Part shown: positions 1 to 64,000 of the stretch, piece by piece
Layout of the letters: every line of letters begins with the position of its first letter
How positions within the stretch are numbered: position 1 is the first letter of the stretch
NCBI GenBank assembly: GCA_035248685.1
Contig: DATFHF010000014.1
Span: forward strand, 133-64,132
Reading direction: 5' to 3'
From: Jatrophihabitans sp.
GTDB taxonomy: Bacteria > Actinomycetota > Actinomycetes > Mycobacteriales > Jatrophihabitantaceae
DNA: 64,000 nt
Translations under genes and position numbers: made by a program
The notes under the pieces: generated by a model
What the model saw: the letters and a program-made list of their open reading frames with translations, nothing else
What the model was told of the DNA's origin: nothing
The model's database searches: none

Positions 1-918
1 GGCCGGCTCGCCGTCGCTCTTGATAACCACCCGGTCCTTGTCGTCCCCGAAGTCGGTGGTGCGCAGCCAGACCGCGCCGTCCACTTCGAAGATCCGGCCC
101 TGTTCCCGCAGCCGGGCAATGGCCCGGTTGACCGCGCCGGAGGTGTGCAGCGAGTTCTCGTGGAAGTAGACGTCGAAGTCCACCCCGAACGAATGCATGC
201 TGGCCTTGATCTCGGCGAACATCAGCTCGACGCCGCGGGCCCGGAACGCCTCCTGTGCCTGCTCGCGGGGCAGGCTGGTGATGTCGGGTTGCTCGGCCAC
301 GATCATGGCCGCGGTCTCGGCGATGTAGGGGCCGGCGTAGCCGTCCTCGGGGGCGGGTTCGCCCAGTGCGGCGGCCAGCAGCGACCGGGCGAACCGGTCG
401 ATCTGCACGCCGTGGTCGTTGAAGTAGTACTCCCGGCTGACCTCGGCCCCGTTCGCGGTGAGGATTCGGGCCAGCGAGTCGCCGACCGCCGCCCAGCGCA
501 CGCCGCCGATGTGCACCGGGCCGGTGGGGTTGGCCGAGACGAACTCTAGGTTGATCCGGATGCCGGCCAGCGCGTCGCCGTGCCCGTAGCTGGGGCCGGC
601 TTCGACGATGGTGCGGGCCAGTTCGCCCAGCGAGCCGGCTTCCAGGGTGATGTTCAGAAAGCCCGGTCCTGCGACGTCAACCGTGGCGATGCCGGGCTGG
701 TCGCAGAGCTGTTTGGCGATGGCGTCGGCGATTTCGCGGGGCGGCTTGCCGGCTGCGGAGGCCAGCCGCAGCGCCAGGTTGGTCGCATAGTCACCGTGTG
801 CGCGGTTCTTGGGACGCTCGACGACGATCTCGGCCGGGATGTCGGCGGTGAAGGCGCCGGTGTCGACGGCCCGCGCCACGGCAGCGCGGAGGGCGGAGCT
901 GAGTTCGTCGGGGGTCAC
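1..918 (-). CDS. argS: arginine--tRNA ligase, N-terminal ~305 codons (3' end beyond window start)
   Basis: My reverse-strand translation from GTG at 918 gives [70 protein letters not shown]. It has the class-I HIGH-type motif and strongly resembles actinobacterial ArgS. It is not in the ORF track because it runs off the edge. Confidence 0.9.
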
Positions 919-1180
919 CGGGTCAATGCTAGTGGTGGGGGTCGAGCCGATTCTTCGGGCCGACGAGCTGCCGGTGGGGCTGCCGCGTCGAGGTCGTCGG
1001 TCGATGTGTCCCCGGTTTTGTGGGTCATGGCGCGCAAAACTGGGGACACATCGGCATCCAGCCCGCCGCGATTCTGCCGCCGGGTCGCCGGCGGCGCCTG
1101 ACAACGACAATCCACAGATTGAGGACTTAGACTCAACCGGACACAGGCTGTGCACGCCGCACGCGGATGAAAGCGACTCG

Positions 1181-2047
1181 ATGAGCAAACCGAACAGGCC
1201 CGCCGGGGGCAAAAATCGCCGTCCGGTACCCGTCTCGAAATCGGCGACCGGCAAGCCGGCTACCGCTGCCCGTTCCGCCGATTCCGCCGCCACCGGCTCG
1301 ACAGCTGCAACGCCCGGTCCGGCGACTTCCGCTCCGGCCAACGCAGCTGCCCGGACGACGACGGCGAACCGGGCCGGCGGTGTACCGGGCCGGACCGGCA
1401 AGCCGGTACCCAACCGGGCGCAGTCGAAGAAGATCGTCAACAAGCGGCAGACGCCCTGGGGCCTGATCATCACGACGGTGGTCATCGTGGCGCTGGCGGT
1501 CGGCGTGATCTTCTACGCGGTCAATTCCGGCAAGAAGAAGTCCACCGCCAACGATCCCAACAAGATCCCCGGCATCGTCCACAAGACCTTCTCCAGCGGC
1601 AACCACGAGAACGGCGTGATCAAGTACGCCGACTCGCCGCCGTTCGGCGGGCCGCACGCACCGGTCTGGGCCGACTGCACCGGCACCGTCTACCCGGAGC
1701 AGATCGCCAGCGAGAACGCGGTGCACGACCTGGAACACGGGGCCGTCTGGATCACCTACAAACCGGGGCTGGCTGCCAGCCAGGTGGACGTGCTGACCCA
1801 GTTGGTGTCCGGGCAGCAGTACATGCTGCTGACTCCGTACGCCGGGCTGAAGACGAACATCTCGCTGCAGGCCTGGGGCTACCAGCTGTTCCTCGACTCG
1901 GCAACCGACCCGCGGATCAAGCAGTTCATCACCGACCTGCGGTTGAGCCAGACGAACACCCCGGAGCTCGGCGCCAGCTGCACCCAACCGGCATTCAAGA
2001 GCAAGCCAAGCACGCCCGGTCACCCGATCGATTCCTTACCGTCGTGA
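1181..2047 (+). CDS. DUF3105-like membrane-anchored protein
   Basis: ATG at 1181 ([10 protein letters not shown]..) lies inside the 809..2047 ORF. It has a low-complexity N-terminus, one TM helix ([22 protein letters not shown]) and a conserved C-terminal domain ([32 protein letters not shown]). The upstream part of the ORF overlaps argS and is unlikely to be coding. Confidence 0.75.
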
Positions 2048-2054
2048 GGTAGCG

Positions 2055-2753
2055 ATGACCCTGACGCCCGAGCGCGAGGCCGACTACGTTCCAGCGCCCG
2101 CTGAGGTTGAGGACCACTCGGTCCGGACGGTGCTGCTCGCGGTCATCGCGATCGCGGCGCTGACGCTGGCCGCCACCGCCGGCTATCTGTGGGGGCATCA
2201 CAACGCGGCCGCTCAGACGCCCGGGACGAACTCGGTCGACGCCGGCTTCGCCTGGGACATGTCGACCCATCACCTGCAAGCGGTCACCATGGCCGGCTAC
2301 ACCCGCGATCACACCACCGATGGCGTGATCCGGACGCTGGCCTTCGACATCGAAACCAGCCAGTTCAACCAGGTCGGCCAGATGCAGGGTTGGCTGGACA
2401 CCTGGGGCCTGCCGCCGCAGAACCCGAACCCGCCCATGACTTGGATGGCGGGCATGACCGGGATGGACATGACGCTCGGCCCGGACAACCTGATGCCGGG
2501 CATGGCCACCCAGGCCCAGGTCAACAAGCTGGAGACGCTGACCGGCAAGGCGCTGGACATCGACTTCCTACAACTGATGATCCACCACCACCAGGGCGGC
2601 ATACCGATGGCCCAGTGGGCGGCCAGCCATGCGCAGACTGCCTACGTCCGCAATGCGGCGCAGAAGATGGTCACCGGCCAGAGTGCTGAGATCGTGCTGA
2701 TGGAGCAGTTGCTGCGCGAGCGCGGCGCCAGCCCGCTGCCGCCGCCGGCGTAG
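2055..2753 (+). CDS. DUF305-like protein
   Basis: 232-aa ORF with an N-terminal TM segment, FAWDMSTHHLQAV and FLQLMIHHHQGGIPMAQ histidine-rich helices typical of DUF305. It follows the DUF3105-like gene 7 nt downstream, a pairing I recall as common in actinobacteria. Confidence 0.75.
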   Translation: MTLTPEREADYVPAPAEVEDHSVRTVLLAVIAIAALTLAATAGYLWGHHNAAAQTPGTNSVDAGFAWDMSTHHLQAVTMAGYTRDHTTDGVIRTLAFDIETSQFNQVGQMQGWLDTWGLPPQNPNPPMTWMAGMTGMDMTLGPDNLMPGMATQAQVNKLETLTGKALDIDFLQLMIHHHQGGIPMAQWAASHAQTAYVRNAAQKMVTGQSAEIVLMEQLLRERGASPLPPPA

Positions 2754-2816
2754 CCGCTGGTAGCATTCGGCACGGCCTGCCGGCGGTTGTTTGGCCTCGG
2801 CGGCCGGGTCGTTACG

Positions 2817-2888
2817 GCCCCCGTAGCTCAGGGGATAGAGCGCTACCCTCCGGAGGTAGAAGCGCAGGTTCGAATCCTGCCGGGGGCA
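2817..2888 (+). tRNA. tRNA-Arg (anticodon CCG)
   Basis: Cloverleaf read by eye: acceptor GCCCCCG/CGGGGGC, D-arm GCTC..GAGC, anticodon stem CTACC/GGTAG with loop CTCCGGA (anticodon CCG), T-arm GCAGG-TTCGAAT-CCTGC, discriminator A. No CCA is encoded. Confidence 0.9.
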
Positions 2889-2941
2889 CAATTGTGTTGT
2901 CTCGGGACATCGTGCACACCTGTCTCGGGTCATCGTCGCGG

Positions 2942-4021
2942 TTAGCTCGACCACTTCTTCTTTAGCTTCTTCAGCTCGACGTCGCATGCTGCCGAGACCT
3001 CTGGTGGCACACGTATTTCAAAGGCTTCGCTGATGATGATGTGCTCGCCGGCTGCGATGCGTTGAGGCAGGTGGTCGAGCTGACGGACCAGGCGATCGAT
3101 CACCTGGCGGTATTTATCAACTGGGTCATCAACGAACCTTGCCAGGGCTTCGACTAGCGGTTGGGCGTCACCTGGCACGCTCGCTCCTCGCAGCCGAGCA
3201 GCCCAGTCCATCAGTTGGATGTATAGGCCGTTCCACCGGCGCGCCAAATGAGCCATCCGCTCGGCGGCTTCATCGCCGTCTGGCGCGTTGGTTGCCGCAT
3301 TCAGCACTTGCGGGTTCATAAAGTTGCTCACCGACTCCACCATCCGGGCGGCATCATCGGTCGCAACTTTGAAGAACTGCCAAAACGCAGAACGGTCAAC
3401 TACTTGGCCGGTGCGTTCAGCGTATCGGAACATGTGATCGCGATATTTAGGTTCGGCCAAGGCCAACTCCTGCAGCAGCTGAGCCGCGAGGTATAGGTAC
3501 TCCCAACCTGCCGGCTTCATGAGCAGCAACGCTTGGCGTCCGACCTCATCGCGTGGGACGCCGGTGATCTCATGCGCTATGGAGGAGGCAGCCCCGCTCA
3601 GCTTGGCACAGATTGAGGCCACGATGCCTTCGACGCCGACGCGCCTGGCATCGAGATAGCCCACGGTCGGCCGAAGGCCGTCGAGCGCTGTGTCGTCTAG
3701 TCGGACTGGCAATACGTACGGCTCTACCTGCTCAAGTCCGCGCGCGAGTGCACTGCGTCGTTCGTGACGCGGCCACATCTTGGCGGCGTAGTGGCGCGAG
3801 ATGAAGAGGATCGCGTAGCGGGATTTAAGCCGGTAAATCTGGTCGAAGTATTCGACCAGATCTTGCCCCCACAACTCCCAGTCGCGGTCCGCGTCATAGA
3901 ACACCCGATAGCCAGTGGGCTCCAGGCCCGCGACAACAGCTTCAACGAAGGCACGGTCCTCGCCGGCAAAGGACAGCGCTACATCGAACTCCGGCAAGGT
4001 CGGCTCTTGCACTAACGACAT
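2942..4021 (-). CDS. TIR-domain protein with uncharacterised ~220-aa helical C-terminal domain
   Basis: The N-terminal region FDVALSFAGEDRAFVEAVVAGLEPTGYRVFYDADRDWELWGQDLVEYFDQIYRLKSRYAILFISRHYAAKMWPRHERRSAL matches the bacterial TIR_2 pattern (DVFxSxAxED .. W-P-x-x-E). Start chosen at ATG 4021 (MSLVQEP), with GGGAAG upstream; the ORF extends to 4087. Confidence 0.8.
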   Translation of the reverse strand: MSLVQEPTLPEFDVALSFAGEDRAFVEAVVAGLEPTGYRVFYDADRDWELWGQDLVEYFDQIYRLKSRYAILFISRHYAAKMWPRHERRSALARGLEQVEPYVLPVRLDDTALDGLRPTVGYLDARRVGVEGIVASICAKLSGAASSIAHEITGVPRDEVGRQALLLMKPAGWEYLYLAAQLLQELALAEPKYRDHMFRYAERTGQVVDRSAFWQFFKVATDDAARMVESVSNFMNPQVLNAATNAPDGDEAAERMAHLARRWNGLYIQLMDWAARLRGASVPGDAQPLVEALARFVDDPVDKYRQVIDRLVRQLDHLPQRIAAGEHIIISEAFEIRVPPEVSAACDVELKKLKKKWSS

Positions 4022-4615
4022 ACGACCAGCTTCCCAGCTGAGGTGACCTTTGGCGTATCCCACGCCCGCTGCGGTCGGGAGGGTCACCCGGTGTGTGGAA
4101 TGCGGCCGCTTTTGGCTACGCCTGGTCTTCGAACTTCAGGAGCTTGGCAGGATTTCGCCTATTGCTCGTTCGCAAGCCGTTCGGTCGGGGACACACTGTC
4201 CACCCGAGCCTAGTTAGGCGAGCCTGGCTGGTGCCCGTTGCCTTCTCGACCGTTCGCTCGAATCCCTAGTAATTATCGAACAGCGTTCGAATAACAGATC
4301 CTGCTGCTGCCGCCGCCTACCACTTAGCTGGACGCATGCAAGGTTCTGGAGGCGGTGCTTATCCTGTTATGTGCGGTTCCCGGGTCAGCCCCGACTAGGC
4401 CGGAGAATGCCTTTGAGGCCTCCTAACATTGGGGCGGCTGCGTTCAGACCCGGAAGCCGACTATGCAGGGCCGGCTGGCATCGACAATGACCCGGCGCAT
4501 GAACACGTCGGGTGTTTGACACAGCTTGATACTTCCAGTCCTAACGATGCTATAAAGTTACCCACTTTTGATGTGAGTCTCTGTAGCGTGCGCGCACAAA
4601 AGCTGGGGGTGCGCC

Positions 4616-7411
4616 ATGAGAACTGCGCGACGTTCGCACAAACCCAAGCACTTCCGGGTACCGACACGGGGCCTGGCGATCCTGGTCGTTGGCGCGCTGG
4701 TCGCGGGGATGACCGGCGGAGCCGAGAGTGCGAGCGGCAGCATTTCGCAGGGTGCGCAGGCACCCTTGCCGACCTGGCGAAGCTTCTACGACTGGGCGCA
4801 TGGCAATGGCTATGTTGGCTGGCACACCGCTTCGTCTGACCCGACCGACTATGGGATCCGGAGCGCCTACGGTGGCCAGTACGGCCTGTGGCTGTGGGCG
4901 AAGGGCGGCCAGCACATCTACACCCAGACCGACGATGCAGAGTGGACCTACACCGCACCCGGCACCACCCGGCTGCTCAACACCACGCTCTCGTTCTCCT
5001 ACCGGAACAAGCTGCTAGCCCACCACTGCATCGAGGTGGGCTACCGAACGCTCGACGGCGTCAAGACCGCCGACGAAGACTTCTGCCAGCCGGCTCATCC
5101 GCCGGACTCCCAAGACCTGACGAATGTGCACCTCGCCGACCCGAACCCCGGGTCGCCGACGGCGAAGGTGCTGTTCCTGCGGATCCACGTCGACTGCGGC
5201 GGCGCGGCCACCTGCTCGAAGACCATTCCTACCCAGGATCCGCTGACTAACGGCAACTACGTCCGCTTCCTGAGCGTCGACTCGACATTGGTCGACGACG
5301 ATCTGCCGGTCGCGAATCCGTCCGGCCCGCTGTATGACCTGCACGACCACTTCATCGACGGCTCGCAGAGCTACGGCGTCACCCTGGACGCAACGGACGC
5401 TGGCTCCGGGATCGCAAGCTCATCGTTCACCCACGCCTCGACCTATCCGCCGCAAACCGATCCGACGGTGACGCAGAACGCGCCGTGCGACCCGACCCAC
5501 AACACGCCGGTTCTCGATGCGCGGATCTGCCCGCCGGAGTTCAGTTGGCAGACCACTGCGGATACCAGAGCCTTCCCGGAAGGGCCGACCACCTTCACCG
5601 AGAACGCCACCGACGTGGGGGGCAACGTCGGCTCCGCCTCCTGGACGATCTACATCGACCGCACACCGCCGGATTCGGTAGTGCCCAGCGGGTCGCTGTG
5701 GGACCTGGCCGGGCAGACCACCGCGGGCTCGACCGAGTTCGTGACCGTCGACGCGCACGATCCCGGCGCGGATGAGCAGAAGGCATCCGGCATAGCCAGT
5801 GTGTGGGTGGAGGAGGTCGGCGTCGGGCTGATCGACTCCTCGGACAACCCCGACTGCACCGACCTCAGCTGCCCGGACTCCTACTCGGCAACACTGCCGG
5901 TCGAACTGGGCGGTTTGAACGAGGGCGATCACACCTTTGTCGTAAAAGCGCAGGACTTCGTTGGGCATGTGACCGAAGGCCCAAGCTGGACGGTCACCAT
6001 CGCCCGCGATCCGAGTGATAACGAGTTAACCGACGACGAGCCGGACGTTGACACCGGCCCGGCCGGACCGGACGAGACACCCGACGGCGGCGCGGTTGGC
6101 TACGACCCTACGACGGACCCTGACCCGGCTTGCGATGCCTACGTCGACATCGGCATCAGCGACTGGTGCAGCAATCCGACCCTCCAGGCCATGAACAGCA
6201 TCAGCCTCGCTACCACCACGCAAGCGACGGCTAGCTACAGCGGCTGCGGCCTCAAGGCGGTCTTCTGGAGCATCGGCAAGCCACCGCAGTACCTCGCCGA
6301 AGCACTCGGGAGATACAACCTCGGCCCAGGTTGTGCCGATTACTACTTCGCGCAAACGCCGACCGGGACGGACGAGGAGCGCCAGTTGCCGGTTTGTCTA
6401 CAGGGCATCCGTAGTAGCTGGCCCGTGAACTTCCACTCCGCTCCAGTTTTCCAATGGACCTCATGGGCAACCTGGGTTCGGGAGAACTATCCCGGTAATC
6501 AGTTCCTCGGCTGGTACAGAGCCGGCCTCACCTTCCGGGACAGGATTGATTCGGGGAACAACTGCCGGCCCGGCGACAAGTGGTTCCTAAATGAGATGCC
6601 CTCCGATTGGCACACGAACGCGACTGAACGTGCGCGTATCCTCGATGCGCTCCGTGGCCTTTATCAAGGCTCCTCCGACCACCCCATCACTGGTTTCACC
6701 GCCGATCCAGTCGAGCCGCAGAACCAGAACAACGACAACGGCGCCCTGTCGACCTACAAGCAACGCCTACAGACCGTGTACGCCGAGTCAAACTTCTGGA
6801 AGACCCTCGGCAAATACGTCGACGGTTATGCAAAAGAGTCATACGACCGCTGTTTACAAGTGTGCGTCCCGGGCGACAGCAGATTGACGATTGCCAACCA
6901 GGGCGTCATCCCCTACACCTACCACCAGCGAATACTCGCGCAGGTCGCACCGACGACGACGAAATACGCAGCGGTGAAGGCCACGATGGGGCAGGACTAC
7001 ATGCCGCTGCTGAACGCCCTCTGGAATTCTCCGTTGGATGTCTATGACACCGGAAAGAGGCAGGGGCCTAATGGAGTCATCTACGGGCTCACCATCAGGC
7101 AGATGGCCGGGCTGATCCATGAGCAGATCTATGCCGCACGCCTGGCGGCCAACTCTAGCTGGGGATCGGCGGGGCGCATCGGCTTCGCCTGGCACGAGAC
7201 CTTCGGTCATGGGAACGACCTCGCCGAGGCGACGCAACTGGCCGATAACCTCGCGAGAGCCCTCTTCGACGCCTATTCGCCTTACGGCGGTCCGGGGTTC
7301 GCCTGCCTCGACTACGACGGCGCCGACCCGTATTACTACGGCTGTGCGACGGCAAGCAGAGTGAACGCAGCGTTCAACTCGACGTGGAACATCTTCAGCA
7401 GGTGGCCGTAA
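4616..7411 (+). CDS. large secreted protein of unknown function with Ig-like repeat modules
   Basis: 931-aa ORF with a signal-peptide-like N-terminus (RGLAILVVGALVAGMTGGAESASG). Two similar modules are present (TFTENATDVGGNVGSASWTIYIDRTPPDS and HTFVVKAQDFVGHVTEGPSWTVTIARDPSD). I do not recognise the ~430-aa C-terminal region. Confidence 0.7.
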   Translation: MRTARRSHKPKHFRVPTRGLAILVVGALVAGMTGGAESASGSISQGAQAPLPTWRSFYDWAHGNGYVGWHTASSDPTDYGIRSAYGGQYGLWLWAKGGQHIYTQTDDAEWTYTAPGTTRLLNTTLSFSYRNKLLAHHCIEVGYRTLDGVKTADEDFCQPAHPPDSQDLTNVHLADPNPGSPTAKVLFLRIHVDCGGAATCSKTIPTQDPLTNGNYVRFLSVDSTLVDDDLPVANPSGPLYDLHDHFIDGSQSYGVTLDATDAGSGIASSSFTHASTYPPQTDPTVTQNAPCDPTHNTPVLDARICPPEFSWQTTADTRAFPEGPTTFTENATDVGGNVGSASWTIYIDRTPPDSVVPSGSLWDLAGQTTAGSTEFVTVDAHDPGADEQKASGIASVWVEEVGVGLIDSSDNPDCTDLSCPDSYSATLPVELGGLNEGDHTFVVKAQDFVGHVTEGPSWTVTIARDPSDNELTDDEPDVDTGPAGPDETPDGGAVGYDPTTDPDPACDAYVDIGISDWCSNPTLQAMNSISLATTTQATASYSGCGLKAVFWSIGKPPQYLAEALGRYNLGPGCADYYFAQTPTGTDEERQLPVCLQGIRSSWPVNFHSAPVFQWTSWATWVRENYPGNQFLGWYRAGLTFRDRIDSGNNCRPGDKWFLNEMPSDWHTNATERARILDALRGLYQGSSDHPITGFTADPVEPQNQNNDNGALSTYKQRLQTVYAESNFWKTLGKYVDGYAKESYDRCLQVCVPGDSRLTIANQGVIPYTYHQRILAQVAPTTTKYAAVKATMGQDYMPLLNALWNSPLDVYDTGKRQGPNGVIYGLTIRQMAGLIHEQIYAARLAANSSWGSAGRIGFAWHETFGHGNDLAEATQLADNLARALFDAYSPYGGPGFACLDYDGADPYYYGCATASRVNAAFNSTWNIFSRWP

Positions 7412-7781
7412 CGAATGCGGAGCAGGCTTATCTCAATTCGACGCCGTCGCAACCCCAGCCGCGGCGACCCGGCACCATAGACCACATGATCCGCTCGGGA
7501 CGGATAGCGAAATATCTCGCAGTGCTCAGCCTGTTGCTGATCGCTGCCGGCATCGCGTACGGGATGGCGAGCACGACCCCACTACGACACCAACCTGTGC
7601 GGTAAGACCAGCAGCCATCCTCCCTTTGCCACTTTGCCGCACGATCCCTGCTCCGGCCTGGCAACCCATTGCGGACCGCCGTGGAGCTACTAATCGGCCC
7701 CGGCTTCCTAGGCCTGGTTATGCCGGCGCGCTGGCGCTCATGACCTCGTCGAATTTGGGGCTAGCTCGGCAAAACCGGTAG

Positions 7782-10472
7782 TCACCGCGTGGTGGTAGCG
7801 CTGGCCGCGGCGGTCCCGTACGACGATCCCGCGACGTAAAGCCGGTAGCTGTAGCTATGCGTCTGGACGAAGCCGACCGCCATTTGCCCGGTCGAGTCAC
7901 TGGTCCGAGACAGCACGTTTTGCCAGCTGCCGTTGATGAAACGCTGAAGGTATATGGTCCGGCCAGCGCTGCGGCTGATCGTAGAGCCGACCTGCTGTTT
8001 GATCAGCCCGTTGATGTAGACGGCGACGCCTTGGCGGGAGCTGGCAATGTACGCGGTGGTCAAGCCTAAGGACACCGTCATGGTGTTGCTGGGATACGAC
8101 GTGTGCCCGGTCGTGTCGAAGGCCACCACGAAGTACCGGTGGGTCGAGCCGACCTTCAGGCCGGTGTCGGTCCAGCTGCCCCCCATGAGTCCGCTCGCCA
8201 CCCGGACTCCGTCGCGGTAGACCGAATAGCTGCCGATAGCGACATTGTCGGTGGCGCCGTTCCAATACAGCGGCACTGTGCCCGGCACCCCGGCCGACAC
8301 GAACAGCCGCGGCGGGGTCGGCCGGGTCCAGTCCGGAGTAGTAACCGATGTGCCGGAACTGATCCGCGAGATATTGCCGGCCTCATCCACCGCCGCCACC
8401 GAGTAGGTGTACTTGGTAATGTCCTTGGCCGTGGTGTCGGTGGCGCTGTTACCGGTCAGCCCGGACAGCAACAGCATCCCATCTCGATAGACCTGGTAAC
8501 TGCTGACGCTGACGTTGTCGGTGGTAGCCCCCCAGGACAAGCTCACCTGGTGTGGGGTGGCCAATGAGATGTGCGCGAGCGGAGGACCCGGTGTGTTGGG
8601 CGGGGTCGTGTCCGGCACCGCTACGGACCCGGAGGCCGCACTCTGTGCCGAAGAGTTGTCGCGCTGGTCCCGCGCCGCCACGGTCCAGCTGTGGGTGCCC
8701 ATCGGCACCCCAACATCGGTCCAACTGGTGACGCCGGCCGGGATGGTGGCCCGGTAGACGCCGTCGCGGTAGATGTCGTAGGCAACCACGCCGACGTTAT
8801 CGGTGGCCGCAGCCCCGCGCTTGATGATGACGTTGCCGGCGCTCCGGACGGCCGACGGCGCACCGGGCACCGACGGCGCCGAGTTGTCGGCGGCGAAGTG
8901 ATAGGTCACCTGGTCGAACACGGCGCCGTTCGAATCGGTCGGGCTGACCGTGACGTTGGTGCCGGACACCGTCACCTTGAGGAAGTGATAGACCTGCCCG
9001 GCCGCGCTGGGCTTGGCGGTCGCAGAACCGCTCGGCGAACCGCAGGACAGGCCGGTGGCGTGGCCCGGATCCCAACCCCGAGCGTAGACATCGGTCGAAG
9101 AACAGGCGCTGGACGCCAGCAGGCTCGGCACCCCGCCACCGCCGCCGGTGACGTAGCTCGGCACCCCGCCGGGCGGCGCGACGTTGCGCTGATACAGGTG
9201 GGCGTGCCCGTTGAAGACCAGGTTCACTCCGTTGTTGTTGAGCAATGCCTCCAGGCTCGTCCCGCCGCCGGTCGGGTTGGCCGCGCTGTTCTGCAAATAA
9301 ACGTCCTGCTGGGTGGTGAAGTTGTTCTGATCGACTCGCAGCGGGTAGTGGAAGAAGGCCATCCGCAGCGCGTTCGCTCCACGCGCCGCCCGGTCCTGCT
9401 GAAGGTCGTTGGCCAACCACTGGTATTCCGCACTGTCCTGCTGCCAGTGCAGATCCCGGTCGGCCTGGTAGCTGGGGCAGTTCGACGGGCACGCGGTGCC
9501 CAGGTTCGGGTAGCTGGATTGCGACAGGTCGCTCCAGTCGGCGTCCAGGATGTAGAACCGCACCCCACCGACGGTGTAGGCGTACCAGTCGCTGGGATAG
9601 TTGCCGGCCGGCAGGCCGTTCACCGACGGATACGGTGTCGAGCCGCTGTACACACCGCCGGAAGCGGCGGCGTTGGCGGCAGTCGGCCAGGTCGAGAAGA
9701 ACACTCCATTGCGGCCGTGGTTACCGGCCACCGCGTACAACGGCAGGCTGGAACCGACCTTGCCCCAGTACCGGGCGTCGAAGACACCGCTGACCTCCGG
9801 ACCGCCACCGGCACCGTCAGCGGGATGGTTCAGGTCACCGTAATTGGTGGTACTGCCGCCGGGATACGCCACGTCCCCGGTCGAGACCGCGAACAGCGCC
9901 GGCGCGCTGGGGCTGGCCGCGCTGGATGCCAACTGGTCGTCCAAGGCGTCCTGGTACGGGTTATAACTGGTCTGCGGGCCGTTGTTGGACAGCAACGTCT
10001 CGCCGAAATCCCCCAGCACGTCGAAGCTGAACGAGCCGCTGCTCGGCAGGGTGCTGAACGTGGTCGGGAACCGCGGCGGTTCGGATAGCAGCGCGGTGTC
10101 CGGACTGCCCGTCCCGCTGAAGATCCGGTAGCAGTAGGTGGTCCCCGGAGAGAGGTTCTTCAGCACCACCGAATGCTGGTAGTACGGTGCGGCCTCGCCG
10201 AAGGCGGTGTAGCTGGTGGGCGCACCGGCTGCCGCCGCGATCGACTGGCCGCAATTCCCGGACGGCCCGTAGGACACCACACCGTCCGAGGTATCCGAGG
10301 CGTCGGTCGCCCAGACCACATCCACCGAGGTGGTGGTCAGGTCGGTCAGGTAGGGATACCGGGCGAGCGCCGGCGAGTCGGCGGCCGCGGTGGACGTGAT
10401 CGGCACCGCCATGCCCAGCAGGAGCAACGCGAACGCGACTGACGCCACCATCGGCCGATGGAAACGAACCAC
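7782..10472 (-). CDS. secreted metallophosphoesterase (purple-acid-phosphatase-like) with three FN3-like repeats
   Basis: Signal peptide, YPYLTDLTTTSVDVVWAT N-terminal domain, and calcineurin-type motifs GDFGE, GDVAYPGG, GNHG, NGHAHLYQR. Three tandem modules each contain ATDNVxVxxYxVYRDG. Confidence 0.8.
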   Translation of the reverse strand: MVRFHRPMVASVAFALLLLGMAVPITSTAAADSPALARYPYLTDLTTTSVDVVWATDASDTSDGVVSYGPSGNCGQSIAAAAGAPTSYTAFGEAAPYYQHSVVLKNLSPGTTYCYRIFSGTGSPDTALLSEPPRFPTTFSTLPSSGSFSFDVLGDFGETLLSNNGPQTSYNPYQDALDDQLASSAASPSAPALFAVSTGDVAYPGGSTTNYGDLNHPADGAGGGPEVSGVFDARYWGKVGSSLPLYAVAGNHGRNGVFFSTWPTAANAAASGGVYSGSTPYPSVNGLPAGNYPSDWYAYTVGGVRFYILDADWSDLSQSSYPNLGTACPSNCPSYQADRDLHWQQDSAEYQWLANDLQQDRAARGANALRMAFFHYPLRVDQNNFTTQQDVYLQNSAANPTGGGTSLEALLNNNGVNLVFNGHAHLYQRNVAPPGGVPSYVTGGGGGVPSLLASSACSSTDVYARGWDPGHATGLSCGSPSGSATAKPSAAGQVYHFLKVTVSGTNVTVSPTDSNGAVFDQVTYHFAADNSAPSVPGAPSAVRSAGNVIIKRGAAATDNVGVVAYDIYRDGVYRATIPAGVTSWTDVGVPMGTHSWTVAARDQRDNSSAQSAASGSVAVPDTTPPNTPGPPLAHISLATPHQVSLSWGATTDNVSVSSYQVYRDGMLLLSGLTGNSATDTTAKDITKYTYSVAAVDEAGNISRISSGTSVTTPDWTRPTPPRLFVSAGVPGTVPLYWNGATDNVAIGSYSVYRDGVRVASGLMGGSWTDTGLKVGSTHRYFVVAFDTTGHTSYPSNTMTVSLGLTTAYIASSRQGVAVYINGLIKQQVGSTISRSAGRTIYLQRFINGSWQNVLSRTSDSTGQMAVGFVQTHSYSYRLYVAGSSYGTAAASATTTR

Positions 10473-10492
10473 GAAACCCGCACCCCCGTGTA

Positions 10493-10513
10493 GCCGACGG
10501 CTTCACCGTCGGC
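10493..10513 (-). terminator. GC-rich hairpin downstream of the GH4/ABC operon
   Basis: Perfect 8-bp stem GCCGACGG/CCGTCGGC with a 5-nt loop, about 95 nt past the GH4 stop. A second 6-bp hairpin, CCGGAC-AGT-GTCCGG, lies at 10526-10540. No U-tract. Confidence 0.4.
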
Positions 10514-10607
10514 AGCTCCCCCAAACCGGACAGTGTCCGGCGAACACCCGCCGCCAGCTGGGACGGAGCGGATGTGTGTTCTGTATACAGGGGCCGAAAC
10601 GCAAGCG

Positions 10608-11882
10608 CTAGAAGCAGTCTTGCCAGAATCGGGGCAGCCGGTCGCGGTTCGCCTCCAGGATGGCGTCCAACAACGGCTTGGCCAGCTCCCACTGCCGCAC
10701 CAGCGGATTGGCGAGCAGTGCTCGCAGCGCCACCTGCCGGTTACCGGTCCGCGCCGCCTCGATCGTCAGGACCTCGTACGCGGTCACCGCCTGCACCAAG
10801 CCGAGCAGCTCCGGAGCCAGCGGCGGCACCGGCAACGGATGGGCCCCGGCAGCATCGACTAAAGCGGGCACCTCGACCACCGCGTCGTCCGGCAGCCCGG
10901 CGATGGTGCCGTTGTTGCGAACATCGACGTAGTGGTGGCCACCGTCCCCGGTCAGCAGCGACGTGACCAGCGCGGCAGCGGCCTCGCTGTAGTAGGCACC
11001 GCCCCGCTGCTCGAGCAGTTCCGGCTTGTGATCGAGCGCCGGGTCGGCATACATGTCGAGCAGCACGCGTTCGATCGCCAGCACCTCCTCGGCGCGTTGC
11101 GGGCCGGTTGCCTGGGCGTGAATCGCCCGGTCGGTGCAATAGAAGTAGTGCAGGTAGTAGGACGGGATGGCCCGCAAGGTGCGCAGCAGCTCGGCCGGCA
11201 GCTCGATTCCCTCGACTAGTTCGTCGATCCGGTCGCTGTCGAGCAGCTCGGGCAACCGGTCCACCCCGTCCACCAGGATCTGCCGGATCCAGGACAGGTG
11301 GTTGAGCCCGGCGTGATCCAGCCGAACCCGATCCGGGTGCACCCCGAACCGGCTGGCCAGCCGCCGCTGGAAGCCGATCGCGACATTGCACAGGCCGAGG
11401 GCGCGATGGCCCTCCTCCAGCAGGGCGCGAGTAACAATGCCGACCGGGTTGGTGAAGTCCACGATCCAGGCCTGCGGTAGCGCCCGCTCGGCGACCACCT
11501 CGGCGATGTCGAGCACCACCGGGACGGTCCGCAGCGCCTTGGCGAAACCACCCGGCCCGGTGGTCTCCTGCCCGAGCAGGCCGAACTTGCCCGGCAGGGT
11601 TTCATCGACCAGCCGTGCCTGTTGGCCGCCGACCCGCAGCTGGACCAGCACTGCCGCGGCACCGTCGACCGCCCCGGCCAGTGCGGTGGTGGTGGTCAGC
11701 CGGCCGGGGTAACCGTGGCGGTCCAGGATCCGCCGAGCCAGGCCGCCCACCACGTCGAGCCGATCGGCCGCGATGTCGTGCAGCACCAGTTCATCGACGG
11801 CCAGCGTGTCGGCTCGCCGCGCGAAACCCTCGATTAACTCGGGGGTGTACGTGCTACCCCCACCGATCACCGCAATCTTCAC
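10608..11882 (-). CDS. glycoside hydrolase family 4 (6-phospho-beta-glucosidase-like)
   Basis: MKIAVIGGGSTYTPELIEGF N-terminal NAD-binding motif, ..GLCNVAIG.. and overall GH4 length (424 aa). Confidence 0.85.
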   Translation of the reverse strand: MKIAVIGGGSTYTPELIEGFARRADTLAVDELVLHDIAADRLDVVGGLARRILDRHGYPGRLTTTTALAGAVDGAAAVLVQLRVGGQQARLVDETLPGKFGLLGQETTGPGGFAKALRTVPVVLDIAEVVAERALPQAWIVDFTNPVGIVTRALLEEGHRALGLCNVAIGFQRRLASRFGVHPDRVRLDHAGLNHLSWIRQILVDGVDRLPELLDSDRIDELVEGIELPAELLRTLRAIPSYYLHYFYCTDRAIHAQATGPQRAEEVLAIERVLLDMYADPALDHKPELLEQRGGAYYSEAAAALVTSLLTGDGGHHYVDVRNNGTIAGLPDDAVVEVPALVDAAGAHPLPVPPLAPELLGLVQAVTAYEVLTIEAARTGNRQVALRALLANPLVRQWELAKPLLDAILEANRDRLPRFWQDCF

Positions 11883-11884
11883 AG

Positions 11885-12880
11885 CTATCCCGTTCTATAG
11901 GCTAGTTCAGCCTCGGCGACGTGACAGGCCGCCTGATGGGCCGGAGCCAGCAGCCGGGGTTGCGGGGTGAGCTCGGCACAGACGTCCACCGCCAGCGGGC
12001 AGCGCCAGCGGAACCGGCAGCCAGGGCTCGGGTCGATCACTCGGGGTGGCTCGCCGGTGTCCGAGTCGGCGGCCACCTCCAGCGGCGCCCGCGGATCCGG
12101 GACCGCCGACAACAACAGCTGGGTGTACGGGTGTTTCGGCTCCGCCAACACGCTTTCGGTCGGGCCCGATTCGACGATGTGTCCGGCGTACATCACGAGC
12201 AGCCGGTCGGACAGGTACCGCGCGCTGGCGATGTCGTGGGTGATGTAGAGGATGGAGACGCCCTCGTCCTCGCGCAGCTTTGCCATCAGGTTCAACAACC
12301 CGAGCCGGATCGAGACGTCGAGCATCGATACCGGCTCGTCGGCCAGGATCAGCTTCGGCTGGTAGGCCAATGCCTGGGCGAAGCCGATCCGCTGGCGCTG
12401 GCCGCCGCTCAACTCGTGCGGGAACCGGTCGAGGATGGTGGCCGCCGGGGTCAGTCCAACCGCATCCACCACCCGTTCGGCCTCGGCCAGGCGCTGCGCC
12501 CGGCTTAGCTCGGGCCGGTGCAGTTTCAGCCCGCGCCGGATGCCGTGCGAAACCCGATAGGCCGGGTTCAACGAACTGAACGGGTCCTGGAACACCATCG
12601 GGACATCGCTTCGATACGCCATTGCCTGCCGGCGGGTACGCATGCTGGCCAGCGATCTGCCCTGGTAGCGAATCTCGCCGCTGGTCGGGCGGTACACCCG
12701 GGCAAGCAACCGGGCGATGGTGCTCTTGCCGCTGCCGCTCTCCCCCACCAACGCGACGATTTCCTTGTGATGGATGACTAGATTCGCATCGTCGACCGCG
12801 TGCAGGGTTCGCCGGCTCAAGCTGCCGCCGACCTTGAAGTGCTTGCTCAGCCCGCGGGCCTCCAGCAACGGCTCGGTCAT
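11885..12880 (-). CDS. ABC transporter ATP-binding protein (DppF/OppF-type)
   Basis: Walker A GESGSGKST, signature LSGGQRQR, Walker B ILADEPVSMLD. Start at ATG 12880 (MTEPLLEARGL) overlaps the upstream stop as ATGA. Confidence 0.9.
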   Translation of the reverse strand: MTEPLLEARGLSKHFKVGGSLSRRTLHAVDDANLVIHHKEIVALVGESGSGKSTIARLLARVYRPTSGEIRYQGRSLASMRTRRQAMAYRSDVPMVFQDPFSSLNPAYRVSHGIRRGLKLHRPELSRAQRLAEAERVVDAVGLTPAATILDRFPHELSGGQRQRIGFAQALAYQPKLILADEPVSMLDVSIRLGLLNLMAKLREDEGVSILYITHDIASARYLSDRLLVMYAGHIVESGPTESVLAEPKHPYTQLLLSAVPDPRAPLEVAADSDTGEPPRVIDPSPGCRFRWRCPLAVDVCAELTPQPRLLAPAHQAACHVAEAELAYRTG

Positions 12881-13869
12881 GAGGACTCCCGCCCCTCGGA
12901 CGGCACCGAGGGTGCGTGCCGCAGGCAGCGAGCCTGCGCCGGCCCAACGTCGTACAACCGCGGTTCGACGCTGCTGCACTGCGGTTGCACGACTGGGCAC
13001 CGTGGATGGAACCGGCAGCCACTCGGCAGCCGGGCCAGCTCCGGTGGGCTGCCGGGAATGCCGGCGAGCTCGACTCGCGGACCCCTGATGGACGGGAAGG
13101 CCTCAAGCAGCCCCCGGCTGTACGGATGCGCAGGCGTGTCGAACACGGTCCGGGTCGGCCCGGCCTCCACTACCTGACCGGCGTACATGACCAGCAACCG
13201 GTCGGAGAAGTGGCTGACCAGCGACATGTCATGGGTCACGAAGACCACCGCGAAACCCAACCGCTGCTGAAGTTGCTTGATCTGGACCATCAGCGAGCGT
13301 TGCGCCACCACGTCCAGCGCCGAGGTGGGTTCGTCCATGATTATCAGGTCGGGCGTGAACAGCAGCGCCATCGCGATCATGGCTCGCTGCCGCATGCCGC
13401 CACTGAGCTGATGCGGGTAGCTACCGAGATGGATCGGGTCGATACCGACCAGCCGCAGCACTTGCGTGGACCGTTCGGTCGCCTGCTGCGCGGAAAACTT
13501 GCTGTGTGCCGCCAGCGCGTCGCGAAACTGCGCGCCGATGCTCAGCACCGGGTTGAGCGCGTTCATGGCGCTTTGCATGACCAGCGACAACTCCCGCCAC
13601 CGCAGCACGTTCAATTGCTTGTCGGTCATGGTGACCAGGTTCCGCGCATTGAACGCCACGCTGCCGGCGGTGATCGCGGCCGGTGGGCTGAGCAACCGGG
13701 CGATCGCGAACAGCATGGTGGACTTGCCACAGCCGGACTCGCCCACCACCCCGACGAATTCGCCCGTCCCTACCTCGAAGCCGACACCGTCGACGGCGGT
13801 CACCGGGCCGCGATCGGTGGCGTATTCGACCGTCAGCTCTCGAACCTCAAGCACCGGCGCGGTCGGCAC
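12877..13869 (-). CDS. ABC transporter ATP-binding protein (DppD/OppD-type)
   Basis: GESGCGKST, LSGGMRQR, IIMDEPTSALD, and a C-terminal oligopeptide-type extension with CRFHPRC. Confidence 0.9.
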   Translation of the reverse strand: MPTAPVLEVRELTVEYATDRGPVTAVDGVGFEVGTGEFVGVVGESGCGKSTMLFAIARLLSPPAAITAGSVAFNARNLVTMTDKQLNVLRWRELSLVMQSAMNALNPVLSIGAQFRDALAAHSKFSAQQATERSTQVLRLVGIDPIHLGSYPHQLSGGMRQRAMIAMALLFTPDLIIMDEPTSALDVVAQRSLMVQIKQLQQRLGFAVVFVTHDMSLVSHFSDRLLVMYAGQVVEAGPTRTVFDTPAHPYSRGLLEAFPSIRGPRVELAGIPGSPPELARLPSGCRFHPRCPVVQPQCSSVEPRLYDVGPAQARCLRHAPSVPSEGRESS

Positions 13870-14779
13870 GTCGCCTCCTCACCGGCCGGAGCGCCGGGTT
13901 GCTGATCTCATCGAACGCGTAGTTGATCAGGGCGAACGAGACGCCGAGCAGGGCCACGCACAGCCCCGGAGCAATCGACCAGAGTGGCATGCCGGTCTGG
14001 AGGGCCTGCTGGCTCTGTGACCAATACAGCATGGTGCCCCAGCTGATCGAGTTCGGATCCCCCAGGCCGAGGAACTGCAAACCGGCCGCGGTCAGCACCG
14101 AATACAGGGCCGCCCCGAGAAAGTTCGCGACGATCAGCGAGGTCATGGTAGGCAGCACCTCGGCCAGGATGATGTATGAGCGCCGCTCGCCACGTACTCT
14201 CGCGGATTCAAGAAAGTCCCGGTTGCGCAACGACAACGTCTGCGCGCGCAGCTGATTGGCCCCGTAGGACCAGCCGGTGACGACCAGCACTACCAGGATC
14301 ACCAGCAGGGTGCCCTTGCCGGCGTAGGTGGCGAAGATAATGATCAGCGGAAAGGTCGGTATCACCAGGAAGATGCCGGTGATCATCGACAGCACCTCAT
14401 CGGCGATGCCACCGAGGTAGCCGGCGCTCACCCCCACCAGCACCGACAGCACAGTGGCAAACAGCCCGGCCACCAGGGCGATGACCAGTGACTGCCGGGT
14501 GCCGTAGACCAGTTGGGCCCAGATGTCCTGTCCCAATGACGTGGTGCCCAGCCAGTGCCTGCTCGACGGCCCTAGCGATGGTGCGAAGGCCAGGTCGTTG
14601 GGATGGCGAACCGAGGTGAACAGCCCCGGTGCCACCGCCAGCACGCAGAAGACGACGAAGATGATCGTCCCGATCATGGCCTTGCGGCTGCTGCGAACCG
14701 CACCGATCCAGCCACCGCCGTGCCGGCGAACCGGCGGGCTGGTGCCGGCAGCGGCGGTGTCGATCAACAGCGCGGTCAT
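13847..14779 (-). CDS. ABC transporter permease (DppC-type)
   Basis: Multi-TM protein of the binding-protein-dependent permease type, positioned within the operon. Confidence 0.85.
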   Translation of the reverse strand: MTALLIDTAAAGTSPPVRRHGGGWIGAVRSSRKAMIGTIIFVVFCVLAVAPGLFTSVRHPNDLAFAPSLGPSSRHWLGTTSLGQDIWAQLVYGTRQSLVIALVAGLFATVLSVLVGVSAGYLGGIADEVLSMITGIFLVIPTFPLIIIFATYAGKGTLLVILVVLVVTGWSYGANQLRAQTLSLRNRDFLESARVRGERRSYIILAEVLPTMTSLIVANFLGAALYSVLTAAGLQFLGLGDPNSISWGTMLYWSQSQQALQTGMPLWSIAPGLCVALLGVSFALINYAFDEISNPALRPVRRRRADRAGA

Positions 14780-14785
14780 CGCGGG

Positions 14786-15775
14786 TCAGCCGTTCGTCCG
14801 GGATCGCGGGTCCAGCCAGGCGATCGCGAAGTCGCAGATCAGCAATGCGAGCAGCACCGCGACCGTGAACAGCATGAACAATGCCTGCATCAGCGGGTAA
14901 TCGCTGTTCTGCACGGCGTTGTACAGCAGGTAACCCAGCCCCGGGTAGTTGAAGACGTACTCCACCAGGATCGCGCCGGAGATGACGAAACCGAGCGACA
15001 TGGCAAAGCCGGACAGGTTCGGCAAGAATGCATTGCGCGCCGCGTAGCTGGTCATGATCCGCCGGTTCGATAGGCCCTTGGCGCGTCCCATCCGGACGTA
15101 GTCCTCCGACAGGGTGGTGATCATATTGTTGCGCATGGTCAGGATCCAGCCGCCGATCGAGGTGATCAGGATCGTCGCCGCCGGTAATACCGCGTGTTTC
15201 AGCACGTTCTCGATGAAACCCAGCGACCACTCGGGCAGCAGGTCGGTGTCGTAGTTGAAGTCGCTGGGCAACAGGCCGTTGGTCCAGACCGAGAAGACCA
15301 GGATCAGCAGCAGGCCCACCCAGAAGTAGGGCAGCGCGGAGGTCACCACGAATACCGGCGGCAGCACCGAGTCCAGCTTGCCGCCGCGTTTCCAACCGGC
15401 CACGATGCCGATCACCGAGCCGAGCGCGAACGCGAGCACGGTGGCCATCCCGACCAACCCGAGCGTCCACGGCAGCGCCTGCTTGACGATCGTGCTGACC
15501 GGCTCGCCCATGGTCGCGCCGATGGAGATTCCCCAGTCACCGGTGACCATGCTCTTCAAGTAGTCCAGGTACTGCACTGCGATGTTCTGGTGCGGCTTGA
15601 ATCCGAACGAGGTGAGCAGTTGCTCCAGCGCCGCCGGTGACAGCTTGTTGTGCGTCCGGTCCCGCAGCGCCTGAAGCGGGCTGCCCGGCATGAACCGCGG
15701 AATGAAGAAGTTCAAGGTCAGCGCAGCCCACAGCGTGAGCAGGAAGAAGCCGAGCCGGCGCAGCACGTACCTCAT
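14786..15775 (-). CDS. ABC transporter permease (DppB-type)
   Basis: MRYVLRRLGFFLLTLWAALTLNFFIPRFMPGSP is a typical DppB/OppB N-terminus, followed by the EAA-type loop RAKGLSNRRIMTSYAARNA. Confidence 0.9.
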   Translation of the reverse strand: MRYVLRRLGFFLLTLWAALTLNFFIPRFMPGSPLQALRDRTHNKLSPAALEQLLTSFGFKPHQNIAVQYLDYLKSMVTGDWGISIGATMGEPVSTIVKQALPWTLGLVGMATVLAFALGSVIGIVAGWKRGGKLDSVLPPVFVVTSALPYFWVGLLLILVFSVWTNGLLPSDFNYDTDLLPEWSLGFIENVLKHAVLPAATILITSIGGWILTMRNNMITTLSEDYVRMGRAKGLSNRRIMTSYAARNAFLPNLSGFAMSLGFVISGAILVEYVFNYPGLGYLLYNAVQNSDYPLMQALFMLFTVAVLLALLICDFAIAWLDPRSRTNG

Positions 15776-15784
15776 TGCCGGAGG

Positions 15785-17533
15785 CTACTGCGCGGCGCGT
15801 GAGTACAGGTGTAACAGCACCTGCTCGACGTCGGGAACGGTGAACGCCGAAGGCTGGGCGTACGGGTCGTCCGCGGTCGGCCAGCCGCCGATGTCGCTGG
15901 TGTTGTACTGGAACCAGTCGACGGACTCGGTGGTCGGAATGATCGGGATGTCCTTGAGCACGGCGTCTTCGACCTGCTTCATGATCGCCACCTGGCCGGC
16001 GTCGTCGGCGCTGGGGTAGGAGTTGAGCAACTCGTCGATCGCCGGGTTGTTGTACCGCTCGTAGTTGCTGTTGGCCTGCTGGCCCAGTGGTGCCGAGTTC
16101 TTCGAGTGCAGCATCTGCCGCAGCTCGTAGTACGGCGTGGGCCCACCCGGTTCCCCGTAGTAGGCAAGGTCGAAGTCACCGGTGAAGAGCTTGGAGTCGA
16201 ATGTCTGCTGGGCCAGGTCCTGCACGGTCAGCTCGATGCCGATCGGCTTGAGCTGCTGCTTGATGACAGCCAGCGACGCGTCCCAGTCGGTGTAACCGGT
16301 GATTGTGATGATGGACAGCTTCAACGGGTGGGACGGTGAGTAGCCGGCGGAGGCGAGCAGCTGCCGAGCCTTGTCCGGGTTGGGCTTGTCGTAGCCGGCC
16401 GCGCTAACCGCCGCCGCGTCGTAGTACTTCGCGAACGTCGGAATGACTACCCCGGCCTGGTTGGCCGGCGGCTGCTGGCCACCCTCCCCGATCGCCGAGA
16501 TTTGGTTGCGGTCGATGGCGGCGGCGATCGCCTGCCGCACCGCGAGCTTGCTGGTGGCCTGGTGGGACGGATCCAGGTTCGGGAAGATGTTCACCAGGGT
16601 CACCGGCGGCGACCAGGTGTGGTTGTCGCTCGACTTGGATAGGTAGAACTGCTTGATGTTCGGGATGAACTGGCTTCCCCACTGAGCCTTGCCGTTGGCC
16701 AGATCAAGGTTTGCCGGCCCGTTGTCGAGGTAAGCCGGGTACTCCACCTTCTGGATGTAGGGCTTGCCGGGCTGCCAGTAGGTCGGGTTGGCCACGTATT
16801 GGATGTTGTTCGGCTTGCACGGGCTCACCTTGAACGGGCCGGTACCGACCGGATCCGGATCCGCCCAGGTGTCCGGGTGCGCCGCCGCCTCACCGGTTGA
16901 GAACACGTGCTCGGGCACGATGCCGACCTGGTTGGCGAAGTTGAAGAAGTACGGCTCGGCCGGCTTGTCGAACGTCATGGTGACTTGGTTGCCGCTGGCG
17001 GTCACGCTCTGCAGGCCGGCCGCGGTCCACAGCGCGTACGCATCGGTGGCCGGCACCCGCTTCATCAGGTTGAAGGTGAACGCGACGTCGTCGGCGCTGA
17101 ACGGCTGGCCGTCGTTCCACTTCACCCCGTCCCGAATGGTGAAGACGATGGACTTCTTATCCGCATCCCAGGTATAGGACTTCGCCAGCATCGGCGTCTC
17201 CGCCTGGTTGTTCAACAGGTTGACGAACACCAGCGGCTCGTATACGAAGCCGACCGACTCCAGGTAAACAGCCGGGTTGAACGGATTGAACTGACAGGTC
17301 CAGGTCTGCCCCTGCTCGTTGGAGATGGTGACCGTCCCGCCCTGCTTATGGGACGCCTTCTCGGTGCTGCTGCCCTCCTGACTCACGGTCCCCGAGGGTG
17401 TCGCGGCCACCCGCTTCTTCGCACTGGTACAGCCGGTGGCGAGCAAAGCCACTGTCACGCCAAGCACGAATGCCCTGGTTGCTGTGTTGCGCCTCATCTT
17501 GACGCTCCTCGGTAGGTGGTGTGTGCGGCTCAT
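15785..17533 (-). CDS. ABC transporter substrate-binding lipoprotein (family 5, peptide/oligosaccharide type)
   Basis: Lipobox LLATGC after a signal sequence; 582 aa, typical for SBP_bac_5. The start overlaps the upstream ROK stop (ATGA). Confidence 0.85.
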   Translation of the reverse strand: MSRTHHLPRSVKMRRNTATRAFVLGVTVALLATGCTSAKKRVAATPSGTVSQEGSSTEKASHKQGGTVTISNEQGQTWTCQFNPFNPAVYLESVGFVYEPLVFVNLLNNQAETPMLAKSYTWDADKKSIVFTIRDGVKWNDGQPFSADDVAFTFNLMKRVPATDAYALWTAAGLQSVTASGNQVTMTFDKPAEPYFFNFANQVGIVPEHVFSTGEAAAHPDTWADPDPVGTGPFKVSPCKPNNIQYVANPTYWQPGKPYIQKVEYPAYLDNGPANLDLANGKAQWGSQFIPNIKQFYLSKSSDNHTWSPPVTLVNIFPNLDPSHQATSKLAVRQAIAAAIDRNQISAIGEGGQQPPANQAGVVIPTFAKYYDAAAVSAAGYDKPNPDKARQLLASAGYSPSHPLKLSIITITGYTDWDASLAVIKQQLKPIGIELTVQDLAQQTFDSKLFTGDFDLAYYGEPGGPTPYYELRQMLHSKNSAPLGQQANSNYERYNNPAIDELLNSYPSADDAGQVAIMKQVEDAVLKDIPIIPTTESVDWFQYNTSDIGGWPTADDPYAQPSAFTVPDVEQVLLHLYSRAAQ

Positions 17534-18456
17534 GCCGGTGCCGCTGCTTGCAGGACTTCACGGGCGGCCGCGGTGCTCATCGCCAAGGCGCCCATCAATG
17601 GCGCGTCGAACGGGAAGGCCGCGAGCACCAGCTCAGGTGGGTAGGGCACTGCCGTGTCGAGCGCGCCGCGCAGGCCGGGGCGCAGTTGCTCCCAAGAGCG
17701 CGTCATGCCGCCACCGACCACGATGCGGGCCGGGTCGATGGCGATGGTCAGGTTCACCAGGTGAAAGGACAGTTCGGCGACGAAGTCGGTCAGCACGCCG
17801 GCCGCCGCCGGCTCGGCGTGGGCCCGCCGGAACACCGCTTCGGCACCGAGGCCGGGCGGCCGCAGCAGCCAGGCGGCCTGGCTCAGCGCCTGGCCGCTCA
17901 CCGCCTCCTCCAGCGGTGCACGCTTCGAGTTCGTCCCGATGTCGCCGACCCGGCGCAGGTTGTATCCGATCTCACCGGCAGCGCCGTGGTACCCGTGGAC
18001 CACCAGCCCGTTGACGACGATCGCCACCGCGAGCCCGGTGCCCAGGTTGAGGTAGATACCGGGGTCGCAGCCCACCAGGGCGCCCCACTCCGCCTCCGCG
18101 TGGGCCGCCGCCTTGACGTCGGTGGCCAGTCGGATCTCGGCACCGGCGAAAGCGCGCCTGAGTTCGCGGCCGAACGCGACGTCGCCCCAGCCGGGTATGG
18201 TGGGCGCCAGCCGCACCCCGTCCTCGCCCGGAATGCCGAACGTGCAGGCACCGACCGCGAGCAGCTGCCGGCCGCCGGCCACCTCGTCCAACAGTGCCTG
18301 TCCGGCAGCGATGCCGCGTTCGAGGGCGGCCTGCGCACCGTCCTCGGCCCCGCTCGGAATGGTCACCGAACCGAGCCGGTCACCGGAGATTTCGCTTACC
18401 GCGGCGGCAATCTTCGTCCCGCCGAAGTCCAGGCCGAGCACGACCGGTGCGTTCAC
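17530..18456 (-). CDS. ROK-family sugar kinase
   Basis: VVLGLDFGGTKIAAAV ATP-binding N-terminus and GAAGEIGY motif, with no N-terminal HTH. It is the first gene of the ABC/GH4 operon. Confidence 0.85.
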   Translation of the reverse strand: MNAPVVLGLDFGGTKIAAAVSEISGDRLGSVTIPSGAEDGAQAALERGIAAGQALLDEVAGGRQLLAVGACTFGIPGEDGVRLAPTIPGWGDVAFGRELRRAFAGAEIRLATDVKAAAHAEAEWGALVGCDPGIYLNLGTGLAVAIVVNGLVVHGYHGAAGEIGYNLRRVGDIGTNSKRAPLEEAVSGQALSQAAWLLRPPGLGAEAVFRRAHAEPAAAGVLTDFVAELSFHLVNLTIAIDPARIVVGGGMTRSWEQLRPGLRGALDTAVPYPPELVLAAFPFDAPLMGALAMSTAAAREVLQAAAPA

Positions 18457-18535
18457 GCCGGGCCCCCTCGCCTATGGACGGACTGGTAGTTAGTAAAGTA
18501 GACTGACAATTAATCCAGCACAAGACCCCGGCCAC

Positions 18536-18551
18536 ATTGGTTCAGACCACC
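18536..18551. promoter_or_regulatory. dre-like (DasR-type) operator candidate
   Basis: ATTGGTTCAGACCACC matches the remembered Streptomyces dre consensus ACTGGTCTAGACCACT at 12/16 positions. It lies in the divergent promoter region between the ROK kinase and the ROK regulator. Confidence 0.4.
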
Positions 18552-18566
18552 ACTTCGGGAGGATGC

Positions 18567-19775
18567 GTGACCGGGGCTTCCGGGCATGGCTCGCCAGCCG
18601 GGCCGCAACTGATCCGCGCCATGAACGAGCAGTTGCTGCTTCGGCTCATCCGCGATGGCGGCAAGATTTCTCGGGCCGATCTGGCCCGGCTGTCCCGGCT
18701 ATCGAAGCCGACCGTGTCGCTGGCCCTGAGCAACCTCGAGCGGGCCGGGCTGGCCCGGGCGTCGGGGGTGCGCACCGGTGCACCGGGGCCGGCCGCCGTG
18801 CTCTATGAAGTCAGGCCCGAGGCCGGTTTCGTATTGGCGCTCGACATCGGCAGCCAGTTCCTGCGCGGCGCGATCTGCGACCTGACCGGTACCGTGCGTG
18901 CCCGATCGACGTTGCCGGTCAAGGCGGCTACCAGCCACGGCCTGGTCGCCGAACTCGGTGAACTTGCCGGCAAGCTGCGCGCCGAGCTCGGCTTGCGTCC
19001 GGCCGATATCAGCCAGACCGTGCTGGGCAGTCCAGGCGTGTACGACCCCCGGCGCGACGCGCTGGCGCTGGCCGGTGCGCTGCCGGGCTGGGACCAGCCG
19101 ATCGTGCTGGACGAACTGCGCCGAACCTTCGGCGACTCGTTGATGATCGAGAACGACGCCGACGCGGCGGCGCTGGCCGAACGCGCGCACGGACACGGCC
19201 GCGACGTCGACAGTTTCGCCTTCGTCTCGATCGGCACCGGGATCGGCATGGGGTTGGTGCTGGACGGCCGGTTGCATCGCGGGGCGCACGGCGCGGCCGG
19301 CGAGATCGGCTTCCTGCCGCTGGGCACCGGCGCCAAGGCCGACGCGCGGGACGCCCGCCGCCGGGGTGCCCTGGAGGCGGCGGCCTCGGCGGCCGGCGTG
19401 GTACGGGCCGCCCGCCGCGCCGGAATCAGGCGGCCGGCGTCGGCCCGATCCGTCTTCGTGGCAGCTGCTGACGGGGACGAACGGGCCGCGCGGGTGGTGG
19501 CCGACGAAGCGGTCCTGGTCGCCAAGGCAATCTGCTCGGTGATCGCGGTCGCCGATCCGGAGCTCGTGGTGCTCGGCGGCGGCATCGGGCAGGCTGCGGG
19601 ATTCTGCGACGCGGTACGCCACGCACTGCAAGATCTGGCACCGGTGCAGCCGGAGCTGCGGGTGAGCGCACTCGGCGTCGACGCGGTGGTCGACGGCTGC
19701 CTGGCCGCCGGCAGCGAGCGGGCGTGGGAACTGGTGACCCTGCGGCCGACCGATGACGGATCGGACGGAGCATGA
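18567..19775 (+). CDS. ROK-family transcriptional regulator
   Basis: N-terminal winged-helix region LIRAMNEQLLLRLIRDGGKISRADLARLSRLSKPTVSLALSNLERAGL plus a ROK sugar-binding domain (GAAGEIGF). Start set at GTG 18567, preceded by GGGAGGA; the ORF extends to 18537. Confidence 0.85.
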   Translation: MTGASGHGSPAGPQLIRAMNEQLLLRLIRDGGKISRADLARLSRLSKPTVSLALSNLERAGLARASGVRTGAPGPAAVLYEVRPEAGFVLALDIGSQFLRGAICDLTGTVRARSTLPVKAATSHGLVAELGELAGKLRAELGLRPADISQTVLGSPGVYDPRRDALALAGALPGWDQPIVLDELRRTFGDSLMIENDADAAALAERAHGHGRDVDSFAFVSIGTGIGMGLVLDGRLHRGAHGAAGEIGFLPLGTGAKADARDARRRGALEAAASAAGVVRAARRAGIRRPASARSVFVAAADGDERAARVVADEAVLVAKAICSVIAVADPELVVLGGGIGQAAGFCDAVRHALQDLAPVQPELRVSALGVDAVVDGCLAAGSERAWELVTLRPTDDGSDGA

Positions 19776-20764
19776 CCCTGGACCAGACCTATGTCGTCGC
19801 GGCCGACGGCGGCAATTCCAAAACGGATCTGGTGTTGGCCACCGACCGAGGTGACTTGCTGGCCAGGGTTCAGGGCGGTGGCACCCGGCCGCACATCGAG
19901 GGCATGCCGGCCACCATCGAAGCGCTCGCTGAGCTGACCCGACGGGCGGTCGCCGAGGCCGGGTTGCCGACCGGCACTCGGATCGCGGTCGGCAGCTTCT
20001 ACCTCGCCAACGTCGACCTACCCGATGAAGAGGCGGTGGTGTTGGCCGGCCTGCGCCGGCTGGCGGTCGCTGAGCAGCTCGAGGTTCGCAACGACGTGTT
20101 TGCCGTGTTGCGTGCCGGCAGCAGCCGGGACTGGGGGGTGGCGGTGGTGGCGGGTGCGGGCATCAACGCGGTGGGCGTGCACCCGAACGGTCGGGAGGAG
20201 CGTTTCCTGGCGCTCGGCGATGTCAGCGGTGACTGGGGTGGTGGCTATTCGGTCGGCCTGGCCGGCCTCGGTGCGGCGGTTCGAGCCGGCGACGGCCGAG
20301 GACCGGCCACCGTGCTGCGCGAGCTACTCCCTCGCCGATTCGGCGATCCGGATCCGGAGACGATGGCGATCCGACTGCATCGGGAGCCGGATGCCGAGCG
20401 GTCGTTGCTGGCGCTGGCTCCGGTGGTGTTCTCGGCGGCGTCGGCCGGCGACCCGGTTGCCTGCCGGATCGTCGAACGGCTCGCCGACGAGGTGAGCAAT
20501 CTGGCGACCGCCCTGCTCCGGCGGCTGGCCCTGCTGGGTTCGGACGCCGATGTGGTGCTGGGCGGCGGCACCTTGCAATCCGGCAATGGGCCGCTGCTGG
20601 ACCGGATCCGCTCGCAGCTTGCCGTGGTCGCCCCGAACGTCGTGGTGCGGGTGCTGGACACCGCCCCGGTCACCGGCGCGGTGGCCCGAGCGCTCGACCT
20701 AGCCGGCGCTCCGGCCACCGCCCGGGAACGGGCCCGTGCCGCGCTGCGACAGCCAGCTGGCTGA
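19772..20764 (+). CDS. BadF/BadG/BcrA/BcrD-type ATPase (N-acetylglucosamine-kinase-like)
   Basis: VVAADGGNSKTDLVLA N-terminal phosphate-1 motif and GAGINAVG. The start overlaps the upstream stop. Confidence 0.75.
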   Translation: MTLDQTYVVAADGGNSKTDLVLATDRGDLLARVQGGGTRPHIEGMPATIEALAELTRRAVAEAGLPTGTRIAVGSFYLANVDLPDEEAVVLAGLRRLAVAEQLEVRNDVFAVLRAGSSRDWGVAVVAGAGINAVGVHPNGREERFLALGDVSGDWGGGYSVGLAGLGAAVRAGDGRGPATVLRELLPRRFGDPDPETMAIRLHREPDAERSLLALAPVVFSAASAGDPVACRIVERLADEVSNLATALLRRLALLGSDADVVLGGGTLQSGNGPLLDRIRSQLAVVAPNVVVRVLDTAPVTGAVARALDLAGAPATARERARAALRQPAG

Positions 20765-20769
20765 CCGGC

Positions 20770-21090
20770 TCAGCCCTCGGCGGCCTGCGGGTCGAACATG
20801 CGCAGCCGGTTGCGGGCCGCGAGGTAGCGCAGATCGCGAACCTCATCGGCGTCGGGCGCCGTCACGAACACCACGGCGAGGTAGCGATCGGCCGGCTGCC
20901 CGGAGCCGGGCCGGGGCAGCAGCCGCATCGCCGTCCAATCCGGATCACTGGCCAGCAGATCGCGACGGAACTCGGCAACGTCCGGGCAGGCCGCGGCACA
21001 GTTCCACTGCCCGTGCCGCAACCGGTCGGCCACCTCGGCATCTTCGAATCCGCCGTCGGTGGCTCCCCAGAACAGCAGCCAGTACTCCAC
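20770..21090 (-). CDS. hypothetical protein
   Basis: This is the C-terminal third of the 20770..21450 ORF (VEYWLLFWGATDGGFEDAEV..). The upstream part is antisense to the rhodanese gene. The start (GTG 21090 or TTG 21098) is uncertain. Confidence 0.45.
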   Translation of the reverse strand: MEYWLLFWGATDGGFEDAEVADRLRHGQWNCAAACPDVAEFRRDLLASDPDWTAMRLLPRPGSGQPADRYLAVVFVTAPDADEVRDLRYLAARNRLRMFDPQAAEG

Positions 21091-21130
21091 CGGCCCAAGG
21101 GTAGGACCGTCCGGTAGGTAACCTCGGGGT

Positions 21131-21475
21131 GTGCCTTCCGCTCGCGCCGACCAGGTGTCGGCCAGCCAAGCCCTCGAACTCCTCGACAGCGGCGCCATTC
21201 TGCTGGACGTCCGGGAACAGGATGAATGGGAGGCCGGACACGCACCACAGGCGCAGCTGCTGCCGATGTCAGAACTGGCCGGCCGGGTGGCCGAACTGCC
21301 CACCGACGTCCCGATCGTCTGCGTCTGCCACGTCGGCAGCAGATCGGCGGCGGTGGCCGCCGCGCTGAACCGGGCCGGCTGGCAGGCGATCAACCTGACC
21401 GGCGGCATGCTGGCCTGGCAGGCCGCCGGTTTGCCGATCGTCGACGACACCGGCGCGCCAGGCTACGTCGACTAA
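21131..21475 (+). CDS. rhodanese-like domain protein
   Basis: ILLDVREQDEWEAGHAP .. VCVCHVGSRSAAVAAAL .. NLTGGMLAW: single-domain sulfurtransferase pattern with an active-site Cys loop. Confidence 0.85.
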   Translation: MPSARADQVSASQALELLDSGAILLDVREQDEWEAGHAPQAQLLPMSELAGRVAELPTDVPIVCVCHVGSRSAAVAAALNRAGWQAINLTGGMLAWQAAGLPIVDDTGAPGYVD

Positions 21476-21486
21476 CGACGGCTCGA

Positions 21487-21960
21487 TCAGCCGCCGTCGG
21501 CCGATCGACGCAGCATCGGCGGTAGGAAGGCCGCACCGCCGCCGACTGCCCGGCTGACCGCGACGTCCGCCGGGTTGGAGATCTGGCACTGTCGCAGCGA
21601 CAGGCAACCACAGCCGATACAACTGACCAGGCCGTCGCGCAACGCCTGCAATGCCTCGATCTGCTCGTCCAACCGGCGTCGCCAGTCGTGCGAGATCCGT
21701 CCCCAGTCCGCCTTGGTGGGCGTGCGGGCCTCCGGAAGATGGCCCAATTCGACCCGGATCTCGTCCAGCGACAGCCCGATGTTGCGCGCCGCCCGGATGA
21801 AGGCCAGCCGGCGCAGCACATTGCGCTCGTACCGACGCTGCCCGCCGCTGGTGCGGCCGGCCGAGATCAATCCTTCGCGCTCGTAGAACCGCAGCGCCGA
21901 TGGGGCCATGCCACTGCGGTGCGCCACCTCCGACACCGACAGCCGATCGCTGGATTTCAT
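21487..21960 (-). CDS. soxR: redox-sensitive MerR-family regulator SoxR
   Basis: MerR HTH (LSVSEVAHRSGMAPSALRFYEREGLI) and the SoxR [2Fe-2S] cysteine motif CIGCGCLSLRQC. Start at ATG 21960 (MKSSDR). Confidence 0.9.
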   Translation of the reverse strand: MKSSDRLSVSEVAHRSGMAPSALRFYEREGLISAGRTSGGQRRYERNVLRRLAFIRAARNIGLSLDEIRVELGHLPEARTPTKADWGRISHDWRRRLDEQIEALQALRDGLVSCIGCGCLSLRQCQISNPADVAVSRAVGGGAAFLPPMLRRSADGG

Positions 21961-22047
21961 GTCATCGACGGTAGGCGGAGCTGAAGCCTGCTTCAACTTC
22001 CCGCGTGCTCTGTTCAGTCGTCGGCGTCAAGGCTTTGGCGGGGCGGC

Positions 22048-22063
22048 TATGGTCTATACCATT
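22048..22063. promoter_or_regulatory. dre-like (DasR-type) operator candidate
   Basis: TATGGTCTATACCATT contains the near-palindrome TGGTCTATACCA (compare the dre core TGGTCTAGACCA), immediately upstream of the ROK glucokinase-like gene. Confidence 0.5.
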
Positions 22064-22068
22064 TATCG

Positions 22069-23010
22069 GTGGACGGAGAGCGCTTGAGCGACACCCTGAT
22101 CGCCGTGGACGTCGGCGGCACCGGCATCAAGGCGGCCCTGTGCGGACCCGACGGCGGGTTGATCCTGGCCCGCCGGCTGGCCACCCCGGTCGATCGGGGG
22201 GTGCCGGCCGTGCTGGCCGCAATCGCCGACGTGATCACCGAGCTAGCAGCCCAGGGCCAGCAACGTCGGCAGCCGGTGACCGGCGTCGGCCTGATCCTGC
22301 CCGGCATAGTGGATCCGGCCGCCGGGATCGCCCGGTACTCCACCAACCTCGGCTGGCGAGACCTGCCGATCCGGGACGAGATCCAGGGCCGGGTGGGCCT
22401 GCCGGTGGCGATCGACCACGACGTGCGAGCCGCCGGGCTGGCCGAGGCGAGCCTGGGTGCCGCCCGCGGCGTGGCCGAGGCGCTGTACCTGTCGATCGGG
22501 ACCGGGATCGCCGCCGCCTGCATCACCGGCGGACGGATCGTGACCGGTGCCGGTGGGTTGGCCGGCGAGATCGGCCATCTGCCGGTGCTGCCCGATGGCG
22601 AGCGGTGCGCATGCGGGCAGGTCGGTTGTGCCGAGACCTACGCCAGCGGGGCCGCGCTGGCTCGCCGGTACCGGGCGGCAGGTACCGACAAGCTCGATGC
22701 CGAGCAGGTCATCGCCCGGGCGGCGGCCGGCGACCCGGTGGCCGTTCGGGTGTTCCAAGAGGCGATAACCGCACTGGCCCGGGCGCTGATCAACTACACC
22801 TTGCTGTTCGATCCGGCCCTGATCGTGGTGGGCGGTGGCCTGTCGCTGGCCGGCGCTCGGCTGCTGGATCCGCTGGCCGCCGCGATCAGCGCCGGCTTGG
22901 CTTGGCGCTGCGCTCCGGCGCTGGTGCCGGCTCAGTTCGGTGCCGACTCCGGCCGGCTGGGCGCCGTCCTGATCGGCCGGCAGGCAGCTTCCCGGGGCGC
23001 CGGCAACTAA
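22069..23010 (+). CDS. ROK-family glucokinase-like sugar kinase
   Basis: LIAVDVGGTGIKAAL, GLAGEIGH, and the zinc-binding motif CACGQVGCAETYASG. Confidence 0.85.
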   Translation: MDGERLSDTLIAVDVGGTGIKAALCGPDGGLILARRLATPVDRGVPAVLAAIADVITELAAQGQQRRQPVTGVGLILPGIVDPAAGIARYSTNLGWRDLPIRDEIQGRVGLPVAIDHDVRAAGLAEASLGAARGVAEALYLSIGTGIAAACITGGRIVTGAGGLAGEIGHLPVLPDGERCACGQVGCAETYASGAALARRYRAAGTDKLDAEQVIARAAAGDPVAVRVFQEAITALARALINYTLLFDPALIVVGGGLSLAGARLLDPLAAAISAGLAWRCAPALVPAQFGADSGRLGAVLIGRQAASRGAGN

Positions 23011-23020
23011 CCTGCCAACC

Positions 23021-23800
23021 ATGACCCAGCCCGACCCGGATCGACTTCGGCCGATAGCGGCGAACCTGGTCGGGGCGCTGATCGCGCTGGACTTCGACGG
23101 GACGCTGGCCCCGATCGTGCCGGACCCGACGACCTCCCGTCCGGTGCCCGGCGTGGTGGCCACCCTGCATGAGCTGGCCGAGGCCGGCGCCCGGATCGCG
23201 ATCGTCACCGGCCGGAACGCCGAGACCGTGCTTGCGCTGAGTGCCGAACTGGCCGGCATCGAGGGCCTGCTGATCAGCGGGTTGCACGGTGCCGAGACCT
23301 GGCAGCACGGCCGGCTGGTCACCCAGCCGGAGCCGGCCGGGATCGCCGAGCTGCGGGCCGCGCTGCCGGCGCTGCTGCCGCACGACGTCTGGCTGGAGGA
23401 CAAGCGATTGTCGCTGGTCGTGCACACCCGGCAGGCCGCCGATCCGGAGCAGGCGTTTGCCACTCTGTGCGAGCCGGTCAGCCGGCTAGCCGCCCAGCAC
23501 GGCCTGGAAACCCACCCGGGCAAGCAGGTGCTCGAGCTCCGGATGCCCGGGCCGTCCAAGGCCACCGCACTGGACTCGCTGCTCACCGACCGCACCCCGG
23601 CCGCGCTGTTCGCCGGCGACGATCTCGGCGATCTGCCGGCGGTGACCGCGCTGCGCGCCTGGTCCGAACGAACCGGACGGCCCGGCTACGCGATCGCGGT
23701 CGGCGAGGTGGCGGAGCTAGCCGAGGTAGCCGACGGCCGGCTGGACACCCCCGCCGAACTGGCGATCGTGCTCGCCGGCCTACTGCCCGCGCACCGCTAG
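23021..23800 (+). CDS. otsB: trehalose-phosphate phosphatase
   Basis: HAD motif I LDFDGTLAPIV, motif II IVTGR, and KATALD .. GDDLGD, typical of OtsB. Confidence 0.8.
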   Translation: MTQPDPDRLRPIAANLVGALIALDFDGTLAPIVPDPTTSRPVPGVVATLHELAEAGARIAIVTGRNAETVLALSAELAGIEGLLISGLHGAETWQHGRLVTQPEPAGIAELRAALPALLPHDVWLEDKRLSLVVHTRQAADPEQAFATLCEPVSRLAAQHGLETHPGKQVLELRMPGPSKATALDSLLTDRTPAALFAGDDLGDLPAVTALRAWSERTGRPGYAIAVGEVAELAEVADGRLDTPAELAIVLAGLLPAHR

Positions 23801-23858
23801 CTGGCCGACACCTGAGCCCCAGGGCCGCCCGGTCGCCGAAATTGTCCGATGGTTCTGT

Positions 23859-24896
23859 TTGGATAGGAACATGGTTGCCAATAGCGCGCACACCGACCCC
23901 AAGCCTGCCCATCCGTCGGAAAGGCCGGACGGCCGGATCGTGGTGGACAACCTCACCAAGGTCTTCGGCACCCAGCGGGCAGTCGACTCGCTGAGCTTCA
24001 CCGTCGAGCCGGGCTCGGTGACCGGATTCCTCGGACCCAATGGCGCCGGCAAGACCACCACCTTGCGGATGCTGCTCGGCCTGGTGGAGCCCACCTCGGG
24101 CAACGCCACCATCAACGGAGTGCGCTACCGGACGCTGGCTAAGCCGCTGCAGACCGTCGGCGCCGCGCTGGAAGCGGCCAGCTTCCACCCCGCGCACACC
24201 GGCCGGCAGCACCTGCGGATCTACTGCGCCGCGGCCGGCCTGCCGGCCGAACGCGCCGACGAGGTGCTGCACCTGGTCGGCTTGGCCGGCGATGCCAAGA
24301 AGAAGACCAAGGGCTACTCGATGGGCATGCGGCAGCGGCTAGCACTCGCGGCAACCCTGCTCGGCGATCCCCGGGTGCTGATCCTGGACGAACCGGCCAA
24401 CGGCCTGGATCCGGAAGGGATCCGGTGGCTGCGCGGCTTCTTCCGCCACCTTGCCGCCGAAGGCCGCACCATCCTGGTGTCCAGCCACCAGCTGTCCGAG
24501 GTGCAGGAGGTGGCCGACCGGGCGGTCATCCTCAACCGCGGTCGACTGGTCAAGGCCGGTAGCATGGCCGAGCTGTCGGCCGGCACCAGCACCGCGATCG
24601 TGCGCGGCCCAGACCTCGGGCCGTTGGTACCCGCACTGCAACAGCTTGGGCTGTCTGGCACCACTGAGCCGGACGGGTCGCTGCGGGTGCAAACCGAGAA
24701 CCTGGCTCAGGTCGGCAATGCCGCCTTTGTCAATCGGGTCGAACTGCACGAATTGAGTCTCGAGGAATTCGATCTGGAAAGGCTGTTCTTCTCCTTGACC
24801 GAAGGCGCGTACCAGGCGCAGAGCTTGGACCAGGTACCGCCACCGCTACCCGGACAACCACCGACCGGACCTGGCCACCGCACGGGGGCACGCTGA
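23859..24896 (+). CDS. ABC transporter ATP-binding protein (ABC-2/DrrA-like)
   Basis: GPNGAGKTTT, YSMGMRQRL, LILDEPANGLDP. Confidence 0.9.
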   Translation: MDRNMVANSAHTDPKPAHPSERPDGRIVVDNLTKVFGTQRAVDSLSFTVEPGSVTGFLGPNGAGKTTTLRMLLGLVEPTSGNATINGVRYRTLAKPLQTVGAALEAASFHPAHTGRQHLRIYCAAAGLPAERADEVLHLVGLAGDAKKKTKGYSMGMRQRLALAATLLGDPRVLILDEPANGLDPEGIRWLRGFFRHLAAEGRTILVSSHQLSEVQEVADRAVILNRGRLVKAGSMAELSAGTSTAIVRGPDLGPLVPALQQLGLSGTTEPDGSLRVQTENLAQVGNAAFVNRVELHELSLEEFDLERLFFSLTEGAYQAQSLDQVPPPLPGQPPTGPGHRTGAR

Positions 24897-25660
24897 TGTT
24901 GAACCTCATGAAGTCCGAGATCTTGAAGGTGCGCAGCACCCAGGTGTGGTTCTGGATGCTGGTGCTGGCAGTCGCCCTCACCGGGCTGACCTGTGCCGGT
25001 GAGTTGTCCGGCGTCCATTCGCACGAACCGTCGGAGTCCGTCGACTACTTCAACATCCTCAAGCCGTTCTGGCTGACCGGCGTGGCACTGCTGGTGCTCG
25101 GGCTGCTCGGGCTGACCACCGAGTATCGGCACAAGACGATCACGCCGACGCTGCTGGCGACGCCCAACCGGCTACAACTACTGCTCGGCAAGACGGTCGC
25201 CTACGGCATTCTCTCGGTCCTGTACAGCACGGTCTGTGTTGTCGTCAACGTCGTCATGGCGAGTATCTGGTTGTCGGCGCTATCGGTACCGGTCAAGTTC
25301 GGCGGTGAGGTTCCCAGCGGCCTGCTGCGTTCCTTCCTCTCACTTCTGCTATTGGGCCTGTTCGGTCTCGGCCTCGGTCTTCTGGTACGCAACCAGGCCG
25401 CCGCCATGGTGATCGGGTTGGCCTACCTCTTCGTCCTCAACTTCATCCTCGCCGGGATCCCATTCGTGCGAAAAGCCTGGCCGTACGAACCGGGCGGCGC
25501 CTTTATCCAGTTGATCCGGAGCACCAGGCGCGACGATATGAATCTCCCGTCTGACGTGCACCAATACGCCCCGGCCGTCGCCGGGTTGATCCTCCTGGGC
25601 TGGTCGGTGATTTTGCTGGCGTTGGGGTACGTGGTGAGCCTTCGCCGCGACGTGAGCTGA
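24896..25660 (+). CDS. ABC-2 type transporter permease
   Basis: MLNLMKSEILKVRSTQVWFW is a typical ABC-2 permease N-terminus, followed by six predicted TM segments. The start overlaps the ATPase stop. Confidence 0.8.
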   Translation: MLNLMKSEILKVRSTQVWFWMLVLAVALTGLTCAGELSGVHSHEPSESVDYFNILKPFWLTGVALLVLGLLGLTTEYRHKTITPTLLATPNRLQLLLGKTVAYGILSVLYSTVCVVVNVVMASIWLSALSVPVKFGGEVPSGLLRSFLSLLLLGLFGLGLGLLVRNQAAAMVIGLAYLFVLNFILAGIPFVRKAWPYEPGGAFIQLIRSTRRDDMNLPSDVHQYAPAVAGLILLGWSVILLALGYVVSLRRDVS

Positions 25661-25858
25661 GCCGGCATCGAGCGGCCCGCCGGACGCTTGTGAGTAACCG
25701 CACACATTCGGCCGGCCGGTTCCAGCGTCCGTGCTGCTGCTACCCAGGCGCACGCGTAGGCTTGATTACGGGTCGGGTCAGGCTGGTCGGGCAGGTAACG
25801 CTGGGAGTTGCTGCCGATCGACCGTGCCCGGCCCGCCGGGTTACGCACTGAAGAGAAG

Positions 25859-28800
25859 GTGGCAGACAACGTGACCGCGCAGTCCTCGAGCGGCAGTGAA
25901 TCGTCCGCAGCCCGACCGGATTTCGGGGCCAACGAGTGGCTCGTCGAGGAGATGTACGAGCGGTACCTCGCCGACCCGAACGCGGTGGACGCAGCCTGGC
26001 ACGACTTCTTCGCCGACTACCGCCCCTCGATCAGCCCGGCCACCAGCGCGCCGCCCCGGGCCGCCAGCGAGGAGCCGCCGGTCGAGCCGGCCACCGAACT
26101 GCGGACATCGGCCGGCCAGTCGGAAGAGCGGCCACCTGAGCGCACCGCGGCACACCGCCAGCCCGAGCCGGAACCACCGGCGACCAGCAATGGCCGCGCT
26201 GCCGGCGTCGCACCGGCCACCGACCGGCCGACCGAACCGGTACCGACCACCCAACCGGCTCCGGCTCCGGCGAAGCCGACCGAGCCCGCCAACCGGCCCG
26301 CCTGGACCAGCCCGTCGGTAGCCCCGACCGCGACCGACGAGACCGCGCTGACCGTCCTGCGTGGCGCACCGGCCAAGGTGGTCACCAACATGCAGGCCTC
26401 GTTGGAGATCCCGACCGCCACCAGCGTGCGGGCGGTGCCGGCCAAGCTGATCGCCGACAACCGGATCATCATCAACAACCACCTGCGTCGGGCGCGCGGC
26501 GGCAAGGTCAGCTTCACCCACATCATCGGCTACGCCGTGGTGCGGGCACTGCACGACTTCCCGGAGATGAACAACTCCTTCGCGCTCACCGCCGAGGGCA
26601 AGCCGGCCGTGGTGCGACCCGAGCACGTCAACTTCGGCCTGGCCATCGACCTGCCCGGCAAGGACGGTGGCCGCGCGCTGGTGGTGGCCGCCATCAAGAC
26701 CGCCGAGCAGATGGATTTCGCCACCTTCTGGGGCGCCTACGAGGACATCATCCGGCGGGCCAGGGCGGGCAAGCTCACCACCGACGACTTCGTCGGATCC
26801 ACCATCAGCCTGACCAATCCCGGCACCATCGGCACCAACCACTCGGTGCCGCGGCTGATGCAGGGCCAGGGCACCATCATCGGCGTCGGAGCGATGGAGT
26901 ACCCGGCCGAGTTCAGCGGCATGCATCCCGACGCGCTGGCCGACATGGGCATCTCGCGGACCATGACGCTGACTTCGACCTACGACCACCGGATCATCCA
27001 GGGCGCGCAGTCCGGGGAGTTCCTGCGCCGAATCCACCAGCTACTGCTCGGTGAAGACCACTTCTACTACGACATTTTCCGCTCGCTGCGGATCCCGTAC
27101 GAGCCGGCGATCTGGTTGACCGACCGGGAGTTCAGCCACGAGGGCCAGATCGACAAGGCCGCTCGGGTGATCGAGCTGATCAACGCCTACCGCACGTCCG
27201 GCCACCTGATGGCCGACACCGATCCGCTGGAGTTCAAGATCCGCACCCACCCGGATCTCGACATCACCAAGCACGGGTTGACGCTGTGGGATCTGGACCG
27301 CGAGTTTCCGGTGGGCGGCTTCGCCGGCAACAAGCTGATGAAGCTGCGCGACATCCTGGGCGTGCTGCGCGATGCCTACTGCCGCCGGGTCGGTGTGGAG
27401 TACATGCACATCATCGATCCGGAAGAGCGCGCCTGGATCCAGCAGAACATCGAGGTGAAGAACGACGCGCCGACCCGCGAGGAGCAGAAGCACATCCTGT
27501 CCCGGCTGAACGTGGCCGAGGCGTTCGAGACGTTCCTTCAGACCAAGTACGTCGGGCAGAAGCGGTTCAGCCTGGAAGGCGCCGAGACGGTGATCGCGCT
27601 GCTGGACGCGGTGCTGGACGCCTCAGCCGCAGCCGGGCTGGACGAGGTGGTCATCGGAATGCCGCACCGGGGACGGCTGAACGTGCTGGCCAACATCGTC
27701 GGCAAGCCGTACGCCAAGATCTTCAACGAGTTCGAGGGCAACATCGACCCCGGTACCGCCCAGGGCTCCGGTGACGTGAAGTACCACCTGGGCGCGCACG
27801 GCACGTACCGCAACCCGGCCGGCGACACCATCGCCGTCGAGCTCACCGCGAACCCGTCCCACCTGGAAGCAGTCAACCCGGTGCTGGAAGGAATCGTGCG
27901 TGCCAAGCAGGACATTCTCGATAAGGGCGAGGACGGTTTTACCGTGCTGCCGCTGCTGCTGCACGGTGACGCGGCCTTCGCCGGGCAGGGCGTGGTGGCC
28001 GAGACGCTGAACCTGTCGCAGCTGCGCGGCTACCGCACCGGCGGCACCGTGCACGTGGTGGTGAACAACCAGGTCGGCTTCACCACCTCGCCGGCGCAGT
28101 CTCGATCGAGCTTGTATTGCACCGATATCGCGCGGATGATCTCGGCGCCGATCTTCCACGTCAACGGTGACGACCCGGAGGCCTGCGTGCGGGTCGCCAG
28201 GCTCGCGGTCGAGTATCGCCTGCAATTCAAGAAGGATGTCGTCATCGACATGGTCTGCTACCGGCGGCGTGGGCACAACGAGGCGGACAACCCCTCGTTC
28301 ACCCAGCCGTTGATGTACGACATCATCGACAACAAGCGCAGCGTGCGAAAGCTGTACACCGAGGCGCTGATCGGTCGCGGTGACATCACCATGGCCGACG
28401 CCGAGGAAGCGTTGAAGGACTTCCAGGCCCAGTTGGAGAAGGTCTTCGTCGAGACCAGGGACGCGTCCAACAAGCCGCGGCGCGAACCGGTGATGGAAAG
28501 CGGTTCGGACGTGCCCGCGCCTTCGACGGCGATACCGGCCGAGGTCATCAAGACCATCGGCGAGCTGTACGCCAACCACCCGGCCGGCTTCGCCATCCAC
28601 CCCAGGCTGAAGCCGCAGATCGATCGGCGGGTCGCCCAGACCAGCGCCGGGGACGTCGACTGGGCCACCGCGGAGCTGCTCGCCTTCGGCTCGCTCACCC
28701 TGGACGGTCGGCCGGTCCGGTTGGCTGGGCAGGACTCCCGCCGAGGCACCTTCACCCAACGGCACGCGGTGCTGATCGACCGCAACACCGGCGAGGAATA

Positions 28801-29683
28801 CACGCCGCTGCGGCACATTCCGGGCGCCAAGGCACCGTTCCGCGCCTATGACTCGCTGCTGTCGGAGTATGCAGCGATGGGCTTCGAGTACGGCTACTCG
28901 GTGGCCAACTCCGAGGCGTTGGTGGTGTGGGAGGCGCAGTTCGGTGACTTCGCCGACGGGGCGCAGACCATCATCGACGAGTTCATCGCCTCCGGTGAGG
29001 CCAAGTGGGGTCAGCGCTCGTCGGTGACGCTGCTGCTGCCGCACGGCTATGAAGGACAGGGCCCGGACCACTCGTCCGGACGGCCGGAGCGCTTCCTTCA
29101 GTTGGCCGCGGAGAACAACATGACGGTGGCCATTTGCTCTTCGCCGGCCAACTACTTCCACCTGTTGCGCCGGCAGGCGCTCAGCGGCCTGCACCGGCCA
29201 CTGATCGCCTTCACTCCCAAGTCGTTGCTGCGGCTCAAGGCCGCGGTCAGCCAGTTGGAGGAGTTCACCAGCGGGTCGTTCCGTCCGGTGATCGGCGACA
29301 GTGCGGCCGATCCGGCCAAGGTGGGCCGCGTGATCCTATGCAGCGGCAAGATCTACTACGACCTGTTCGCCGCCCGGGCCGCCGCCGAGCGCGACGACGT
29401 AGCGATCGTCCGAGTCGAGCAGCTCTACCCGCTGCCCGGTGACGAGATCGCCGCCGAGCTGGCCAAGTACCCGCAAGCGCAACTGATCTGGGCGCAGGAG
29501 GAGCCTGCCAACCAGGGCGGTTACCCGTTCATGGCGCTGAACCTGCCGGAACGGCTGGCCGAGCACGGTGACACCAGGCTGCTGTACCGGGCATCGCGGA
29601 AGGCCTCGGCCTCCCCCGCCGTCGGGTCGGCCAGCGTGCACGAGGACCAACAGCGCGAAGTCATCGCCACCGCGTTGGGATAG
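25859..29683 (+). CDS. kgd: multifunctional 2-oxoglutarate decarboxylase/dehydrogenase E1 (Kgd/SucA/OdhA type)
   Basis: [31 protein letters not shown]-terminus, an E2-like acyltransferase segment (DHRIIQG), then E1o ThDP domains ([38 protein letters not shown]-like). The start is GTG 25859 or 25871; the ORF opens at 25808. Confidence 0.95.
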
Positions 29684-30090
29684 CGGCCGGTCGCCGGCGC
29701 GGGCAGATCGCCGATCGGTGCGGGTGAGTCAAGACTCGATGATTTCGCTCGAAGACTGATATGCGCGGGTTCGACGAGAAAGCGCGCGATCGCCGTTCGA
29801 CCGTTTGATTCCCGAAGAACCAGGAGCGTTCTACCTACGGGCCGAGGTCAGGGAGTAGCCGCGCCACGTCGCCCCACCGTCGGCCGCCGTGGTGTCGTCC
29901 GTATCTCGTGCTCAGCCGCGAGCTGCTCCCGCCGCCGGATCGCCTTAGTGCACCTGGTGCTTAGTCCAAGCCTCGGTGTGACGTACCGATCGCGGTCTAA
30001 ACCTTGTGTCCTGGCCGCGGTCGGCTCTCAGGCCCGGCTTCCACATCTCCATCTAGAACGTCTCTAGCCTGGGCTGGAGCGCCCGAGCAT

Positions 30091-31140
30091 CTACAGCGAT
30101 TTCGCGCGTTCGCGGATACGTAGCACATCCGCGACCACAAGGTACGTCTGCACAACACAGGTGTCGACTTCGTACGTGGTGACATCGGCGTGCACGCCCT
30201 TGCTCGCGAGTTCGTTGAGCGTGTTAAGCCGGGCATCGACGTCCTGGAGGGTCGCCTGAACCACGGCGCCGTTCTCATGCTTGCCCACGGTCTCGACCAC
30301 GTACTGCAAGAGTCGGTTCACGAAGGCCGCGTCGTTCAAGAGGTGTGGCTTACCGTCCGAACCCACGACTGGCTCCGATCGAGCCGGGTAGAGCTGGTCG
30401 GCGAGCGTCTTCAGCACGCGACGGCACGAGGTAAGCGCGTGCGCACGGTCCTCGGTCCCGCCATCCTTAAGTCGGCGATAGGCCACCTGGAACTGCTCTA
30501 GCGCGGGCGGCGAAATTGTCATGAGCTGCCCGTCGACATAGGTGCGCAGCCGATCGAACACCTCCGCCGTTGCCTCGCCAAAGGTCAATTCGTGCTCGGT
30601 CTCGGTGAGGAACTCCCAGAGCCGGTCCTTGATACGCGCGAGAACGTTGTCCAGCGGGATGCGCGTAGCCAGGAGAGTCGTGCGCAGCTTCTGCTGATCG
30701 GCCACGTGCTTGCCTAAGTCGTAGGTGTGCATGCCTGGCGGAGGCGGTACGAGCGCGGCAGCCTCCTGCTCGCGCAGCATCTCCACGGTCTCCTCGATCT
30801 GCTGGACGCTGCTGAGGTTCGCCTCCTCCTTCTCAGGCCGGAGTCGGCGACGCGTGATGTAATCGCGGTACTCCGCTAACCACTTTTCGGTCGCCTCTGC
30901 CCCAGGGATCGTTTTGAGTAGACGCGCAGCAAGAGGCTCTCGTTGCGCGTCAGACTTGTTCTCGAACTGATTCCGGACGTCGGTTGCCTCGAGCCCAAGC
31001 CACGCAAGGGCAACGCCATCGCCGCGGAGGGATGCGATCCGCTGACAGCGCCGGACCAGGGCGGCTACCGTAATCTCGGGCGCATCGAACTGGTCCATCG
31101 CCTCCTGGACGAGGACTGAGGCGCGGTCGAGATCTGGCAC
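30091..31140 (-). CDS. Abi-like protein (AbiTii-like N-terminus, Abi_C/HEPN-like C-terminus); candidate abortive-infection/defence protein
   Basis: 349 aa. The N-terminus ASVLVQEAMDQFDAPEITVAALVRRCQRIASLRGD..LAWLGLE resembles the AbiTii N-terminal helix pattern. The C-terminus RAHALTSCRRVLKTLADQLYP .. LNELASKGVHADVT .. VVQTYLVVADVL resembles Abi_C. Both calls are from memory only. Confidence 0.55.
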   Translation of the reverse strand: MPDLDRASVLVQEAMDQFDAPEITVAALVRRCQRIASLRGDGVALAWLGLEATDVRNQFENKSDAQREPLAARLLKTIPGAEATEKWLAEYRDYITRRRLRPEKEEANLSSVQQIEETVEMLREQEAAALVPPPPGMHTYDLGKHVADQQKLRTTLLATRIPLDNVLARIKDRLWEFLTETEHELTFGEATAEVFDRLRTYVDGQLMTISPPALEQFQVAYRRLKDGGTEDRAHALTSCRRVLKTLADQLYPARSEPVVGSDGKPHLLNDAAFVNRLLQYVVETVGKHENGAVVQATLQDVDARLNTLNELASKGVHADVTTYEVDTCVVQTYLVVADVLRIRERAKSL

Positions 31141-31271
31141 AACTCAAGCTTATCGGCTGACGACGACACGGTTGGTGAACACTTCGGCCTCGGATCAATC
31201 CATATCCGTTGCGGGGAGTAGGGGCCGGCCAGATTGACGGTGCGGTGTGCTTCGGGGGCGCGCCTCCGCCA

Positions 31272-32192
31272 TCAGCGGCCGTTGCGTCCGAGTCGATCAG
31301 ATGGGCCTGGAGTTGGACGCTCAAGGTATGCAGCCACGTCGGCATCGCTCGCACGGTCGGACCATCGGGCGAACATCTGTTCCGATTGCCAGCCGCAGCC
31401 GCCACAGATTGTTGTTTCCAAGAAACCTGATTCTGGCTCCTCAACCACCTCGACGTCTTCGTCGAGTCGATATGAGCTGCAGCGAGGGCACCGCTCGGGA
31501 TCGCCGTACTCCCGTCGATGAAGCAACCGTCCGAAGGTGGTGAGGAGATTCCCTGTTGCTTCCAGCACCAACTCAGCGTCGTCGGGGGTTGCATCGTTGT
31601 TGTGTTGTAGCCATACGGCGAGGTCCCAGACCTTGTCCACGAGTGTTTTAACGTAGGACCGGACGCGCCCCTCTGTAAGACGTTCAGCAAATATCTCCGC
31701 CCATCCCTTGAAGTCCGAGGTCTTCGGCCGTTCGGCAACCTCGCCGACCCATTCGTCGTTAAGGTGGTCCCTTACGAATGCGAGCAGCGAGTCGCGACAT
31801 TTGATTCCAATGGCCTGGAAATCCTCGGCTTCACCGGCGATGTCCATGGCATCAAGGGCCTGGCGATACCTTCGCCATGACCCAGAGAGCACCTCCTCGT
31901 GCGACTCATCAAGCTCACCTCGACTTCGTTGAGCCAGGAACAGCCCCAAGCCGAGATGGAAGATCAGCGCCTGTTGGACGTCAGGGAAATCGCTCTGCAG
32001 ATACAGATTCGTCGGGTCCGTGATGACCCACCAGCGCGTCTTGTCACAGTGCACGTCATACATTTCGTGGACGTGGCCCATGATGCGGTGGGACCCGACC
32101 TTCTGAACCAGACCGGCCTGATCGTCGGCGGGCGACTGAGAGTTGACATAGTCACGGATACGCCGCTCTTCATGCTCCGGGAGTTCAACCAT
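31272..32192 (-). CDS. hypothetical protein with C-terminal zinc ribbon
   Basis: 306-aa ORF. CPRCSS..(27 aa)..CGGCGW forms a 4-Cys ribbon. I do not recognise the N-terminal part (RWWVITDPTNLYLQSDFP). It lies 131 nt upstream of, and co-oriented with, the Abi-like gene. Confidence 0.6.
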   Translation of the reverse strand: MVELPEHEERRIRDYVNSQSPADDQAGLVQKVGSHRIMGHVHEMYDVHCDKTRWWVITDPTNLYLQSDFPDVQQALIFHLGLGLFLAQRSRGELDESHEEVLSGSWRRYRQALDAMDIAGEAEDFQAIGIKCRDSLLAFVRDHLNDEWVGEVAERPKTSDFKGWAEIFAERLTEGRVRSYVKTLVDKVWDLAVWLQHNNDATPDDAELVLEATGNLLTTFGRLLHRREYGDPERCPRCSSYRLDEDVEVVEEPESGFLETTICGGCGWQSEQMFARWSDRASDADVAAYLERPTPGPSDRLGRNGR

Positions 32193-32324
32193 CGTTCTCC
32201 TTGCGGTAGTCGCTTGCCTGACGACAGTAGGCGCCTAACCGGAGCAACTGATAAACGACACGACTCAGCCGCATCGCACATCGCTGTCACAACGCTGGTG
32301 GGCATCGTGGCCTAACCTCGGGCT

Positions 32325-33060
32325 GTGATGACCGTCGGAATCGATCTTTCGGCTGAGCCAGGTAAGACCGTGGCCGCCGTCGTGACTTGGAGCGCGGCGG
32401 GCGCGGCCATCAGCAAGCTTTCGCCGTCCGCAACTGACGCCGCGATCGTCAAACTTGCAGCTAGCGCAACGAAGGTGGGCATTGATTGTCCGCTCGGCTG
32501 GCCCGTGGCGTTCACAGACTTCGTTACTCGCCACCAGCGAGGCGAGATCAGGGCGGGCGAGGGCCAAGATTTCCTCGCTCGGAGGCACTTGGCTTATCGC
32601 ACAACGGATCTCGCGGTTCACAAGAGAGGGGGGCCGCTACCGCTGAGCGTTGCAACAGATCGCATCGGTCGAGCTGCGATGCGGGCGGCCGGTCTCTTGG
32701 CCGCACTTGACGTCGGCGTTGGCACCGGCGACCGTACGGGCAGCGGTCGTGTTGTCGAGGTATACCCGGCTGCGGCGTTGGAGCGGTGGGGATATGAGCC
32801 GCGCAGGTACAAGGGCAAGGGCAACCTGGCGTCTCCTGAGACAGATGGCGTGCGAGTTCTTCGATGAGGCCGATTGGCTGTCGATGGACGCAGACTCACG
32901 CACTATCTGCACAACGTCTGATGACGCTTTCGACGCAGTGATCGCCGCACTCAATGTCGCGGCAGCCGTTCATATCGGGAATGGGTTATGCAGCCCGATG
33001 AGCAAGAGCGTGACGCCGCGCGAACTGAGGGCTGGATCGCTGTGCCGACATGTAGTCTCA
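32325..33060 (+). pseudogene. DUF429-like (predicted RNase-H-fold) gene disrupted by two compensating frameshifts
   Basis: Frame 0 (32325 to ~32830) reads VGIDLSAEPGKT..DCPLGWP..RTTD..EVYPAAALERWGY..YKGKGN. Frame +1 (~32830 to ~32985) carries ..TSDDAFDAVIAALNVAAAV... Frame 0 resumes with PDEQERDAARTEGWIAVP. All three pieces match the DUF429 pattern. Confidence 0.65.
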
Positions 33061-33194
33061 GAGACCTTGATCCGCGAACAGGAGGCATGCTCGGCAAGGT
33101 TCCCGCGCCTAGCGTTTCGTTTGGCGCGCGTGGTGACGCCGGCCAGCAAGTATACCGACGGATCTCTATCGAACCCACGTCTCATTTCCGTCGA

Positions 33195-33692
33195 TCAGCG
33201 ACCCTGGCTGTACTTGTTGGGTCGGGAGCCAGCCTGTGCGGGCGACCAGGTCTCGCGGGTGAGCTCGTACTCGACTTCGCCGAGCTCTTCAACGGGGATC
33301 GGGTCCGGATATGAACGCGCGAGCGAAGATGAGCCCGACGGACTGCATGGTTGCTCGTGAAGCGGCGTTGTCGGCCATGGCTTGCGCGAAGATCCGGGTC
33401 AGGCCAACTTCGGTAAACCCGTACCGCAGCAGTTCGCGGGCCCTCCGATGCGTAACCGCGGCGCCAGTGTCGCCGCAACAGTCGGTAGCCGAGGTCGGCC
33501 TCGCCGGCGACCTTGGTTGGTCTGGCCCGTTCGGCGGCTGCAGGCCCACCAACCGATGAAGACGACGTCGACGAATCCGGCCCAGAAACCGAGGCCGGCG
33601 ACCTGCCGCGCAACGGAAAGCCTACGCCGATGCGACCGCTCAACCTCGGCGCGTGACTGCGGCGCCTCGCTGGCCCGACAACCGGATAACAC
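33195..33692 (-). pseudogene. GNAT (RimJ/RimL-like) acetyltransferase with multiple frameshifts
   Basis: GNAT pieces are split over at least three reverse frames: GLGFWAGFVDVVFIGWW.., ..ADLGYRLLRRHWRRGYASEG.., ..ARELLRYGFTEVGLTRIFAQAMADNAASRATMQSVGL.., and ..VEELGEVEYELTRETWSP. Confidence 0.6.
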
Positions 33693-33698
33693 AGGCGG

Positions 33699-34556
33699 CT
33701 AGGGCGGCGCGATTTTGTCGGCGACGTCGGCGAGTTCCGGAAATTCAGCAGACTCCAGCACGCAGCGCGCGAACAACCAGACACGGAGGCGTCCGGCGTC
33801 GAGTTGGACGAGCTGGGCCATCTGCCGGATGAAGCCAAGCGGATCCGCGTGTAGGCGTTGATCGCAGTTGAGCATGTGTTGCAGCACATCGTAGGTCGGG
33901 TCTCCGATATAGGGCTTGGGGTCAATGACGAGCCAGGGTTCGCGTTCGGCGGCGAGGACGTTGCCGGCATGCAGGTCGGTACACAGCAGCACGTTTCGTT
34001 CAGCAGTGGTCGGAAGCAGCCGCCACAGCGCGATGCCTTCGCGCGCCAGGCCGGGATCGATCCGCCGATTGCCAGCTGCGAGCTTGGCTTCGAATCCATC
34101 GGCCCACTGCGCGCACATCTCGGACAGCGGCCGGAAGCCGTGACCGCCTGCCGGCTCGATCCATAGCCGCAGCAGCAAACCGGCGGTGACCGAATCCTGC
34201 TCGGCTTCCGGACGAAACGACAAGGCGGTGCCCGGGACACACCGCTCGAGCAGCAACGCGCTCGCACCGTCCAGGTGCTCCGCGGCGTGCAACGCGACTG
34301 TCCCCCGCCCACGCCACGTGGCAAGCCCAGCTGCCTCGTGCGCGGCCTCCGGATGCGGCCAGACGATCTTCAGCACCAACTCGGTCCCAGTACGATCACG
34401 CGCCGGGGCGACCCACGCGGTTTGCCCACCCGGCTGAAACGGTGCGCCGATCTCGAGTGACCACAACTGCTTCAGCTCGGCGACGTTGGCCGGCAGACTC
34501 GCCAACCACCCGGCCCGGCCCTCCCGCTTCGCGGCCTCCACGAGGTTCCGCGGCAT
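33699..34556 (-). CDS. aminoglycoside/streptomycin 6-phosphotransferase-like kinase (APH(6) family)
   Basis: Start at ATG 34556 (MPRNLVEAAKREGRAGWLASLP). VLKIVWPHPEAAHEAAGL, LLCTDLHAGNVLAAEREPWLVIDPKPYIGDPTYD (Brenner/APH motif HxxN..D), and the StrA/StrB-like layout. Confidence 0.75.
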   Translation of the reverse strand: MPRNLVEAAKREGRAGWLASLPANVAELKQLWSLEIGAPFQPGGQTAWVAPARDRTGTELVLKIVWPHPEAAHEAAGLATWRGRGTVALHAAEHLDGASALLLERCVPGTALSFRPEAEQDSVTAGLLLRLWIEPAGGHGFRPLSEMCAQWADGFEAKLAAGNRRIDPGLAREGIALWRLLPTTAERNVLLCTDLHAGNVLAAEREPWLVIDPKPYIGDPTYDVLQHMLNCDQRLHADPLGFIRQMAQLVQLDAGRLRVWLFARCVLESAEFPELADVADKIAPP

Positions 34557-34649
34557 CACCAGTCCGGCCACCCGTTCATCATCGCGCACCCCGACAGGCG
34601 CTCGGAATATGCCGTAGACCGCGCACTTTCGGCGGTTCATCATCGCACC

Positions 34650-35393
34650 ATGGCAGAAAGCCATTTTGACGACTGGGTGGCCGAGCGCTACGAGCAGCTG
34701 TGGCCGCATCTGTTCGCACCGGAGCTGGTCGGGCCGACGCTGGATTGCCTGTGTGAGCTCGCAATGGGTGGTGCCTGCTTGGAGTTCGGCATCGGGACGG
34801 GCCGGATCGGGATACCGCTCAGTCAGCGTGGTGTCGAGGTCCACGGCATCGAGTTGGCCGAGTCGATGATGCGGCGGCTGCGCGCGCAGCCCGGGGGTGA
34901 GAAACTGCCTGTAACCATTGGCGATTTTGCGACGACGTCAGTCGGCGGTGGGTTCAGCTTGGTCTATCTGCTGCGCAACACAATTACCAACCTGACCACG
35001 CAGGATGAGCAGGTTGCCTGTTTCCGCAACGCCGCGGCCCACCTAGCACCAGCTGGTCTTTTCTTGATCGAGAACTACATCCCGCAATTGCAGCGCCTTC
35101 CGCCTGGCGAGACGGTGCGGGTGTTCGCGGCAGAACCGGATCACCTGGCGTTCGAGGACTACGACCTCGCCGCTCAGATTGCGGTCTCGACCCACTACTG
35201 GGTTATTGATGGTGAACTTCGCAAGCTCTCGTCCCGACATCGTTACGTCTGGCCCCAAGAGCTTGATCTCATGGCGAAGTTCGCCGGGCTGACCCTTCGC
35301 CACCGGTGGGGCGACTGGCAGCGCAACACTTTCACCAGCGATAGTCCGAGCCACATCTCGGTATGGCGCAAACCATCCGAGTTGGACGAGTAA
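34650..35393 (+). CDS. class I SAM-dependent methyltransferase
   Basis: Motif I CLEFGIGTGRIGIPLSQRG, with a post-I acidic residue in HGIELAESM. 247 aa. Confidence 0.8.
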   Translation: MAESHFDDWVAERYEQLWPHLFAPELVGPTLDCLCELAMGGACLEFGIGTGRIGIPLSQRGVEVHGIELAESMMRRLRAQPGGEKLPVTIGDFATTSVGGGFSLVYLLRNTITNLTTQDEQVACFRNAAAHLAPAGLFLIENYIPQLQRLPPGETVRVFAAEPDHLAFEDYDLAAQIAVSTHYWVIDGELRKLSSRHRYVWPQELDLMAKFAGLTLRHRWGDWQRNTFTSDSPSHISVWRKPSELDE

Positions 35394-35495
35394 ATAGGTG
35401 ACGGTGCTTTGAGCTGTGATGTCGCATCCGCCAGCGGCCGTTCGTGGATGGTACGAGACCCGGCAGAAGGCTGGGCGGAAGGAGAGGACAAGAAC

Positions 35496-36326
35496 GTGAC
35501 AGCAACCGGCGAACCCAGACCGTTCCGATTTGGTGTCGTTACTCCGCTCACGACTGACCTGCCGACATGGCGAGACCGGGTCCGCCGTATCGCCGACAGC
35601 GGATACTCGACGCTCCTGATGCCCGACGTCCCGCGATGGCAGCCGGCGCCCGGCCCCATGCTCGCCGCCGCGGCGACGCTTACCAGCCTGCGGGTGGGCA
35701 CCTGGGTGTATGCCTCACCGCTGCGCGCGGCATGGCACACCGCGTGGGAAGCGCACTCACTGTCGGTGCTTTCTGACGGTCGCTTCGAGATGGGCATCGG
35801 CACCGGACGGCCAGGGATTGAGGACGAACTCGGCGAGCTGGGGTTGCCCGTGGTCCCACCGAGCGAACGGTTGGTCCAAGTGCGTGACGCTGTCACGGCA
35901 CTGCGAGGCCTAGACGGCCCAGACCTTCACACCCCGGTGGTGATGGCCGTACGTGGTCCAAAGGCCCTGGCGCTGGCGGCCGAGGTTGCGGATACCGTCA
36001 CCTTCGCCATGGCACCGAACGAGCCGCGAGCAAAACTGGTGCAACTGGCGCGCGACTTCCGCGCCCGCTGCGGCACCCGCGACGTCGAACTCGCGCTTCA
36101 TGTGCCGGTGATCGGCGACACTCGCGCTGCGTTCATGGCACCCCCCGACACCGACATTGCCGCGCTTCGCGCGGCGGGCTCGTTCGCCGTCCTTCCGAGT
36201 GACCCGGCCGCAGCAGCCGAGGAAATCCAGCGACGACGCGAGGAGGCCGGCTTCTCCTATTTCGTTTTCGGTGCCGACGTCGCAGACGCATTCGCACCCG
36301 TCGTGGCTGAGCTGACCGGACACTAG
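35496..36326 (+). CDS. LLM-class F420-dependent oxidoreductase-like protein
   Basis: FRFGVVTP..STLLMPD..FEMGIGTGRPG: luciferase-like monooxygenase pattern. Start at GTG 35496 after GGAAGGAGAGG; the ORF opens at 35409. Confidence 0.7.
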   Translation: MTATGEPRPFRFGVVTPLTTDLPTWRDRVRRIADSGYSTLLMPDVPRWQPAPGPMLAAAATLTSLRVGTWVYASPLRAAWHTAWEAHSLSVLSDGRFEMGIGTGRPGIEDELGELGLPVVPPSERLVQVRDAVTALRGLDGPDLHTPVVMAVRGPKALALAAEVADTVTFAMAPNEPRAKLVQLARDFRARCGTRDVELALHVPVIGDTRAAFMAPPDTDIAALRAAGSFAVLPSDPAAAAEEIQRRREEAGFSYFVFGADVADAFAPVVAELTGH

Positions 36327-36403
36327 GGCCGCCCGTGAACGGTACCAAGCACTCTGTGAACCACCTCGGTCTGAGGAGGTAGCATCCGGCTAGATTCCTT
36401 TGT

Positions 36404-37408
36404 ATGGCGAATGCGATCACCGAAGACCGTGCACTGCGCTGGGGATTCCTCGGCGCCGGTGGCATCGCCGGCAAGCTCGCCCAGGATCTAGCACGCTCGC
36501 CGTCCAACGTGCTGGCCGCAGTGGCCGCCCGCTCCGGTGAACGGGCCCACGCCTTCGCGCAGCAGCACGGTGCCGAACGGTCCTACGCCGACTACCGGGC
36601 GGTCGTGGAGGACCCGGACGTCGATGTGGTTTACATCGCCACCACCCACCCGTACCACCGCGAGCAGGCGCTGCTGGCGATCGAAGCGGGCAAGCCGGTG
36701 CTGGTCGAAAAGCCGGTGTGCCTGAATGCGGCCGATACCCGGCAGGTGTTCGACGCGGCGACGGCCGCCGGTGTGTTCGCGATGGAAGCCATGTGGATGC
36801 GCACCAATCCACTGATCCGCACCGCCCAACAGCTCATCGCCGACGGGGTAATCGGCGACATCCGCTCGGTGCGCGCCGAGATGTCGCTCGGCCTGCCGTA
36901 CGACCCGTCCCACCGGCTCTACGACCTGGCCAACGGCGGTGGCGCGCTGCTGGATCTCGGCATCTACCCGATCACCTTCGCCTGGATCTTCCTCGGCAAA
37001 CCCGACGAGATCAGCTGGTGGGGTGAAGTCGGTGCCAGCGGCTCGGACGAGACGGTTGCCGTGCAGTGCCGGTGGGCCGACGGCGCGCTCGGGCAACTGT
37101 GGTGCTCGGCACCGATCCCCGGCCCGTACCGCGGCCTGATCCAGGGCACCGACGGCTGGATCCGTACCGAGGGCCGGTTCCACCGACCTAGCGGCTTGAC
37201 CGTGACAACCCGGGACGGCCAGTACACGCTGCCCGACCCGCTCGACCCGCAACTACCCGGCTACCTTCCGCAGATCGAGGAGGTCGAGCGGTGCCTGCGC
37301 ACCGGCCAGCTGACCAGCGAACTGGTGCCGCCGGGCGAGTCGATCGCGGTGATGGAACTGCTCGATGAGATCCGAACAGATTTGGGTGTCCGCTATCCCG
37401 GCGAATAG
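36404..37408 (+). CDS. Gfo/Idh/MocA family oxidoreductase
   Basis: LRWGFLGAGGIAGKLAQDL Rossmann N-terminus, and EKPVCLNAADTRQV (the EKP motif). Confidence 0.85.
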   Translation: MANAITEDRALRWGFLGAGGIAGKLAQDLARSPSNVLAAVAARSGERAHAFAQQHGAERSYADYRAVVEDPDVDVVYIATTHPYHREQALLAIEAGKPVLVEKPVCLNAADTRQVFDAATAAGVFAMEAMWMRTNPLIRTAQQLIADGVIGDIRSVRAEMSLGLPYDPSHRLYDLANGGGALLDLGIYPITFAWIFLGKPDEISWWGEVGASGSDETVAVQCRWADGALGQLWCSAPIPGPYRGLIQGTDGWIRTEGRFHRPSGLTVTTRDGQYTLPDPLDPQLPGYLPQIEEVERCLRTGQLTSELVPPGESIAVMELLDEIRTDLGVRYPGE

Positions 37409-37419
37409 GTGAACAGGAA

Positions 37420-37596
37420 ATGTACTTTACCGATAGGGGTATTGAAGAACTGCAAGACCGGCGCGGGGACGAGGAGGTCAGCGTGGCATGGCTCGCCGAG
37501 CGGCTACGTACCTTCGTCGACCTCAATCCCGAGTTCGAGACCGCGGTCGACCGATTCGCGACCTGGCTGGCCAGAGCCGACGACGAGGACGACTAA
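37420..37596 (+). CDS. small conserved actinobacterial protein (DUF6104-like), 58 aa
   Basis: ATG 37420 gives MYFTDRGIEELQDRRGDEEVSVAWLAERLRTFVDLNPEFETAVDRFATWLARADDEDD. It is below the ORF-track size cut-off and matches a small protein family I recall from Streptomyces and mycobacteria. The listed overlapping ORF 37409..37804 looks spurious. Confidence 0.7.
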   Translation: MYFTDRGIEELQDRRGDEEVSVAWLAERLRTFVDLNPEFETAVDRFATWLARADDEDD

Positions 37597-37599
37597 ACC

Positions 37600-38268
37600 T
37601 CAGTCCGGCACGGACCGGCGGTTGATCGGCACGCCGGGAATCGCCAGCAGACCCAGCGACAACTGGCTGAGCGGGCCGATGCCGACCGCGAACAGCACCG
37701 TACCCAACCCGACGCTGCCGCCGAGCAGCCAACCCACGGTCAGCACGGTCAGCTCCAGCAGGGTCCGGGTCAGCCGGATCGACAGCCCGGTGCGCGCGGC
37801 GTAACCGGTCATCAGCCCGTCCCGCGGGCCCGGTCCGAGCCCGGCCGAGATGTACATGCCGGTGGCGATCCCGCACAGCACAATGCCGCCCACCAGCACC
37901 CCCAGCTGCGCGGGCATGACGTGCTGGGCCGGCAGCAGCCGCAACGCCTGGTTCATCGCCAGGCCGAGCACCACCACGTTGCTCACCGTGCCGAGGCCCG
38001 GGCGCTGCGGCAGCGGGATCCACAACAGCAGCACCAGCGCGCCGACCACGACCGACACCGTGCCCATGGCATGCCCGGTCCGCTCGGCGATGCCCTGGTG
38101 GAAGACATCCCAGGGATCCAGCCCGAGCCGAGCTCGCACCATCATGGCTGCCGAGATCCCGTACAGCACCAGGCCGAGATACAGCTGCACCAGCCGACGG
38201 GACCAGGTCAGCACCGGCCGGCGCTGATCGCAGAACGGTGGCTCGATGGCGTGCGATACAGCTGACAT
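37600..38268 (-). CDS. YczE/YitT-like integral membrane protein
   Basis: Start at ATG 38268 (MSAVSHAIEP). LVQLYLGLVLYGISAAMMVRARLGLDPWDVFHQG and GLGPGPRDGLM are typical of YczE-type proteins. It is divergent from a MocR-type regulator. Confidence 0.75.
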   Translation of the reverse strand: MSAVSHAIEPPFCDQRRPVLTWSRRLVQLYLGLVLYGISAAMMVRARLGLDPWDVFHQGIAERTGHAMGTVSVVVGALVLLLWIPLPQRPGLGTVSNVVVLGLAMNQALRLLPAQHVMPAQLGVLVGGIVLCGIATGMYISAGLGPGPRDGLMTGYAARTGLSIRLTRTLLELTVLTVGWLLGGSVGLGTVLFAVGIGPLSQLSLGLLAIPGVPINRRSVPD

Positions 38269-38292
38269 GACCCGAGCATGCCGGGCCAGCCG

Positions 38293-38336
38293 GGCCAATT
38301 CACAGGGCCAATCTGAGCCTGGTGGCCTGATTGGCC
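38293..38336. promoter_or_regulatory. candidate MocR operator (GGCCAAT repeats)
   Basis: GGCCAAT occurs at 38293 and 38306 (direct repeats, 13-bp period), with the inverted ATTGGCC at 38330. All lie in the 114-nt divergent intergenic region. Confidence 0.4.
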
Positions 38337-38382
38337 TGGCATAAGCTAGCCAGAGCAGGCCACTTGCCGGTTTAATCGATCC

Positions 38383-39840
38383 ATGCCCGCCTCGCATCGG
38401 CTTGGACCTCGCGCGCTCACCGGGCTGCTGCCTGACCTGGCCGAGCTGGCCAGCCCGCGTTACCGATCGATCGCCGATGCCATCGCGGCCCTGCTACTGG
38501 ACGGCCGGATCCCGCCCGGTGCGGCGCTGCCGTCCGAGCGGAGCCTGGCCAACGCGCTCGGGGTCAGCCGGTCCACTACCACGGCGGTCTATCACCAACT
38601 GGCCACTGACGGGCTGCTGCTGCGCCGGCGCGGCTCGGGCAGCCAGCTTCGGCTGCCGCCCGGAACCACCGTGTCCGGGCCTGGCACCCGAATTCGTCGA
38701 GGCGGCGCGGCGGTACTCGACCTGTCCATCGCAGCCTCACCCGGCGTACCCGCCGAACTGCCACCGGCGGTCGCCTGGGCGGCCGAGGCGCTTGCCGGCT
38801 ACCACGATGAGATCGGCTATCAGCCCTATGGAATAAGGCCTTTGCGCGAGCTCATCGCCGGCCGGTACACCGAGCGCGGGGTACCCACCAGCGCCGAGCA
38901 GATCCTGGTAACCAACGGCGCCCAGCACGCCTTCGACCTGATCCTGCGGCTGATGCTGCACCCGGGTGACCGGGTGCTCACCGAGCTACCGACCTACCCG
39001 GGCGCCCTGGACGCGATCCGGTCGCACGGCGGGCGAGTGCTTGCGGTGCCGTTCGCGACCGACGGTGGTTGGGACCTGCCGGCGTTGGCCGGCACCTTCG
39101 TCCAAAGCTCGCCCCGGCTGGCCATGCTGATCCCGGACTTCAACAACCCGACCGGACGGCTCATCGGCACCGAGCAGCGAGCGGCCGCACTGTCGGCGGC
39201 CCGACGCTCCGGCAGCACCGTGGTGGTGGACGAATCCTTCGTGGATCTGGACCTTCGAGATCCGGCCGGATCGGTGACACCCGCACCGATGTCGGCCTTG
39301 GATCCCGGCGTCTTCAGCATCGGGTCGGTGTCCAAGCCGATCTGGGCCGGAGTGCGAATCGGCTGGATTCGCGCCGACGCCGACACAGTGTCCAGGCTGG
39401 CGGTGGTACGAGCGCGGTCGGACATGGGCGGCTCGCTGCTGGACCAGCTGACCGTGCTGAGGCTGCTCAGCAACTACCAGCCGATCCTGGACCGGCGCCG
39501 GGCCGAACTGCGTGAGCGCCGGGCGGCGCTGCTCTCCGCGCTGGCAACCGAGCTCCCGGCCTGGCAGGCCACCCGGCCGGACGGCGGCCTGTCGACCTGG
39601 GTCCGGCTGGATGCGCCGGCGGCGACCGCGCTGACGCATCTGCTGGAACAGCGCGGCATCCTGATCACGCCCGGTTCCCGGTTCACCGTCGACGCCAGCC
39701 TGGAGCGCTACCTGCGCATCCCGTTCGCGCTGCCCGCCGAGCTGCTGGTGGAGGCGGTCGGCAGGCTGGCCCAAGCCTGGTCCGACCTGGACCAGCACCG
39801 GGTCCGCCGCCCGGAGTCGCGCGCGCTAGTGCCCGCCTGA
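38383..39840 (+). CDS. MocR/GabR-type regulator (GntR HTH fused to a PLP aminotransferase-like domain)
   Basis: The N-terminus LPSERSLANALGVSRSTTTAVYHQLATDGLLLRRRGSGS is a GntR wHTH, followed by a fold-type-I aminotransferase domain (SVSKPIWAGVRIGW carries the lysine). Confidence 0.85.
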   Translation: MPASHRLGPRALTGLLPDLAELASPRYRSIADAIAALLLDGRIPPGAALPSERSLANALGVSRSTTTAVYHQLATDGLLLRRRGSGSQLRLPPGTTVSGPGTRIRRGGAAVLDLSIAASPGVPAELPPAVAWAAEALAGYHDEIGYQPYGIRPLRELIAGRYTERGVPTSAEQILVTNGAQHAFDLILRLMLHPGDRVLTELPTYPGALDAIRSHGGRVLAVPFATDGGWDLPALAGTFVQSSPRLAMLIPDFNNPTGRLIGTEQRAAALSAARRSGSTVVVDESFVDLDLRDPAGSVTPAPMSALDPGVFSIGSVSKPIWAGVRIGWIRADADTVSRLAVVRARSDMGGSLLDQLTVLRLLSNYQPILDRRRAELRERRAALLSALATELPAWQATRPDGGLSTWVRLDAPAATALTHLLEQRGILITPGSRFTVDASLERYLRIPFALPAELLVEAVGRLAQAWSDLDQHRVRRPESRALVPA

Positions 39841-39914
39841 GAACTGTCCTGACAAGTGGAAGGTTTACCGCGCTATGGCGGCAGAACTTTCCACTCGTTG
39901 GCGATGGTGTGCCG

Positions 39915-41117
39915 TCAGTGGCTGGCGATGCCCTCGGCGCGAGCCTGCTCGGCCACCGCCAGCCGGACCGCCGGCGCGACGCGCTCGTCGAACGGCGTCG
40001 GCACGATCCGGCCCGGCGCCAGTTCGTCGGCCACCACCGCTCCGATGGCGCTGGCCGCGGCGAACTTCATGCCCTCGGTGATCCGAGTCGCACCGGCGTC
40101 GAAGGCACCGGCGAAAACGCCTGGAAACGCAAGCACGTTGTTGATCTGGTTGGGCAGATCGCTGCGACCGGTGGCGACCACGGTGGCGTAGCGGTGCGCC
40201 ACCGCCGGCTCGACCTCTGGGTTCGGGTTGGCCAGCGCGAAGATGATCGAGCCGGGGGCCATGCCAGCCACCGCCTCCTCCCCCACCACGCCGGCGCTCA
40301 GTCCGATAAAGACGTCGGCGCCGACCATCGCGGCCGCCAGCGAACCGGTCAGGCCGCGCCGGTTGGTGCCGGCCGCCAGTTCCTGTTTGATCGGGTTCAG
40401 ATCGTTCCGGCTCGGGTGCAGGATGCCGCGGGAATCGGCCACCGCCAGATCTCCGACGCCGGCGGCCAACAGGATCCTGGCGCAGGCCACCCCGGCCGCG
40501 CCGGCACCGGAGATCACCACCCGCAGATCGGCCAGGTTCCGCCCGGTGACGGTAGCGGCGTTGCGCAGCGCGGCCAGTACCACGATCGCGGTGCCGTGCT
40601 GGTCGTCGTGGAAGACCGGGATGTCCAGCAGCTCACGCAGTCGCTGCTCGATCTCGAAGCACCGTGGCGCGGAGATGTCCTCCAGGTTGATGCCGCCGAA
40701 GGACGGGGCGATCCGCACGACGGTCTCGATGATCTGCTCGGTGTCGGTGGTGTCGAGCACGATCGGCACCGAGTTCAGGCCGGCGAACTCGGCGAACAGC
40801 GCGCTCTTGCCCTCCATCACCGGCAGCGCGGCCGCCGGGCCGATATTGCCCAGGCCGAGTACCGCGGTGCCATCGCTGACCACCGCAACCAGCCGGGAGC
40901 GCCAGGTGTAGTCGGCGGCCAGTTCCGGCTGGCGGGCGATGGCCGCCGACACCTCGGCCACCCCTGGTGTGTAGGCCAGCGACAGCGCGTCCCGGTCGGT
41001 CAGCGCCATCGTGCTGGCGACCGTCAACTTGCCGCCCTCATGTGCCTTGAACACCGGGCTGGACCGGTCAAACATCGGCTCTGTCACGCGTGCTCCAACG
41101 ATCGACGAACTGGCCAT
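39915..41117 (-). CDS. NAD(P)-dependent malic enzyme
   Basis: [55 protein letters not shown]: canonical short-form malic enzyme motifs. Confidence 0.9.
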
Positions 41118-41180
41118 CGCGAGCGTAGCTATGCCGGTTAAGTGCGGGCACTTCTTCGCTGCCAGGTTCGTCCGGAGTGC

Positions 41181-41540
41181 TCAGAGTTCGGGTGCGGCCG
41201 CGGGCCGCCGGCCGCACCATCGGGACCACCGGCTACGGGCCAGGCCGGCGCCGCGGCACCACTGCCAGATTGCGACCGCCTGCACGTCGGCCGGGCCGTA
41301 CTGGCGAGAGTCCGACCCGGCCCCGGGGTTGTCGCTGGACAGCAGCCAGCCATCGGCGGTTTCGGCCACCGCTCGCTTGAGCACCACCAGATCGGGACGA
41401 CTGCGGAACCTGGCCAGCACGATCAGGCCGGGACGCACCCGCGCCCCGTGCCGCACCAGCAGCCAGTCGCCGGGCAGCAACGTGGGGGTCATCGAGTTGC
41501 CGGCAACCCGTACCCGTTGCCAGCCGATCAGGGCCTGCAC
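41181..41540 (-). CDS. sodX: S26-family signal-peptidase-like Ni-SOD maturation protease
   Basis: VAGNSMTPTLLPGDWLLV (catalytic Ser motif) and ..VLKRAV.. It is divergent from sodN, as in Streptomyces. Confidence 0.8.
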   Translation of the reverse strand: MQALIGWQRVRVAGNSMTPTLLPGDWLLVRHGARVRPGLIVLARFRSRPDLVVLKRAVAETADGWLLSSDNPGAGSDSRQYGPADVQAVAIWQWCRGAGLARSRWSRWCGRRPAAAPEL

Positions 41541-41639
41541 AGCCGATCATGCTGCCGCAACCGCGGACTCGGGCCGGGAGTAGGGTCGAAACCCAGTGCA
41601 CCGTCCGTGGTAATTGTCTCGTCCAGACTGGAGGAAACC

Positions 41640-42038
41640 ATGCGCCTGATGCGTCGTCCGATCACCGCATCCGCTCACTGCGACCTGCCGTGCGGGGTCT
41701 ACGACCCGGCCCAGGCTCGGATCGAGGCCGAATCGGTCAAGGCGATCCAGGAGAAGTATCAAGGCAACGAGGATCCGGCCTTCCGCACCCGGGCGATCCT
41801 GATCAAGGAGCAGCGAGCCGAACTCGTCAAGCACCACCTGTGGGTGCTCTGGACCGACTACTTCAAGCCGCCGCACTTCGAGAAGTACCCGCAGCTGCAC
41901 GAGCTGTTCAACAAGGCCACCAAGCAGGCCGGTGCCGCTGGCGGCAAGGGCTCGATGGATCCGGCGGACGGGCAGAAGCTGCTGGACCTGATCGCCGAGA
42001 TCGACACCATCTTCTGGGAGACCAAGAAGGCCGCCTGA
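41640..42038 (+). CDS. sodN: nickel-containing superoxide dismutase precursor
   Basis: ATG 41640 follows GGAGGAAACC. MRLMRRPITASA|HCDLPCGVYDPAQARIEAESV.. carries the Ni-hook HCDLPCG after a short pro-peptide. Confidence 0.95.
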   Translation: MRLMRRPITASAHCDLPCGVYDPAQARIEAESVKAIQEKYQGNEDPAFRTRAILIKEQRAELVKHHLWVLWTDYFKPPHFEKYPQLHELFNKATKQAGAAGGKGSMDPADGQKLLDLIAEIDTIFWETKKAA

Positions 42039-42073
42039 CGGGCGGAGTGGTCGGTAAACGCTGGCTTACCTGC

Positions 42074-42097
42074 CTACGGCCATTCGACATTGCGCAT
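42074..42097 (-). CDS. candidate mini-ORF A: MRNVEWP*
   Basis: ATG CGC AAT GTC GAA TGG CCG TAG on the minus strand. GGAGGTGA at 42104-42111 lies 6 nt upstream of the ATG. Confidence 0.45.
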   Translation of the reverse strand: MRNVEWP

Positions 42098-42111
42098 GTG
42101 AACTCACCTCC
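42074..42111. repeat. left arm of a 38-nt inverted repeat (SD + mini-ORF module)
   Basis: The reverse complement is identical to 43369-43406 at 35 of 38 positions. The differences are confined to codon 4 and the stop codon. Confidence 0.9.
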
Positions 42112-42211
42112 TCGGGCTGGCTGCCGATGATCGTGATCAGCCATCTGCACCGCGAGACGCATGTGACGAAGGTTGCTCTGGAGTGGCTGCCGCGAGCCTC
42201 CGCCTAGGTGG

Positions 42212-43336
42212 TCAGATCTCCGGTCGGAGCGGGTCAGGCGCAGCTTCCCTGGCGACCAGCTCGGCTTCGCAGATCGCTAGCAGGTCGTCGAGCCGATAGC
42301 CATCGCGGGGCTTGCCGGCAGCCGCGACGTTGCCGACGATGCCCTTAGTACGCAGTGCAGTCCGCAATCTCGCGGCCAGCGCATCGGCGCTGAGGGCTGG
42401 GCAGTCCACCAGCAGCATGCCGAGGCCGTCCGTTCCGAGGTAGCCGATGGCGTCGCAGCCAGCTTGCATCCGAGCTACCGCGCTGACCGCGACCGGATCC
42501 GCGGTGGTTATCCGGATGATGGATACGACGGGCAGCGCGGCAATTACCTCGGTCGCCGCGATCATCCAAGAGTCCTGCCCCATTGGGCGCACGAGAGCGT
42601 CGTCGGCCACAACTCGAAGACGAGTTCGGGTGATAGTGCGCTGAAGCCCGATCGCAGCCGGCAACGACAGCCACACCAGCATTCCAAGCCTGGCGTTGAC
42701 TACGAAGACGACGCCTACAGCTATGGCGAGGCAGCAGGCCTCCACTTGGTATGGACCCGGCTGCAACAGAGCCCGCGCTACCGACCGCTCGCCGGCAGCG
42801 AGCATCACGGCACCGACCGCGACCACGTGCGTGGCCGTGTAGAGCAGGGCCGCTACCGCAACCGCGGGCCACCAACCATCACCCGCTCCGGAATTGATCA
42901 CTGCGTGCGTGGCCGTCGCTGCCAGCACGGCTGCGGCGCTGCTGTAGACGTGTCGGTAGAGGTGCGCCCTACTGGCAACTTTTCGAGCGGGCCACTCGGC
43001 GACGGCACCCATTACAGCGACGATCCACGCCAGCGGAAGGGGAAGCATAACGGCCGCAGCGAAGCCCCATATCGCCAGCAAATTGCGGTATGTGATCGCT
43101 TCCGCGCCTTGGTGCAACGCGCGGCGCAGCCGCTCGACGCCACAGGTAAAGGCCGAATACGCAATACTCAGGGTGCCCAGCGCAAGGGTCAGCTCGATAT
43201 CCGAACGGCTGACCGGGTGCCAGAACAGCGCCGGGGCGACAGCGGCCGACAAGTCCACCGCCAGGATCAGCGCGATCGCAACAGGCGGTAGCCGCCAGAC
43301 CGGCCACTTTGCCGCTGCTCGGAGCACTGGTAGCAA
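42212..43336 (-). CDS. polytopic membrane protein with degenerate GGDEF-like C-terminal domain
   Basis: About 7-8 hydrophobic helices, then a cytoplasmic tail GCDAIGYLGTDGLGMLLVD..ALSADALAARLRTAL..LDDLLAICEAELVAREA. The tail resembles the second half of a GGDEF domain with GGDEF replaced by GTDGL. The start is TTG 43336 or GTG 43327. Confidence 0.65.
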   Translation of the reverse strand: MLPVLRAAAKWPVWRLPPVAIALILAVDLSAAVAPALFWHPVSRSDIELTLALGTLSIAYSAFTCGVERLRRALHQGAEAITYRNLLAIWGFAAAVMLPLPLAWIVAVMGAVAEWPARKVASRAHLYRHVYSSAAAVLAATATHAVINSGAGDGWWPAVAVAALLYTATHVVAVGAVMLAAGERSVARALLQPGPYQVEACCLAIAVGVVFVVNARLGMLVWLSLPAAIGLQRTITRTRLRVVADDALVRPMGQDSWMIAATEVIAALPVVSIIRITTADPVAVSAVARMQAGCDAIGYLGTDGLGMLLVDCPALSADALAARLRTALRTKGIVGNVAAAGKPRDGYRLDDLLAICEAELVAREAAPDPLRPEI

Positions 43337-43368
43337 CCCCTCTACAGACTGCTACTGCTGGGACGACG

Positions 43369-43406
43369 GGAGGTGAGTTCACATGCGCAATACCGAATGG
43401 CCGTAA
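43369..43406. repeat. right arm of a 38-nt inverted repeat (SD + mini-ORF module)
   Basis: GGAGGTGAGTTCACATGCGCAATACCGAATGGCCGTAA; see the left arm. Confidence 0.9.
43383..43406 (+). CDS. candidate mini-ORF B: MRNTEWP*
   Basis: ATG CGC AAT ACC GAA TGG CCG TAA. GGAGGTGA at 43369-43376 lies 6 nt upstream. Confidence 0.45.
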   Translation: MRNTEWP

Positions 43407-43496
43407 GCCGGCCGAGATGCCTTGTCGTGTTAGTCACGAACTGTACATAGCGCGATGCTGGCTGTCACGCCCATCGGCAAGCGCAACTGCTTGGTG

Positions 43497-43530
43497 CTAC
43501 CCCGGCCGGTTTCAGGCTCGGCCGGGGTAG
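43497..43530 (+). terminator. strong GC-rich hairpin (terminator-like, no U-tract)
   Basis: Perfect 12-bp stem CTACCCCGGCCG / CGGCCGGGGTAG with a 10-nt loop, about 90 nt downstream of mini-ORF B. Confidence 0.45.
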
Positions 43531-43824
43531 CGCCGGGAGCTGACCCTCATGTTGAGCGCACTCATTGTGGTAGCGGTGCCAAACATCGAAGGGAAGACTT
43601 GACCGCTGCAATTCGGTCCGCAAGGAGTTCACGAAACCCCGCAGGCCATCGTCCTACACCGGTGCACATCAGTCGCTCGCCCAGCAAATACGGGGCTAGA
43701 GCGCTCTAGGATCGAAATACAGAGACCGCAGAATGCCGCCCGTACTGGGAGACCAAGAAACTGCCTAGCGTCCGAGCCACTTCGACTGCTTGCCACCGTC
43801 AGGCCGCGATCGGAGGTGACATGG

Positions 43825-43848
43825 ATGCGTAATTACGAGTGGCCGTAG
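43825..43848 (+). CDS. candidate mini-ORF C: MRNYEWP*
   Basis: ATG CGT AAT TAC GAG TGG CCG TAG. GGAGGTGA at 43812-43819 lies 5 nt upstream. Confidence 0.45.
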   Translation: MRNYEWP

Positions 43849-43943
43849 GCCGCCACATCCCGGGAGGGCAGTACGAGGACGATCGCGTTATACATCTTTC
43901 TGCGGATGGCTACTACACGGACACGATCGGAGGTGACCCGAGA

Positions 43944-43967
43944 ATGCGTAATGCCGAGTGGCCGTAA
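43944..43967 (+). CDS. candidate mini-ORF D: MRNAEWP*
   Basis: ATG CGT AAT GCC GAG TGG CCG TAA. GGAGGTGA at 43929-43936 lies 7 nt upstream. Confidence 0.45.
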   Translation: MRNAEWP

Positions 43968-44079
43968 GCCACCACATCGCGTCCATGATGGATCGGCAAC
44001 ACCTCAGTGGTGTTAGTCGGGCCGGTCCCGGCCACCTCCGACCCAGCCCTGGCCGGTCGCGGCCGACTGTTATGTTGCG

Positions 44080-45156
44080 GTGGTGCCGGAATCCCACCCC
44101 GCTGCCCGGCCGCTGCCGGCGCTGGTCGTCGTCCGGCACGGCGAGACCGAATGGAGCCGATCCGGCCGGCATACCGGACGCAGCGACCTGCCGCTAACCG
44201 CGGCCGGCGAGCGGCAGGCGGTCGCCACCGGCGCGGTGCTGCACGCGTTGCTCGGCAATCGGGCGCCGGCGCTTGTGCTCAGTTCGCCGCGGCAGCGGGC
44301 CCGCCGTACCGCCGAGCTTTCCGGCTACCCAGCGGACGAGCTGACCGAAGACGCCGCCGAATGGGACTACGGCCAACTGGAGGGGCTTACCTCCGCCGAG
44401 ATCGGCGAACGGTATCCGGACTGGTCGATCTGGACCGGCCCGGTGCCTGGTGGCGAGGATGCCGACGCGGTCAGCACGCGGATCGATCGGCTGCTTCAAC
44501 GGGTGGCCGAGGCGGGTGGGCCGGTGTTGATCTTCTCGCACGGGCATGCCAGCCGCTGCCTGGCGGCCCGCTGGTTGGGCGAGCCGGTGAGCAGCGGACA
44601 GCACTACCGGCTGGATACCGGCGGCATCGGGGTCCTCGGCTTCGAGCACGACTGGCCGGTGATCCTGCAGTGGAACATCGATAGTGGGCCGAACGCCGAC
44701 GACCAAACTTCGACAGCCGGGGGGCAAGCCATGAGCGAGACGTTGATTGAAGATGCTGCCTCGACCGACGTCGTCGAGCTCACCGTGCCGGCCGACCCGG
44801 CCTATATCGCGGTGCTGCGGGCGGTCACCGCTTCGTTGTCTGCCCGGCGCGACTTCACCCTCGACGAGATCGATGACCTGCGGATCGCGGTGGACGAAGC
44901 CTGCGCGCTGCTGCTGCCGCACGCCCAGCCCGCCAGCCCGCTGTCGGCCGTCTTCGGCGGGACCGGCGACCAGCTCCAGGCGCAGGTCTCGATCGAGCTG
45001 ACCGACCATATCGAGCTGACCGACCATGATGCGATGCTGGACGAGACCAGCTTCGCTTGGATGGTGCTCACCGCGCTGACCGACTCGGTGACCAGCGCTG
45101 CCGCCGATGGTCGGCTGGCCCTCACCTTCACCAAGGCCCGGGGCGCCCGCAATTGA
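44080..45156 (+). CDS. histidine phosphatase (PGAM-like) domain reading through, without a stop, into an RsbW/UsfX-like anti-sigma-F domain
   Basis: The N-terminus LVVVRHGETEWSRSGRHTGRSDLPLT carries the RHG motif, with ..FSHGH.. later. No stop codon precedes the anti-sigma segment that begins at codon 218. Confidence 0.7.
   Translation: MVPESHPAARPLPALVVVRHGETEWSRSGRHTGRSDLPLTAAGERQAVATGAVLHALLGNRAPALVLSSPRQRARRTAELSGYPADELTEDAAEWDYGQLEGLTSAEIGERYPDWSIWTGPVPGGEDADAVSTRIDRLLQRVAEAGGPVLIFSHGHASRCLAARWLGEPVSSGQHYRLDTGGIGVLGFEHDWPVILQWNIDSGPNADDQTSTAGGQAMSETLIEDAASTDVVELTVPADPAYIAVLRAVTASLSARRDFTLDEIDDLRIAVDEACALLLPHAQPASPLSAVFGGTGDQLQAQVSIELTDHIELTDHDAMLDETSFAWMVLTALTDSVTSAAADGRLALTFTKARGARN
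44731..45156 (+). CDS. rsbW: anti-sigma-F factor (RsbW/UsfX-like), possible independent start
   Basis: MSETLIEDAASTDVVELTVPADPAYIAVLRAVTASLSARRDFTLDEIDDLRIAVDEACALLL .. SFAWMVLTALTDSV aligns by eye with mycobacterial UsfX/RsbW. It lies directly upstream of sigF with an overlapping stop/start. Confidence 0.7.
   Translation: MSETLIEDAASTDVVELTVPADPAYIAVLRAVTASLSARRDFTLDEIDDLRIAVDEACALLLPHAQPASPLSAVFGGTGDQLQAQVSIELTDHIELTDHDAMLDETSFAWMVLTALTDSVTSAAADGRLALTFTKARGARN
44992..45027 (+). repeat. perfect 18-bp tandem duplication inside rsbW (IELTDH x2)
   Basis: ATCGAGCTGACCGACCAT is repeated head-to-tail at 44992-45009 and 45010-45027, in frame. Confidence 0.95.
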
Positions 45157-45932
45157 CGGGCGAACGCAGCCGGCCGAGCCGGGATCGCACGCACCAACTG
45201 TTCGCCGAGCTCACCACGTTGGAGCCCGGCAGCCCGCACCATCACGAGGTGCGGGCCGAACTGGTGCAGATCCACCTGCCGCTGGTGCGCTATCTAGCCC
45301 GGCGCTTCGCCGGCCGGGGTGAGCCGACCGACGACCTCGTCCAGATCGGAACCATCGGCCTGCTCCAGGCGATCGATCGGTTCGAGCCGGAGCGCGGCCT
45401 GGAATTCTCCACCTTCGCCACGCCGAACATCGCCGGCGAGATCAAGCGGCACTTTCGCGACCGCGGCTGGATGGTGCGGGTGCCCCGCCGGCTGCAGGAG
45501 CTTCAGGGCGAGCTGTCGACCGGAGTCAGCGAGCTGTCTCAGCGGCTGGGCCGTTCGCCGACGGTACGAGAGCTGGCCGCGCACCTCGGCCTGACCGAGG
45601 AACAGGTGATCGAGGGCACCGACTCGGCCCGGGCCTACTCCGCCGTCCCCATCGACGTGCCGAACAGCACCACCGGGCTAACCGTGGCGGACAGCCTGAT
45701 CGACTCCGACGACGCGATGGAACACGTCGAACTGCGACACACCCTGCGCCCGGTGCTGGCGCGGCTGGGCGAACGCGAGCGCATCGCGCTGGTGCTGCGC
45801 TTCGTGGAGAACAAGACCCAGAGCGAGATCGCCCAGGCGCTCGGGGTCTCGCAGGTGCATGTGTCCCGGCTGCTGTCGAAGACCCTGATGGAACTGCGAC
45901 AGAAGCTGCCGGACGTCCGGCTGCCGGACTGA
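45153..45932 (+). CDS. sigF: RNA polymerase sigma factor SigF (SigB/F/G group)
   Basis: DDLVQIGTIGLLQAIDRFEPERGLEFSTFATPNIAGEIKRHFRDRGWMVRVPRRLQEL .. QSEIAQALGVSQVHVSRLL is close to M. tuberculosis SigF. The TTG 45153 start overlaps the rsbW stop; the ORF opens at 45057. Confidence 0.9.
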   Translation: MTGERSRPSRDRTHQLFAELTTLEPGSPHHHEVRAELVQIHLPLVRYLARRFAGRGEPTDDLVQIGTIGLLQAIDRFEPERGLEFSTFATPNIAGEIKRHFRDRGWMVRVPRRLQELQGELSTGVSELSQRLGRSPTVRELAAHLGLTEEQVIEGTDSARAYSAVPIDVPNSTTGLTVADSLIDSDDAMEHVELRHTLRPVLARLGERERIALVLRFVENKTQSEIAQALGVSQVHVSRLLSKTLMELRQKLPDVRLPD

Positions 45933-45949
45933 AGGCTCCGCGGGACGGA

Positions 45950-46372
45950 TCAGAGCATCCGGTCCAACGCGGCCCGGGCGCTCGGCGTGAACAGCACCAC
46001 CAGCACCGCCACCGCGATCGCCAAGATCGGCACGCCCACCGCCGACCGGCCGGCCTGGATGCCGAGCGAATAGCCGACCGGCAAGGCCAGTAGCTGGATC
46101 AGCACGATCGGCGAGCGCGAACTCGGCCGCAGTCCGAGCAGGCCACGCGCGCACAACCCGAGCACCAACGAGCCGAGCAGCGCGAATGCCGCGATGGCCA
46201 GCGCCGCCCACAGCCGGTTGCTGCTGTGCAGCACCGCCAGGGCGATGAGCACCACCGTCACGACCAGCAGCGCCACCGCCTCCGCCCCGACCAGGCCGGC
46301 GGCCAGCCGCACCGTGCCGGGGACGGTCGTCGGCTCGGCGGGTTCCGTCCCCTGGTCCGGCCGATCGTCCAC
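45950..46372 (-). CDS. integral membrane protein, unknown function
   Basis: Four hydrophobic helices. Start set at GTG 46372 so that it does not overlap the divergent lipid-kinase gene; the ORF opens at 46492. Confidence 0.55.
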   Translation of the reverse strand: MDDRPDQGTEPAEPTTVPGTVRLAAGLVGAEAVALLVVTVVLIALAVLHSSNRLWAALAIAAFALLGSLVLGLCARGLLGLRPSSRSPIVLIQLLALPVGYSLGIQAGRSAVGVPILAIAVAVLVVLFTPSARAALDRML

Positions 46373-46448
46373 CCCAGTAGCGTATGCGACCGGGCCCGGC
46401 CGGCCTCGTACCACCGGAACCGACGCTACCGACGAGTACAGTCGGCGC

Positions 46449-47456
46449 GTGCGCGTCCTCGTCGTGTCGAACCCGCGGGCCACCATGACCACCGCCCGTC
46501 AGCGGGACGTATTGGTGCACGCGCTGGCCGCCGACGCCAAGCTCGAGGTGGAGGAGACCGCCAACCGCGGCCACGCGGCCGCGCTGGCCTGCCGCGCAAT
46601 GCGCGACGGCGTCGATGTGGTGGTGGCACTGGGTGGCGACGGCACCGTGAACGAGGTGGTCAACGGGCTGCTGACCGACGGGGTGCATCCGCAGGTGCCC
46701 GCGCTCGGCGTGGTCCCCGGCGGCTCGACCAATGTGTTCGCCCGTGCGCTCGGCCTGCCCAACGACCCGATCGAGGCGACGTCGGTGCTGATCGACGCGA
46801 TGGCGACGGGACGCAGCCGCCGGATCGGGCTGGGGCTGGCCGACGACCGGTACTTCCTGTTCACCGCCGGCCTGGGGTACGACGCGGCCGTGGTCGGGGA
46901 GGTCGAGGCGCATCGGCGGCGGGGCAAGACCTCGACACACGCCCTGTACGTCCGGACCGCGGTGCGTACCTTCTTCGCCCAGAACCGGCACCAGCCGGCG
47001 ATCCGGCTGGAGCTACCGGACGGCACCGCCATCGACCAGCTCTACATGGCGCTGGTGAACAACTGCGACCCTTGGACGTTCCTCGGCAACCGGCCGGTCT
47101 CGCCCACCCCGAACGCATCCTTCGATACCGGCCTGGACGTCTACGCGCGTACCCGGATGGGGGTGCCCGGGGTGCTCTGGTCGGCCAGCCGGATGACCCG
47201 CCGACGGCCGGCTGGACCTGCGGTGTCGCAGCGGTTGCGCCGATTGGTGGGACGAGCCAGCTCAGGCACGGCTGAGCCGGCTGCGGCGCCCACAGCCAGC
47301 CGGCAGGCACTCGGCGCACTAGTGGTGCACGACCTGGCCGATTTCCGGCTCCGCGCGGCCAAACCACTGCCGTTTCAGGTGGACGGCGACGCATTAGATA
47401 AACGAGAATATGTTCGATTCCGAGAAATTCCAGCTGCGGTGGAAGTTTTCGTCTAG
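46449..47456 (+). CDS. diacylglycerol-kinase-family lipid kinase
   Basis: GTG 46449 gives VRVLVVSNPRA. ..VVALGGDGTVNEVVNGL.. and LGVVPGGSTNVFARALG are DAGK catalytic-domain motifs. Confidence 0.85.
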   Translation: MRVLVVSNPRATMTTARQRDVLVHALAADAKLEVEETANRGHAAALACRAMRDGVDVVVALGGDGTVNEVVNGLLTDGVHPQVPALGVVPGGSTNVFARALGLPNDPIEATSVLIDAMATGRSRRIGLGLADDRYFLFTAGLGYDAAVVGEVEAHRRRGKTSTHALYVRTAVRTFFAQNRHQPAIRLELPDGTAIDQLYMALVNNCDPWTFLGNRPVSPTPNASFDTGLDVYARTRMGVPGVLWSASRMTRRRPAGPAVSQRLRRLVGRASSGTAEPAAAPTASRQALGALVVHDLADFRLRAAKPLPFQVDGDALDKREYVRFREIPAAVEVFV

Positions 47457-47698
47457 AAACCTGAGCGGTTTTCAACGCGCTGGCTCCAGGCATATGTCCT
47501 AATATGGCTGTGCCTAACCTGTGCACGTAGCAAGCCTGCATTGAGGAATTGCGTTTCCCACTTGCTCAGTCGCGCTCAGTAAGCAAGGCTTAACCCGACC
47601 AAGAGTTACGTCCGCAGCTCACGACCGGTGCAAGAAGCCCCCGGTCCGGCGACGCGGACAAGCCTGTGTACGGCGGTCCTTGAAGTAGGCCGCAGCTC

Positions 47699-47713
47699 GT
47701 GAAAGAATTCACA
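47699..47713. promoter_or_regulatory. CRP/FNR-type binding-site candidate upstream of whiB1
   Basis: GTGA-AAGAAT-TCACA fits TGTGA-N6-TCACA in 9 of 10 half-site positions and lies about 70 nt upstream of the whiB1 ATG. Confidence 0.4.
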
Positions 47714-47778
47714 AGCAGTACTGCTGTGTTGCAAACAGCTGCCGCGGCAGTGATTCCCCTAAGTGAGGAGATCGACAC

Positions 47779-48030
47779 ATGGACTGGCGTCACCGCGCGG
47801 TTTGCCGCGACGAGGACCCGGAACTGTTCTTTCCAATCGGTAATACCGGTCCGGCATTGATGCAGATCGAAGAGGCGAAGGCAGTCTGCCGGCGCTGTCC
47901 GGTCATGTCTGAATGCCTTGCCTGGGCGCTAGAAAGCGGGCAGGACGCCGGTGTGTGGGGTGGACTTAGCGAGGACGAGCGGCGCGCGCTGAAGCGGCGC
48001 AATGCCCGGGCCAGAGCCCGAATGTCCTGA
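47779..48030 (+). CDS. whiB1: WhiB-family [4Fe-4S] transcription factor, WhiB1-like
   Basis: MDWRHRAVCRDEDPELFFPIGNTGPALMQIEEAKAVCRRCPVMSECLAWALESGQDAGVWGGLSEDERRALKRRNAR is near-identical in pattern to M. tuberculosis WhiB1. GAGGAG RBS. Confidence 0.95.
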   Translation: MDWRHRAVCRDEDPELFFPIGNTGPALMQIEEAKAVCRRCPVMSECLAWALESGQDAGVWGGLSEDERRALKRRNARARARMS

Positions 48031-48112
48031 TCGATCGAAGCCGAATCGCGTCCGTGCGACGACTCGCGCCTAGCGTGGCGAGGAGTCGCACGCCGGGTGC
48101 GCTTGCGCCGGG

Positions 48113-49639
48113 CTAACCTGCCTGGTTGAGCGGTACCCGTACCGTCGCGGTGGTCCCTGACCCGGCTCGGCCGCGATCGGTCAGCTCCAGGCTGGCATCC
48201 AACTCCGCGCCCACCAGCGTCCGGACGATCTGCAAGCCCAGCCGGTCTGAACCGTCCAGCGAGAACTTCGCCGGCAGGCCGACCCCGTCGTCGGTAATCG
48301 CGACCGTCAGGGCGCTCGAAGAACGCCGGCCGGACACCTGCACGGTGCCGGAGTGGCCTTCCGGAAAGCCGTGCTCCACCGCGTTGCCGACCAACTCGGT
48401 GAGCACCATCACCAGCGGCGTGGCCAGTTCGGCAGGCAGTTCGCCGAAGGTGCCGACCCGGCTCACCCGGACCCGGCCGGCCGCGCCGGTCACCTCCCCG
48501 AGCATGGCCAGCAGCCGGTCCACCACCTCGTCGAAGGCCACCTCCTCGTCGATCGCCGACGACAGCGTCTCGTGCACCAGCGCGATCGAAGAGACCCGAC
48601 GCATGGACTCCTCCAGGGCGGTCCGGGCCTCGGCGTTGGCGACCCGGCGCGACTGCAACCGCAGCAGCGCGGCCACCGTCTGGAGGTTGTTCTTCACCCG
48701 GTGGTGGATCTCGCGGATGGTTGCGTCCTTGGACATGATCTGGCGGTCCCGCCGGCGCAGTTCGGTGACGTCCTGAAGCAGCACCAGCGCGCCCAATGAC
48801 TCGGTGCGCGGGTGCAACGGGATGGCCCGGAACTGCACGATAGCGCCGGCTCCGCTGTCGAGTTCGCGACTGTGCGGGTGCACTCCGCTCAGCGCCTCGG
48901 CGAGCATGCCGGCGACGTCGGCCGCCTGGAACGGGTCGCTGGTTAGGGTGCGCACCGCGTCGGCGAACAGCTCGTCCTGGAGATTGCCGTTGAACCCCAG
49001 CCGACGCAGCGCGGACGAGCCGTTCGGGCTGGCGTAAAGCACCCGCCCGACGTTGTCCACCCGGATCATGCCGTCGCCGACCCGCGGGCCGGCCGCGTCC
49101 TCACGCTGGTTGGCCGGGCCGGGGAACTGCCCGGTGGACACCATGGTGGCCAGGTCCGCCGCGCTTTGCAGATAGGCCAGCTCCAGCTGGCTGGGGCTAC
49201 GGACGCTGGTCAGGTTGCTGTCCCGGCCCAGCACCGCGATGGTCCGGTCGGCGAACACGATCGGGATCGCCTCCCGCCGGATTGGGGTGTCACCCTCCCA
49301 GTCCGGGTCGGACTCCCGAAAGATCCGGGCCTCGACCAGGGCCACCTGGAGCGCCGCCGCCCGGCTGCCGCTGAGCCGCTCGCCGACCCGGTCGTGCAGG
49401 TAGGCGGTTTGGCCGGTGGTGGGCCGGCACTGGGCGGCGCACAAGAACACCTGATCGACCTCGGTGTCCGGCCGGGCGCCGTTCTGGTTTCCGGTGGCCT
49501 CGACCGGCACCCAGAGCAGCAGGTCGGCGAAGGACATGTCCGACAGCAGCTGCCACTCGGCCACCAGTTGCTGGAGGTGGGCGATCTGGTCGGCATCCAG
49601 CGCGGTATGCCCGGCCAGCAGGACGGTCAGAGCGGACAT
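48113..49639 (-). CDS. pdtaS: sensor histidine kinase PdtaS-like (GAF-PAS-HisKA_2-HATPase)
   Basis: H-box EIHHRVKNNLQTVAALLRLQSRR, a C-terminal HATPase domain (ELVGNAVEHGF, DDGVGLP), and convergent synteny with whiB1 as in mycobacteria. Confidence 0.85.
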   Translation of the reverse strand: MSALTVLLAGHTALDADQIAHLQQLVAEWQLLSDMSFADLLLWVPVEATGNQNGARPDTEVDQVFLCAAQCRPTTGQTAYLHDRVGERLSGSRAAALQVALVEARIFRESDPDWEGDTPIRREAIPIVFADRTIAVLGRDSNLTSVRSPSQLELAYLQSAADLATMVSTGQFPGPANQREDAAGPRVGDGMIRVDNVGRVLYASPNGSSALRRLGFNGNLQDELFADAVRTLTSDPFQAADVAGMLAEALSGVHPHSRELDSGAGAIVQFRAIPLHPRTESLGALVLLQDVTELRRRDRQIMSKDATIREIHHRVKNNLQTVAALLRLQSRRVANAEARTALEESMRRVSSIALVHETLSSAIDEEVAFDEVVDRLLAMLGEVTGAAGRVRVSRVGTFGELPAELATPLVMVLTELVGNAVEHGFPEGHSGTVQVSGRRSSSALTVAITDDGVGLPAKFSLDGSDRLGLQIVRTLVGAELDASLELTDRGRAGSGTTATVRVPLNQAG

Positions 49640-49661
49640 GGTCGCCCCAGCGTGCCATAAC

Positions 49662-50537
49662 TCAGCCGGCGGCCTCGATCGCCTCGCGCACCGTGCGGTG
49701 TGCCGCCGCCAGCCTGGCCGCCTCGCCCGGAGCCAGGCCGGTGCTCAGATGCACCAGCGCGGCCCGGGCGTTCCAATCGCAGCTGACCAGCGCCTGCCAG
49801 GCCCGATCGGTGTCCACCGCGGCACCGTCCGCCACCGCGGCGGCCACCCGGTTGCGCAGCTTGTCGTTGGCCGCCACCACATCGATCATGTGGCTGCCGT
49901 GCACCCGGCCGAGCCGGATCATCATGGCCGTGGTCAGCGTGTTCAACGCCAGCTTCTGTGCGGTGCCGGCCGCCAGCCTGGTGGAGCCGGTGACCACCTC
50001 CTCACCCACCGGCAGCTCGATGGCAATGTCGGCCAGCGCGGCCAGCGGGCTGCCCGGCCGGTTGGTCACGGTGATCAGCCCGGCGCCGAGCTCCCGCGCT
50101 CGGCCGGCGGCAGCACAGGTGTACGGAGTGCGGCCGCTGGCAGCCACCGCGATCAACACGTCCGCCGGGCCGGCGGCCAGCTCGGCAACATCGGCCACGC
50201 CCAGCTCGCCGTCGTCCTCGGCCGCGTCCGTCCCGACCAGCTGGCCAGGGCCGCCGCCGGCCACTCGCGCCTGGATCCGGTCAGCGGGGATGCCGTAGGT
50301 GCCGGGTACCTCCACCGCCTCCTGTACCGCCAGCCGACCGGACGTCCCGGCGCCCAGCAGCAATACCCGGCCACCGGCCTGGTAGCGAGCCACCAGCAGG
50401 TCCACCGCTCGGCCCAGCTCTCCGCTGGCCGCCTGCACGACCTGGGCTACCTGCGCCTGGCCGGCCAACACCGCGGTCACGGCCTGCTCGGTGTCCAATG
50501 CATCCAGCGGGCGCCGGTCCGGCAGCTGGATCACCAC
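49662..50537 (-). CDS. murQ: N-acetylmuramic acid 6-phosphate etherase
   Basis: SIS domain: GGRVLLLGAGTSGRLAVQEAVEVPGTYG, ..VIAVAASGRTPYT.., TGSTRLAAGTAQKLALN. Confidence 0.85.
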   Translation of the reverse strand: MVIQLPDRRPLDALDTEQAVTAVLAGQAQVAQVVQAASGELGRAVDLLVARYQAGGRVLLLGAGTSGRLAVQEAVEVPGTYGIPADRIQARVAGGGPGQLVGTDAAEDDGELGVADVAELAAGPADVLIAVAASGRTPYTCAAAGRARELGAGLITVTNRPGSPLAALADIAIELPVGEEVVTGSTRLAAGTAQKLALNTLTTAMMIRLGRVHGSHMIDVVAANDKLRNRVAAAVADGAAVDTDRAWQALVSCDWNARAALVHLSTGLAPGEAARLAAAHRTVREAIEAAG

Positions 50538-51619
50538 GTCCGGGTCACCTTCGCCAGGCCGCGCGGGGCGTCCGGGTCGCCGCCGCGCAGCACCGCCAGC
50601 CGGCAGGCCAGCTGCTGAAGCGGCAGGATCTCCACGATCGGATATAGCTCCTCGGGCAGGCCGGCGGTGATCACCGGCAGGTACTGGTCGGCCGGCTGCG
50701 CTGCGCTGTCGAGGTCGCCGGCCGGGTCACCGACCAGCAGCAGATCCGCCTGCCGCTCGCGCAGCCGCTCCAGCACCGCAAGCATCGCACGGCCACCGGC
50801 CCCCGGGGTGTGGATCGCGATCAACGGCAGGCCGGTCTCCACCATCGCCATCGGACCGTGCAGCAGGTCGGCGCCGGAGAACGCCTGGGCGCTCAGGTAG
50901 CAGGTTTCCATCAGCTTCAGCGCCGCCTCCCGCGCGGTCGGGTAGCCGAACCCGCGACCGGTGGTGATCAGCCGGTCAGCGGCCAGGTACCGCTGCGCCG
51001 CGGCGGTTACCGCGGGATCGGCGGCCGCCAGCGTCTGCTCGGCGGCAGCCGCCAGGAGCCGGACCTGCTCGGCCAGCTCCGGCCGGTCCAGCCCCGCACC
51101 GGCCAGCGGCGCCAGCAGCAGGTACAGCGCGAGCAGTTCGGCGGTGTAGGACTTGGTGGCCGCCACTGCCCGCTCCGGGCCGGCATGCAGGTCGAGTTGG
51201 TACTCCGCGGCCCGAGCGAGTTCGGAGGCCGGGTTGTTGGTCACCGCCACCGTCAACGCGCCACAGTCCCGCGCCGCCACCAGCGACTCGAGCAGATCCG
51301 GTGAGCCGCCGGACTGGCTGATCGCGAGGAACAGCACGTCGCGCAGCTCCGGTCGGGCGCCGTAAACGGTCATCGCGGACGGCGACACCAGGCCGGCCGG
51401 CAGCCTGAGCCGTACCTCGACCAGGTACTTGGCATACAGCGCGGCATGGTCGGAGCTGCCCCGGGCAGCCAGCAAAACGAAGCGCGGCCGGCGGTCCGCC
51501 AGCGCGGCGCGCACCTGGGCCAGCTCGGCGCCCCCATCGGCAAACAGCCGTGCCAGCACCGCCGGCTGCTCGGCGATCTCGGCCGCCATGTAGTGTCCGG
51601 CCGCCTCGATCGATCTCAT
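50531..51619 (-). CDS. SIS-domain sugar-phosphate isomerase/deaminase (GlmS C-terminal/AgaS-like)
   Basis: Start at ATG 51619 after GGGGAG. MAAEIAEQPAVL, LLAARGSSDHAALYAKYL, ISQSGGSPDL: tandem SIS domains. Confidence 0.8.
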   Translation of the reverse strand: MRSIEAAGHYMAAEIAEQPAVLARLFADGGAELAQVRAALADRRPRFVLLAARGSSDHAALYAKYLVEVRLRLPAGLVSPSAMTVYGARPELRDVLFLAISQSGGSPDLLESLVAARDCGALTVAVTNNPASELARAAEYQLDLHAGPERAVAATKSYTAELLALYLLLAPLAGAGLDRPELAEQVRLLAAAAEQTLAAADPAVTAAAQRYLAADRLITTGRGFGYPTAREAALKLMETCYLSAQAFSGADLLHGPMAMVETGLPLIAIHTPGAGGRAMLAVLERLRERQADLLLVGDPAGDLDSAAQPADQYLPVITAGLPEELYPIVEILPLQQLACRLAVLRGGDPDAPRGLAKVTRTW

Positions 51620-51638
51620 CCGACTCCCCGCTCGTCCG

Positions 51639-51654
51639 ATTGGACTAGACAAAT
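51639..51654. promoter_or_regulatory. dre-like (DasR-type) operator candidate
   Basis: ATTGGACTAGACAAAT matches ACTGGTCTAGACCACT at 12/16 positions, 20 nt upstream of the SIS/murQ operon start. Confidence 0.45.
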
Positions 51655-51685
51655 CAACAGCCTGCCGGGTTTGCCCTGGCAAGTC

Positions 51686-51701
51686 AATGGTATAGACCAC
51701 T
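51686..51701. promoter_or_regulatory. dre-like (DasR-type) operator candidate
   Basis: AATGGTATAGACCACT matches ACTGGTCTAGACCACT at 14/16 positions, between the SIS/murQ operon and the divergent GntR gene. Confidence 0.55.
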
Positions 51702-51756
51702 GGTCGGCCAAGGTGCGATAGTAGTTATCGACAGTCGGCGGAAGGATGGGTCATCG

Positions 51757-52482
51757 GTGACCGAGGATCAGCGACGCGAGCCCAAGTACTACCTGGTGAA
51801 ACGGCATCTACTCGACCTCATCGCCGAGTACCCGCCGGGCACCGCGGTACCAACCGAGCGCGAGCTCGCCGAACTCGCCGCCACCTCGCGGACGACCGTC
51901 CGGCAGGCGCTCAGCGAGCTGGTGACCGAGGGACGGCTGGTCCGCCGGCAGGGTTCGGGCACCTACGTTGCCGAACCCAAGCTGGCCTGGCCGTTGCAGA
52001 TGTCCAGCTTCACCGAGCAGGCCGCGTCGTCCGGACTCAAAGTGGAAACCACCCTGATCTCGGCCGAGCGGGTACCGGCCACCGCGGAGATCGCGGAGTT
52101 GCTCCAGCTGAAAGAGGGCGCCCAGGTGCACCGCATCGAGCGGTTGCGCGAGGTGAACGGTTCGCCGATGGCACTGGAGCAATCGCACCTGTCCGCCCGG
52201 CGGTTTCCGGGGTTGGCCAAGGCGCTGCGGCAGACCGGATCGCTGTACCAGGTGTTACACGAGCAGTGGGGGGTGTGGCCGGCGACAGCGGTGGAGACGA
52301 TCGAGACCGCGCCGGCGTCACCCCGCGAGGCCGGCCTGCTGGCCACCGACACCGGAGCGCCGATGCTCATCCTGTCCCGGCACAGCCTGGACGCCGACGG
52401 TCGACCGGTCGAGTGGGTGCGCAGCTGGTACCGCGGCGATCGCTACACCTTCGTCGCCCGGCTGAACGCGCCTGCCGGATAA
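51757..52482 (+). CDS. GntR/HutC-family regulator, DasR/NagR-like
   Basis: wHTH LPTERELAELAATSRTTVRQALSELVTEGRLVRRQGSGTYV plus a UTRA effector domain. It is divergent from the amino-sugar catabolic genes. Confidence 0.85.
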   Translation: MTEDQRREPKYYLVKRHLLDLIAEYPPGTAVPTERELAELAATSRTTVRQALSELVTEGRLVRRQGSGTYVAEPKLAWPLQMSSFTEQAASSGLKVETTLISAERVPATAEIAELLQLKEGAQVHRIERLREVNGSPMALEQSHLSARRFPGLAKALRQTGSLYQVLHEQWGVWPATAVETIETAPASPREAGLLATDTGAPMLILSRHSLDADGRPVEWVRSWYRGDRYTFVARLNAPAG

Positions 52483-52551
52483 CGGCATGTCAAACACGCG
52501 CTAAACGCCGGGTGCACTAGATTGCCGTCGGTCCTTGAAGAGGAGGTCGAG

Positions 52552-52788
52552 ATGTCAAAGCCATCCCGGTACCGGCTCTCAGCGGGCGCCGCCGCGGCCG
52601 TCGCGATACTGCTTGCGATACCGGTGCTCGCCCTGATCCTGGTGCCGATCTACGCGCGAAAGGGCCCCGAGCTCTGGGGATTCCCCTTCTTCTACTGGTA
52701 TCAGATGCTCTGGGTAATAATCTGCGGGCTGTTCACCGGCGCCGCGTACCTGGTCATCGAACGCGACCGTAATGGAGCCCGACGGTGA
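52552..52788 (+). CDS. DUF3311-like small membrane protein (symporter accessory subunit)
   Basis: ATG 52552 follows GAGGAGG. It has two TM helices with FPFFYWYQMLW and overlaps the start of the symporter gene. Confidence 0.7.
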   Translation: MSKPSRYRLSAGAAAAVAILLAIPVLALILVPIYARKGPELWGFPFFYWYQMLWVIICGLFTGAAYLVIERDRNGARR

Positions 52789-54446
52789 CCGCGCTGGCCG
52801 CCGGCACCAAGGTGGACGGCGTTGCGCTGGGCGTCCTGCTGTTCTTCTTCATCGTGGTCACCGTCGGCGGGTTCGCCGCCGCCCGTTGGCGCCGCGCCGA
52901 GTCGCTGCACTCGCTGGACGAGTGGGGCCTGGGCGGTCGCAGCTTCGGGACGGTAATCACCTGGTTCCTGCTGGGTGGCGACCTCTACACCGCCTACACC
53001 TTCATCGCGGTACCCGCGGCGATGTTCGCCACCGGTGCCGTTTCCGGCTTCTTCGCGGTGGCTTACACCATCCTGGTCTACCCGATCGTGTTCGTCTTCA
53101 TGCCGCGAATGTGGTCGGTGGCGCATAGCAAGGGCTACGTCACCGCGGCCGACTTCATCCGGGGCCGCTTCGATTCACGATTCCTGGCGCTGGCCGTTGC
53201 GATCACCGGCATCCTGGCGACGATGCCTTACATCGCGCTGCAACTGGTGGGCATCCAGGCCATCATCGACACCATCGGCATCGGCGGCCGGAGCAACACC
53301 TTCCTGCGCGACCTGCCGCTGCTGATCGCCTTCGCGGTGCTGGCCGCCTACACCTACTCCTCCGGCCTGCGCGCGCCGGCGCTCATCGCCTTCGTCAAGG
53401 ACAGCCTGGTTTACCTGGTAATCGCGGTCGCCATAATCTACGTCGGCGTGCATGTGGGCTTCCACCACCTGTTCAACGCGGCGCAGACCAAGATGACCAC
53501 CAAGACCAAAACCGGCGCCCCGACCGGGGTGTTCATCCCGGCCAAGAACAATTACTGGGCCTACGCCACGCTGGCACTCGGCTCGGCGATGGCGCTGTTC
53601 ATGTATCCGCACTCCATGACCGCGGTGCTGTCGGCCAAATCCCGCAACGTGATCCGACGCAACACCGCGGTGCTACCGGCATATTCGCTGCTGCTGGCGC
53701 TGCTGGCACTGCTCGGCTATGCCGCCATTGCCAGCAAGACGTCGGTGATCGGCCAGGACGGAAAGGCTAATCCGCAACTGGCGGTGCCGCACTTCTTCCG
53801 GGACCAGTTCCCGCACTGGTTCGCCGGGGTGGCCTACGCCGCCATCGCGATCGGAGCACTGGTGCCGGCAGCAATCATGTCGATCGCCGCGGCCAACCTG
53901 TTCACCCGCAATGTCTACCGGGAATTCCTGGTTCGTAATGCCAGCCCGCGGCACGAGGCGCAGGTCTCCAAGATCACCTCGTTGGTGGTCAAGTTCGGCG
54001 CGCTGATCTTCGTACTGGCGCTGGATAAGCAGAACGCCATCAACCTTCAGTTGCTGGGCGGCGTCTGGATCCTGCAGACCGGGGTTGCGATCGTGGCCGG
54101 CCTGTACACCAGATGGCTGCATCGATGGGCGTTGCTGGCCGGTTGGGCGGTCGGCATGGTGTACGGCACGCTCGCTGCCTATCACCAGAAGTCCGCGGTG
54201 ACCCATCACTTCGGCGGCTCGCTGGCCACCTTCCCGTACACCCACACCAAGGTCTACATCGCCTTCTCGTCCCTGGTGCTCAACTTAGTGGTGGCCGTGG
54301 TGCTCACCGTCGTGCTACGGCTGGTGAAGGCACCGGACGGCGAGGATCAGACCGCAGATGACGACTACTACTCCGAATCGGCCGTCCGGACCGAGTCGCT
54401 GCCCGGCACCGAGGGCGTCCCGGCGCCGCGCGCGACCACCGGCTAG
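52785..54446 (+). CDS. sodium:solute symporter family transporter
   Basis: 553 aa with about 13 TM segments. GGRSFGTVITWFLLGGDLYTAYTFIAVP is typical of the SSF family. Confidence 0.85.
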   Translation: MTALAAGTKVDGVALGVLLFFFIVVTVGGFAAARWRRAESLHSLDEWGLGGRSFGTVITWFLLGGDLYTAYTFIAVPAAMFATGAVSGFFAVAYTILVYPIVFVFMPRMWSVAHSKGYVTAADFIRGRFDSRFLALAVAITGILATMPYIALQLVGIQAIIDTIGIGGRSNTFLRDLPLLIAFAVLAAYTYSSGLRAPALIAFVKDSLVYLVIAVAIIYVGVHVGFHHLFNAAQTKMTTKTKTGAPTGVFIPAKNNYWAYATLALGSAMALFMYPHSMTAVLSAKSRNVIRRNTAVLPAYSLLLALLALLGYAAIASKTSVIGQDGKANPQLAVPHFFRDQFPHWFAGVAYAAIAIGALVPAAIMSIAAANLFTRNVYREFLVRNASPRHEAQVSKITSLVVKFGALIFVLALDKQNAINLQLLGGVWILQTGVAIVAGLYTRWLHRWALLAGWAVGMVYGTLAAYHQKSAVTHHFGGSLATFPYTHTKVYIAFSSLVLNLVVAVVLTVVLRLVKAPDGEDQTADDDYYSESAVRTESLPGTEGVPAPRATTG

Positions 54447-54478
54447 GGGTGAGAGGGGCCGGCCTCCTCAGGCCGGCC

Positions 54479-54763
54479 CTAGTCGGCCCGGTACTCCAGG
54501 TGGCTGGTCTCGATGACCACCTGGGTCAATCGGCCACGGATCCGTTCCCGCAGTGCGGATGGTGCGACGTCGCCGCCGCAACTGCGGGCCACCAGCGACT
54601 TGACGTCCTGCTCCAGACCGAACCGGCGCAGGCACGGCGCACAGTCGTCCAGGTGTGCTCGGATCCGTTGGCGGGCTTCTACGTCCGACTCGTCGTCCAG
54701 ATAGAGGTAGACGTCGGCGAGCACCTCGTCACAGTCCATGCCACCCGGGCCGAAACCGGTCAT
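54479..54763 (-). CDS. rshA: zinc-associated anti-sigma factor RshA/RsrA
   Basis: [41 protein letters not shown] carries the HxxxCxxC ZAS motif. The start overlaps the sigH stop. Confidence 0.9.
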
Positions 54764-55368
54764 GACTGCTCTCCTTCGGTAGCCGCGCCGGTGCCGGTCT
54801 TGACCAGCCCTCGGTCCCGCGCGTAGTCGGCCAGTAGCGCCTGAAGCTGCTTGCGTCCGCGGTGCAGGCGGGACATCACCGTCCCGATCGGCGTGTCCAT
54901 GATCTCGGCGATCTCCTTGTAGGCGAATCCTTCGACATCAGCGAGGTAAACGGCCAGCCGAAACTCCTCCGGCAGCGCCTGCAGCGCGTCCTTGACATCG
55001 GAGTCCGGCAGGTGGTCCAGCGCTTCCATCTCGGCCGAGCGCAGCCCGGACGAGGTGTGCGACTCGGCGGCGTGCAGCTGCCAGTCCTCGATCGTGTCGG
55101 AGTTGCTCTGCTGCGGCTGGCGCTGCTTCTTGCGGTAGGTGTTGATGAACGAGTTCGTCAGAATCCGGTACAGCCAGGCCTTGAGGTTGGTGCCCTCGGC
55201 GAACTGGTGGAAGGCCGCGAATGCCTTGACGTAGGTCTCCTGCACCAGGTCTTCGGCGTCGGCCGGATTCCTGGTCATCCGCATCGCGGCGGCGTATAGC
55301 TGGTCAAGGAAGGGCAGGGCGTCCCGCTCGAATCGGGCCCGGCGCTCCTCGACAGTCTCCTCTGCCAC
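54760..55368 (-). CDS. sigH: ECF sigma factor SigH/SigR
   Basis: [75 protein letters not shown] is close to M. tuberculosis SigH. GTG 55368 follows GAGGGGAG. The in-frame ORF extends to 55500, so a longer isoform is possible. Confidence 0.9.
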
Positions 55369-55545
55369 ACGGACTCCCCTCGCCTCGTCAGCCGGACCTG
55401 GAAAACGGTCAGGCAGCTGGAAGCTTACGGGGCCGGTGCCGCTGCTGCTGCCGCCGATTGCCCGAAGATCGGGCAGCTCGGGACGGTCCAGCACCAGCAT
55501 CTTCTTCCTCCGCGCGCTGTTCGGCGACGATTATCGCTGGGCTTG

Positions 55546-55572
55546 AACGCGCGGCGGATCCGAATCCATTCC
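55546..55572 (-). promoter_or_regulatory. SigH/SigR-type promoter candidate (GGAAT-N19-GTT)
   Basis: The minus strand reads GGAAT GGATTCGGATCCGCCGCGC GTTC upstream of sigH, compared with the autoregulatory consensus GGAAT-N18-GTT. Confidence 0.5.
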
Positions 55573-55589
55573 CCGGCCGGGCCGGCAGC

Positions 55590-56129
55590 TCACACCAGCT
55601 GACGCCGGTCACCGCGGGGTAGGTCCGGTTCGGGGACGAGCTCGTCCACCCCGCCGCCACCGCCGGAGCACCACGGGCACCACGGCTGCAGCTTGCGATG
55701 GGTGCCGTAGGCGAGGATCAGGTAGATCATCGAGGACTGGACGATCGCCCAGCAGTACCGGCCGGGCGTGCTGGTCAGGAAGTTGGAACCGATGAGCACC
55801 ACCAGGTACGGCACCAGCACCCGCGGATTGCTGCCGGAGTGGGCCAGCCAGAACCTGCGCTGGTAGCGGGCGGCGTCTTCGGCCGGGTTCAACGGCATCG
55901 CCGCGGCGCAGGTTTCGCACAGCCGCCGGTCGTGCTGGCGCATCTGGAGCCAGGTCAGCAGCACGAAGACCAGCAACGACATGATCGCCAGCAGCGCCAG
56001 CGGGCCGGCCGCCATCGGTCGGATGCCCAGCGCGATCGCCAGCAGGATCGACACGCTCAGCAACTGTGGCGCGTAGTGACCCCACCGCCGGCTCATGCCT
56101 CCGGACTCGGACAGGCCGATGTCACTCAT
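55590..56129 (-). CDS. hypothetical membrane protein with CxxC pairs
   Basis: Four hydrophobic segments. CETC sits in a loop and CPWC near the C-terminus. The start is uncertain (M1 or M12). Confidence 0.5.
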   Translation of the reverse strand: MSDIGLSESGGMSRRWGHYAPQLLSVSILLAIALGIRPMAAGPLALLAIMSLLVFVLLTWLQMRQHDRRLCETCAAAMPLNPAEDAARYQRRFWLAHSGSNPRVLVPYLVVLIGSNFLTSTPGRYCWAIVQSSMIYLILAYGTHRKLQPWCPWCSGGGGGVDELVPEPDLPRGDRRQLV

Positions 56130-56239
56130 GTGCGTTCCGTTTCCCCCGCGGAATGCCGCTGCGCAGAGCAGCGCACGGTCGTCGCTGACCGCATTCGCTG
56201 ATCATGTACCCAGGCTGGCATTTGGAGCAAGCGCGGAAT

Positions 56240-56446
56240 TCACTGCACCATAAACTGCTCACCACGCACCGTGACCACGTCATTACGCACCAGCTGCCGA
56301 CCGCGGCGATCCTCTGGTCTTCCGTTGACCAGGACGGCTCCCTGAGCTAACAGCGTCTTGACGTCCGAACCCACTTCGACCGCATCGGCGAGCTTGAGAA
56401 ACTGGCCCAGCCGGATCCGGCCGTCCCGGGTCGGCACCGTGCGCAT
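56240..56446 (-). CDS. S4-domain RNA-binding protein (YbcJ-like)
   Basis: ATG 56446 gives MRTVPTRDGRIRLGQFLKLADAVEVGSDVKTLLAQGAVLVNGRPEDRRGRQLVRNDVVTV. The longer ORF to 56815 is antisense to ybaK. Confidence 0.75.
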   Translation of the reverse strand: MRTVPTRDGRIRLGQFLKLADAVEVGSDVKTLLAQGAVLVNGRPEDRRGRQLVRNDVVTVRGEQFMVQ

Positions 56447-56491
56447 CCAGCAATCATGACCTAGCTCGGCCGCACTGGCAGGATCGGACTC

Positions 56492-56957
56492 ATGAGTGGT
56501 GGGACGCCGGCGACGACTGCCCTGGACCGAGCCGGCATCGACTATCGGCTGCATCCCTACTCTCACGACAGCCGAGCCGACTCCTACGGCGACGAGGCAG
56601 CCACCGCGCTCGGCGTCGATCCGCAACAGATTTTCAAGACGCTGATCGCCTCGGTCGACGGCCGGCTCACCTGCGCGGTGGTGCCGGTTGCCGGCCGGCT
56701 CAACCTGAAGGCGCTGGCGGCTGCCACCGGTGGCCGCAAGGCCGAGCTCGCCGACCCCGCGCAGGCCCAGCGCGCCACCGGCTATGTGCTCGGCGGGATC
56801 AGCCCGCTCGGGCACCGCCGGCCGGTGCCGGTGGTGGTGGACCGTTTGGCAAGGGAGTTCGACACCATCTACGTCTCCGCGGGCCGGCGCGGCCTACAGG
56901 TCGAACTCGCGCCGGCGGACCTGATCGCGCTGGCCCGGGCGTCGCTGGCCGAGATCG

Positions 56958-56968
<11 letters not shown>
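56492..56968 (+). CDS. ybaK: Cys-tRNA(Pro)/Cys-tRNA(Cys) deacylase
   Basis: ALDRAGIDYRLHPY .. IFKTLIASVDGRLTCAVVPV .. GYVLGGISPLG: YbaK pattern. Confidence 0.85.
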
Positions 56969-58664
<1,696 letters not shown>

Positions 58665-58689
58665 GGTGCCGACTCTGGCATGCCCTCTG

Positions 58690-59307
58690 TCATCCGGCTA
58701 GCTCGGCCAGCCACTCGACCACCAACCGGGCGGCCTCGGCCGTCGATCCCTTGAGCGAGTGGTCTCCGGCCACCTGCCGGACGGTCCGGCCGGGCGCCGG
58801 CTCCGGCATGCCGAACGGGTCGCTGCGGCCCTGCACGACCAGCACCGGCTGCGGCACCCCGGCCAGCTCAGGCAGCCGGGACTTCTCCGGTTTGCCCGGT
58901 GGATGCACCGGAAATGCCACTGCGATCACCGCGATCGGGCGTGGTGTCACGGCCGGGTCGGCGGCGGTTCGGCAGGCCACCCGGGCGCCGGAGGACCGGC
59001 CGGCGTAGATGAAATCCAACCCGGCCAATGCCTTGCGGCGACCGAGCGCGGCCACTACCGCCGCCCAGCCTTGGTCGAGCACTGGGGCTGCCGGTGGGGT
59101 GCGGCGGCCGGCCAACCGGTAGGGCTGGGTCACCCGGGCAACGCTGATGCCGGCAGCCAGGCACGCGTTGCGGATCGCCACCAGATCCGAGGACTGCACC
59201 GAGCCGCCGGCACCGTGTCCGATCACCAGCAACCGCTCGGCGCCGGTGGCCTGCTCCAGCGTGACCGCGGCATCGCCGGCCGGGGTTGCGACGGTCAGTT
59301 CCGCCAC
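58690..59307 (-). CDS. alpha/beta-hydrolase-fold protein (COG3571-like)
   Basis: The start GTG follows AAGGAGG. LLVIGHGAGGS, YAGRSSGARVA (nucleophile elbow) and VVQGRSDPFG. The upstream part of the listed ORF is antisense to the SRAP gene. Confidence 0.7.
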   Translation of the reverse strand: MAELTVATPAGDAAVTLEQATGAERLLVIGHGAGGSVQSSDLVAIRNACLAAGISVARVTQPYRLAGRRTPPAAPVLDQGWAAVVAALGRRKALAGLDFIYAGRSSGARVACRTAADPAVTPRPIAVIAVAFPVHPPGKPEKSRLPELAGVPQPVLVVQGRSDPFGMPEPAPGRTVRQVAGDHSLKGSTAEAARLVVEWLAELAG

Positions 59308-59379
59308 CACGCCTCCTTTGTCGAGCCTGCCTGGCACGGTAGCCGGTGCGGCCTGTCGGCGGTGCGGCACAATCGAGGC

Positions 59380-60150
59380 ATGTGCGGCCGCTACGTCAAC
59401 CAAGCCTCTACCGACGACCTGGTCGAGGAGTTCGACGTCGAGCAGGTCACTGGGCCGGAGCTGCCGCCGTCCTGGAACATCGCCCCGACCGACCCGGTCC
59501 GGGTGGTGCTGAGCCGGCCGCCGAAGGCGATCGACGGCCCCGGCATCGTCGACTCGCCCGACCCGGTGCGCCAGCTGCGGACGGTCCGGTGGGGGCTGGT
59601 GCCGAGCTGGTCCTCCGACCGCAAGGGCGGTGCCCGGATGATCAACGCGCGGATCGAGACGGTCACCGAGAAGCCCGCATTCAGCAAGGCAGCCGGTCGC
59701 CGGCGCTGCCTGGTGCCGGCGCTGGGCTACTACGAGTGGCAGCAAACCGAGCACGGCAAGGTGCCGCATTTCCTGCACGACCCGGACGGCCGGTTGCTGG
59801 CGATGGCCGGGTTGTACGAGCTATGGCGGGATCCGGCACTGGCCGATGACGACCCGGATCGCTGGCTGTGGACCTGCACGATCATCACCCAGCAGGCGAC
59901 CGACCTGCTGGGCGAGATCCACGACCGCAACCCGGTGATCGTCCCCGCCGAGTTGCAAGCGGCGTGGCTGGATTGCTCGAGCGAGGACCCGGCAACCGCG
60001 CGCCGGTTGCTGGACCGGATCCCGGAGGCTCGGCTGGAGCCGTACGTGGTGTCGCCGGCGGTGGGTAAGGTCAGCAATAACGGCCCCGAGCTGATCGTCC
60101 CGGTCGAACATGATGCGCAGGCCGGTCAGCAGATGCTGGAACTCGGGTGA
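59380..60150 (+). CDS. SOS-response-associated peptidase (SRAP/YedK family)
   Basis: MCGRY N-terminus (catalytic Cys2), NIAPTD, RWGLVPSW, NARIETV, CLVPALGYYEW, HDRNPVIV. Confidence 0.9.
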   Translation: MCGRYVNQASTDDLVEEFDVEQVTGPELPPSWNIAPTDPVRVVLSRPPKAIDGPGIVDSPDPVRQLRTVRWGLVPSWSSDRKGGARMINARIETVTEKPAFSKAAGRRRCLVPALGYYEWQQTEHGKVPHFLHDPDGRLLAMAGLYELWRDPALADDDPDRWLWTCTIITQQATDLLGEIHDRNPVIVPAELQAAWLDCSSEDPATARRLLDRIPEARLEPYVVSPAVGKVSNNGPELIVPVEHDAQAGQQMLELG

Positions 60151-60157
60151 GCGACAG

Positions 60158-61021
60158 GTGATCACAGGCCGGGTCGCGGTCACCGGTGGCAGCGGCAAGC
60201 TGGGCCGGGCCGTGGTCGCCGACCTGCTGGCGCACGGCTGGGACGTGGTCAACCTCGACCGGGCCGCTCCGGCGCAGCAACAGGGCTGCCCGTTCGTCCA
60301 GATTGATTTCCGGGACTTCGGACAGACCGTAGAGGCGCTCACCGGCATCCAAGATCGTTACGACAGCCTGGACGCGCTGGTGCACCTGGCCGCCATCCCG
60401 GCCCCTGGGCTAACCGGCAACGCGGCGACCTTTGCCAACAACGCCACCAGCAGCTACAACGTCTTCACCGCCGCCCGGCTGGCCGGCATCCGCAACGTCG
60501 TCTGGGCGTCCAGCGAGACCGTGCTGGGACTGCCGTTCGACACCCCGCCGCCGTACCTGCCGGTGGACGAGGACTACCCGCCGCGGCCGGAGTCCACCTA
60601 TTCATTGGTGAAGACGCTGGAGGAGCAGATGGCGGTGCAGCTGTGCCGCTGGGATCCGCAGCTGAAGATGATCGGGCTGCGCTTCTCCAACGTCATGGAG
60701 CCGGCGGACTACCCGGGCTTCGCTGCCTTTCAGCAGGACGAGACGTTGCGCAAGTGGAACCTGTGGGCGTACATCGACGCGCGGGACGGTGCCCAGGCGG
60801 TACGGTGCGCGCTCGGGTACCAGGGCACCGGTGCGGAGGTGTTCATCATCGCCAACGCCGACACCGTGATGACCCGGTCGTCGGCGTCGCTGGCCGCCGC
60901 GGTGTTTCCCGGCGTCGAGGTGCGCAAGCAGTTGGGCGAGCACGAGACACTGCTGTCGATCGACAAAGCCCGCCGGATCCTGGGCTACCAACCGGAGCAT
61001 TCCTGGCGCGATCACGGCTGA
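60158..61021 (+). CDS. NAD-dependent epimerase/dehydratase family protein
   Basis: GTG 60158 gives VITGRVAVTGGSGKLGRAV (Rossmann). YSLVKTLEE is the YxxxK motif. Confidence 0.8.
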   Translation: MITGRVAVTGGSGKLGRAVVADLLAHGWDVVNLDRAAPAQQQGCPFVQIDFRDFGQTVEALTGIQDRYDSLDALVHLAAIPAPGLTGNAATFANNATSSYNVFTAARLAGIRNVVWASSETVLGLPFDTPPPYLPVDEDYPPRPESTYSLVKTLEEQMAVQLCRWDPQLKMIGLRFSNVMEPADYPGFAAFQQDETLRKWNLWAYIDARDGAQAVRCALGYQGTGAEVFIIANADTVMTRSSASLAAAVFPGVEVRKQLGEHETLLSIDKARRILGYQPEHSWRDHG

Positions 61022-61053
61022 TCGGCCAACCGGGCACCGCCATACTGTTAGGC

Positions 61054-62331
61054 ATGCCAGCACCCGAGCAGCCGTGGCTCGCTCCCCCGGCCACCGGTCG
61101 GCTGGCCACCACCGTGCCGTTGCCCGGCTCGAAGTCGCTGACCAACCGGACCCTGGTGCTGGCCGCGCTGTCCGCCACGCCCACCCGGATCGTCGGCGCG
61201 CTGCGCGCCCGCGACACCGAGCTGATGGCCGGCGCGCTGCGCGCGCTCGGGGTGGCTATTCAGCTTGGCGATGATTGGCTGGTTACCCCCGGCCCATTGC
61301 ACGGCGGCGACGTGGACTGCGGGCTGGCCGGCACGGTGATGCGGTTCGTCCCGCCGCTGGCCGCACTGGCCGATGGCGACAGTCGATTCGACGGCGACCC
61401 GGCGGCTCGGGTGCGCCCGATGCGGGCGTTGCTGGACGGCCTGCGGCAGGCCGGCGCGGTGATCGACGACGACGGCTGGGGGCTGCTGCCGTTTACCGTG
61501 CGCGGTCACGGCGCGCTGCCCGGCGGCCGGATCGAGATCGACAGCTCGGCGTCCTCGCAGTTCATCTCGGCGCTGCTGATCGCGGCCGGCCGGTTCGACC
61601 GGGGCGCGGAGATCCGGCACGTCGGCGCCGGCTTGCCGTCGTTGCCGCACATCGACATGACCATCGCCGCGCTGACCGCAGCCGGCGCCGACGTGCGCAC
61701 GCTCGACCCCGGGCACTGGCGGGTCGAGCCGGGCAAGCTCGACCTGCCCGATCAGGTAATCGAACCCGACCTGTCCAACGCGGCACCGTTCCTAGCTGCC
61801 GCGCTGGTGACCGGCGGCTCGGTGACCGTCCCGCACTGGCCGGCCGAAACCACCCAGCCCGGCGCCCTGCTGCCCGAGCTGCTGGCCGGCCTGGGCGCCG
61901 AGACGGTACTGGACGACCGGGGACTGACGGTGACCGGCACCGGCTTTATCGGCCCGGTGCTGGCGGATCTGCACGAGGCCAGCGAACTCACCCCGGTGCT
62001 GGCCGTGCTCGCCGCGCTGGCCGACGGCGAGTCCCGGATCAGCGGGGTGGCGCACATCCGCGGGCACGAGACCGACCGGCTGGCCGCGTTGCGCACCGAG
62101 CTGGCCGCCGCCGGGGCACAGGTCAGCGAGACCGCCGACGGCTTGGTGATCCGGCCGGCGACCCTGCGTCCGACGCTGTGGCATAGCTACGCCGATCACC
62201 GGATGGCCCAGGCCGGCGCGCTACTCGGCCTGGCGGTGCCGGGCCTGCTGGTAGACGACATCGGCTGCACCAGCAAGACGCTGGCCGAGTTTCCCCAGCT
62301 ATGGACGGCAATGCTCGAGCAGGTCGGCTGA
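61054..62331 (+). CDS. aroA: 3-phosphoshikimate 1-carboxyvinyltransferase
   Basis: LPGSKSLTNRTLVLAAL, GLAGTVMRF, SSASSQFISALL, HRMAQAGALLGL. Start at ATG 61054; the ORF-track N-terminal extension overlaps the previous gene. Confidence 0.9.
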   Translation: MPAPEQPWLAPPATGRLATTVPLPGSKSLTNRTLVLAALSATPTRIVGALRARDTELMAGALRALGVAIQLGDDWLVTPGPLHGGDVDCGLAGTVMRFVPPLAALADGDSRFDGDPAARVRPMRALLDGLRQAGAVIDDDGWGLLPFTVRGHGALPGGRIEIDSSASSQFISALLIAAGRFDRGAEIRHVGAGLPSLPHIDMTIAALTAAGADVRTLDPGHWRVEPGKLDLPDQVIEPDLSNAAPFLAAALVTGGSVTVPHWPAETTQPGALLPELLAGLGAETVLDDRGLTVTGTGFIGPVLADLHEASELTPVLAVLAALADGESRISGVAHIRGHETDRLAALRTELAAAGAQVSETADGLVIRPATLRPTLWHSYADHRMAQAGALLGLAVPGLLVDDIGCTSKTLAEFPQLWTAMLEQVG

Positions 62332-63332
62332 TGGTCCGGCGCGACCCGCGTCGGATGGACGAGGACGACGTCCGCAACCGACCCACCAGGTACGGCAGCC
62401 GGGCCCGGACCAAGCAGCGACCGGCGCACGCCGACGCCGCCTCGGCGATGGTGATCACGGTGGATCGCGGCAGGTTCACCGTGCTGTTGGATGGCAGCGA
62501 GATCCAGCTGACCGCGATGCGCGCTCGGGAACTCGGCCGCAAGGCGATCGCGGTCGGCGACCAGGTCGGCGTGGTCGGCGACCTCTCCGGTGAGCCGGAC
62601 ACCCTCACTCGGATCGTCCGGGTGGACGAACGGCGCACGGTGTTGCGCCGCACCGCCGATGACAACGACCCGTACGAGCGGGTGATCGTGGCTAACGCCG
62701 ACCAGCTGCTGATCGTCGCCGCGCTGGCTGACCCGCCGCCGGTATACGGGCTGATCGACCGGTGCGTGGTCGCCGCGCTGACCGCCGGCCTGGAGCCGAT
62801 CCTGTTGCTGACCAAGGCGGATCTGGCCCCGCCCGATGAAGTGCTGGCCAACTACGCCGAGCTCGACATCCCGGCGGTGGTGACCTCGCGCGGTGCGGAC
62901 TTGACCGAGATCCGGCAGCTGTTGGACGGCCGGCGCACCGTGTTCGTCGGCCATTCCGGCGTCGGCAAGTCGACCCTGGTGAACGCGTTGGTGCCGGGTG
63001 CGTTGCGCAGCACCGGGGTGGTCAGCAGCGTCGGCAAGGGCCGGCACACCTCGACCTCGGTGTTCGCGTTGCGGCTGCCAGCACCCCTGCACGGCTGGGT
63101 GATCGATACCCCGGGGGTTCGGTCGTTCGGCCTGGCGCACGTCACCGCGCAGGACCTGCTGTGGGCGTTTCCGGATCTGGAGGACGGCGCGGTGCAGTGT
63201 CCGGGCGGCTGCGAGCACCTGAGTGCCGCCGATGGCTGCCGGCTCGATGCCTGGGTGGCAGCCGGCTACTCCAGCCCGAGCCGGCTGGCGGCGTTTCGCC
63301 GGTTGCTGGCCAGCCGCACCGACCTGGGCTGA
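62331..63332 (+). CDS. rsgA: ribosome small-subunit-dependent GTPase A
   Basis: VANADQLLIV, LLTKADL, GHSGVGKSTLVNAL, GRHTST, DTPGVRSF, and the zinc motif CPGGCEH..C. The ATG overlaps the aroA stop. Confidence 0.9.
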   Translation: MVRRDPRRMDEDDVRNRPTRYGSRARTKQRPAHADAASAMVITVDRGRFTVLLDGSEIQLTAMRARELGRKAIAVGDQVGVVGDLSGEPDTLTRIVRVDERRTVLRRTADDNDPYERVIVANADQLLIVAALADPPPVYGLIDRCVVAALTAGLEPILLLTKADLAPPDEVLANYAELDIPAVVTSRGADLTEIRQLLDGRRTVFVGHSGVGKSTLVNALVPGALRSTGVVSSVGKGRHTSTSVFALRLPAPLHGWVIDTPGVRSFGLAHVTAQDLLWAFPDLEDGAVQCPGGCEHLSAADGCRLDAWVAAGYSSPSRLAAFRRLLASRTDLG

Positions 63333-63344
63333 CAGCGGGCGGGG

Positions 63345-64000
63345 TTATCGCAGGTAATCCGCCAACATGTCGACCGCCTGCTCGATCTCTTCGGTGTCAC
63401 CGGCGAACGACAATCGCACGAACCGATGCCCGTGCACGGTGTCGAAGTCCACGCCCGGCGCCAGCGCAACCCCGGTGTCGGCCAGCACCCGGCGCACCCA
63501 GGACAGCGAGTCGTCGGTGAACCGCGACACGTCGGCATAGATATAGAAGGCACCGGCCGCCGGCGCCAACCGGCCCAAGCCGATCTCCGGTAACCGCTGT
63601 AACAACAACGCCCGGTTGTCCGCGTACCGGGCGACGTTGGCGTCCAGCTCCGGGTACGCGCTGAACGCGGCGACGGCAGCCTGCTGCGACACCGCCGGTG
63701 GGCAGAGCGCGAAGTTGCCCACCAGCCGATCCACCGCGTCCACCAGCTCGTCCGGCACCAGCAGCCAGCCCAGTCGCCATCCGGTCATCGAGAAGTACTT
63801 GCTGAACGAGTTCACCACGACCGAGTTCCGGCCGTACTGCCAAGCACATCCGGCTCGCTCGGCATAGCTGATGCCGTGGTAGATCTCATCCGACACCAGC
63901 CGCACACCGTGCTCGTCGCACCAGCCGGCCAGTTCGCCGAGCCGCGGCGGCGAGATCATCGCGCCGGTCGGGTTGGCCGGCGAGGCCAGGATCAAGCCGG
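63345..64000 (-). CDS. class I/II PLP-dependent aminotransferase, C-terminal part (5' end beyond window)
   Basis: ILASPANPTG, VSDEIYH, NSFSKYFSMTGWRLGW (PLP lysine), RLSFA. Confidence 0.85.
   Translation of the reverse strand, partial: GLILASPANPTGAMISPPRLGELAGWCDEHGVRLVSDEIYHGISYAERAGCAWQYGRNSVVVNSFSKYFSMTGWRLGWLLVPDELVDAVDRLVGNFALCPPAVSQQAAVAAFSAYPELDANVARYADNRALLLQRLPEIGLGRLAPAAGAFYIYADVSRFTDDSLSWVRRVLADTGVALAPGVDFDTVHGHRFVRLSFAGDTEEIEQAVDMLADYLR

Follow-up and report, generated by a model that had tools for sequence, protein, structure and literature searches.

SpbK (YddK), encoded by the ICEBs1 element of Bacillus subtilis, is a TIR NADase that acts as a single-protein abortive-infection system. 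Its N-terminal helical domain docks on YonE, a dodecameric phage portal, and the enzyme is activated through clustering of the TIR domains (PMC12847820). It is the sole stand-alone TIR protein with a worked-out mechanism that was found in the literature, and the most recent systematic survey of TIR immunity in bacteria explicitly set aside the TIRs of stand-alone proteins (10.64898/2025.12.03.692087). A different solution to the control of a toxic enzyme is found in CapRel, where the C-terminal domain functions both as the antitoxin and as the phage sensor (PMC9712102).

The window analysed here is a stretch of 64,000 nucleotides from a Jatrophihabitans genome. It carries a gene that joins an N-terminal TIR domain to a C-terminal helical domain (CTD), and the protein family is referred to as TIR-CTD. 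It appears that TIR-CTD is probably a self-contained, horizontally acquired conflict-system protein, with a one-protein abortive-infection defence as its most likely function.

Genomic Context of the TIR-CTD Gene

The tRNA-Arg(CCG) gene is located at 2817..2889 on the plus strand (ARAGORN; 70.4 bits to the Rfam tRNA model) and forms the left boundary of variable DNA. The sole long open reading frame (ORF) of the region in the ORF list runs on the minus strand at 2942..4087, with 381 aa from a GTG. Going by the alignments, the ATG at 4021 is most likely the true start, which results in a gene at 2942..4021 (minus strand; stop codon at 2942-2944) and a protein of 359 aa. This ATG is preferred because all of the homologs start there, with an alignment that begins from MSLVQEP, and because the DNA similarity to the closest homolog (locus L112), which spans 4079..2943, ends at 4079. 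The gene is convergent with the tRNA and its stop codon starts 53 nt past the tRNA end; this arrangement had been described in the first-pass annotation, and ARAGORN, Rfam and the ORF list agree on it.

Two tandem copies of a 16-nt sequence, TGTCTCGGGACATCGT and TGTCTCGGGTCATCGT (2898..2936; family D1 of the repeat search), reside in the spacer that separates the tRNA from the stop codon. Each has a small TGTC/GACA hairpin. They were not found behind the tRNA in an alignment of this junction from six genomes of the genus; they may serve as a terminator or be what is left of a recombinase site. In the same junction alignment, the acceptor stem is followed by ...GCACAA in the window, as opposed to ...GCACCA in five of the six relatives.

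On the other side of the gene, the DNA at 4022..4615 is non-coding, lower in GC and unique in the genome, and only its first 58 bp are common to the locus of the closest homolog. The GC content is 0.57-0.64 over 2851-4650 vs. 0.65-0.73 in the left flank. About 530 bp of A/T-richer non-coding DNA had been noted here earlier. The lower GC content holds, as does the length when it is counted from the GTG (528 bp), but from the likelier ATG the stretch before the divergent gene measures 594 bp. Apart from the tRNA, no RNA element (Rfam), promoter or terminator match was found at 2700-4700, using a promoter scan that is poorly suited to high-GC actinobacteria. The divergent neighbour (4616-7411) is a 931-aa gene for a secreted protein with no Pfam domain, and it occurs in 0/26 genomes of the genus.

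The TIR-CTD gene belongs to a species-specific variable segment (2891..20780) at the tRNA-Arg(CCG) hot-spot. Synteny is lost at ~2890 and picked up again at ~20,780-21,150, and in seven genomes of the genus homology stops at the tRNA 3′ end. Besides TIR-CTD, the segment of ~18 kb contains genes for two large secreted proteins and a sugar cluster (GH4, ABC transporter, ROK), but no mobility genes. It is a mosaic in which the genes other than TIR-CTD are metabolic or secreted, and not a defence island; this non-defence content counts against the main reading. The tRNA-Arg site of one relative (G001) carries a repeat-flanked island with a Ppl/AriA-like ATPase. In the window, no integrase or recombinase domain was detected by Pfam at 2.9-21 kb, and a repeat of the tRNA 3′ end (att) was not found by searches that ranged from 14-nt exact matches to 30 nt with 4 mismatches. 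The earlier report that integrase and att repeat are missing is upheld: the 18 kb beside the gene lack an integrase, and the tRNA 3′ end occurs just once in the window. This too counts against the main reading.

The TIR Domain

Residues ~11-147 (3581..3991, minus strand) form the TIR domain according to Pfam, PDB profile matches and Foldseek. The match to Pfam TIR_2 (PF13676) reaches 59.1 bits vs. a cut-off of 28 (E = 7.6e-16) and is recovered in a whole-genome scan too. Sequence-profile matches in the PDB are to BtpA, AbTir and PdTIR. An AF2 model of the domain (pLDDT 89.5) has AbTir (7uxu) as its best Foldseek match, with a target TM-score of 0.80 and an rmsd of 2.8; further matches are BtpA (4lzp) at 0.65 and the TIRs of SPARTA and SARM1.

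The codon of Glu87 (3761..3763, minus strand) is part of the motif W83-P-R-H-E87. Both W83 and E87 of this WPRHE motif are invariant in 59 homologs, and E87 aligns with the glutamate of KQWPARE in BtpA and of KNWTEYE in AbTir, within the W-x-x-x-E helix. Judged from sequence and model, the N-terminal TIR has the fold and the conserved catalytic-type glutamate of the NAD+-cleaving TIRs. E87 is predicted to be the catalytic residue on the basis of the literature. The proposal that the N-terminus is a TIR_2 domain with a catalytic-type glutamate is borne out by the Pfam score, the invariance of E87 and the superposition on AbTir.

The reading frame is intact and every invariant TIR residue is kept. 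Within the subclade of the window, dN/dS is 0.09-0.11 for the gene, with 0.09-0.12 in both domains; against two subclade relatives it is 0.095-0.109 at dS 0.7-1.0, again in both. The best match in PADLOC is the phage-defence candidate PDC-S66 (E = 2.2e-13), with a weak match to ThsB (E = 9.6e-4). These two models, and the retron-TIR model of NCBIfam, match the TIR part only. No validated defence family was matched beyond the TIR, which counts against the main reading.

The C-Terminal Helical Domain

The CTD comprises residues 148-359 (2945..3580, minus strand) and is modelled as nine helices (AF2 pLDDT 95.2, pTM 0.88). It had been described at first as helical and unrecognised, and the databases give the same picture. 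There is no Pfam match in the 40 members searched, and a sequence profile against the PDB yields nothing significant. The best Foldseek matches in the PDB are talin rod bundles (E = 0.3, TM 0.35-0.44), which are not significant, and no significant match was found in BFVD.

The domain is widespread, with 1,966 cluster representatives (50% identity) in varied architectures. Pfam confirms that the CTD is fused to Fic, protein kinase, HNH and DUF4236 domains and to a second TIR clade, and that PIN genes overlap stand-alone CTD genes. Stand-alone CTD genes also occur elsewhere, e.g., in the genome G180, where the surroundings of the gene are uninformative, and further companions are membrane segments and a DRGNDGY...HCFKR module. 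In the CTD tree, the architecture labels are placed almost at random (50 changes vs. 60.5 for shuffled labels), and at least 14 switches of the TIR are forced by well-supported branches. The CTD is a separate mobile module that has exchanged its partners many times.

Two other modules were seen in CTD proteins. A recurrent N-terminal module of ~170 aa (alignment A4) in non-TIR CTD proteins resembles an Mrr/PD-(D/E)xK nuclease by eye, and the “RTDLVGST” module looks cyclase-like by eye only. Neither is assigned, for want of Pfam or PDB support.

The near-invariant residues of the CTD are W173, E174, D195, R262, R278 and an AFGxPGxxGD loop. Column conservation over 135 CTDs identifies A-F-G-x-P-G-x-x-G-D-P as the most conserved loop of the family. 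In the window this loop (residues 243-253; 3263..3295, minus strand) reads A-T-N-A-P-D-G-D-E-A-A and departs at 244, 245, 248, 251 and 252, and it varies inside the subclade to which the window belongs. This subclade has lost the most conserved, Gly-rich loop, and sensing by its CTD may be altered or lost. The degenerate loop counts against the main reading. The suggestion of a novel sensor domain, made when the gene was first annotated, gains from the shuffling of the module among TIR, Fic, kinase, HNH and PIN partners.

A wider role for the domain can be put forward tentatively, as an idea that may well prove wrong. The CTD might be an undescribed universal control or sensor module that switches on many unrelated toxic enzymes, including two TIR clades, Fic, HNH, PIN, protein kinase, membrane segments and the DRGNDGY...HCFKR module. 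The result would be a new family of immune sensors, modular in build, with one protein (or two genes) each and one conserved trigger for all. The trigger-binding site would consist of the near-invariant W-E, D, R and R residues and the AFGxPGxxGD loop, and the subclade of the window would be a variant in which this site is remodelled.

Distribution and Mobility of the Homologs

A check of presence and absence across relatives, proposed in the first-pass annotation, identifies TIR-CTD as an accessory gene: it is found in 0/26 of the other Jatrophihabitans genomes, and the DUF305 gene and tRNA of the flank in 26/26. The CTD is present in 2/401 sampled genomes of the phylum. The closest homolog (L112; 86% at the amino acid level) adjoins an RHS array, and the DNA that the two loci have in common consists of the gene and 58 bp only. 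The contexts of three to four sampled homologs are wholly different.

A tRNA or tmRNA is located within ~2 kb of the gene at 11 of 39 homolog loci. At seven loci, the gene is flanked by a tRNA on one side and by a 24-30 nt copy of the 3′ end of this tRNA on the other, and an integrase is usually there too; the integrase and the distal repeat are both present around the homologs at L009, L037, L051, L052 and L061. At L039 and L103, the gene is alone between att-like repeats. Such att-flanked islets, with the TIR-CTD gene as their only gene, measure 1.6-2.0 kb and are, to our knowledge, among the smallest tRNA-site insertions known. They raise the question of how a gene moves without an integrase of its own. 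The seven repeat-flanked loci lend support to the earlier idea of an island remnant. The variable DNA of the window is a mosaic of ~18 kb and not only the TIR-CTD gene.

Neighbouring genes were clustered for 40 loci from different genera, leaving out Lentzea because synteny in that genus dominates. No conserved partner gene emerged from these 40 loci: apart from a tyrosine integrase at 9 loci and a serine recombinase at 4, no gene is shared. The first-pass annotation had seen no ThsA, SIR2, STING or CBASS partner nearby; none is present among the neighbours and none is conserved over the 40 loci.

In ~35 species of Lentzea, the gene is fixed within the core carD-ispD-ispF-cysS cluster. Its identity there is 77.5%, vs. 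93-99% for the flanking genes, a divergence that is ~four times faster. Fixation in a core cluster is unusual for a defence gene and counts against the defence reading. The same is true of the viral contigs: the full-length protein was not found on them by scan patterns that are TIR-derived and blind to CTD-only genes, nor was the CTD in a scan with a tighter CTD alignment.

Proposed Mode of Action and Alternative Explanations

For TIR-CTD, we infer a defence role and an NADase activity, with the TIR as the effector and the CTD as its controller. In the resting cell the TIR would be inactive. Once the CTD meets its trigger, the TIRs would self-associate and hydrolyse NAD+, and the infected cell would stop. 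What the CTD responds to may be a protein of the phage or a change that the phage induces in a host component. Activation could take place through clustering on an oligomeric phage protein, in an SpbK-like manner, or through the relief of auto-inhibition, in a CapRel-like manner. The gene was probably brought in as cargo by an integrative element that targets tRNA genes; the integrase and the distal repeat of this element would have been lost since.

Alternatively, although this is unlikely, TIR and CTD could make up a fused toxin-antitoxin or addiction module whose main task is to stabilise its carrier elements, or which answers stress. The CTD would then be an antitoxin-like inhibitor of a TIR, Fic, HNH or PIN toxin, with no phage sensing. 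The PIN and CTD pairs, with their overlapping frames, resemble type II operons; every partner domain of the CTD is a classic toxin domain; and the TIR-CTD family rides integrative elements. However, the gene-only islets at L039 and L103 contain nothing else to stabilise, and the gene persists without a mobile element in Lentzea and in the window. This explanation also overlaps with abortive infection, because many such modules are defence systems, e.g., CapRel (PMC9712102).

The genus-wide retention of the gene by Lentzea, in the same place within a housekeeping cluster, points to a non-immune role in the cell, for instance in NAD-linked regulation or in the developmental cell death of actinobacteria, with a CTD that binds a conserved host ligand. 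The very strong conservation of polar and Gly residues in the CTD is expected for such a ligand, and the family has not been seen on phages in the scans described above. A role of this kind is nonetheless quite unlikely. Outside Lentzea the gene is extremely sporadic (0/26 genomes of the genus, 2/401 of the phylum), it is carried as cargo of integrase elements, and the CTD partners are toxin-type domains. Even in Lentzea it evolves ~four times faster than the genes on its flanks.

It is improbable that TIR-CTD is a Thoeris-like producer of a signal (a cADPR isomer or similar), with an effector elsewhere in the genome or a conserved host protein as the receiver. The TIR occupies the same slot beside the CTD as Fic, HNH, PIN and kinase domains, which argues for an effector role, and the horizontal transfer of a single gene would leave a producer without its receptor. 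In the window the gene has no effector gene beside it, none is conserved beside the homologs, and the genome has no SIR2_2 domain anywhere. Set against this are the weak PADLOC match to ThsB (E = 9.6e-4) and the closest solved TIRs, AbTir and BtpA, which belong to a group described, going by the PDB entry names, as makers of cADPR isomers.

It is highly improbable that the gene has ceased to function and is decaying as a relic of an old island: the window lacks an integrase and att repeat, the conserved CTD loop is degenerate in the subclade and no promoter-like site was detected (by a scan poorly suited to high-GC actinobacteria), yet the frame is intact, the invariant TIR residues are all present and dN/dS is 0.095-0.109 at dS 0.7-1.0 in both domains. 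The RHS array beside the closest homolog suggested a secreted polymorphic toxin. This was rejected, as the protein is short with its TIR at the N-terminus, no domain for secretion or delivery was detected, and other loci do not share the RHS context.

Comparison with Known Systems

Like a tRNA-integrated island, the variable segment of the window starts at a tRNA 3′ end; the integrase and the far-boundary repeat of such islands are missing from the window. Thoeris, in which the TIR protein ThsB acts with ThsA or other effectors, is similar in that a TIR protein occurs in variable or defence-type contexts. It differs in having an effector in the operon (ThsA SIR2-SLOG, Macro, TM and others), whereas the neighbours of TIR-CTD are a tRNA and the divergent 931-aa gene. 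PDC-S66 is likewise a single-gene, TIR-containing candidate, but the match is between positions 145-240 of its 282-position model and residues 30-128 of the 381-aa form. This pairs the C-terminal half of PDC-S66 with the N-terminal half of TIR-CTD; the two proteins are built differently, and the CTD is left uncovered.

The TIR_2 NADases AbTir, BtpA (TcpB) and PdTIR (7uxu, 4lzp, 3h16) are the best matches for residues ~11-147. Common to them and TIR-CTD are the FxxxSxAxED strand-loop, the G-[DE]-x-L BB-loop region and the W-x-x-x-E helix. They differ in having an N-terminal coiled-coil or other regions, none with a CTD, and the identity is 24-28%.

CapRel resembles TIR-CTD in combining an N-terminal toxin domain and a C-terminal regulatory domain in one polypeptide, and its logic fits the split versions made up of a PIN gene and a CTD gene. 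Its toxin is a RelA/SpoT-type tRNA pyrophosphokinase in place of a TIR, and the two proteins have no relationship in sequence or fold.

SpbK is likewise one gene with no conserved partner, is carried on mobile DNA and combines a TIR with a helical non-TIR domain. The order of the domains is reversed, as the sensor of SpbK is N-terminal and its TIR C-terminal. The helical domain of SpbK is small, whereas that of TIR-CTD has ~210 aa and no detectable similarity to anything solved, and SpbK is not among the PDB sequence matches of the TIR domain at E <= 1. The TIR-CTD family offers a second putative control domain for stand-alone TIR proteins, unrelated to that of SpbK. It has repeatedly been combined with toxic enzymes of at least six kinds. 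Its trigger, once identified, could explain ~2,000 protein clusters, and the domain could also serve as a portable switch for effector domains.

The gene and its surroundings

The TIR-CTD gene encodes a TIR domain followed by a C-terminal helical domain (CTD, residues 148-359) and lies beside tRNA-Arg(CCG), which was placed at 2817-2889 on the plus strand by ARAGORN and Rfam. Its longest open reading frame, 2942..4087 on the minus strand, is the only substantial one adjoining the tRNA. The product is most likely a protein of 359 aa, because the ATG at 4021 is where all homologs in the alignment begin (MSLVQEP...) and the DNA similarity to the closest homolog stops at 4079. The stop codon starts 53 nt past the end of the tRNA, with which the gene is convergent. 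The next gene (4616-7411) encodes a 931-aa protein without a Pfam domain and is divergent, beyond a non-coding gap of 594 bp, or 528 bp if measured from the GTG chosen in the first-pass annotation. The GC content is 0.57-0.64 across 2851-4650 versus 0.65-0.73 on the left side. All that the annotation had described here, namely the spacing, the convergence, the AT-richer gap of ~530 bp and the divergent neighbor, holds.

Two tandem 16-nt repeats, each with a TGTC....GACA mini-hairpin, occupy 2898-2936 between the tRNA end and the stop codon and were not found in relatives. In the upstream intergenic region, 83 nt (4112-4194) are 78% identical to L112:5652-5737, an intergenic site in the RHS region of the contig that carries the closest homolog (L112); no further copy occurs elsewhere in the window's genome.

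A variable segment at the tRNA-Arg(CCG) site

DUF3105, DUF305 and tRNA-Arg(CCG) were found in 26/26 other genomes of the genus, and both the TIR-CTD gene and the 931-aa gene in 0/26. The presence/absence check proposed for this locus thus shows a gene that is not strictly conserved. Homology among seven aligned genomes stops exactly at the tRNA 3′ end, the DNA being species-specific from the next base, and synteny with relatives is back only at ~20,780-21,150. The TIR-CTD gene is therefore the first in a species-specific segment of ~18 kb, the rest of which encodes two large secreted proteins, a GH4 glycosidase, an Opp/Dpp-type ABC importer, and ROK and BadF-type kinases. The tRNA end (2886-2892) reads ...GCACAA in the window versus ...GCACCA in five of six relatives, and may have been replaced during an integration event. 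The segment has neither an integrase nor a further copy of the tRNA 3′ end, in agreement with the earlier reading that integrase and att repeat were missing. At the same tRNA, one relative (genome G001, L029:1479-8355) has an insert of ~6.9 kb with a 49-nt duplicate of the tRNA 3′ half at its end. A winged-helix protein is encoded there, along with a Ppl/AriA/mad3-like ABC ATPase that is split into two frames (414 + 594 aa). The island that occupies this hot-spot in G001 is of defence type; in other relatives the site is taken up by sugar-metabolism genes or by others. The window's site is a flexible hot-spot and not a defence island.

The TIR domain

Pfam places TIR_2 at residues ~11-147 (E = 7.6e-16, 59 bits, cut-off 28), and a profile of 59 homologs matches BtpA/TcpB, AbTir, PdTIR and plant TIRs in the PDB, again confined to residues ~11-147. 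The AlphaFold model (mean pLDDT 89.5) superposes on the AbTir TIR with a target TM-score of 0.80. W83 and E87 of SRHYAAKMWPRHER are invariant in the 59-homolog alignment. In the PDB matches, E87 pairs with the Glu residue in the corresponding segments of BtpA (KQWPARE) and AbTir (KNWTEYE). The TIR fold and catalytic-type glutamate that had been recognized from sequence are thereby borne out. Matches in PADLOC (PDC-S66, ThsB) and NCBIfam (retron-TIR) are restricted to the TIR part.

At seven loci (L105-L110, L115), this TIR module is found again (46-52% identity over residues 11-141) but joined to different C-terminal regions; they come from an archaeon, Bacteroidota, Acidobacteriota, Ignavibacteriae, Caulobacteraceae and one viral contig, where the genes adjoin AAA ATPases, DUF4062-like genes and DNA methyltransferases. 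The TIR half is thus also shuffled on its own. The protein consists of two independent mobile modules. The window's genome has two further TIR_2 genes, G000:C31:37990-38349 (L200) and G000:C82:50062-50439 (L004:1012-2046); one lies in a 1,045-aa frame that is probably TIR-STAND/NLR-like, and the other encodes a 344-aa protein without the usual first strand motif.

The C-terminal domain and its partners

The CTD, modelled by itself on the basis of 40 sequences that had been translated from fetched loci, forms nine helices (pLDDT 95.2, pTM 0.88). It had been described as unrecognized, and so it stayed: 40/40 members have no Pfam family in this region, no PDB sequence matches, and Foldseek returned generic helical bundles at most from the PDB (best E = 0.3) and nothing beyond these from BFVD.

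A CTD profile retrieved 1,966 cluster representatives at E <= 0.001 from 1.84 billion proteins. Among the best 144 of these, 62 join the CTD to a TIR domain (all forms), 45 are the CTD alone, and 37 are non-TIR fusions. Pfam-verified partners are Fic, protein kinase, a C-terminal HNH, DUF4236 with membrane segments, and a second, AbTir-like TIR clade. Stand-alone CTD genes lying inside contigs include three that form two-gene operons with an overlapping upstream PIN_4 gene (L181:2260-3736, L195:4982-6618, L178:4983-6633), so that the effector+CTD architecture is there split in two. A recurrent, well-conserved N-terminal module of ~170 aa (MNLxAQIELITVPQEF...DDDRxDRGNDGYLKSEKRLFAAHCFKR) is also joined to the CTD (loci L158, L168, L184, L186, L190, L192, L194 and L197; proteins P0153 and P0221). 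It looks like an Mrr/PD-(D/E)xK nuclease by eye but is matched by nothing in Pfam or the PDB. In a tree of 135 CTDs, 50 changes of architecture label are needed versus 60.5 with shuffled labels, and the well-supported branches by themselves call for at least 14 TIR switches; nearest to the window's CTD is a Fic-fused one. The identified partners are all toxin-type or effector-type domains, as would be expected if control or sensing were the task of the CTD and the TIR were the effector.

Spread and mobility of the family

A word-indexed protein search gave 274 family proteins, for the most part of 355-366 aa with full-length alignments, and a species-representative genome collection gave 479 relatives. 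These are mostly Actinomycetota, including Amycolatopsis, Glycomyces, Microbacterium, Curtobacterium, Leifsonia, Nocardioides and Lentzea, with a few in Chloroflexota, Planctomycetota and Dormibacterota MAGs. The CTD was found in 2/401 evenly sampled genomes of the phylum. The gene is transferred horizontally, and its contexts are wholly different between loci. The only recurrent neighbors at 40 non-Lentzea loci are a tyrosine integrase (nine loci) and a serine recombinase (four), so the absence of a partner gene noted in the window extends to the family. The closest homolog (86% protein identity) adjoins an RHS array, and the DNA shared with the window is the gene and 58 bp upstream only, similarity ending at the stop codon.

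A tRNA or tmRNA, of varying species, lies within ~2 kb in 11/39 loci. At seven loci, the gene is flanked by a tRNA on one side and by a direct repeat (24-30 nt) of this tRNA's 3′ end on the other. Five of these are elements of 6-11 kb carrying integrases; the other two, L039:7312-9345 (2.0 kb, tRNA-Pro) and L103:215-1918 (1.6 kb, tRNA-Gly), hold the TIR-CTD gene alone with a 30-nt repeat and without an integrase; they are either moved in trans or what is left of larger elements after stripping-down.

In Microbacterium stercoris (L054:8001-15351), the gene lies outside an island of 6.1 kb that is flanked by tRNA-Gly, with 47 nt between the gene end and the island's repeat; the island contains a second, weaker TIR-like frame (10090-10521), and gene and island may be tandem insertions. 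The locus of homolog P0022 carries two TIR systems, as a TIR_2-nSTAND1-AAA_16 gene lies ~7 kb downstream (L008:8229-9457 / L035).

The Lentzea subfamily is shorter (314 aa) and syntenic in ~35 species, where its neighbors within the core carD-ispD-ispF-cysS-rlmB cluster are ispF and a HAD hydrolase (e.g., Lentzea sp. E54, L065:5940-11962), which looks like fixation. It retains W-x-x-x-E and the CTD motifs. It diverges ~4x faster than its flanks (median 77.5% vs 93-99% identity), so its evolution is not housekeeping-like.

Selection and a replaced loop

The window's gene and its two subclade relatives (L112, L120) are under purifying selection, with dN/dS of 0.09-0.12 at dS 0.7-1.1 in both domains; the gene is thus maintained. 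Across all architectures, the best-conserved CTD positions are P156, P170, W173, E174, D195, A243, R262, Y267, R278, R305 and an A-F-G-x-P-G-x-x-G-D loop, the glycines of which are 95-99% conserved. In the window subclade, the loop is replaced (TNAPDGDEAAE in the window, INEPNGDEVAG in L112, VNARDDEQVVG in L120). In this lineage, the loop's conserved contact has been either remodelled or lost.

Proposed function and comparison with known systems

The TIR domain would act as an NAD+-consuming effector, and the CTD would control TIR self-association in response to infection. On balance, the analysis moderately favors a defence-type, infection-triggered single-protein system. The remaining probability is shared by four alternatives: the protein may serve in addiction or as a toxin-antitoxin, have a non-immune role, be a producer in the manner of Thoeris, or be a dead remnant. 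Two caveats are the replaced loop in the window's subclade and the apparent fixation in Lentzea.

Single-protein TIR defence is already known. The TIR and CTD combination, and the CTD itself, are in none of Pfam, NCBIfam, PADLOC and PDB, and no description was found in the literature searched; the newest survey of bacterial TIRs left out stand-alone TIRs (10.64898/2025.12.03.692087). Two published single-protein systems frame alternative modes of activation for the TIR-CTD protein. SpbK clusters its TIR domains through a helical domain that docks on the dodecameric portal (PMC12847820). CapRel is auto-inhibited by its C-terminal domain, which frees the toxin on binding capsid protein (PMC9712102).

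What the first reader, a model, noticed from the sequence alone, without database searches (positions are those of the whole stretch)
30091..32192. Two-gene candidate abortive-infection/defence cassette: zinc-ribbon protein plus Abi-like (AbiTii / Abi_C-like) protein
Immediately downstream of kgd, after about 400 bp of non-coding DNA, two co-oriented minus-strand genes lie in a lower-GC patch, separated by 131 nt.

The downstream 349-aa protein has an N-terminus resembling the AbiTii N-terminal helical domain. Its C-terminus has the layout I associate with Abi_C/HEPN-like domains (helix RAHALTSCRRVLKTLADQLYP, then LNELASKGVHAD, then a hydrophobic helix).

The upstream 306-aa protein is unrecognisable apart from a terminal CPRC..CGGC zinc ribbon.

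The neighbourhood consists of decayed accessory genes (a frameshifted DUF429 nuclease-like gene and a frameshifted GNAT) and an APH(6)-like kinase. That is the kind of variable island in which defence genes accumulate. The pairing is not one I know as a named system.
Basis: partly seen in the sequence, partly recalled or inferred. Interest (0 to 1): 0.7.

Follow-up and report, generated by a model that had tools for sequence, protein, structure and literature searches.

The report
Two unrelated mobile genes, not a cassette
The two neighbouring genes are real, but they are not a conserved defence pair: one belongs to a family predicted in 2013 to act in abortive infection (AbiTii domain fused to a c2405-type HEPN domain), and the other is a widespread uncharacterised zinc-ribbon protein that lies beside it only in this strain.

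Summary
Two intact, co-oriented minus-strand genes (349 aa and 306 aa, 131 nt apart) lie in the lowest-GC patch of the window, 407 nt after kgd.

- None of 80 loci with a relative of the 349-aa gene also carries the 306-aa gene.
- None of 83 loci with a relative of the 306-aa gene carries the 349-aa gene.
- The closest relatives of each (81% identity) also lack the partner.
- Neither gene has any other conserved neighbour.

The 349-aa protein aligns end to end with the E. coli CFT073 gene inferred to be c2405 (E = 2e-30; hhalign probability 99.75%). It therefore belongs to the family described by Anantharaman et al. 2013: an N-terminal AbiTii domain fused to a c2405-type HEPN domain ("conserved H, lacks R"). 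It is not Abi_C. Relatives sit in defence islands, at a prophage edge and on plasmids. No member has been tested experimentally, as far as I could find.

The 306-aa protein belongs to a large unannotated family (1,263 representatives). It has an α/β N-domain, a helical core and a C4 zinc ribbon. It is usually solitary and often on mobile DNA. Its function is unknown.

Overall this is a new member of a known kind, of low interest.

The parts
30091..31140 (-). geneB: 349-aa protein with an AbiTii N-terminal domain and a c2405-type HEPN C-terminal domain (GTG start)
   Evidence: ORF. There are 156 homologues. It aligns full length with the E. coli CFT073 c2405 candidate: BLASTP E = 2e-30 over residues 1-348 and hhalign probability 99.75%. 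The N-terminus is conserved from residue 1 in the family and in E. coli, which supports the GTG at 31140 over the ATG at 31098 chosen by the gene caller.
30571..31140 (-). geneB residues about 1-190: AbiTii N-terminal domain
   Evidence: PADLOC AbiTii E = 7.3e-5, residues 11-186 matching profile positions 3-164 of 185. Pfam PF18864 scores 17 bits, below the 27.6-bit gathering score. 26 of 58 family members hit at E <= 0.01 and 38 of 58 at E <= 1. Invariant residues: R30, R34, R39, D41, R98. E116 is nearly invariant.
30094..30528 (-). geneB residues about 205-349: c2405-type HEPN-like helical domain with motifs SCRRvLKtlAD.LYP and SKGVH
   Evidence: Invariant residues: R240, K244, A247, P252, K314, G315, H317, E324, T332, Y333. 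The same motifs occur in the E. coli protein: TCRRLLEGLADELYPA, NKGVHAE, TYLVVADLL. Positions 310-312 are E, L, A, so there is no Arg 4-6 residues before H317, matching the published 'conserved H but lacks R'. The AF2 model has helices 211-226, 229-250, 273-285, 291-314 and 322-348.
31141..31271 (.). 131-nt spacer between geneA and geneB
   Evidence: No terminator-like or promoter-like site was found by the simple scans. No Rfam match. The spacer is not conserved upstream of geneB homologues elsewhere. Whether the two genes are co-transcribed is undetermined.
31272..32192 (-). geneA: 306-aa protein of a large uncharacterised family
   Evidence: ORF. There are 218 close homologues. The exhaustive profile search finds 1,263 representatives at E <= 0.001 and 202 at E <= 1e-30. 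The window protein has no hit at or below E = 0.01 in Pfam, NCBIfam, PADLOC or PHROGs (only chance-level matches at E >= 0.089), and none of the 50 close family members has a Pfam hit at E <= 0.01. The AF2 model has pLDDT 87.6.
31983..32192 (-). geneA residues 1-70: N-terminal helix plus four-stranded beta domain
   Evidence: AF2 secondary structure: H6-18, E26-37, E40-49, E53-57, E62-65. Y15 and Y64 are invariant; R53, W55, V56 and N62 are nearly invariant across relatives of 27-46% identity.
31506..31979 (-). geneA residues 72-229: helical bundle core with motifs EAEDFQAvG.rCRe.LL and W.L..WLtH...A...DAE
   Evidence: H79, R133, W164 and W189 are invariant; E121, Q126, R178 and H197 are nearly invariant. 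Foldseek gives only weak matches to small HEPN toxins (8xeh_B, 7bxo_F: probability 0.96-0.97, target TM 0.52-0.57, E 0.13-0.19), alongside generic four-helix bundles. The profile comparison with geneB's C-terminal domain is not significant.
31389..31496 (-). geneA residues 233-268: C4 zinc ribbon (CPRC ... CGGC)
   Evidence: C235, C238, C263 and C266 are invariant. Zn_Ribbon_TF is hit by 13 of 45 family members, best E = 2.4e-4. The PDB profile search hits zinc ribbons only: ShdD E = 0.0026, and TFIIB and RPB9 at E = 0.17-0.37.
32197..32202 (-). AAGGAG ribosome-binding site of geneA
   Evidence: Read directly from the sequence, 4 nt upstream of the ATG at 32192.

Best explanation
These are two independently mobile accessory genes that lie side by side in this one strain. 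They are not a two-component system.

GeneB (349 aa) is a stand-alone member of the AbiTii-NTD + c2405-type HEPN family. The published model for this architecture is a prediction and is not shown here. In it, the N-terminal AbiTii domain recognises a phage component and otherwise restrains the C-terminal domain. The C-terminal HEPN-like domain is non-canonical: it has the conserved His (H317 in K-G-V-H) but lacks the usual Arg. It also carries an invariant Arg, R240, in the SCRR helix. On infection this domain would act as an RNase toxin and abort the infection.

GeneA (306 aa) belongs to a large unannotated family built from an N-terminal alpha/beta domain, a helical bundle and a TFIIB-like C4 zinc ribbon. 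It is normally a solitary gene and often sits on plasmids, IS-flanked units or the edges of integrated elements. My best guess is a nucleic-acid-binding accessory protein of mobile elements. That guess is weakly supported.
For: Pair not conserved:
- 0 of 80 geneB loci hold geneA within 10 kb, and 0 of 83 geneA loci hold geneB.
- The closest relative of each gene (81% identity) lacks the partner.
- Clustering of neighbouring ORFs finds no recurrent partner for either gene; the largest real cluster covers at most 7 of about 80 loci.
- The one other contig with the pair is 99.98% identical to the window.
- GC3 differs between the two genes, 0.658 against 0.777, with kgd at 0.899.

GeneB family assignment:
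- AbiTii hits.
- Full-length homology to the E. coli CFT073 protein at the c2405 position. tcpC = c2398 is confirmed by PMC8147327.
- The family description in PMC3710099 matches the invariant KGVH with no Arg 4-6 residues upstream.

GeneB contexts:
- Type ISP R-M.
- Shedu SduA_C, TacA/GNAT and AbiEi/AbiEii.
- HEPN_AbiV and serine recombinases.
- A prophage edge next to an integrase.
- 29 plasmids.

GeneA:
- 1,263 family representatives.
- Zinc ribbon.
- Plasmid and mobile-element contexts.
Against: - The two genes are co-oriented and only 131 nt apart, with no detectable terminator between them. Co-transcription and a strain-specific functional link cannot be excluded.
- No member of the c2405 family has been tested experimentally in the literature I could search. 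Both the defence role and the RNase activity are predictions.
- The HEPN assignment of the c2405 domain rests on the 2013 paper. Pfam HEPN or DUF4145 models do not reach significance on geneB or its family. The E. coli protein itself hits DUF4145 only at E = 0.38. The full-length AF2 model has no significant PDB match.
- GeneA neighbourhoods are mostly ordinary. Among 148 neighbouring ORFs I found only 1 CBASS cyclase, 1 LmuA and a few integrases and transposases.
Confidence: 0.75

Rival explanations
1. The pair is a functional two-gene defence or toxin-antitoxin-like cassette newly assembled in this lineage. GeneA would act as sensor, regulator or antitoxin, and geneB as the effector.
For: - The genes share orientation, are 131 nt apart and have no predicted terminator between them.
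- Both lie in the same low-GC patch.
- The lactococcal AbiT system does need two proteins, AbiTi and AbiTii (PMC13064643).
- Some lineages show geneB or geneA tightly coupled to other genes: an overlapping 902-aa helicase after geneB in Microbacterium, and an overlapping 480-aa ORF before geneA in M. avium.
Against: - There is no co-occurrence in 163 related loci or in the closest relatives.
- GeneA has no PADLOC match of any kind.
- The two genes differ in GC3 by 12 points.
- Each gene is normally solitary.
Confidence: 0.08
2. GeneB is not an anti-phage gene. It would instead be a mobile-element addiction or competition toxin, or a domesticated protein with a housekeeping RNA-processing role.
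For: - It occurs on 29 plasmids and in islands rich in toxin-antitoxin genes.
- HEPN domains are also common in toxin-antitoxin and RNA-processing systems (PMC3710099).
- The family lacks the canonical catalytic Arg.
Against: - It is repeatedly adjacent to bona fide defence genes and sits at a prophage edge.
- It is homologous to AbiTii, a component of an experimentally shown Abi system.
- It has no cognate antitoxin-like conserved neighbour.
Confidence: 0.17
3. GeneA's helical core is itself a divergent DUF4145/c2405-like HEPN domain. The locus would then hold two independent HEPN-type conflict genes.
For: - Foldseek matches to the MNT-associated HEPN toxins 8xeh_B, 7bxo_F and 8yuf_B have probability 0.92-0.97 and target TM 0.50-0.57.
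- The two proteins share a co-linear helix and motif layout: a 'CR[DE]xL' helix, then a loop, then a helix ending in an (almost) invariant His followed by 'A/V-T-x-x-[DE]-A/V'. The permissive hhalign alignment spans 115 columns and pairs CR with CR and H197 with H317.
- DUF4145 HEPN domains are reported fused to zinc ribbons (PMC3710099).
Against: - hhalign probability is below 1% in every setting.
- Foldseek E-values are 0.13-0.19, and cytochrome b562-type bundles score the same.
- No HEPN or DUF4145 Pfam hit appears among the 25 most recurrent families in 45 diverse members at E <= 1 (67 families matched; only the first 25 are listed).
Confidence: 0.25

Closest known systems
AbiTii-NTD + c2405-family HEPN proteins (Anantharaman, Makarova, Burroughs, Koonin and Aravind 2013, Biol Direct 8:15; prototype E. 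coli CFT073 c2405)
   Same: - Same two-domain architecture over the full length: E = 2e-30 and hhalign probability 99.75% against the E. coli protein.
- Same signature motifs.
- Same 'conserved His, no Arg' feature.
- Solitary gene in islands and mobile elements.
   Different: - The window protein lacks the C-terminal helix-hairpin-helix extension of the E. coli protein (HHH_3, residues 332-386).
- It is only 24% identical to the E. coli protein.
- It belongs to an actinobacterial subgroup with 35-89% identity among members.
Lactococcus lactis AbiT (AbiTi + AbiTii; Bouchard et al. 2002, cited from PMC13064643)
   Same: The N-terminal ~190 residues of geneB are homologous to AbiTii.
   Different: - Lactococcal AbiTii has no HEPN domain and needs the separate AbiTi protein.
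- Here the effector-like domain is fused to the AbiTii domain, and no AbiTi-like partner exists. GeneA has no PADLOC hit, and the family has no conserved neighbour.
Abi_C (PF14355) / AbiJ-type HEPN proteins
   Same: The general logic is the same: an N-terminal sensor-like domain plus a C-terminal helical HEPN-superfamily domain in a single Abi protein (PMC3710099).
   Different: There is no Abi_C hit on geneB at E <= 10. No family member hits it at E <= 0.01, and it is not among the 25 most recurrent families at E <= 1. The AbiJ family keeps the Rx4-6H motif, and geneB does not.
Zinc-ribbon-fused DUF4145-like HEPN proteins (PMC3710099, Table 1)
   Same: GeneA has a helical bundle followed by a C4 zinc ribbon, and it resembles HEPN toxins weakly in structure.
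   Different: There is no significant sequence or profile similarity to DUF4145, c2405 or any Pfam HEPN family. GeneA also has an extra conserved N-terminal alpha/beta domain.

Membership tests
AbiTii-NTD + c2405 HEPN family (Anantharaman 2013) | N-terminal AbiTii domain of about 180 aa | tested here: met
   PADLOC AbiTii gives E = 7.3e-5 over residues 11-186. Pfam PF18864 is below gathering for the window protein (17 bits against 27.6) but is hit by 26 of 58 family members at E <= 0.01, best 8.6e-8.
AbiTii-NTD + c2405 HEPN family (Anantharaman 2013) | C-terminal domain homologous to E. coli CFT073 c2405 | tested here: met
   BLASTP E = 2e-30 over residues 1-348, and hhalign probability 99.75%, E = 2.8e-27. 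Caveat: c2405 was identified by position, as the 7th annotated gene after tcpC = c2398, and by its AbiTii + HhH architecture. The old locus tag itself was not seen.
AbiTii-NTD + c2405 HEPN family (Anantharaman 2013) | Conserved His but no Arg of the Rx4-6H motif | tested here: met
   K314, G315 and H317 are invariant in 58 sequences. Positions 310-312 are E, L, A.
AbiTii-NTD + c2405 HEPN family (Anantharaman 2013) | HEPN fold and RNase activity of the C-terminal domain | tested here: inconclusive
   The AF2 model shows a helical bundle with the His in the loop before the last helix. The full-length Foldseek search found no significant PDB match, and there are no Pfam HEPN or DUF4145 hits. Enzymatic activity cannot be tested with these tools.
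Lactococcal AbiT two-component system | Adjacent AbiTi partner gene | tested here: not met
   GeneA has no PADLOC or Pfam match. GeneB homologues have no conserved neighbour in 80 loci.
Abi_C (PF14355) / AbiJ HEPN | Profile match to Abi_C, with the Rx4-6H motif | tested here: not met
   No Abi_C hit at E <= 10 for the protein. No family member hits it at E <= 0.01, and it is not among the recurrent families at E <= 1. The motif Arg is absent.
Conserved two-gene defence cassette (any) | The two genes are neighbours in other, diverged genomes | tested here: not met
   0 of 80 geneB loci and 0 of 83 geneA loci carry the partner. The closest relatives lack it. The only other instance is 99.98% identical DNA.
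Zinc-ribbon proteins (geneA C-terminus) | Two CxxC pairs forming a C4 ribbon | tested here: met
   C235, C238, C263 and C266 are invariant across relatives of 27-46% identity. Zn_Ribbon_TF is hit by 13 of 45 members. The PDB profile search hits ShdD, TFIIB and RPB9 ribbons. AF2 places beta strands at 243-250 and 256-263.
HEPN superfamily (geneA core) | Four-helix up-down bundle with a conserved catalytic His (and Arg), detectable by profile or structure | tested here: inconclusive
   Foldseek matches HEPN toxins at E 0.13-0.19 with target TM 0.5-0.57, no better than cytochrome b562. hhalign against geneB's C-terminal domain gives probability below 1%. No Pfam HEPN hit appears among the listed families.

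The most novel reading that the evidence does not exclude
The geneA family has 1,263 representatives at 50% identity, no Pfam, NCBIfam or PADLOC model, and an architecture of alpha/beta N-domain, helical core and C4 zinc ribbon. It could be an unrecognised single-gene conflict or defence module of plasmids and integrative elements. Its core may be a highly divergent DUF4145/c2405-like HEPN domain. In that case its position next to an AbiTii-HEPN gene would reflect a small defence hotspot downstream of kgd.
Probability: 0.2. Interest if true: 0.5.

Novelty: new member of a known kind. Interest (0 to 1): 0.2.

Why it matters
As a proposed new two-gene defence system, the finding does not stand, so it should not go forward as a new system.

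Three things remain useful:
- GeneB is an actinobacterial example of the AbiTii + c2405-HEPN architecture. That architecture was predicted in 2013 and, as far as I could find, has never been tested. It would be a clean single-gene candidate for actinophage challenge and for asking how a HEPN domain without the canonical Arg works.
- Current Pfam and PADLOC models barely detect this subgroup. The window protein scores below the Pfam gathering threshold, so annotation pipelines will miss it.
- GeneA marks a large, unnamed, mobile-element-associated protein family that deserves a family model and a defence-enrichment test.

Tried and rejected
- **Abi_C / HEPN Pfam assignment for geneB.** No hits, so rejected in favour of c2405.
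- **Structure search of full-length geneB** against PDB and BFVD (the viral predicted-structure library). Nothing scored below E = 0.29. The long 139-209 helix probably dominates the search.
- **Sequence and profile searches against PDB** for both families. These returned only zinc ribbons for geneA and nothing for geneB.
- **Is the 411-aa gene upstream of the Streptosporangium geneB homologue a geneA relative?** No.
- **A conserved partner for either gene**, sought by clustering neighbouring ORFs. None found. The M. avium HTH_26 + 480-aa upstream genes recur in only 5 loci, and the Microbacterium helicase in only 4 loci.
- **Island boundaries.** No tRNA near the locus, and no flanking direct or inverted repeats beyond chance-like short matches. 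No synteny between the window's neighbours and any related locus.
- **An RNA partner**, as in the AbiD, AbiF and AbiV systems. No conserved non-coding sequence lies next to geneB homologues, and there is no Rfam match.
- **Fused domains in long geneA relatives.** Only a SEC-C motif (2 proteins) and GGACT (1 protein), which are uninformative.
- **Phage genomes.** Neither protein matches the INPHARED phage collection. Each has a single hit in IMG/VR.
- **PDB sequence searches for the APH and DUF429 neighbours.** Nothing found. These neighbours were confirmed instead from precomputed Pfam hits.
Full report
**Observation**

The window holds two intact ORFs on the minus strand: 30091..31140 (349 aa, "geneB", downstream) and 31272..32192 (306 aa, "geneA", upstream). 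They are 131 nt apart. GeneB ends 407 nt from the stop of a 1,291-aa kgd/sucA-type gene. Precomputed Pfam hits on the source contig confirm that gene's identity (2-oxogl_dehyd_N, E1_dh, Transket_pyr).

GC is 0.587 for geneA and 0.633 for geneB, against 0.674 for the window. The lowest-GC 1-kb window of the whole 64 kb lies on geneA.

There is an APH_6_hur kinase and a DUF429 gene split into two pieces. A GNAT remnant is only weakly supported.

Both ORFs are real genes. Each has hundreds of homologues with strongly conserved columns. GeneA has an AAGGAG ribosome-binding site.

**Is it a cassette?**

I collected loci for both families:
- 72 loci encoding geneB relatives from one-genome-per-species contigs, with 10 kb of flank on each side.
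- 80 metagenome loci encoding geneA relatives.
- Further loci from exact-protein look-ups and viral contigs.

tblastn shows that 0 of 80 geneB loci contain a geneA relative and 0 of 83 geneA loci contain a geneB relative. Of these, 70 geneB loci have enough upstream DNA and 51 geneA loci have enough downstream DNA to show a partner if it were there.

The closest relatives give the same answer. The 81%-identical geneB homologue sits in a defence island without geneA. The 81%-identical geneA homologue is followed, after a 128-nt gap, by an unrelated ORF.

The only other contig with the pair is 99.98% identical to the window over 6.2 kb. It is the same strain sampled twice.

Clustering all neighbouring ORFs reveals no recurrent partner for either gene. 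Lineage-restricted couplings do exist:
- A 902-aa AAA_30/UvrD_C helicase overlaps the end of geneB in Microbacterium.
- HTH_26 plus a 480-aa ORF lie upstream of geneA in a mycobacterial sub-lineage.

Each of these covers only 4-5 loci.

The window's locus has no flanking repeats and no nearby tRNA, and it shares no synteny with any related locus. GC3 differs by 12 points between the two genes, which fits separate histories.

**GeneB**

The AbiTii signal:
- PADLOC's AbiTii model matches residues 11-186 at E = 7.3e-5.
- Pfam AbiTii scores below its gathering threshold on the window protein (17 bits against 27.6).
- At family level, 26 of 58 members hit it at E <= 0.01 (best 8.6e-8), and 38 of 58 at E <= 1.
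- No Abi_C or other HEPN Pfam family appears.

The literature search led to Anantharaman et al. 2013 (PMC3710099). [quoted passage not shown]

I located the corresponding E. coli CFT073 gene in three steps:
- tcpC is c2398 (PMC8147327).
- The seventh annotated gene after it is a 390-aa "ComEA family" protein.
- That protein has a C-terminal HHH_3 domain and a faint DUF4145 hit at E = 0.38.

GeneB aligns with this protein from residue 1 to 348 (BLASTP E = 2e-30, 24% identity). The geneB family profile aligns to it with hhalign probability 99.75%.

The shared motifs are TCRRxLxxLADxLYPA, NKGVHA and TYLVVADLL. In the 58-sequence alignment, R240, K244, K314, G315 and H317 are invariant. The positions 4-6 residues before H317 are E, L, A. 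This matches the published "His without Arg" signature exactly.

GeneB is thus a new, actinobacterial member of a family described in 2013.

Its homologues lie in the following contexts:
- Next to Type ISP restriction enzymes.
- Next to Shedu SduA_C, TacA/GNAT and AbiEi/AbiEii.
- Next to HEPN_AbiV and serine recombinases.
- Beside a prophage integrase.
- In the E. coli serU island with TcpC.
- On 29 plasmids.

I found no experimental study of any c2405-type protein. The 2026 lactococcal Abi review only repeats the 2013 inference.

**How geneB most likely works**

This section is inferred, not shown. It follows the model proposed for Abi N-terminal-domain/HEPN fusions (PMC3710099). The AbiTii domain would bind a phage component and relieve inhibition of the C-terminal HEPN-like domain. 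That domain would then cleave RNA and stop growth.

The fold and the activity remain unverified here. The AF2 model (pLDDT 84.6) is all-helical, and the invariant His sits in the loop before the last helix. Full-length Foldseek searches of PDB and BFVD gave nothing significant. No RNA partner is indicated.

**GeneA**

The window protein has no hit at or below E = 0.01 in Pfam, NCBIfam, PADLOC or PHROGs (only chance-level matches at E >= 0.089), and none of the 50 close family members has a Pfam hit at E <= 0.01.

An exhaustive profile search finds 1,263 cluster representatives at E <= 0.001. The family is therefore large and unnamed.

The AF2 model (pLDDT 87.6) shows three parts: an N-terminal helix plus four strands, a five-helix core, and a C-terminal beta-ribbon.

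Across relatives of 27-46% identity:
- The four cysteines (C235, C238, C263, C266) are invariant.
- Y15, Y64, H79, R133, W164 and W189 are invariant.
- H197 is nearly invariant.

Only zinc-ribbon models match: Zn_Ribbon_TF in 13 of 45 members, and ShdD, TFIIB and RPB9 in the PDB.

Foldseek gives weak matches of the helical core to small HEPN toxins (E 0.13-0.19, target TM 0.5-0.57). Generic four-helix bundles score equally well.

GeneA's core and geneB's C-terminal domain have a co-linear layout of helices and of the "CR...H" motifs. A permissive hhalign alignment pairs those motifs, but the probability is below 1% in every setting. I treat this as a lead, not a result.

Rare fusions (SEC-C motif, GGACT) are uninformative.

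Genomic contexts of geneA:
- The edge of an AICE (an actinomycete integrative and conjugative element), near CBASS, in Kribbella.
- An IS256-flanked unit present twice in M. avium.
- The edge of an integrated element in Microbacterium.
- 15 plasmids, including the 5.85-kb pAES4 and a Corynebacterium plasmid region with N6-methylases, NYN and DUF262.

A census of 148 non-redundant ORFs within 3 kb of geneA in 46 loci is mostly ordinary genes. It includes a few integrases and transposases and only isolated defence hits. No background control was available.

My best guess is a nucleic-acid-binding accessory protein of mobile elements. A defence role is possible but unsupported.

**Verdict**

- The specific Abi_C assignment is wrong.
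- The headline claim of a new two-gene defence cassette is not supported.
- GeneB is a new member of a known, computationally predicted but untested family.
- GeneA is an unnamed family of unknown function.
- Interest is low. A modest residual case remains for studying the geneA family and for using geneB as a test case for Arg-less HEPN Abi proteins.

Noticed in passing
L005:8001-11728, also L006, L012 and L014 (Microbacterium sp. Gd 4-13 and VKM Ac-2870): The stop of the geneB homologue overlaps the start of a 902-aa AAA_30/UvrD_C_2 helicase gene (9020 against 9023). This may be a lineage-specific two-gene form of the AbiTii-HEPN module. It was seen in only 4 loci from 2 organisms.
   Followed up: partly
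L167:7581-10966 and L168:7581-10966 (M. avium subsp. hominissuis chromosome): There are two identical copies of a unit made of an integrase fragment, an HTH_26 gene, a 480-aa unknown ORF and geneA, flanked by IS256-type (Transposase_mut) genes. The 480-aa ORF overlaps the geneA start by 4 nt. The same HTH_26 + 480-aa upstream pair occurs in L096, L100 and L102.
   Followed up: partly
L010 and L011 (Propionibacteriaceae bacterium AM104-82; Granulicoccus phenolivorans DSM 17626): The 309 nt upstream and 410 nt downstream of their geneB homologues are 100% identical between the two records, which carry different names. This suggests either the same organism or a very recent transfer.
   Followed up: no
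window 21272-42192, compared with L170: The window differs from the public contig that encodes the identical geneA protein (ERZ27257121 k141_24677) by 21 substitutions and no gaps over 20,921 nt. A contig from a different sample (SRR5195117) differs by 1 substitution over 6,178 nt.
   Followed up: no
window 32325-33698: The stretch between geneA and the APH_6_hur gene has no called gene in the source contig. In the twin contig it is called as two pieces, 179 aa (DUF429) and 171 aa.
   Followed up: partly
L165:17764-24768 (E. coli CFT073 serU island): The c2405 candidate lies in the same island as the TIR virulence factor TcpC, a second TIR-domain protein, a macro-domain protein, a MobQ relaxase and RepL. 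Immediately downstream of c2405, in the same orientation, is an unannotated 320-aa gene with no Pfam hit.
   Followed up: no
L175:604-1074 and L166:9372-9773: The two closest geneA relatives that have upstream DNA each carry a PIN-domain gene just upstream (PIN_10 in L175, a faint PIN hit in L166). The window has none.
   Followed up: no
L173:6977-8289 (Arthrobacter sp. FW305-BF8 plasmid) and L172:1216-2166 (Paracoccus aestuarii pAES4): On the Arthrobacter plasmid, the geneA homologue overlaps a downstream 155-aa hypothetical gene by 4 nt. On the 5.85-kb pAES4, a geneA homologue is one of the few non-backbone genes, alongside a RelE/HigA pair and a WGR-domain gene.
   Followed up: no

Follow-up and report, generated by a model that had tools for sequence, protein, structure and literature searches.

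An undescribed family of ultra-short probable peptide genes adjoining genes for membrane GGDEF proteins in actinobacteria

The window analyzed here, the whole stretch of 64,000 nucleotides taken from a Jatrophihabitans sp. contig, contains four seven-codon mini-ORFs (copies A–D) that read M-R-N-x-E-W-P, each behind the Shine–Dalgarno (SD) octamer GGAGGTGA. The ORFs around these modules are sodN, a gene for a membrane GGDEF-like protein, and His_Phos/RsbW/SigF. The features of the region are as follows.

42039..44060, unstranded: strain-specific insertion of ~2 kb, from the sodN stop (42038) to the conserved His_Phos upstream region, holding the four copies and the GGDEF-like gene
42097..42074, minus strand: copy A, ATG to TAG, MRNVEWP, ORF ATGCGCAATGTCGAATGGCCGTAG; SD GGAGGTGA at 42111..42104, spacing 6 nt; unit 42074..42111
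42212..43336, minus strand: membrane GGDEF-like gene, 374 aa when read from its first TTG, with GVG at 43327 as a possible alternative start
43383–43406, plus strand: copy B, ATG to TAA, MRNTEWP; SD at 43369–43376, spacing 6 nt; unit 43369..43406
43440..43468, minus strand: sigma-70-like promoter GTGACA-17-TACAGT, towards the GGDEF-like gene; hexamers conserved and spacer variable among homologous loci
43493..43534, unstranded: GC-rich hairpin with 16-nt arms, 94% complementary, closing the B unit
43825–43848, plus strand: copy C, ATG to TAG, MRNYEWP; SD at 43812–43819, spacing 5 nt; unit 43812..43848
43944–43967, plus strand: copy D, ATG to TAA, MRNAEWP; SD at 43929–43936, spacing 7 nt; unit 43929..43967

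A preliminary description of the sequence had placed four mini-ORFs here, each with the octamer 5–7 nt ahead of its ATG, and all four were found at exactly those positions (spacings of 5, 6, 6, and 7 nt). When the window was searched with a degenerate pattern for SD plus M-R-N-x-E-W-P-stop modules (≤2 mismatches), these four were found against 0.00 expected from 100 dinucleotide shuffles; the octamer itself occurs seven times (2.24 expected), four of them upstream of the mini-ORF ATGs. The codons AAT, GAA, and CGT had been called unusual for this DNA, and this holds against the 44 long high-GC3 ORFs of the window, in which AAT accounts for 14% of Asn, GAA for 23% of Glu, and CGT for 6% of Arg codons, and TAA for 9% of stops. 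Copy B is divergent from the GGDEF-like gene and ~47 nt from its start, and copy A is an orphan 3′ (downstream) of the same gene; the two are the arms (42069–42111 and 43369–43411) of a 43-nt inverted repeat (91%) around 1257 nt. Copies C and D, which are direct repeats, are also orphans, with copy D 113 nt ahead of the His_Phos/RsbW fusion gene (44080). One cassette in the window is complete, comprising the GGDEF-like gene and the promoter directed at it, copy B, and the hairpin; the orphans A, C, and D are duplicates.

The DNA-first set of related loci was obtained by DNA-pattern scans that were blind to proteins and in which E-W-P-stop was fixed by the search patterns, so that for these positions independent support comes only from flank copies and from the protein-first loci. 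A scan of 185,579 species genomes yielded nine stretches, four of them real, with one or two matching stretches per genome, and related mini-ORFs were found in the DNA-pattern scans only in Jatrophihabitans-like, Kribbella, and other actinobacterial contigs. Several candidates were excluded as false positives: L011, L014, and L016–L018 (no stop after codon 7, unrelated taxa), L021, L022, and L034 (the reverse strand of a conserved coding region, ...DADIYGHSVP...), L028, L029, L036, and L037 (a G-rich repeat), and L030 (an internal stop). Six of the nine protein-first loci carried a mini-ORF, and their peptides included MRNNEW, MNNDW, MRNNTWRRNNTWN, MRNYVWG, and MRTYEWL. The mini-ORFs, seven codons long in the window, range from 5 to 13 codons in other lineages, and arrays reach ~14 copies, with positions 3, 4, and 7 variable. 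In Amycolatopsis, one ORF contains the internal duplication RNNTW-RRNNTW-N, and the two copies have identical ORFs, diverged flanks, and different start codons. The copies originate by whole-unit duplication; at one locus (L024), which is laid out like copies C and D, a membrane-gene remnant is present upstream of the second copy. The motif had not been recognized from any described family, and database and literature searches bore this out: Rfam matched only a tRNA elsewhere in the whole window at the gathering threshold and nothing on 41900–44300 at E ≤ 10, and the literature searched held nothing relevant on a GGDEF/small-ORF pairing or on a mini-ORF peptide. The mini-ORFs are an undescribed family of ultra-short peptide genes.

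Among the 34 intact seven-codon copies, 33 start with ATG and one with GTG, a stop is present at codon 8 in all, and the SD spacing is 5–9 nt. The first two positions of codon 2 are fixed and the third is free (CGC in 11 copies, CGT in 7, CGG in 5, and CGA in 5); similarly, AAC/AAT, CAC/CAT, and GAA/GAG alternate, and TGG is invariant. The conservation profile across codons (999 983 687 438 995 999 998 987) shows a 3-nt periodicity, and the ratio of TAA to TAG is 21:9, versus 4:15 in the long ORFs of the window. An aromatic residue (Y, F, or W) occupies position 4 in 15 of the 34 copies; the others have A, T, V, I, L, or N there. Trp stands 0–1 residue from the stop in all versions, and Pro is present in 30 of the 34 seven-codon copies; a C-terminal Pro is absent from the Kribbella and Amycolatopsis versions (MRNNEW, MNNDW, and ...TWN), and its place is taken by L, G, or A in array copies. 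The conserved peptide core is [N/H]-x-[E/D/T]-W, at or beside the C-terminus, and takes the forms NNEW and NNDW in Kribbella peptides including MRNNEW and MNNDW, with a single aromatic residue. In decayed copies, the SD and Trp codon have been lost (TGG to TAG; L032), or else the ATG (L035). The 3-nt periodic variation, the retained starts and stops, the preference for TAA, and the joint loss of SD and Trp codon in decayed copies indicate that translation or the peptide is under selection. The earlier suggestion that selection acts on a peptide and not on a DNA repeat stands on these observations and on the strength of the SD.

The same evidence bears on the possibility, also raised previously as a dispersed intergenic repeat, that the units are nonfunctional DNA repeats or recombination scars with a chance SD and ORF. 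Whole-unit duplication, the membrane-gene remnant at L024, the A/B inverted repeat with a 15-nt direct repeat at the insertion, and the decay of some copies would all be compatible with such an origin, but codon-periodic variation with retained starts and stops speaks against it, as does a peptide core common to Propionibacteriales, Pseudonocardiales, and Jatrophihabitans-like lineages whose flanks are unalignable. Copies are few in each genome and always beside one gene family, and we observed neither REP/MITE-like scattering irrespective of neighbors nor structure conservation lacking codon periodicity. We therefore consider this explanation scarcely credible. Judging from the sequences, the mini-ORFs are very probably real translated micro-genes under peptide-level selection that are genetically coupled to the GGDEF family.

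The preliminary description had recognized a degenerate-GGDEF membrane protein between copies A and B, and the structural prediction agrees with this. The 374-aa protein has ~8 TM helices and a C-terminal degenerate GGDEF fold, with a shortened domain of ~115 aa. In Foldseek searches, its AF2 model (pLDDT 87) matched many GGDEF domains with a probability of 1.0 and a TM-score to the target of 0.55–0.65; the best full-length match was the membrane cyclase ImcA (8wcn), with a low TM-score for the TM domain. The catalytic GG[D/E]EF motif is absent, the aligned region reading G-T-D-G-L, and Pfam finds no GGDEF in this protein. The homologs from Kribbella and L025 do match Pfam GGDEF (PF00990), at E-values of 7e-46 and 5e-39, and carry the canonical GGEEF motif. 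At the level of sequence, then, the GGDEF domain is catalytically degenerate in the Jatrophihabitans-like lineage of the window and canonical in Kribbella and a third lineage. The TM domains of the window and Kribbella proteins are homologous (E 4e-14), although no Pfam model covers this domain, and the family is small, with 138 clusters among 1.84 billion representatives.

This GGDEF-family gene, on the opposite strand, is the sole conserved neighbor of the mini-ORFs. Every DNA-first locus with enough flank (14 of 14) has an adjacent divergent homolog of the window membrane protein at its first copy, and among the protein-first loci a mini-ORF gene adjoins the candidate sensor gene in six of nine; the three partner-family loci lacking a mini-ORF are L041, L044, and L046. 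The membrane gene had correctly been reported as flanked by copies A and B, but it was treated as a mere neighbor, and the divergent pairing, which is the key feature, was missed. An orthologous MFS_3 transporter (51–66% identity) is located beside the mini-ORF in all three protein-first Kribbella/Amycolatopsis loci carrying one. It was not found in the three loci without a mini-ORF, by Pfam gene lists and tblastn for L041 and L044 and by gene list only for L046. The Jatrophihabitans-type cassettes have no adjacent transporter, and no MFS_3 ortholog was detected near them or elsewhere in the window.

What follows the mini-ORFs downstream varies by locus and may be a lipoprotein or hydrolase gene, a convergent MFS gene, or a terminator hairpin alone. 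All copies in the window lie inside the 2-kb strain-specific insertion, so that their position 5′ of the sigF operon is incidental, and nine syntenic relatives lack any mini-ORF in the interval from sodN to the His-phosphatase/rsbW/sigF operon. A 15-nt direct repeat, CTGGGAGACCAAGAA, identical to the 3′ end of sodN, occurs at 42014–42028 and 43745–43759. A mobile-element or phage origin was rejected because IMG/VR gave 0 matches and the partner protein has no plasmid homolog. These data weigh against the proposal that the mini-ORFs are cis-acting arrest or leader peptides, in which a pause at E-W-P-stop, possibly ligand-dependent, would control co-directional downstream genes, as the preliminary description had envisaged for the sigF operon by analogy with TnaC. 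Copies C and D do lie 113–255 nt upstream of that operon, with a similar layout at L024, and MLH[IA]EWP copies precede an alpha/beta-hydrolase gene by 50–100 nt on three contigs; moreover, Trp is always within one residue of the stop codon, and termination and peptide-bond formation proceed slowly in Pro-stop and W-P contexts. However, the syntenic relatives have the same operon and no copy, the co-directional downstream genes vary or are absent while the only conserved neighbor is divergent, the Pro is not universal, and the preferred stop, TAA, is the most efficient one. To our knowledge, arrays of 14 leaders are unprecedented. A hairpin around the stop codon, with apparent covariation in L035/L039, was not above the permutation control (53/500). 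We judge an arrest leader to be distinctly unlikely.

The neighborhood also bears on a second earlier idea, a minimal RiPP precursor resembling those of the biarylitides, which would be cross-linked or otherwise tailored through, for example, Trp6 and the Y/F/W of position 4, tandem genes providing diversity. Tandem precursor-like genes with a hypervariable position, an aromatic i/i+2 pair in many copies (YEW, FEW, WEW), and an MR N-terminus like that of MRYYH are in keeping with this, and the biarylitide precursor genes of five codons described in PMC12002111 and PMC13417212 show that such tiny genes exist. Nevertheless, tailoring enzymes (P450, radical-SAM, or others) are not among the genes conserved within 10 kb, and the Pfam lists of called genes at the window locus (L003) and at L038–L040 contain no P450 within that distance. 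Neighbors other than the GGDEF gene vary by locus, A, T, V, I, or N is frequent at position 4, and the Kribbella cores have one aromatic residue. A precursor of this type is, in our estimation, highly unlikely.

The promoter GTGACA-17-TACAGT is the only sigma-70-like site in 41950–44150, and a corresponding site, [G/A]TGACA-N17/18-TAC[A/T]GT, is directed towards the GGDEF-like gene from downstream of the first mini-ORF in 11 of 11 Jatrophihabitans-type cassettes. Copy B therefore lies antisense within the ~100-nt 5′UTR of the GGDEF-like gene, and in the Jatrophihabitans lineage generally, the first copy is antisense in this 5′UTR at a fixed ~45–60 nt, which points tentatively to a role at the RNA or transcriptional level, in place of or besides a peptide role. 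A conserved palindrome, TTCTGCAGAA, is found between the mini-ORF and the GGDEF-like gene. The hairpin at 43493..43534 is probably a terminator or insulator, and equivalent hairpins in homologous units keep their pairing via compensatory changes. No promoter for the mini-ORF strand emerged from the scan or from conservation. Pairing of the SD with a downstream anti-SD-like element, suggested by alifold and by CCACCTCCGA downstream of copy D, was dropped because RNAduplex z-scores averaged 0.04 over 39 copies.

These arrangements could reflect a translated antisense or interference regulator, in which a mini-ORF transcript ending at the hairpin would overlap the GGDEF promoter and 5′UTR and exert control by interference or an RNA duplex, and in which mini-ORF translation, possibly modulated by the nascent E-W peptide, would set RNA stability or Rho escape. 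The promoter and the fixed antisense distance, the closing hairpin with its compensatory changes, and the palindrome are all consistent with it. In Kribbella, however, the equivalent promoter ([G/A]TGACA-N17/18-TAC[T/G]CT, read directly from the sequence) is located between the two genes, so that the mini-ORF is outside the 5′UTR and there is no overlap. Antisense control also leaves without explanation the amino-acid conservation across orders, the internal peptide duplication in Amycolatopsis, and the intactness of orphan copies and 14-copy arrays that lie far from GGDEF promoters, and it finds no backing in a conserved 5′UTR structure, the 5′UTR of the GGDEF-like gene having no convincing consensus structure, or in significant SD:anti-SD pairing. 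We regard it as unlikely.

The divergent pairing suggests that the peptide is a partner of GGDEF sensors and not a sigF-operon leader. Our tentative reading, to which we assign somewhat less than an even chance, is that the peptide acts as a directly translated signal or regulatory ligand of its cognate GGDEF sensor. Each micro-gene, with its own near-perfect ribosome-binding site, would give rise to a short peptide with the core [N/H]-x-[E/D/T]-W, which would be abundant owing to the strong SD, ATG start, TAA stop, and tandem arrays. The peptide might be exported by the adjacent MFS_3 transporter where one is present (Kribbella and Amycolatopsis) and sensed via the membrane domain of the GGDEF protein. 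The arrays, the internal duplication, and the MFS_3 gene beside the mini-ORFs fit a peptide product.

Some observations do not sit easily with a ligand. A free, unmodified peptide of 5–7 residues without an export signal is unusual and would be expected to be short-lived in the cytoplasm; the Jatrophihabitans-type cassettes have no adjacent transporter; the mini-ORF strand yielded no identifiable promoter; and three family members lack a mini-ORF. The broader proposition, that leaderless, unprocessed peptides of 5–7 residues constitute a new ligand class for c-di-GMP proteins, with an individual micro-gene or array for each sensor paralog, and act as exported autoinducers or as nascent or free cytoplasmic effectors, is possible but doubtful. 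In a bolder variant, a nascent peptide containing R, E, and W may sense c-di-GMP or GTP on the ribosome.

Genes of 5–7 codons escape annotation, and a function is known for very few of them. The present family bears a signature of peptide-level selection across at least three actinobacterial lineages and is linked genetically to one unambiguous partner, the small family of membrane GGDEF proteins. If the peptide is an input or regulator of the GGDEF protein, this would be the first micro-peptide/c-di-GMP sensor pair, linking peptide signaling to c-di-GMP in actinobacteria and offering a testable handle on the control of orphan diguanylate-cyclase sensor domains in cultivable Kribbella and Amycolatopsis strains, carriers of this kind being Kribbella sp. 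NBC_01505, K. qitaiheensis, K. sandramycini, and Amycolatopsis sp. RTGN1. Recognition that the sigF-operon context is incidental also avoids a wrong regulatory annotation.

Among known systems, the biarylitide gene bytA (five codons, MRYYH-type) with the P450 BytO resembles the mini-ORFs in being actinobacterial, ultra-short (5–7 codons), missed by annotation, and equipped with its own SD, often with an N-terminal M-R, aromatics near the C-terminus, and linkage to one partner gene. The partner there is a cytochrome P450, whereas here it is a membrane GGDEF protein with no conserved tailoring enzyme nearby; the biarylitide core is aromatic-x-aromatic, in contrast to N-x-[E/D/T]-W in the mini-ORFs, which also form arrays of up to 14 copies. 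Two cross-linkable aromatics at i/i+2 (Y/H/W-x-Y/H/W) do not characterize the mini-ORF set, in which fewer than half of the intact copies (15 of 34) are aromatic at position 4.

Leaders of the TnaC, SpeFL, and Erm/Cat types and bacterial "minigenes" such as lambda bar, axe-txe, and LEE1 (PMC8708949, PMC3262186) likewise combine a very short ORF with a strong SD; the Trp and Pro-stop context in the lineage of the window is reminiscent of their termination stalling, and some mini-ORF copies are also upstream of co-directional genes. A TnaC-type uORF is upstream of, and co-transcribed with, a conserved regulated gene; the mini-ORFs, in contrast, have their sole conserved neighbor on the opposite strand, no Pro conserved across lineages, and no conserved attenuator structure that we could find, and they are met with both in long arrays and as solitary units closed by a terminator hairpin.

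Membrane diguanylate cyclases (DGCs) with MASE-like sensor domains, such as ImcA (PDB 8wcn), share the polytopic N-terminal domain and C-terminal GGDEF of the partner protein, but the TM domain of the latter has a low TM-score and no Pfam model, and the lineage of the window has a shortened GGDEF domain without GG[DE]EF. We know of no DGC paired with a dedicated micro-peptide gene, nor did the literature searched contain one.

The Phr-Rap, SHP-Rgg, PapR-PlcR, and ComS-ComR cassettes of Gram-positive bacteria are similar in that a small peptide gene stands beside a sensor gene, often divergently in shp/rgg, with paralogous cassettes within a genome and variable peptide positions. Their mature signals are 5–8 residues long, and XIP-type signals are Trp-rich. 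These signals derive from precursors of 20–60 aa with export and processing signals and, after Opp import, are sensed by cytoplasmic TPR regulators. The mini-ORFs differ from RRNPP/Phr-type systems, with their processed precursor and TPR receptor, in being 5–13 codons long and without a signal sequence, and the MFS_3 pump of some lineages is their sole candidate for an exporter. Here, the mini-ORF itself has as few as 5–7 codons, and sensing would fall to a polytopic membrane GGDEF protein.

In agreement with the preliminary description, the four mini-ORFs were located exactly at their reported positions in the window sequence, and all have the same layout, namely GGAGGTGA, a gap of 5–7 nt, and ATG CGY AAT NNC GAR TGG CCG TAR. 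The degenerate module pattern matched four times, against none expected from 100 shuffles, even when two mismatches were permitted, and four of the seven GGAGGTGA octamers in the window are part of modules. A codon-usage comparison confirmed that the codon choices are atypical for window DNA of 67% GC. The features considered below are as follows.

42014–42028 and 43745–43759: 15-nt perfect direct repeat CTGGGAGACCAAGAA, the sodN 3' end
42074–42097, minus strand: mini-ORF A
42212–43336, minus strand: GGDEF-like gene (374-aa membrane protein)
about 43340–43362: degenerate form of the conserved palindrome (A)TTCTGCAGAA(T)
43383–43406, plus strand: mini-ORF B
43468–43440, minus strand: sigma-70-type promoter GTGACA-17-TACAGT
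43825–43848, plus strand: mini-ORF C
43944–43967, plus strand: mini-ORF D

Copies C and D are direct repeats of each other. A 43-nt, 91% inverted repeat has A in one arm and B in the other, with 1257 nt in between. These arms (42069–42111 and 43369–43411) enclose the entire GGDEF-like gene, and its promoter lies outside them; recombination between the arms could possibly flip the gene away from its promoter, as an on/off switch. Copy A is present in the window alone and absent from the other loci.

An ENA soil-metagenome contig (L003) matches the window exactly. Nine further contigs have this gene order and encode an identical version of the WhiB protein whose gene lies approximately 4 kb away. 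None of the nine carries a mini-ORF, even with up to four substitutions allowed. Between the sodN stop and the His-phosphatase gene, they have roughly 100 nt (L005, L006, L008, and L009) or other cargo, either a TacA-like antitoxin and GNAT toxin pair (L002, L004, and L007) or a LysM protein with an unknown gene (L010). In the window, this junction holds an insert of about 2 kb (42039 to about 44060), in which copy A is followed by the minus-strand membrane protein gene, copy B, a hairpin, and copies C and D. Because this insertion is confined to the window and its relatives have no copies, the placement of C and D ahead of the sigF operon reflects, on the evidence of gene order, a recent accident in this strain instead of a regulatory layout that has been conserved, and the earlier suggestion that they are leaders of that operon is not supported. 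The CTGGGAGACCAAGAA repeat and a pseudo-end of sodN suggest that the cassette came in by recombination at the sodN terminus, beside copies C and D, which would already have been present.

The sodN–His-phosphatase intergenic region (42039–44079) is a hot spot of variable cargo among the close relatives with identical WhiB. The CTGGGAGACCAAGAA pair brackets about 1.7 kb with copy A, the GGDEF-like gene, and copy B, and its second copy is followed by the diverged pseudo-end of sodN (...aaactgcctag). Downstream, at 44080–45156, a His_Phos_1 domain and an RsbW-like HATPase_c_2 anti-sigma domain (Pfam) are fused in one 358-aa ORF, which could be real or a frameshift or assembly artefact; the two domains are encoded by separate genes in L001, L008, and L010, and both rsbW and sigF are missing in L002, L004–L007, and L009.

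A genome pattern search of the kind proposed in the preliminary description was run over one genome per species (185,579 species) with GGAGG-N6-12-ATGCGNAAYNNNGARTGGCC, and returned nine stretches, near the chance expectation estimated for the pattern. Five, from unrelated taxa and with no stop after codon 7, were rejected. The other four have a stop directly after Pro and comprise two copies from a single Jatrophihabitantaceae MAG, one copy from an uncultured Actinomycetota chromosome, and one from Kribbella sp. NBC_01505. A metagenome scan that left codons 2–4 unconstrained yielded 18 stretches, 10 of them real; no copy was found in the viral contigs searched. The flanks of the scanned loci held extra copies beyond what the patterns demanded, including MGNAEWP, MRHTEWP, MCNFEWP, MQNAEWP, and RNLEWP with a GTG start; TGA as the stop and CCC for Pro also occur among them. 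In locus L035, about 14 mini-ORFs, each with its own SD, lie within 1.2 kb (including MRSYEWA, MRNYEWL, and MRGWEWG); one has lost its ATG and one its stop. In a decayed copy in L032, the SD is gone and TGG has become TAG. Entire units have evidently duplicated and decayed. The L035 array (1580–2730, minus strand) is organized in super-repeats of roughly 300 nt with three or four ORFs apiece, each preceded by a conserved, −10-like tcgTATGATnattg box, and similar boxes (acgTATAAC and acgTATGAC) recur near the L023 and L038 copies. In L025, about 2 kb separates the MLH[IA]EWP-type cassette (6390–7559) from dnaN, which places it near the chromosomal replication origin region.

Among 34 intact seven-codon copies, per-base conservation by codon was 999 983 687 438 995 999 998 987. 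All four CGN codons are in use at codon 2 (11/7/5/5), and both synonymous forms occur for Asn, His, and Glu. Start codons are ATG (33) or GTG (1), the SD spacing is 5–9 nt, and the stops are TAA (21), TAG (9), and TGA (4), with TGA under-sampled because one search pattern demanded TAR; the TAA:TAG ratio in ordinary window genes is 4:15. As E-W-P-stop was preset by the patterns for the primary hits, independent support comes from the flank copies and the loci retrieved via the partner protein. This synonymous variation, with starts and stops retained, means that the ORFs change in the manner of coding sequence and that, as far as substitution patterns can tell, selection acts on translation or the peptide product. 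With the decaying copies added, the signature indicates, as originally proposed, selection on translation and the encoded residues and not on a DNA repeat. A neutral repeat is very unlikely.

A homolog of the 374-aa protein adjoins the first mini-ORF divergently at all 14 real loci with enough flank (tblastn; the window, L012, L013, L015, L019/L038, L020, L023–L027, L031, L032, and L035; L033 was left out, its flank being too short). This co-occurrence ties the mini-ORFs genetically to a single family of membrane GGDEF proteins. Pfam gave no match for the window protein, but its AF2 model (pLDDT 87) has about eight TM helices and a C-terminal alpha/beta domain, and Foldseek groups it with the ImcA membrane cyclase and many GGDEF domains; the GG[DE]EF motif is gone in its lineage, so that the earlier call of a degenerate GGDEF protein stands. 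Almost all of its 117 close homologs come from soil metagenomes or Jatrophihabitans-like MAGs, and several paralogs occur in each genome. The TM domain is shared (E 4e-14) with homologs in Kribbella, L025, L027, and L031, which have canonical GGEEF domains. The family that it defines is small: out of 1.84 billion representative proteins, 138 clusters belong to it, and they fall into two length classes. In the Kribbella cyclases, the start is probably a conserved extension, MPSIRHWRP[RK]RRRRRE..., that precedes the annotated K. qitaiheensis start. This arginine-rich N-terminus is kept in frame between species (L013 329–400 and L042 ~1915–2003).

In the Jatrophihabitans-type lineage, the conserved block of ~60 nt located 3' of the first copies is a sigma-70-type promoter on the opposite strand, followed by a GC-rich hairpin whose pairing is kept via compensatory changes. 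It is the sole sigma-70-type site at 41950–44150 of the window, and its hexamers are kept, with a variable spacer, in L012, L015, L024, L026, L032, and L038–L040; a promoter on the mini-ORF strand was looked for and not found. Since the promoter is aimed at the GGDEF-like gene, mini-ORF B lies antisense inside a 5'UTR of ~100 nt. This fixed geometry would fit an RNA-level or transcriptional-interference action on the divergent GGDEF gene, the main rival to a peptide function. However, direct reading of the Kribbella sequence places the equivalent promoter between the two genes, so the antisense overlap is not universal. Along with the orphan copies and the conservation of the amino acids, this arrangement leaves such an action rather unlikely. 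A conserved palindrome lies between the SDs of the GGDEF-like gene and the mini-ORF in the window, where it is degenerate (CTCTACAGAC), and in L012, L015, L024, L026, L032, and L038; it is a candidate operator for a dimeric regulator common to both divergent units.

Context look-ups of nine family members revealed a divergent mini-ORF in six. The uncultured Actinomycetota chromosome carries three copies at L038 (the same region as L019) and MRNYVWG beside a second paralog (L039), and the others encode MRTYEWL (L040, a 1.26-Mb ENA metagenome contig), MRNNEW (L042, K. qitaiheensis), MNNDW (L045, K. sandramycini), and two tandem MRNNTWRRNNTWN ORFs (L043, Amycolatopsis sp. RTGN1), whose sequences are identical, whose flanks have diverged, and whose starts are ATG in one and GTG in the other. 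Promicromonospora (L041), a Pseudonocardiaceae MAG (L044), and an ENA metagenome contig (L046) have none. The conserved core, as these sequences define it, is [N/H]-x-[E/D/T]-W, C-terminal or one residue short of the C-terminus. The Pro-stop, on which an analogy with TnaC had been based, is confined to some lineages among these loci and is thus lineage-specific; a classical arrest leader should share its transcript with a conserved target gene, which these loci do not show, and that role is improbable. The defining features of a RiPP precursor, an adjacent P450 and paired aromatic residues, are not shown either, and that origin is a shade less probable again.

All three Kribbella and Amycolatopsis loci that were reached from the protein and have a mini-ORF also carry an MFS_3 transporter ortholog (51–66% identity), just beyond the mini-ORF and convergent with it. 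None was found in L041 or L044 (Pfam gene lists and tblastn), in L046 (gene list only), or adjacent to the Jatrophihabitans-type cassettes. We tentatively favour a peptide product that would partner the GGDEF sensor, either as its signal or as a regulatory ligand. This possible role is suggested by the high-expression signals, the variable positions within tandem arrays, the motif duplicated inside the Amycolatopsis ORF, the conservation of the peptide across orders where flanks cannot be aligned, and the syntenic exporter-type MFS. The cassette is open to direct testing, since it occurs in Kribbella and Amycolatopsis strains that can be cultivated.

Consistent with the initial impression that the motif belongs to no described family, there was no match in Rfam or Pfam, and the pairing of mini-ORF and membrane GGDEF-family gene was undescribed in the literature searched; the sole Rfam match in the 64-kb window is a single tRNA gene (2817–2888). 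The nearest known systems are the biarylitide micro-genes (PMC12002111), the peptide signal and receptor cassettes of Gram-positive bacteria, and regulatory minigenes (PMC8708949 and PMC3262186). The mini-ORF family belongs to none of these three and can be classed among ultra-short peptide genes that have a partner of their own.
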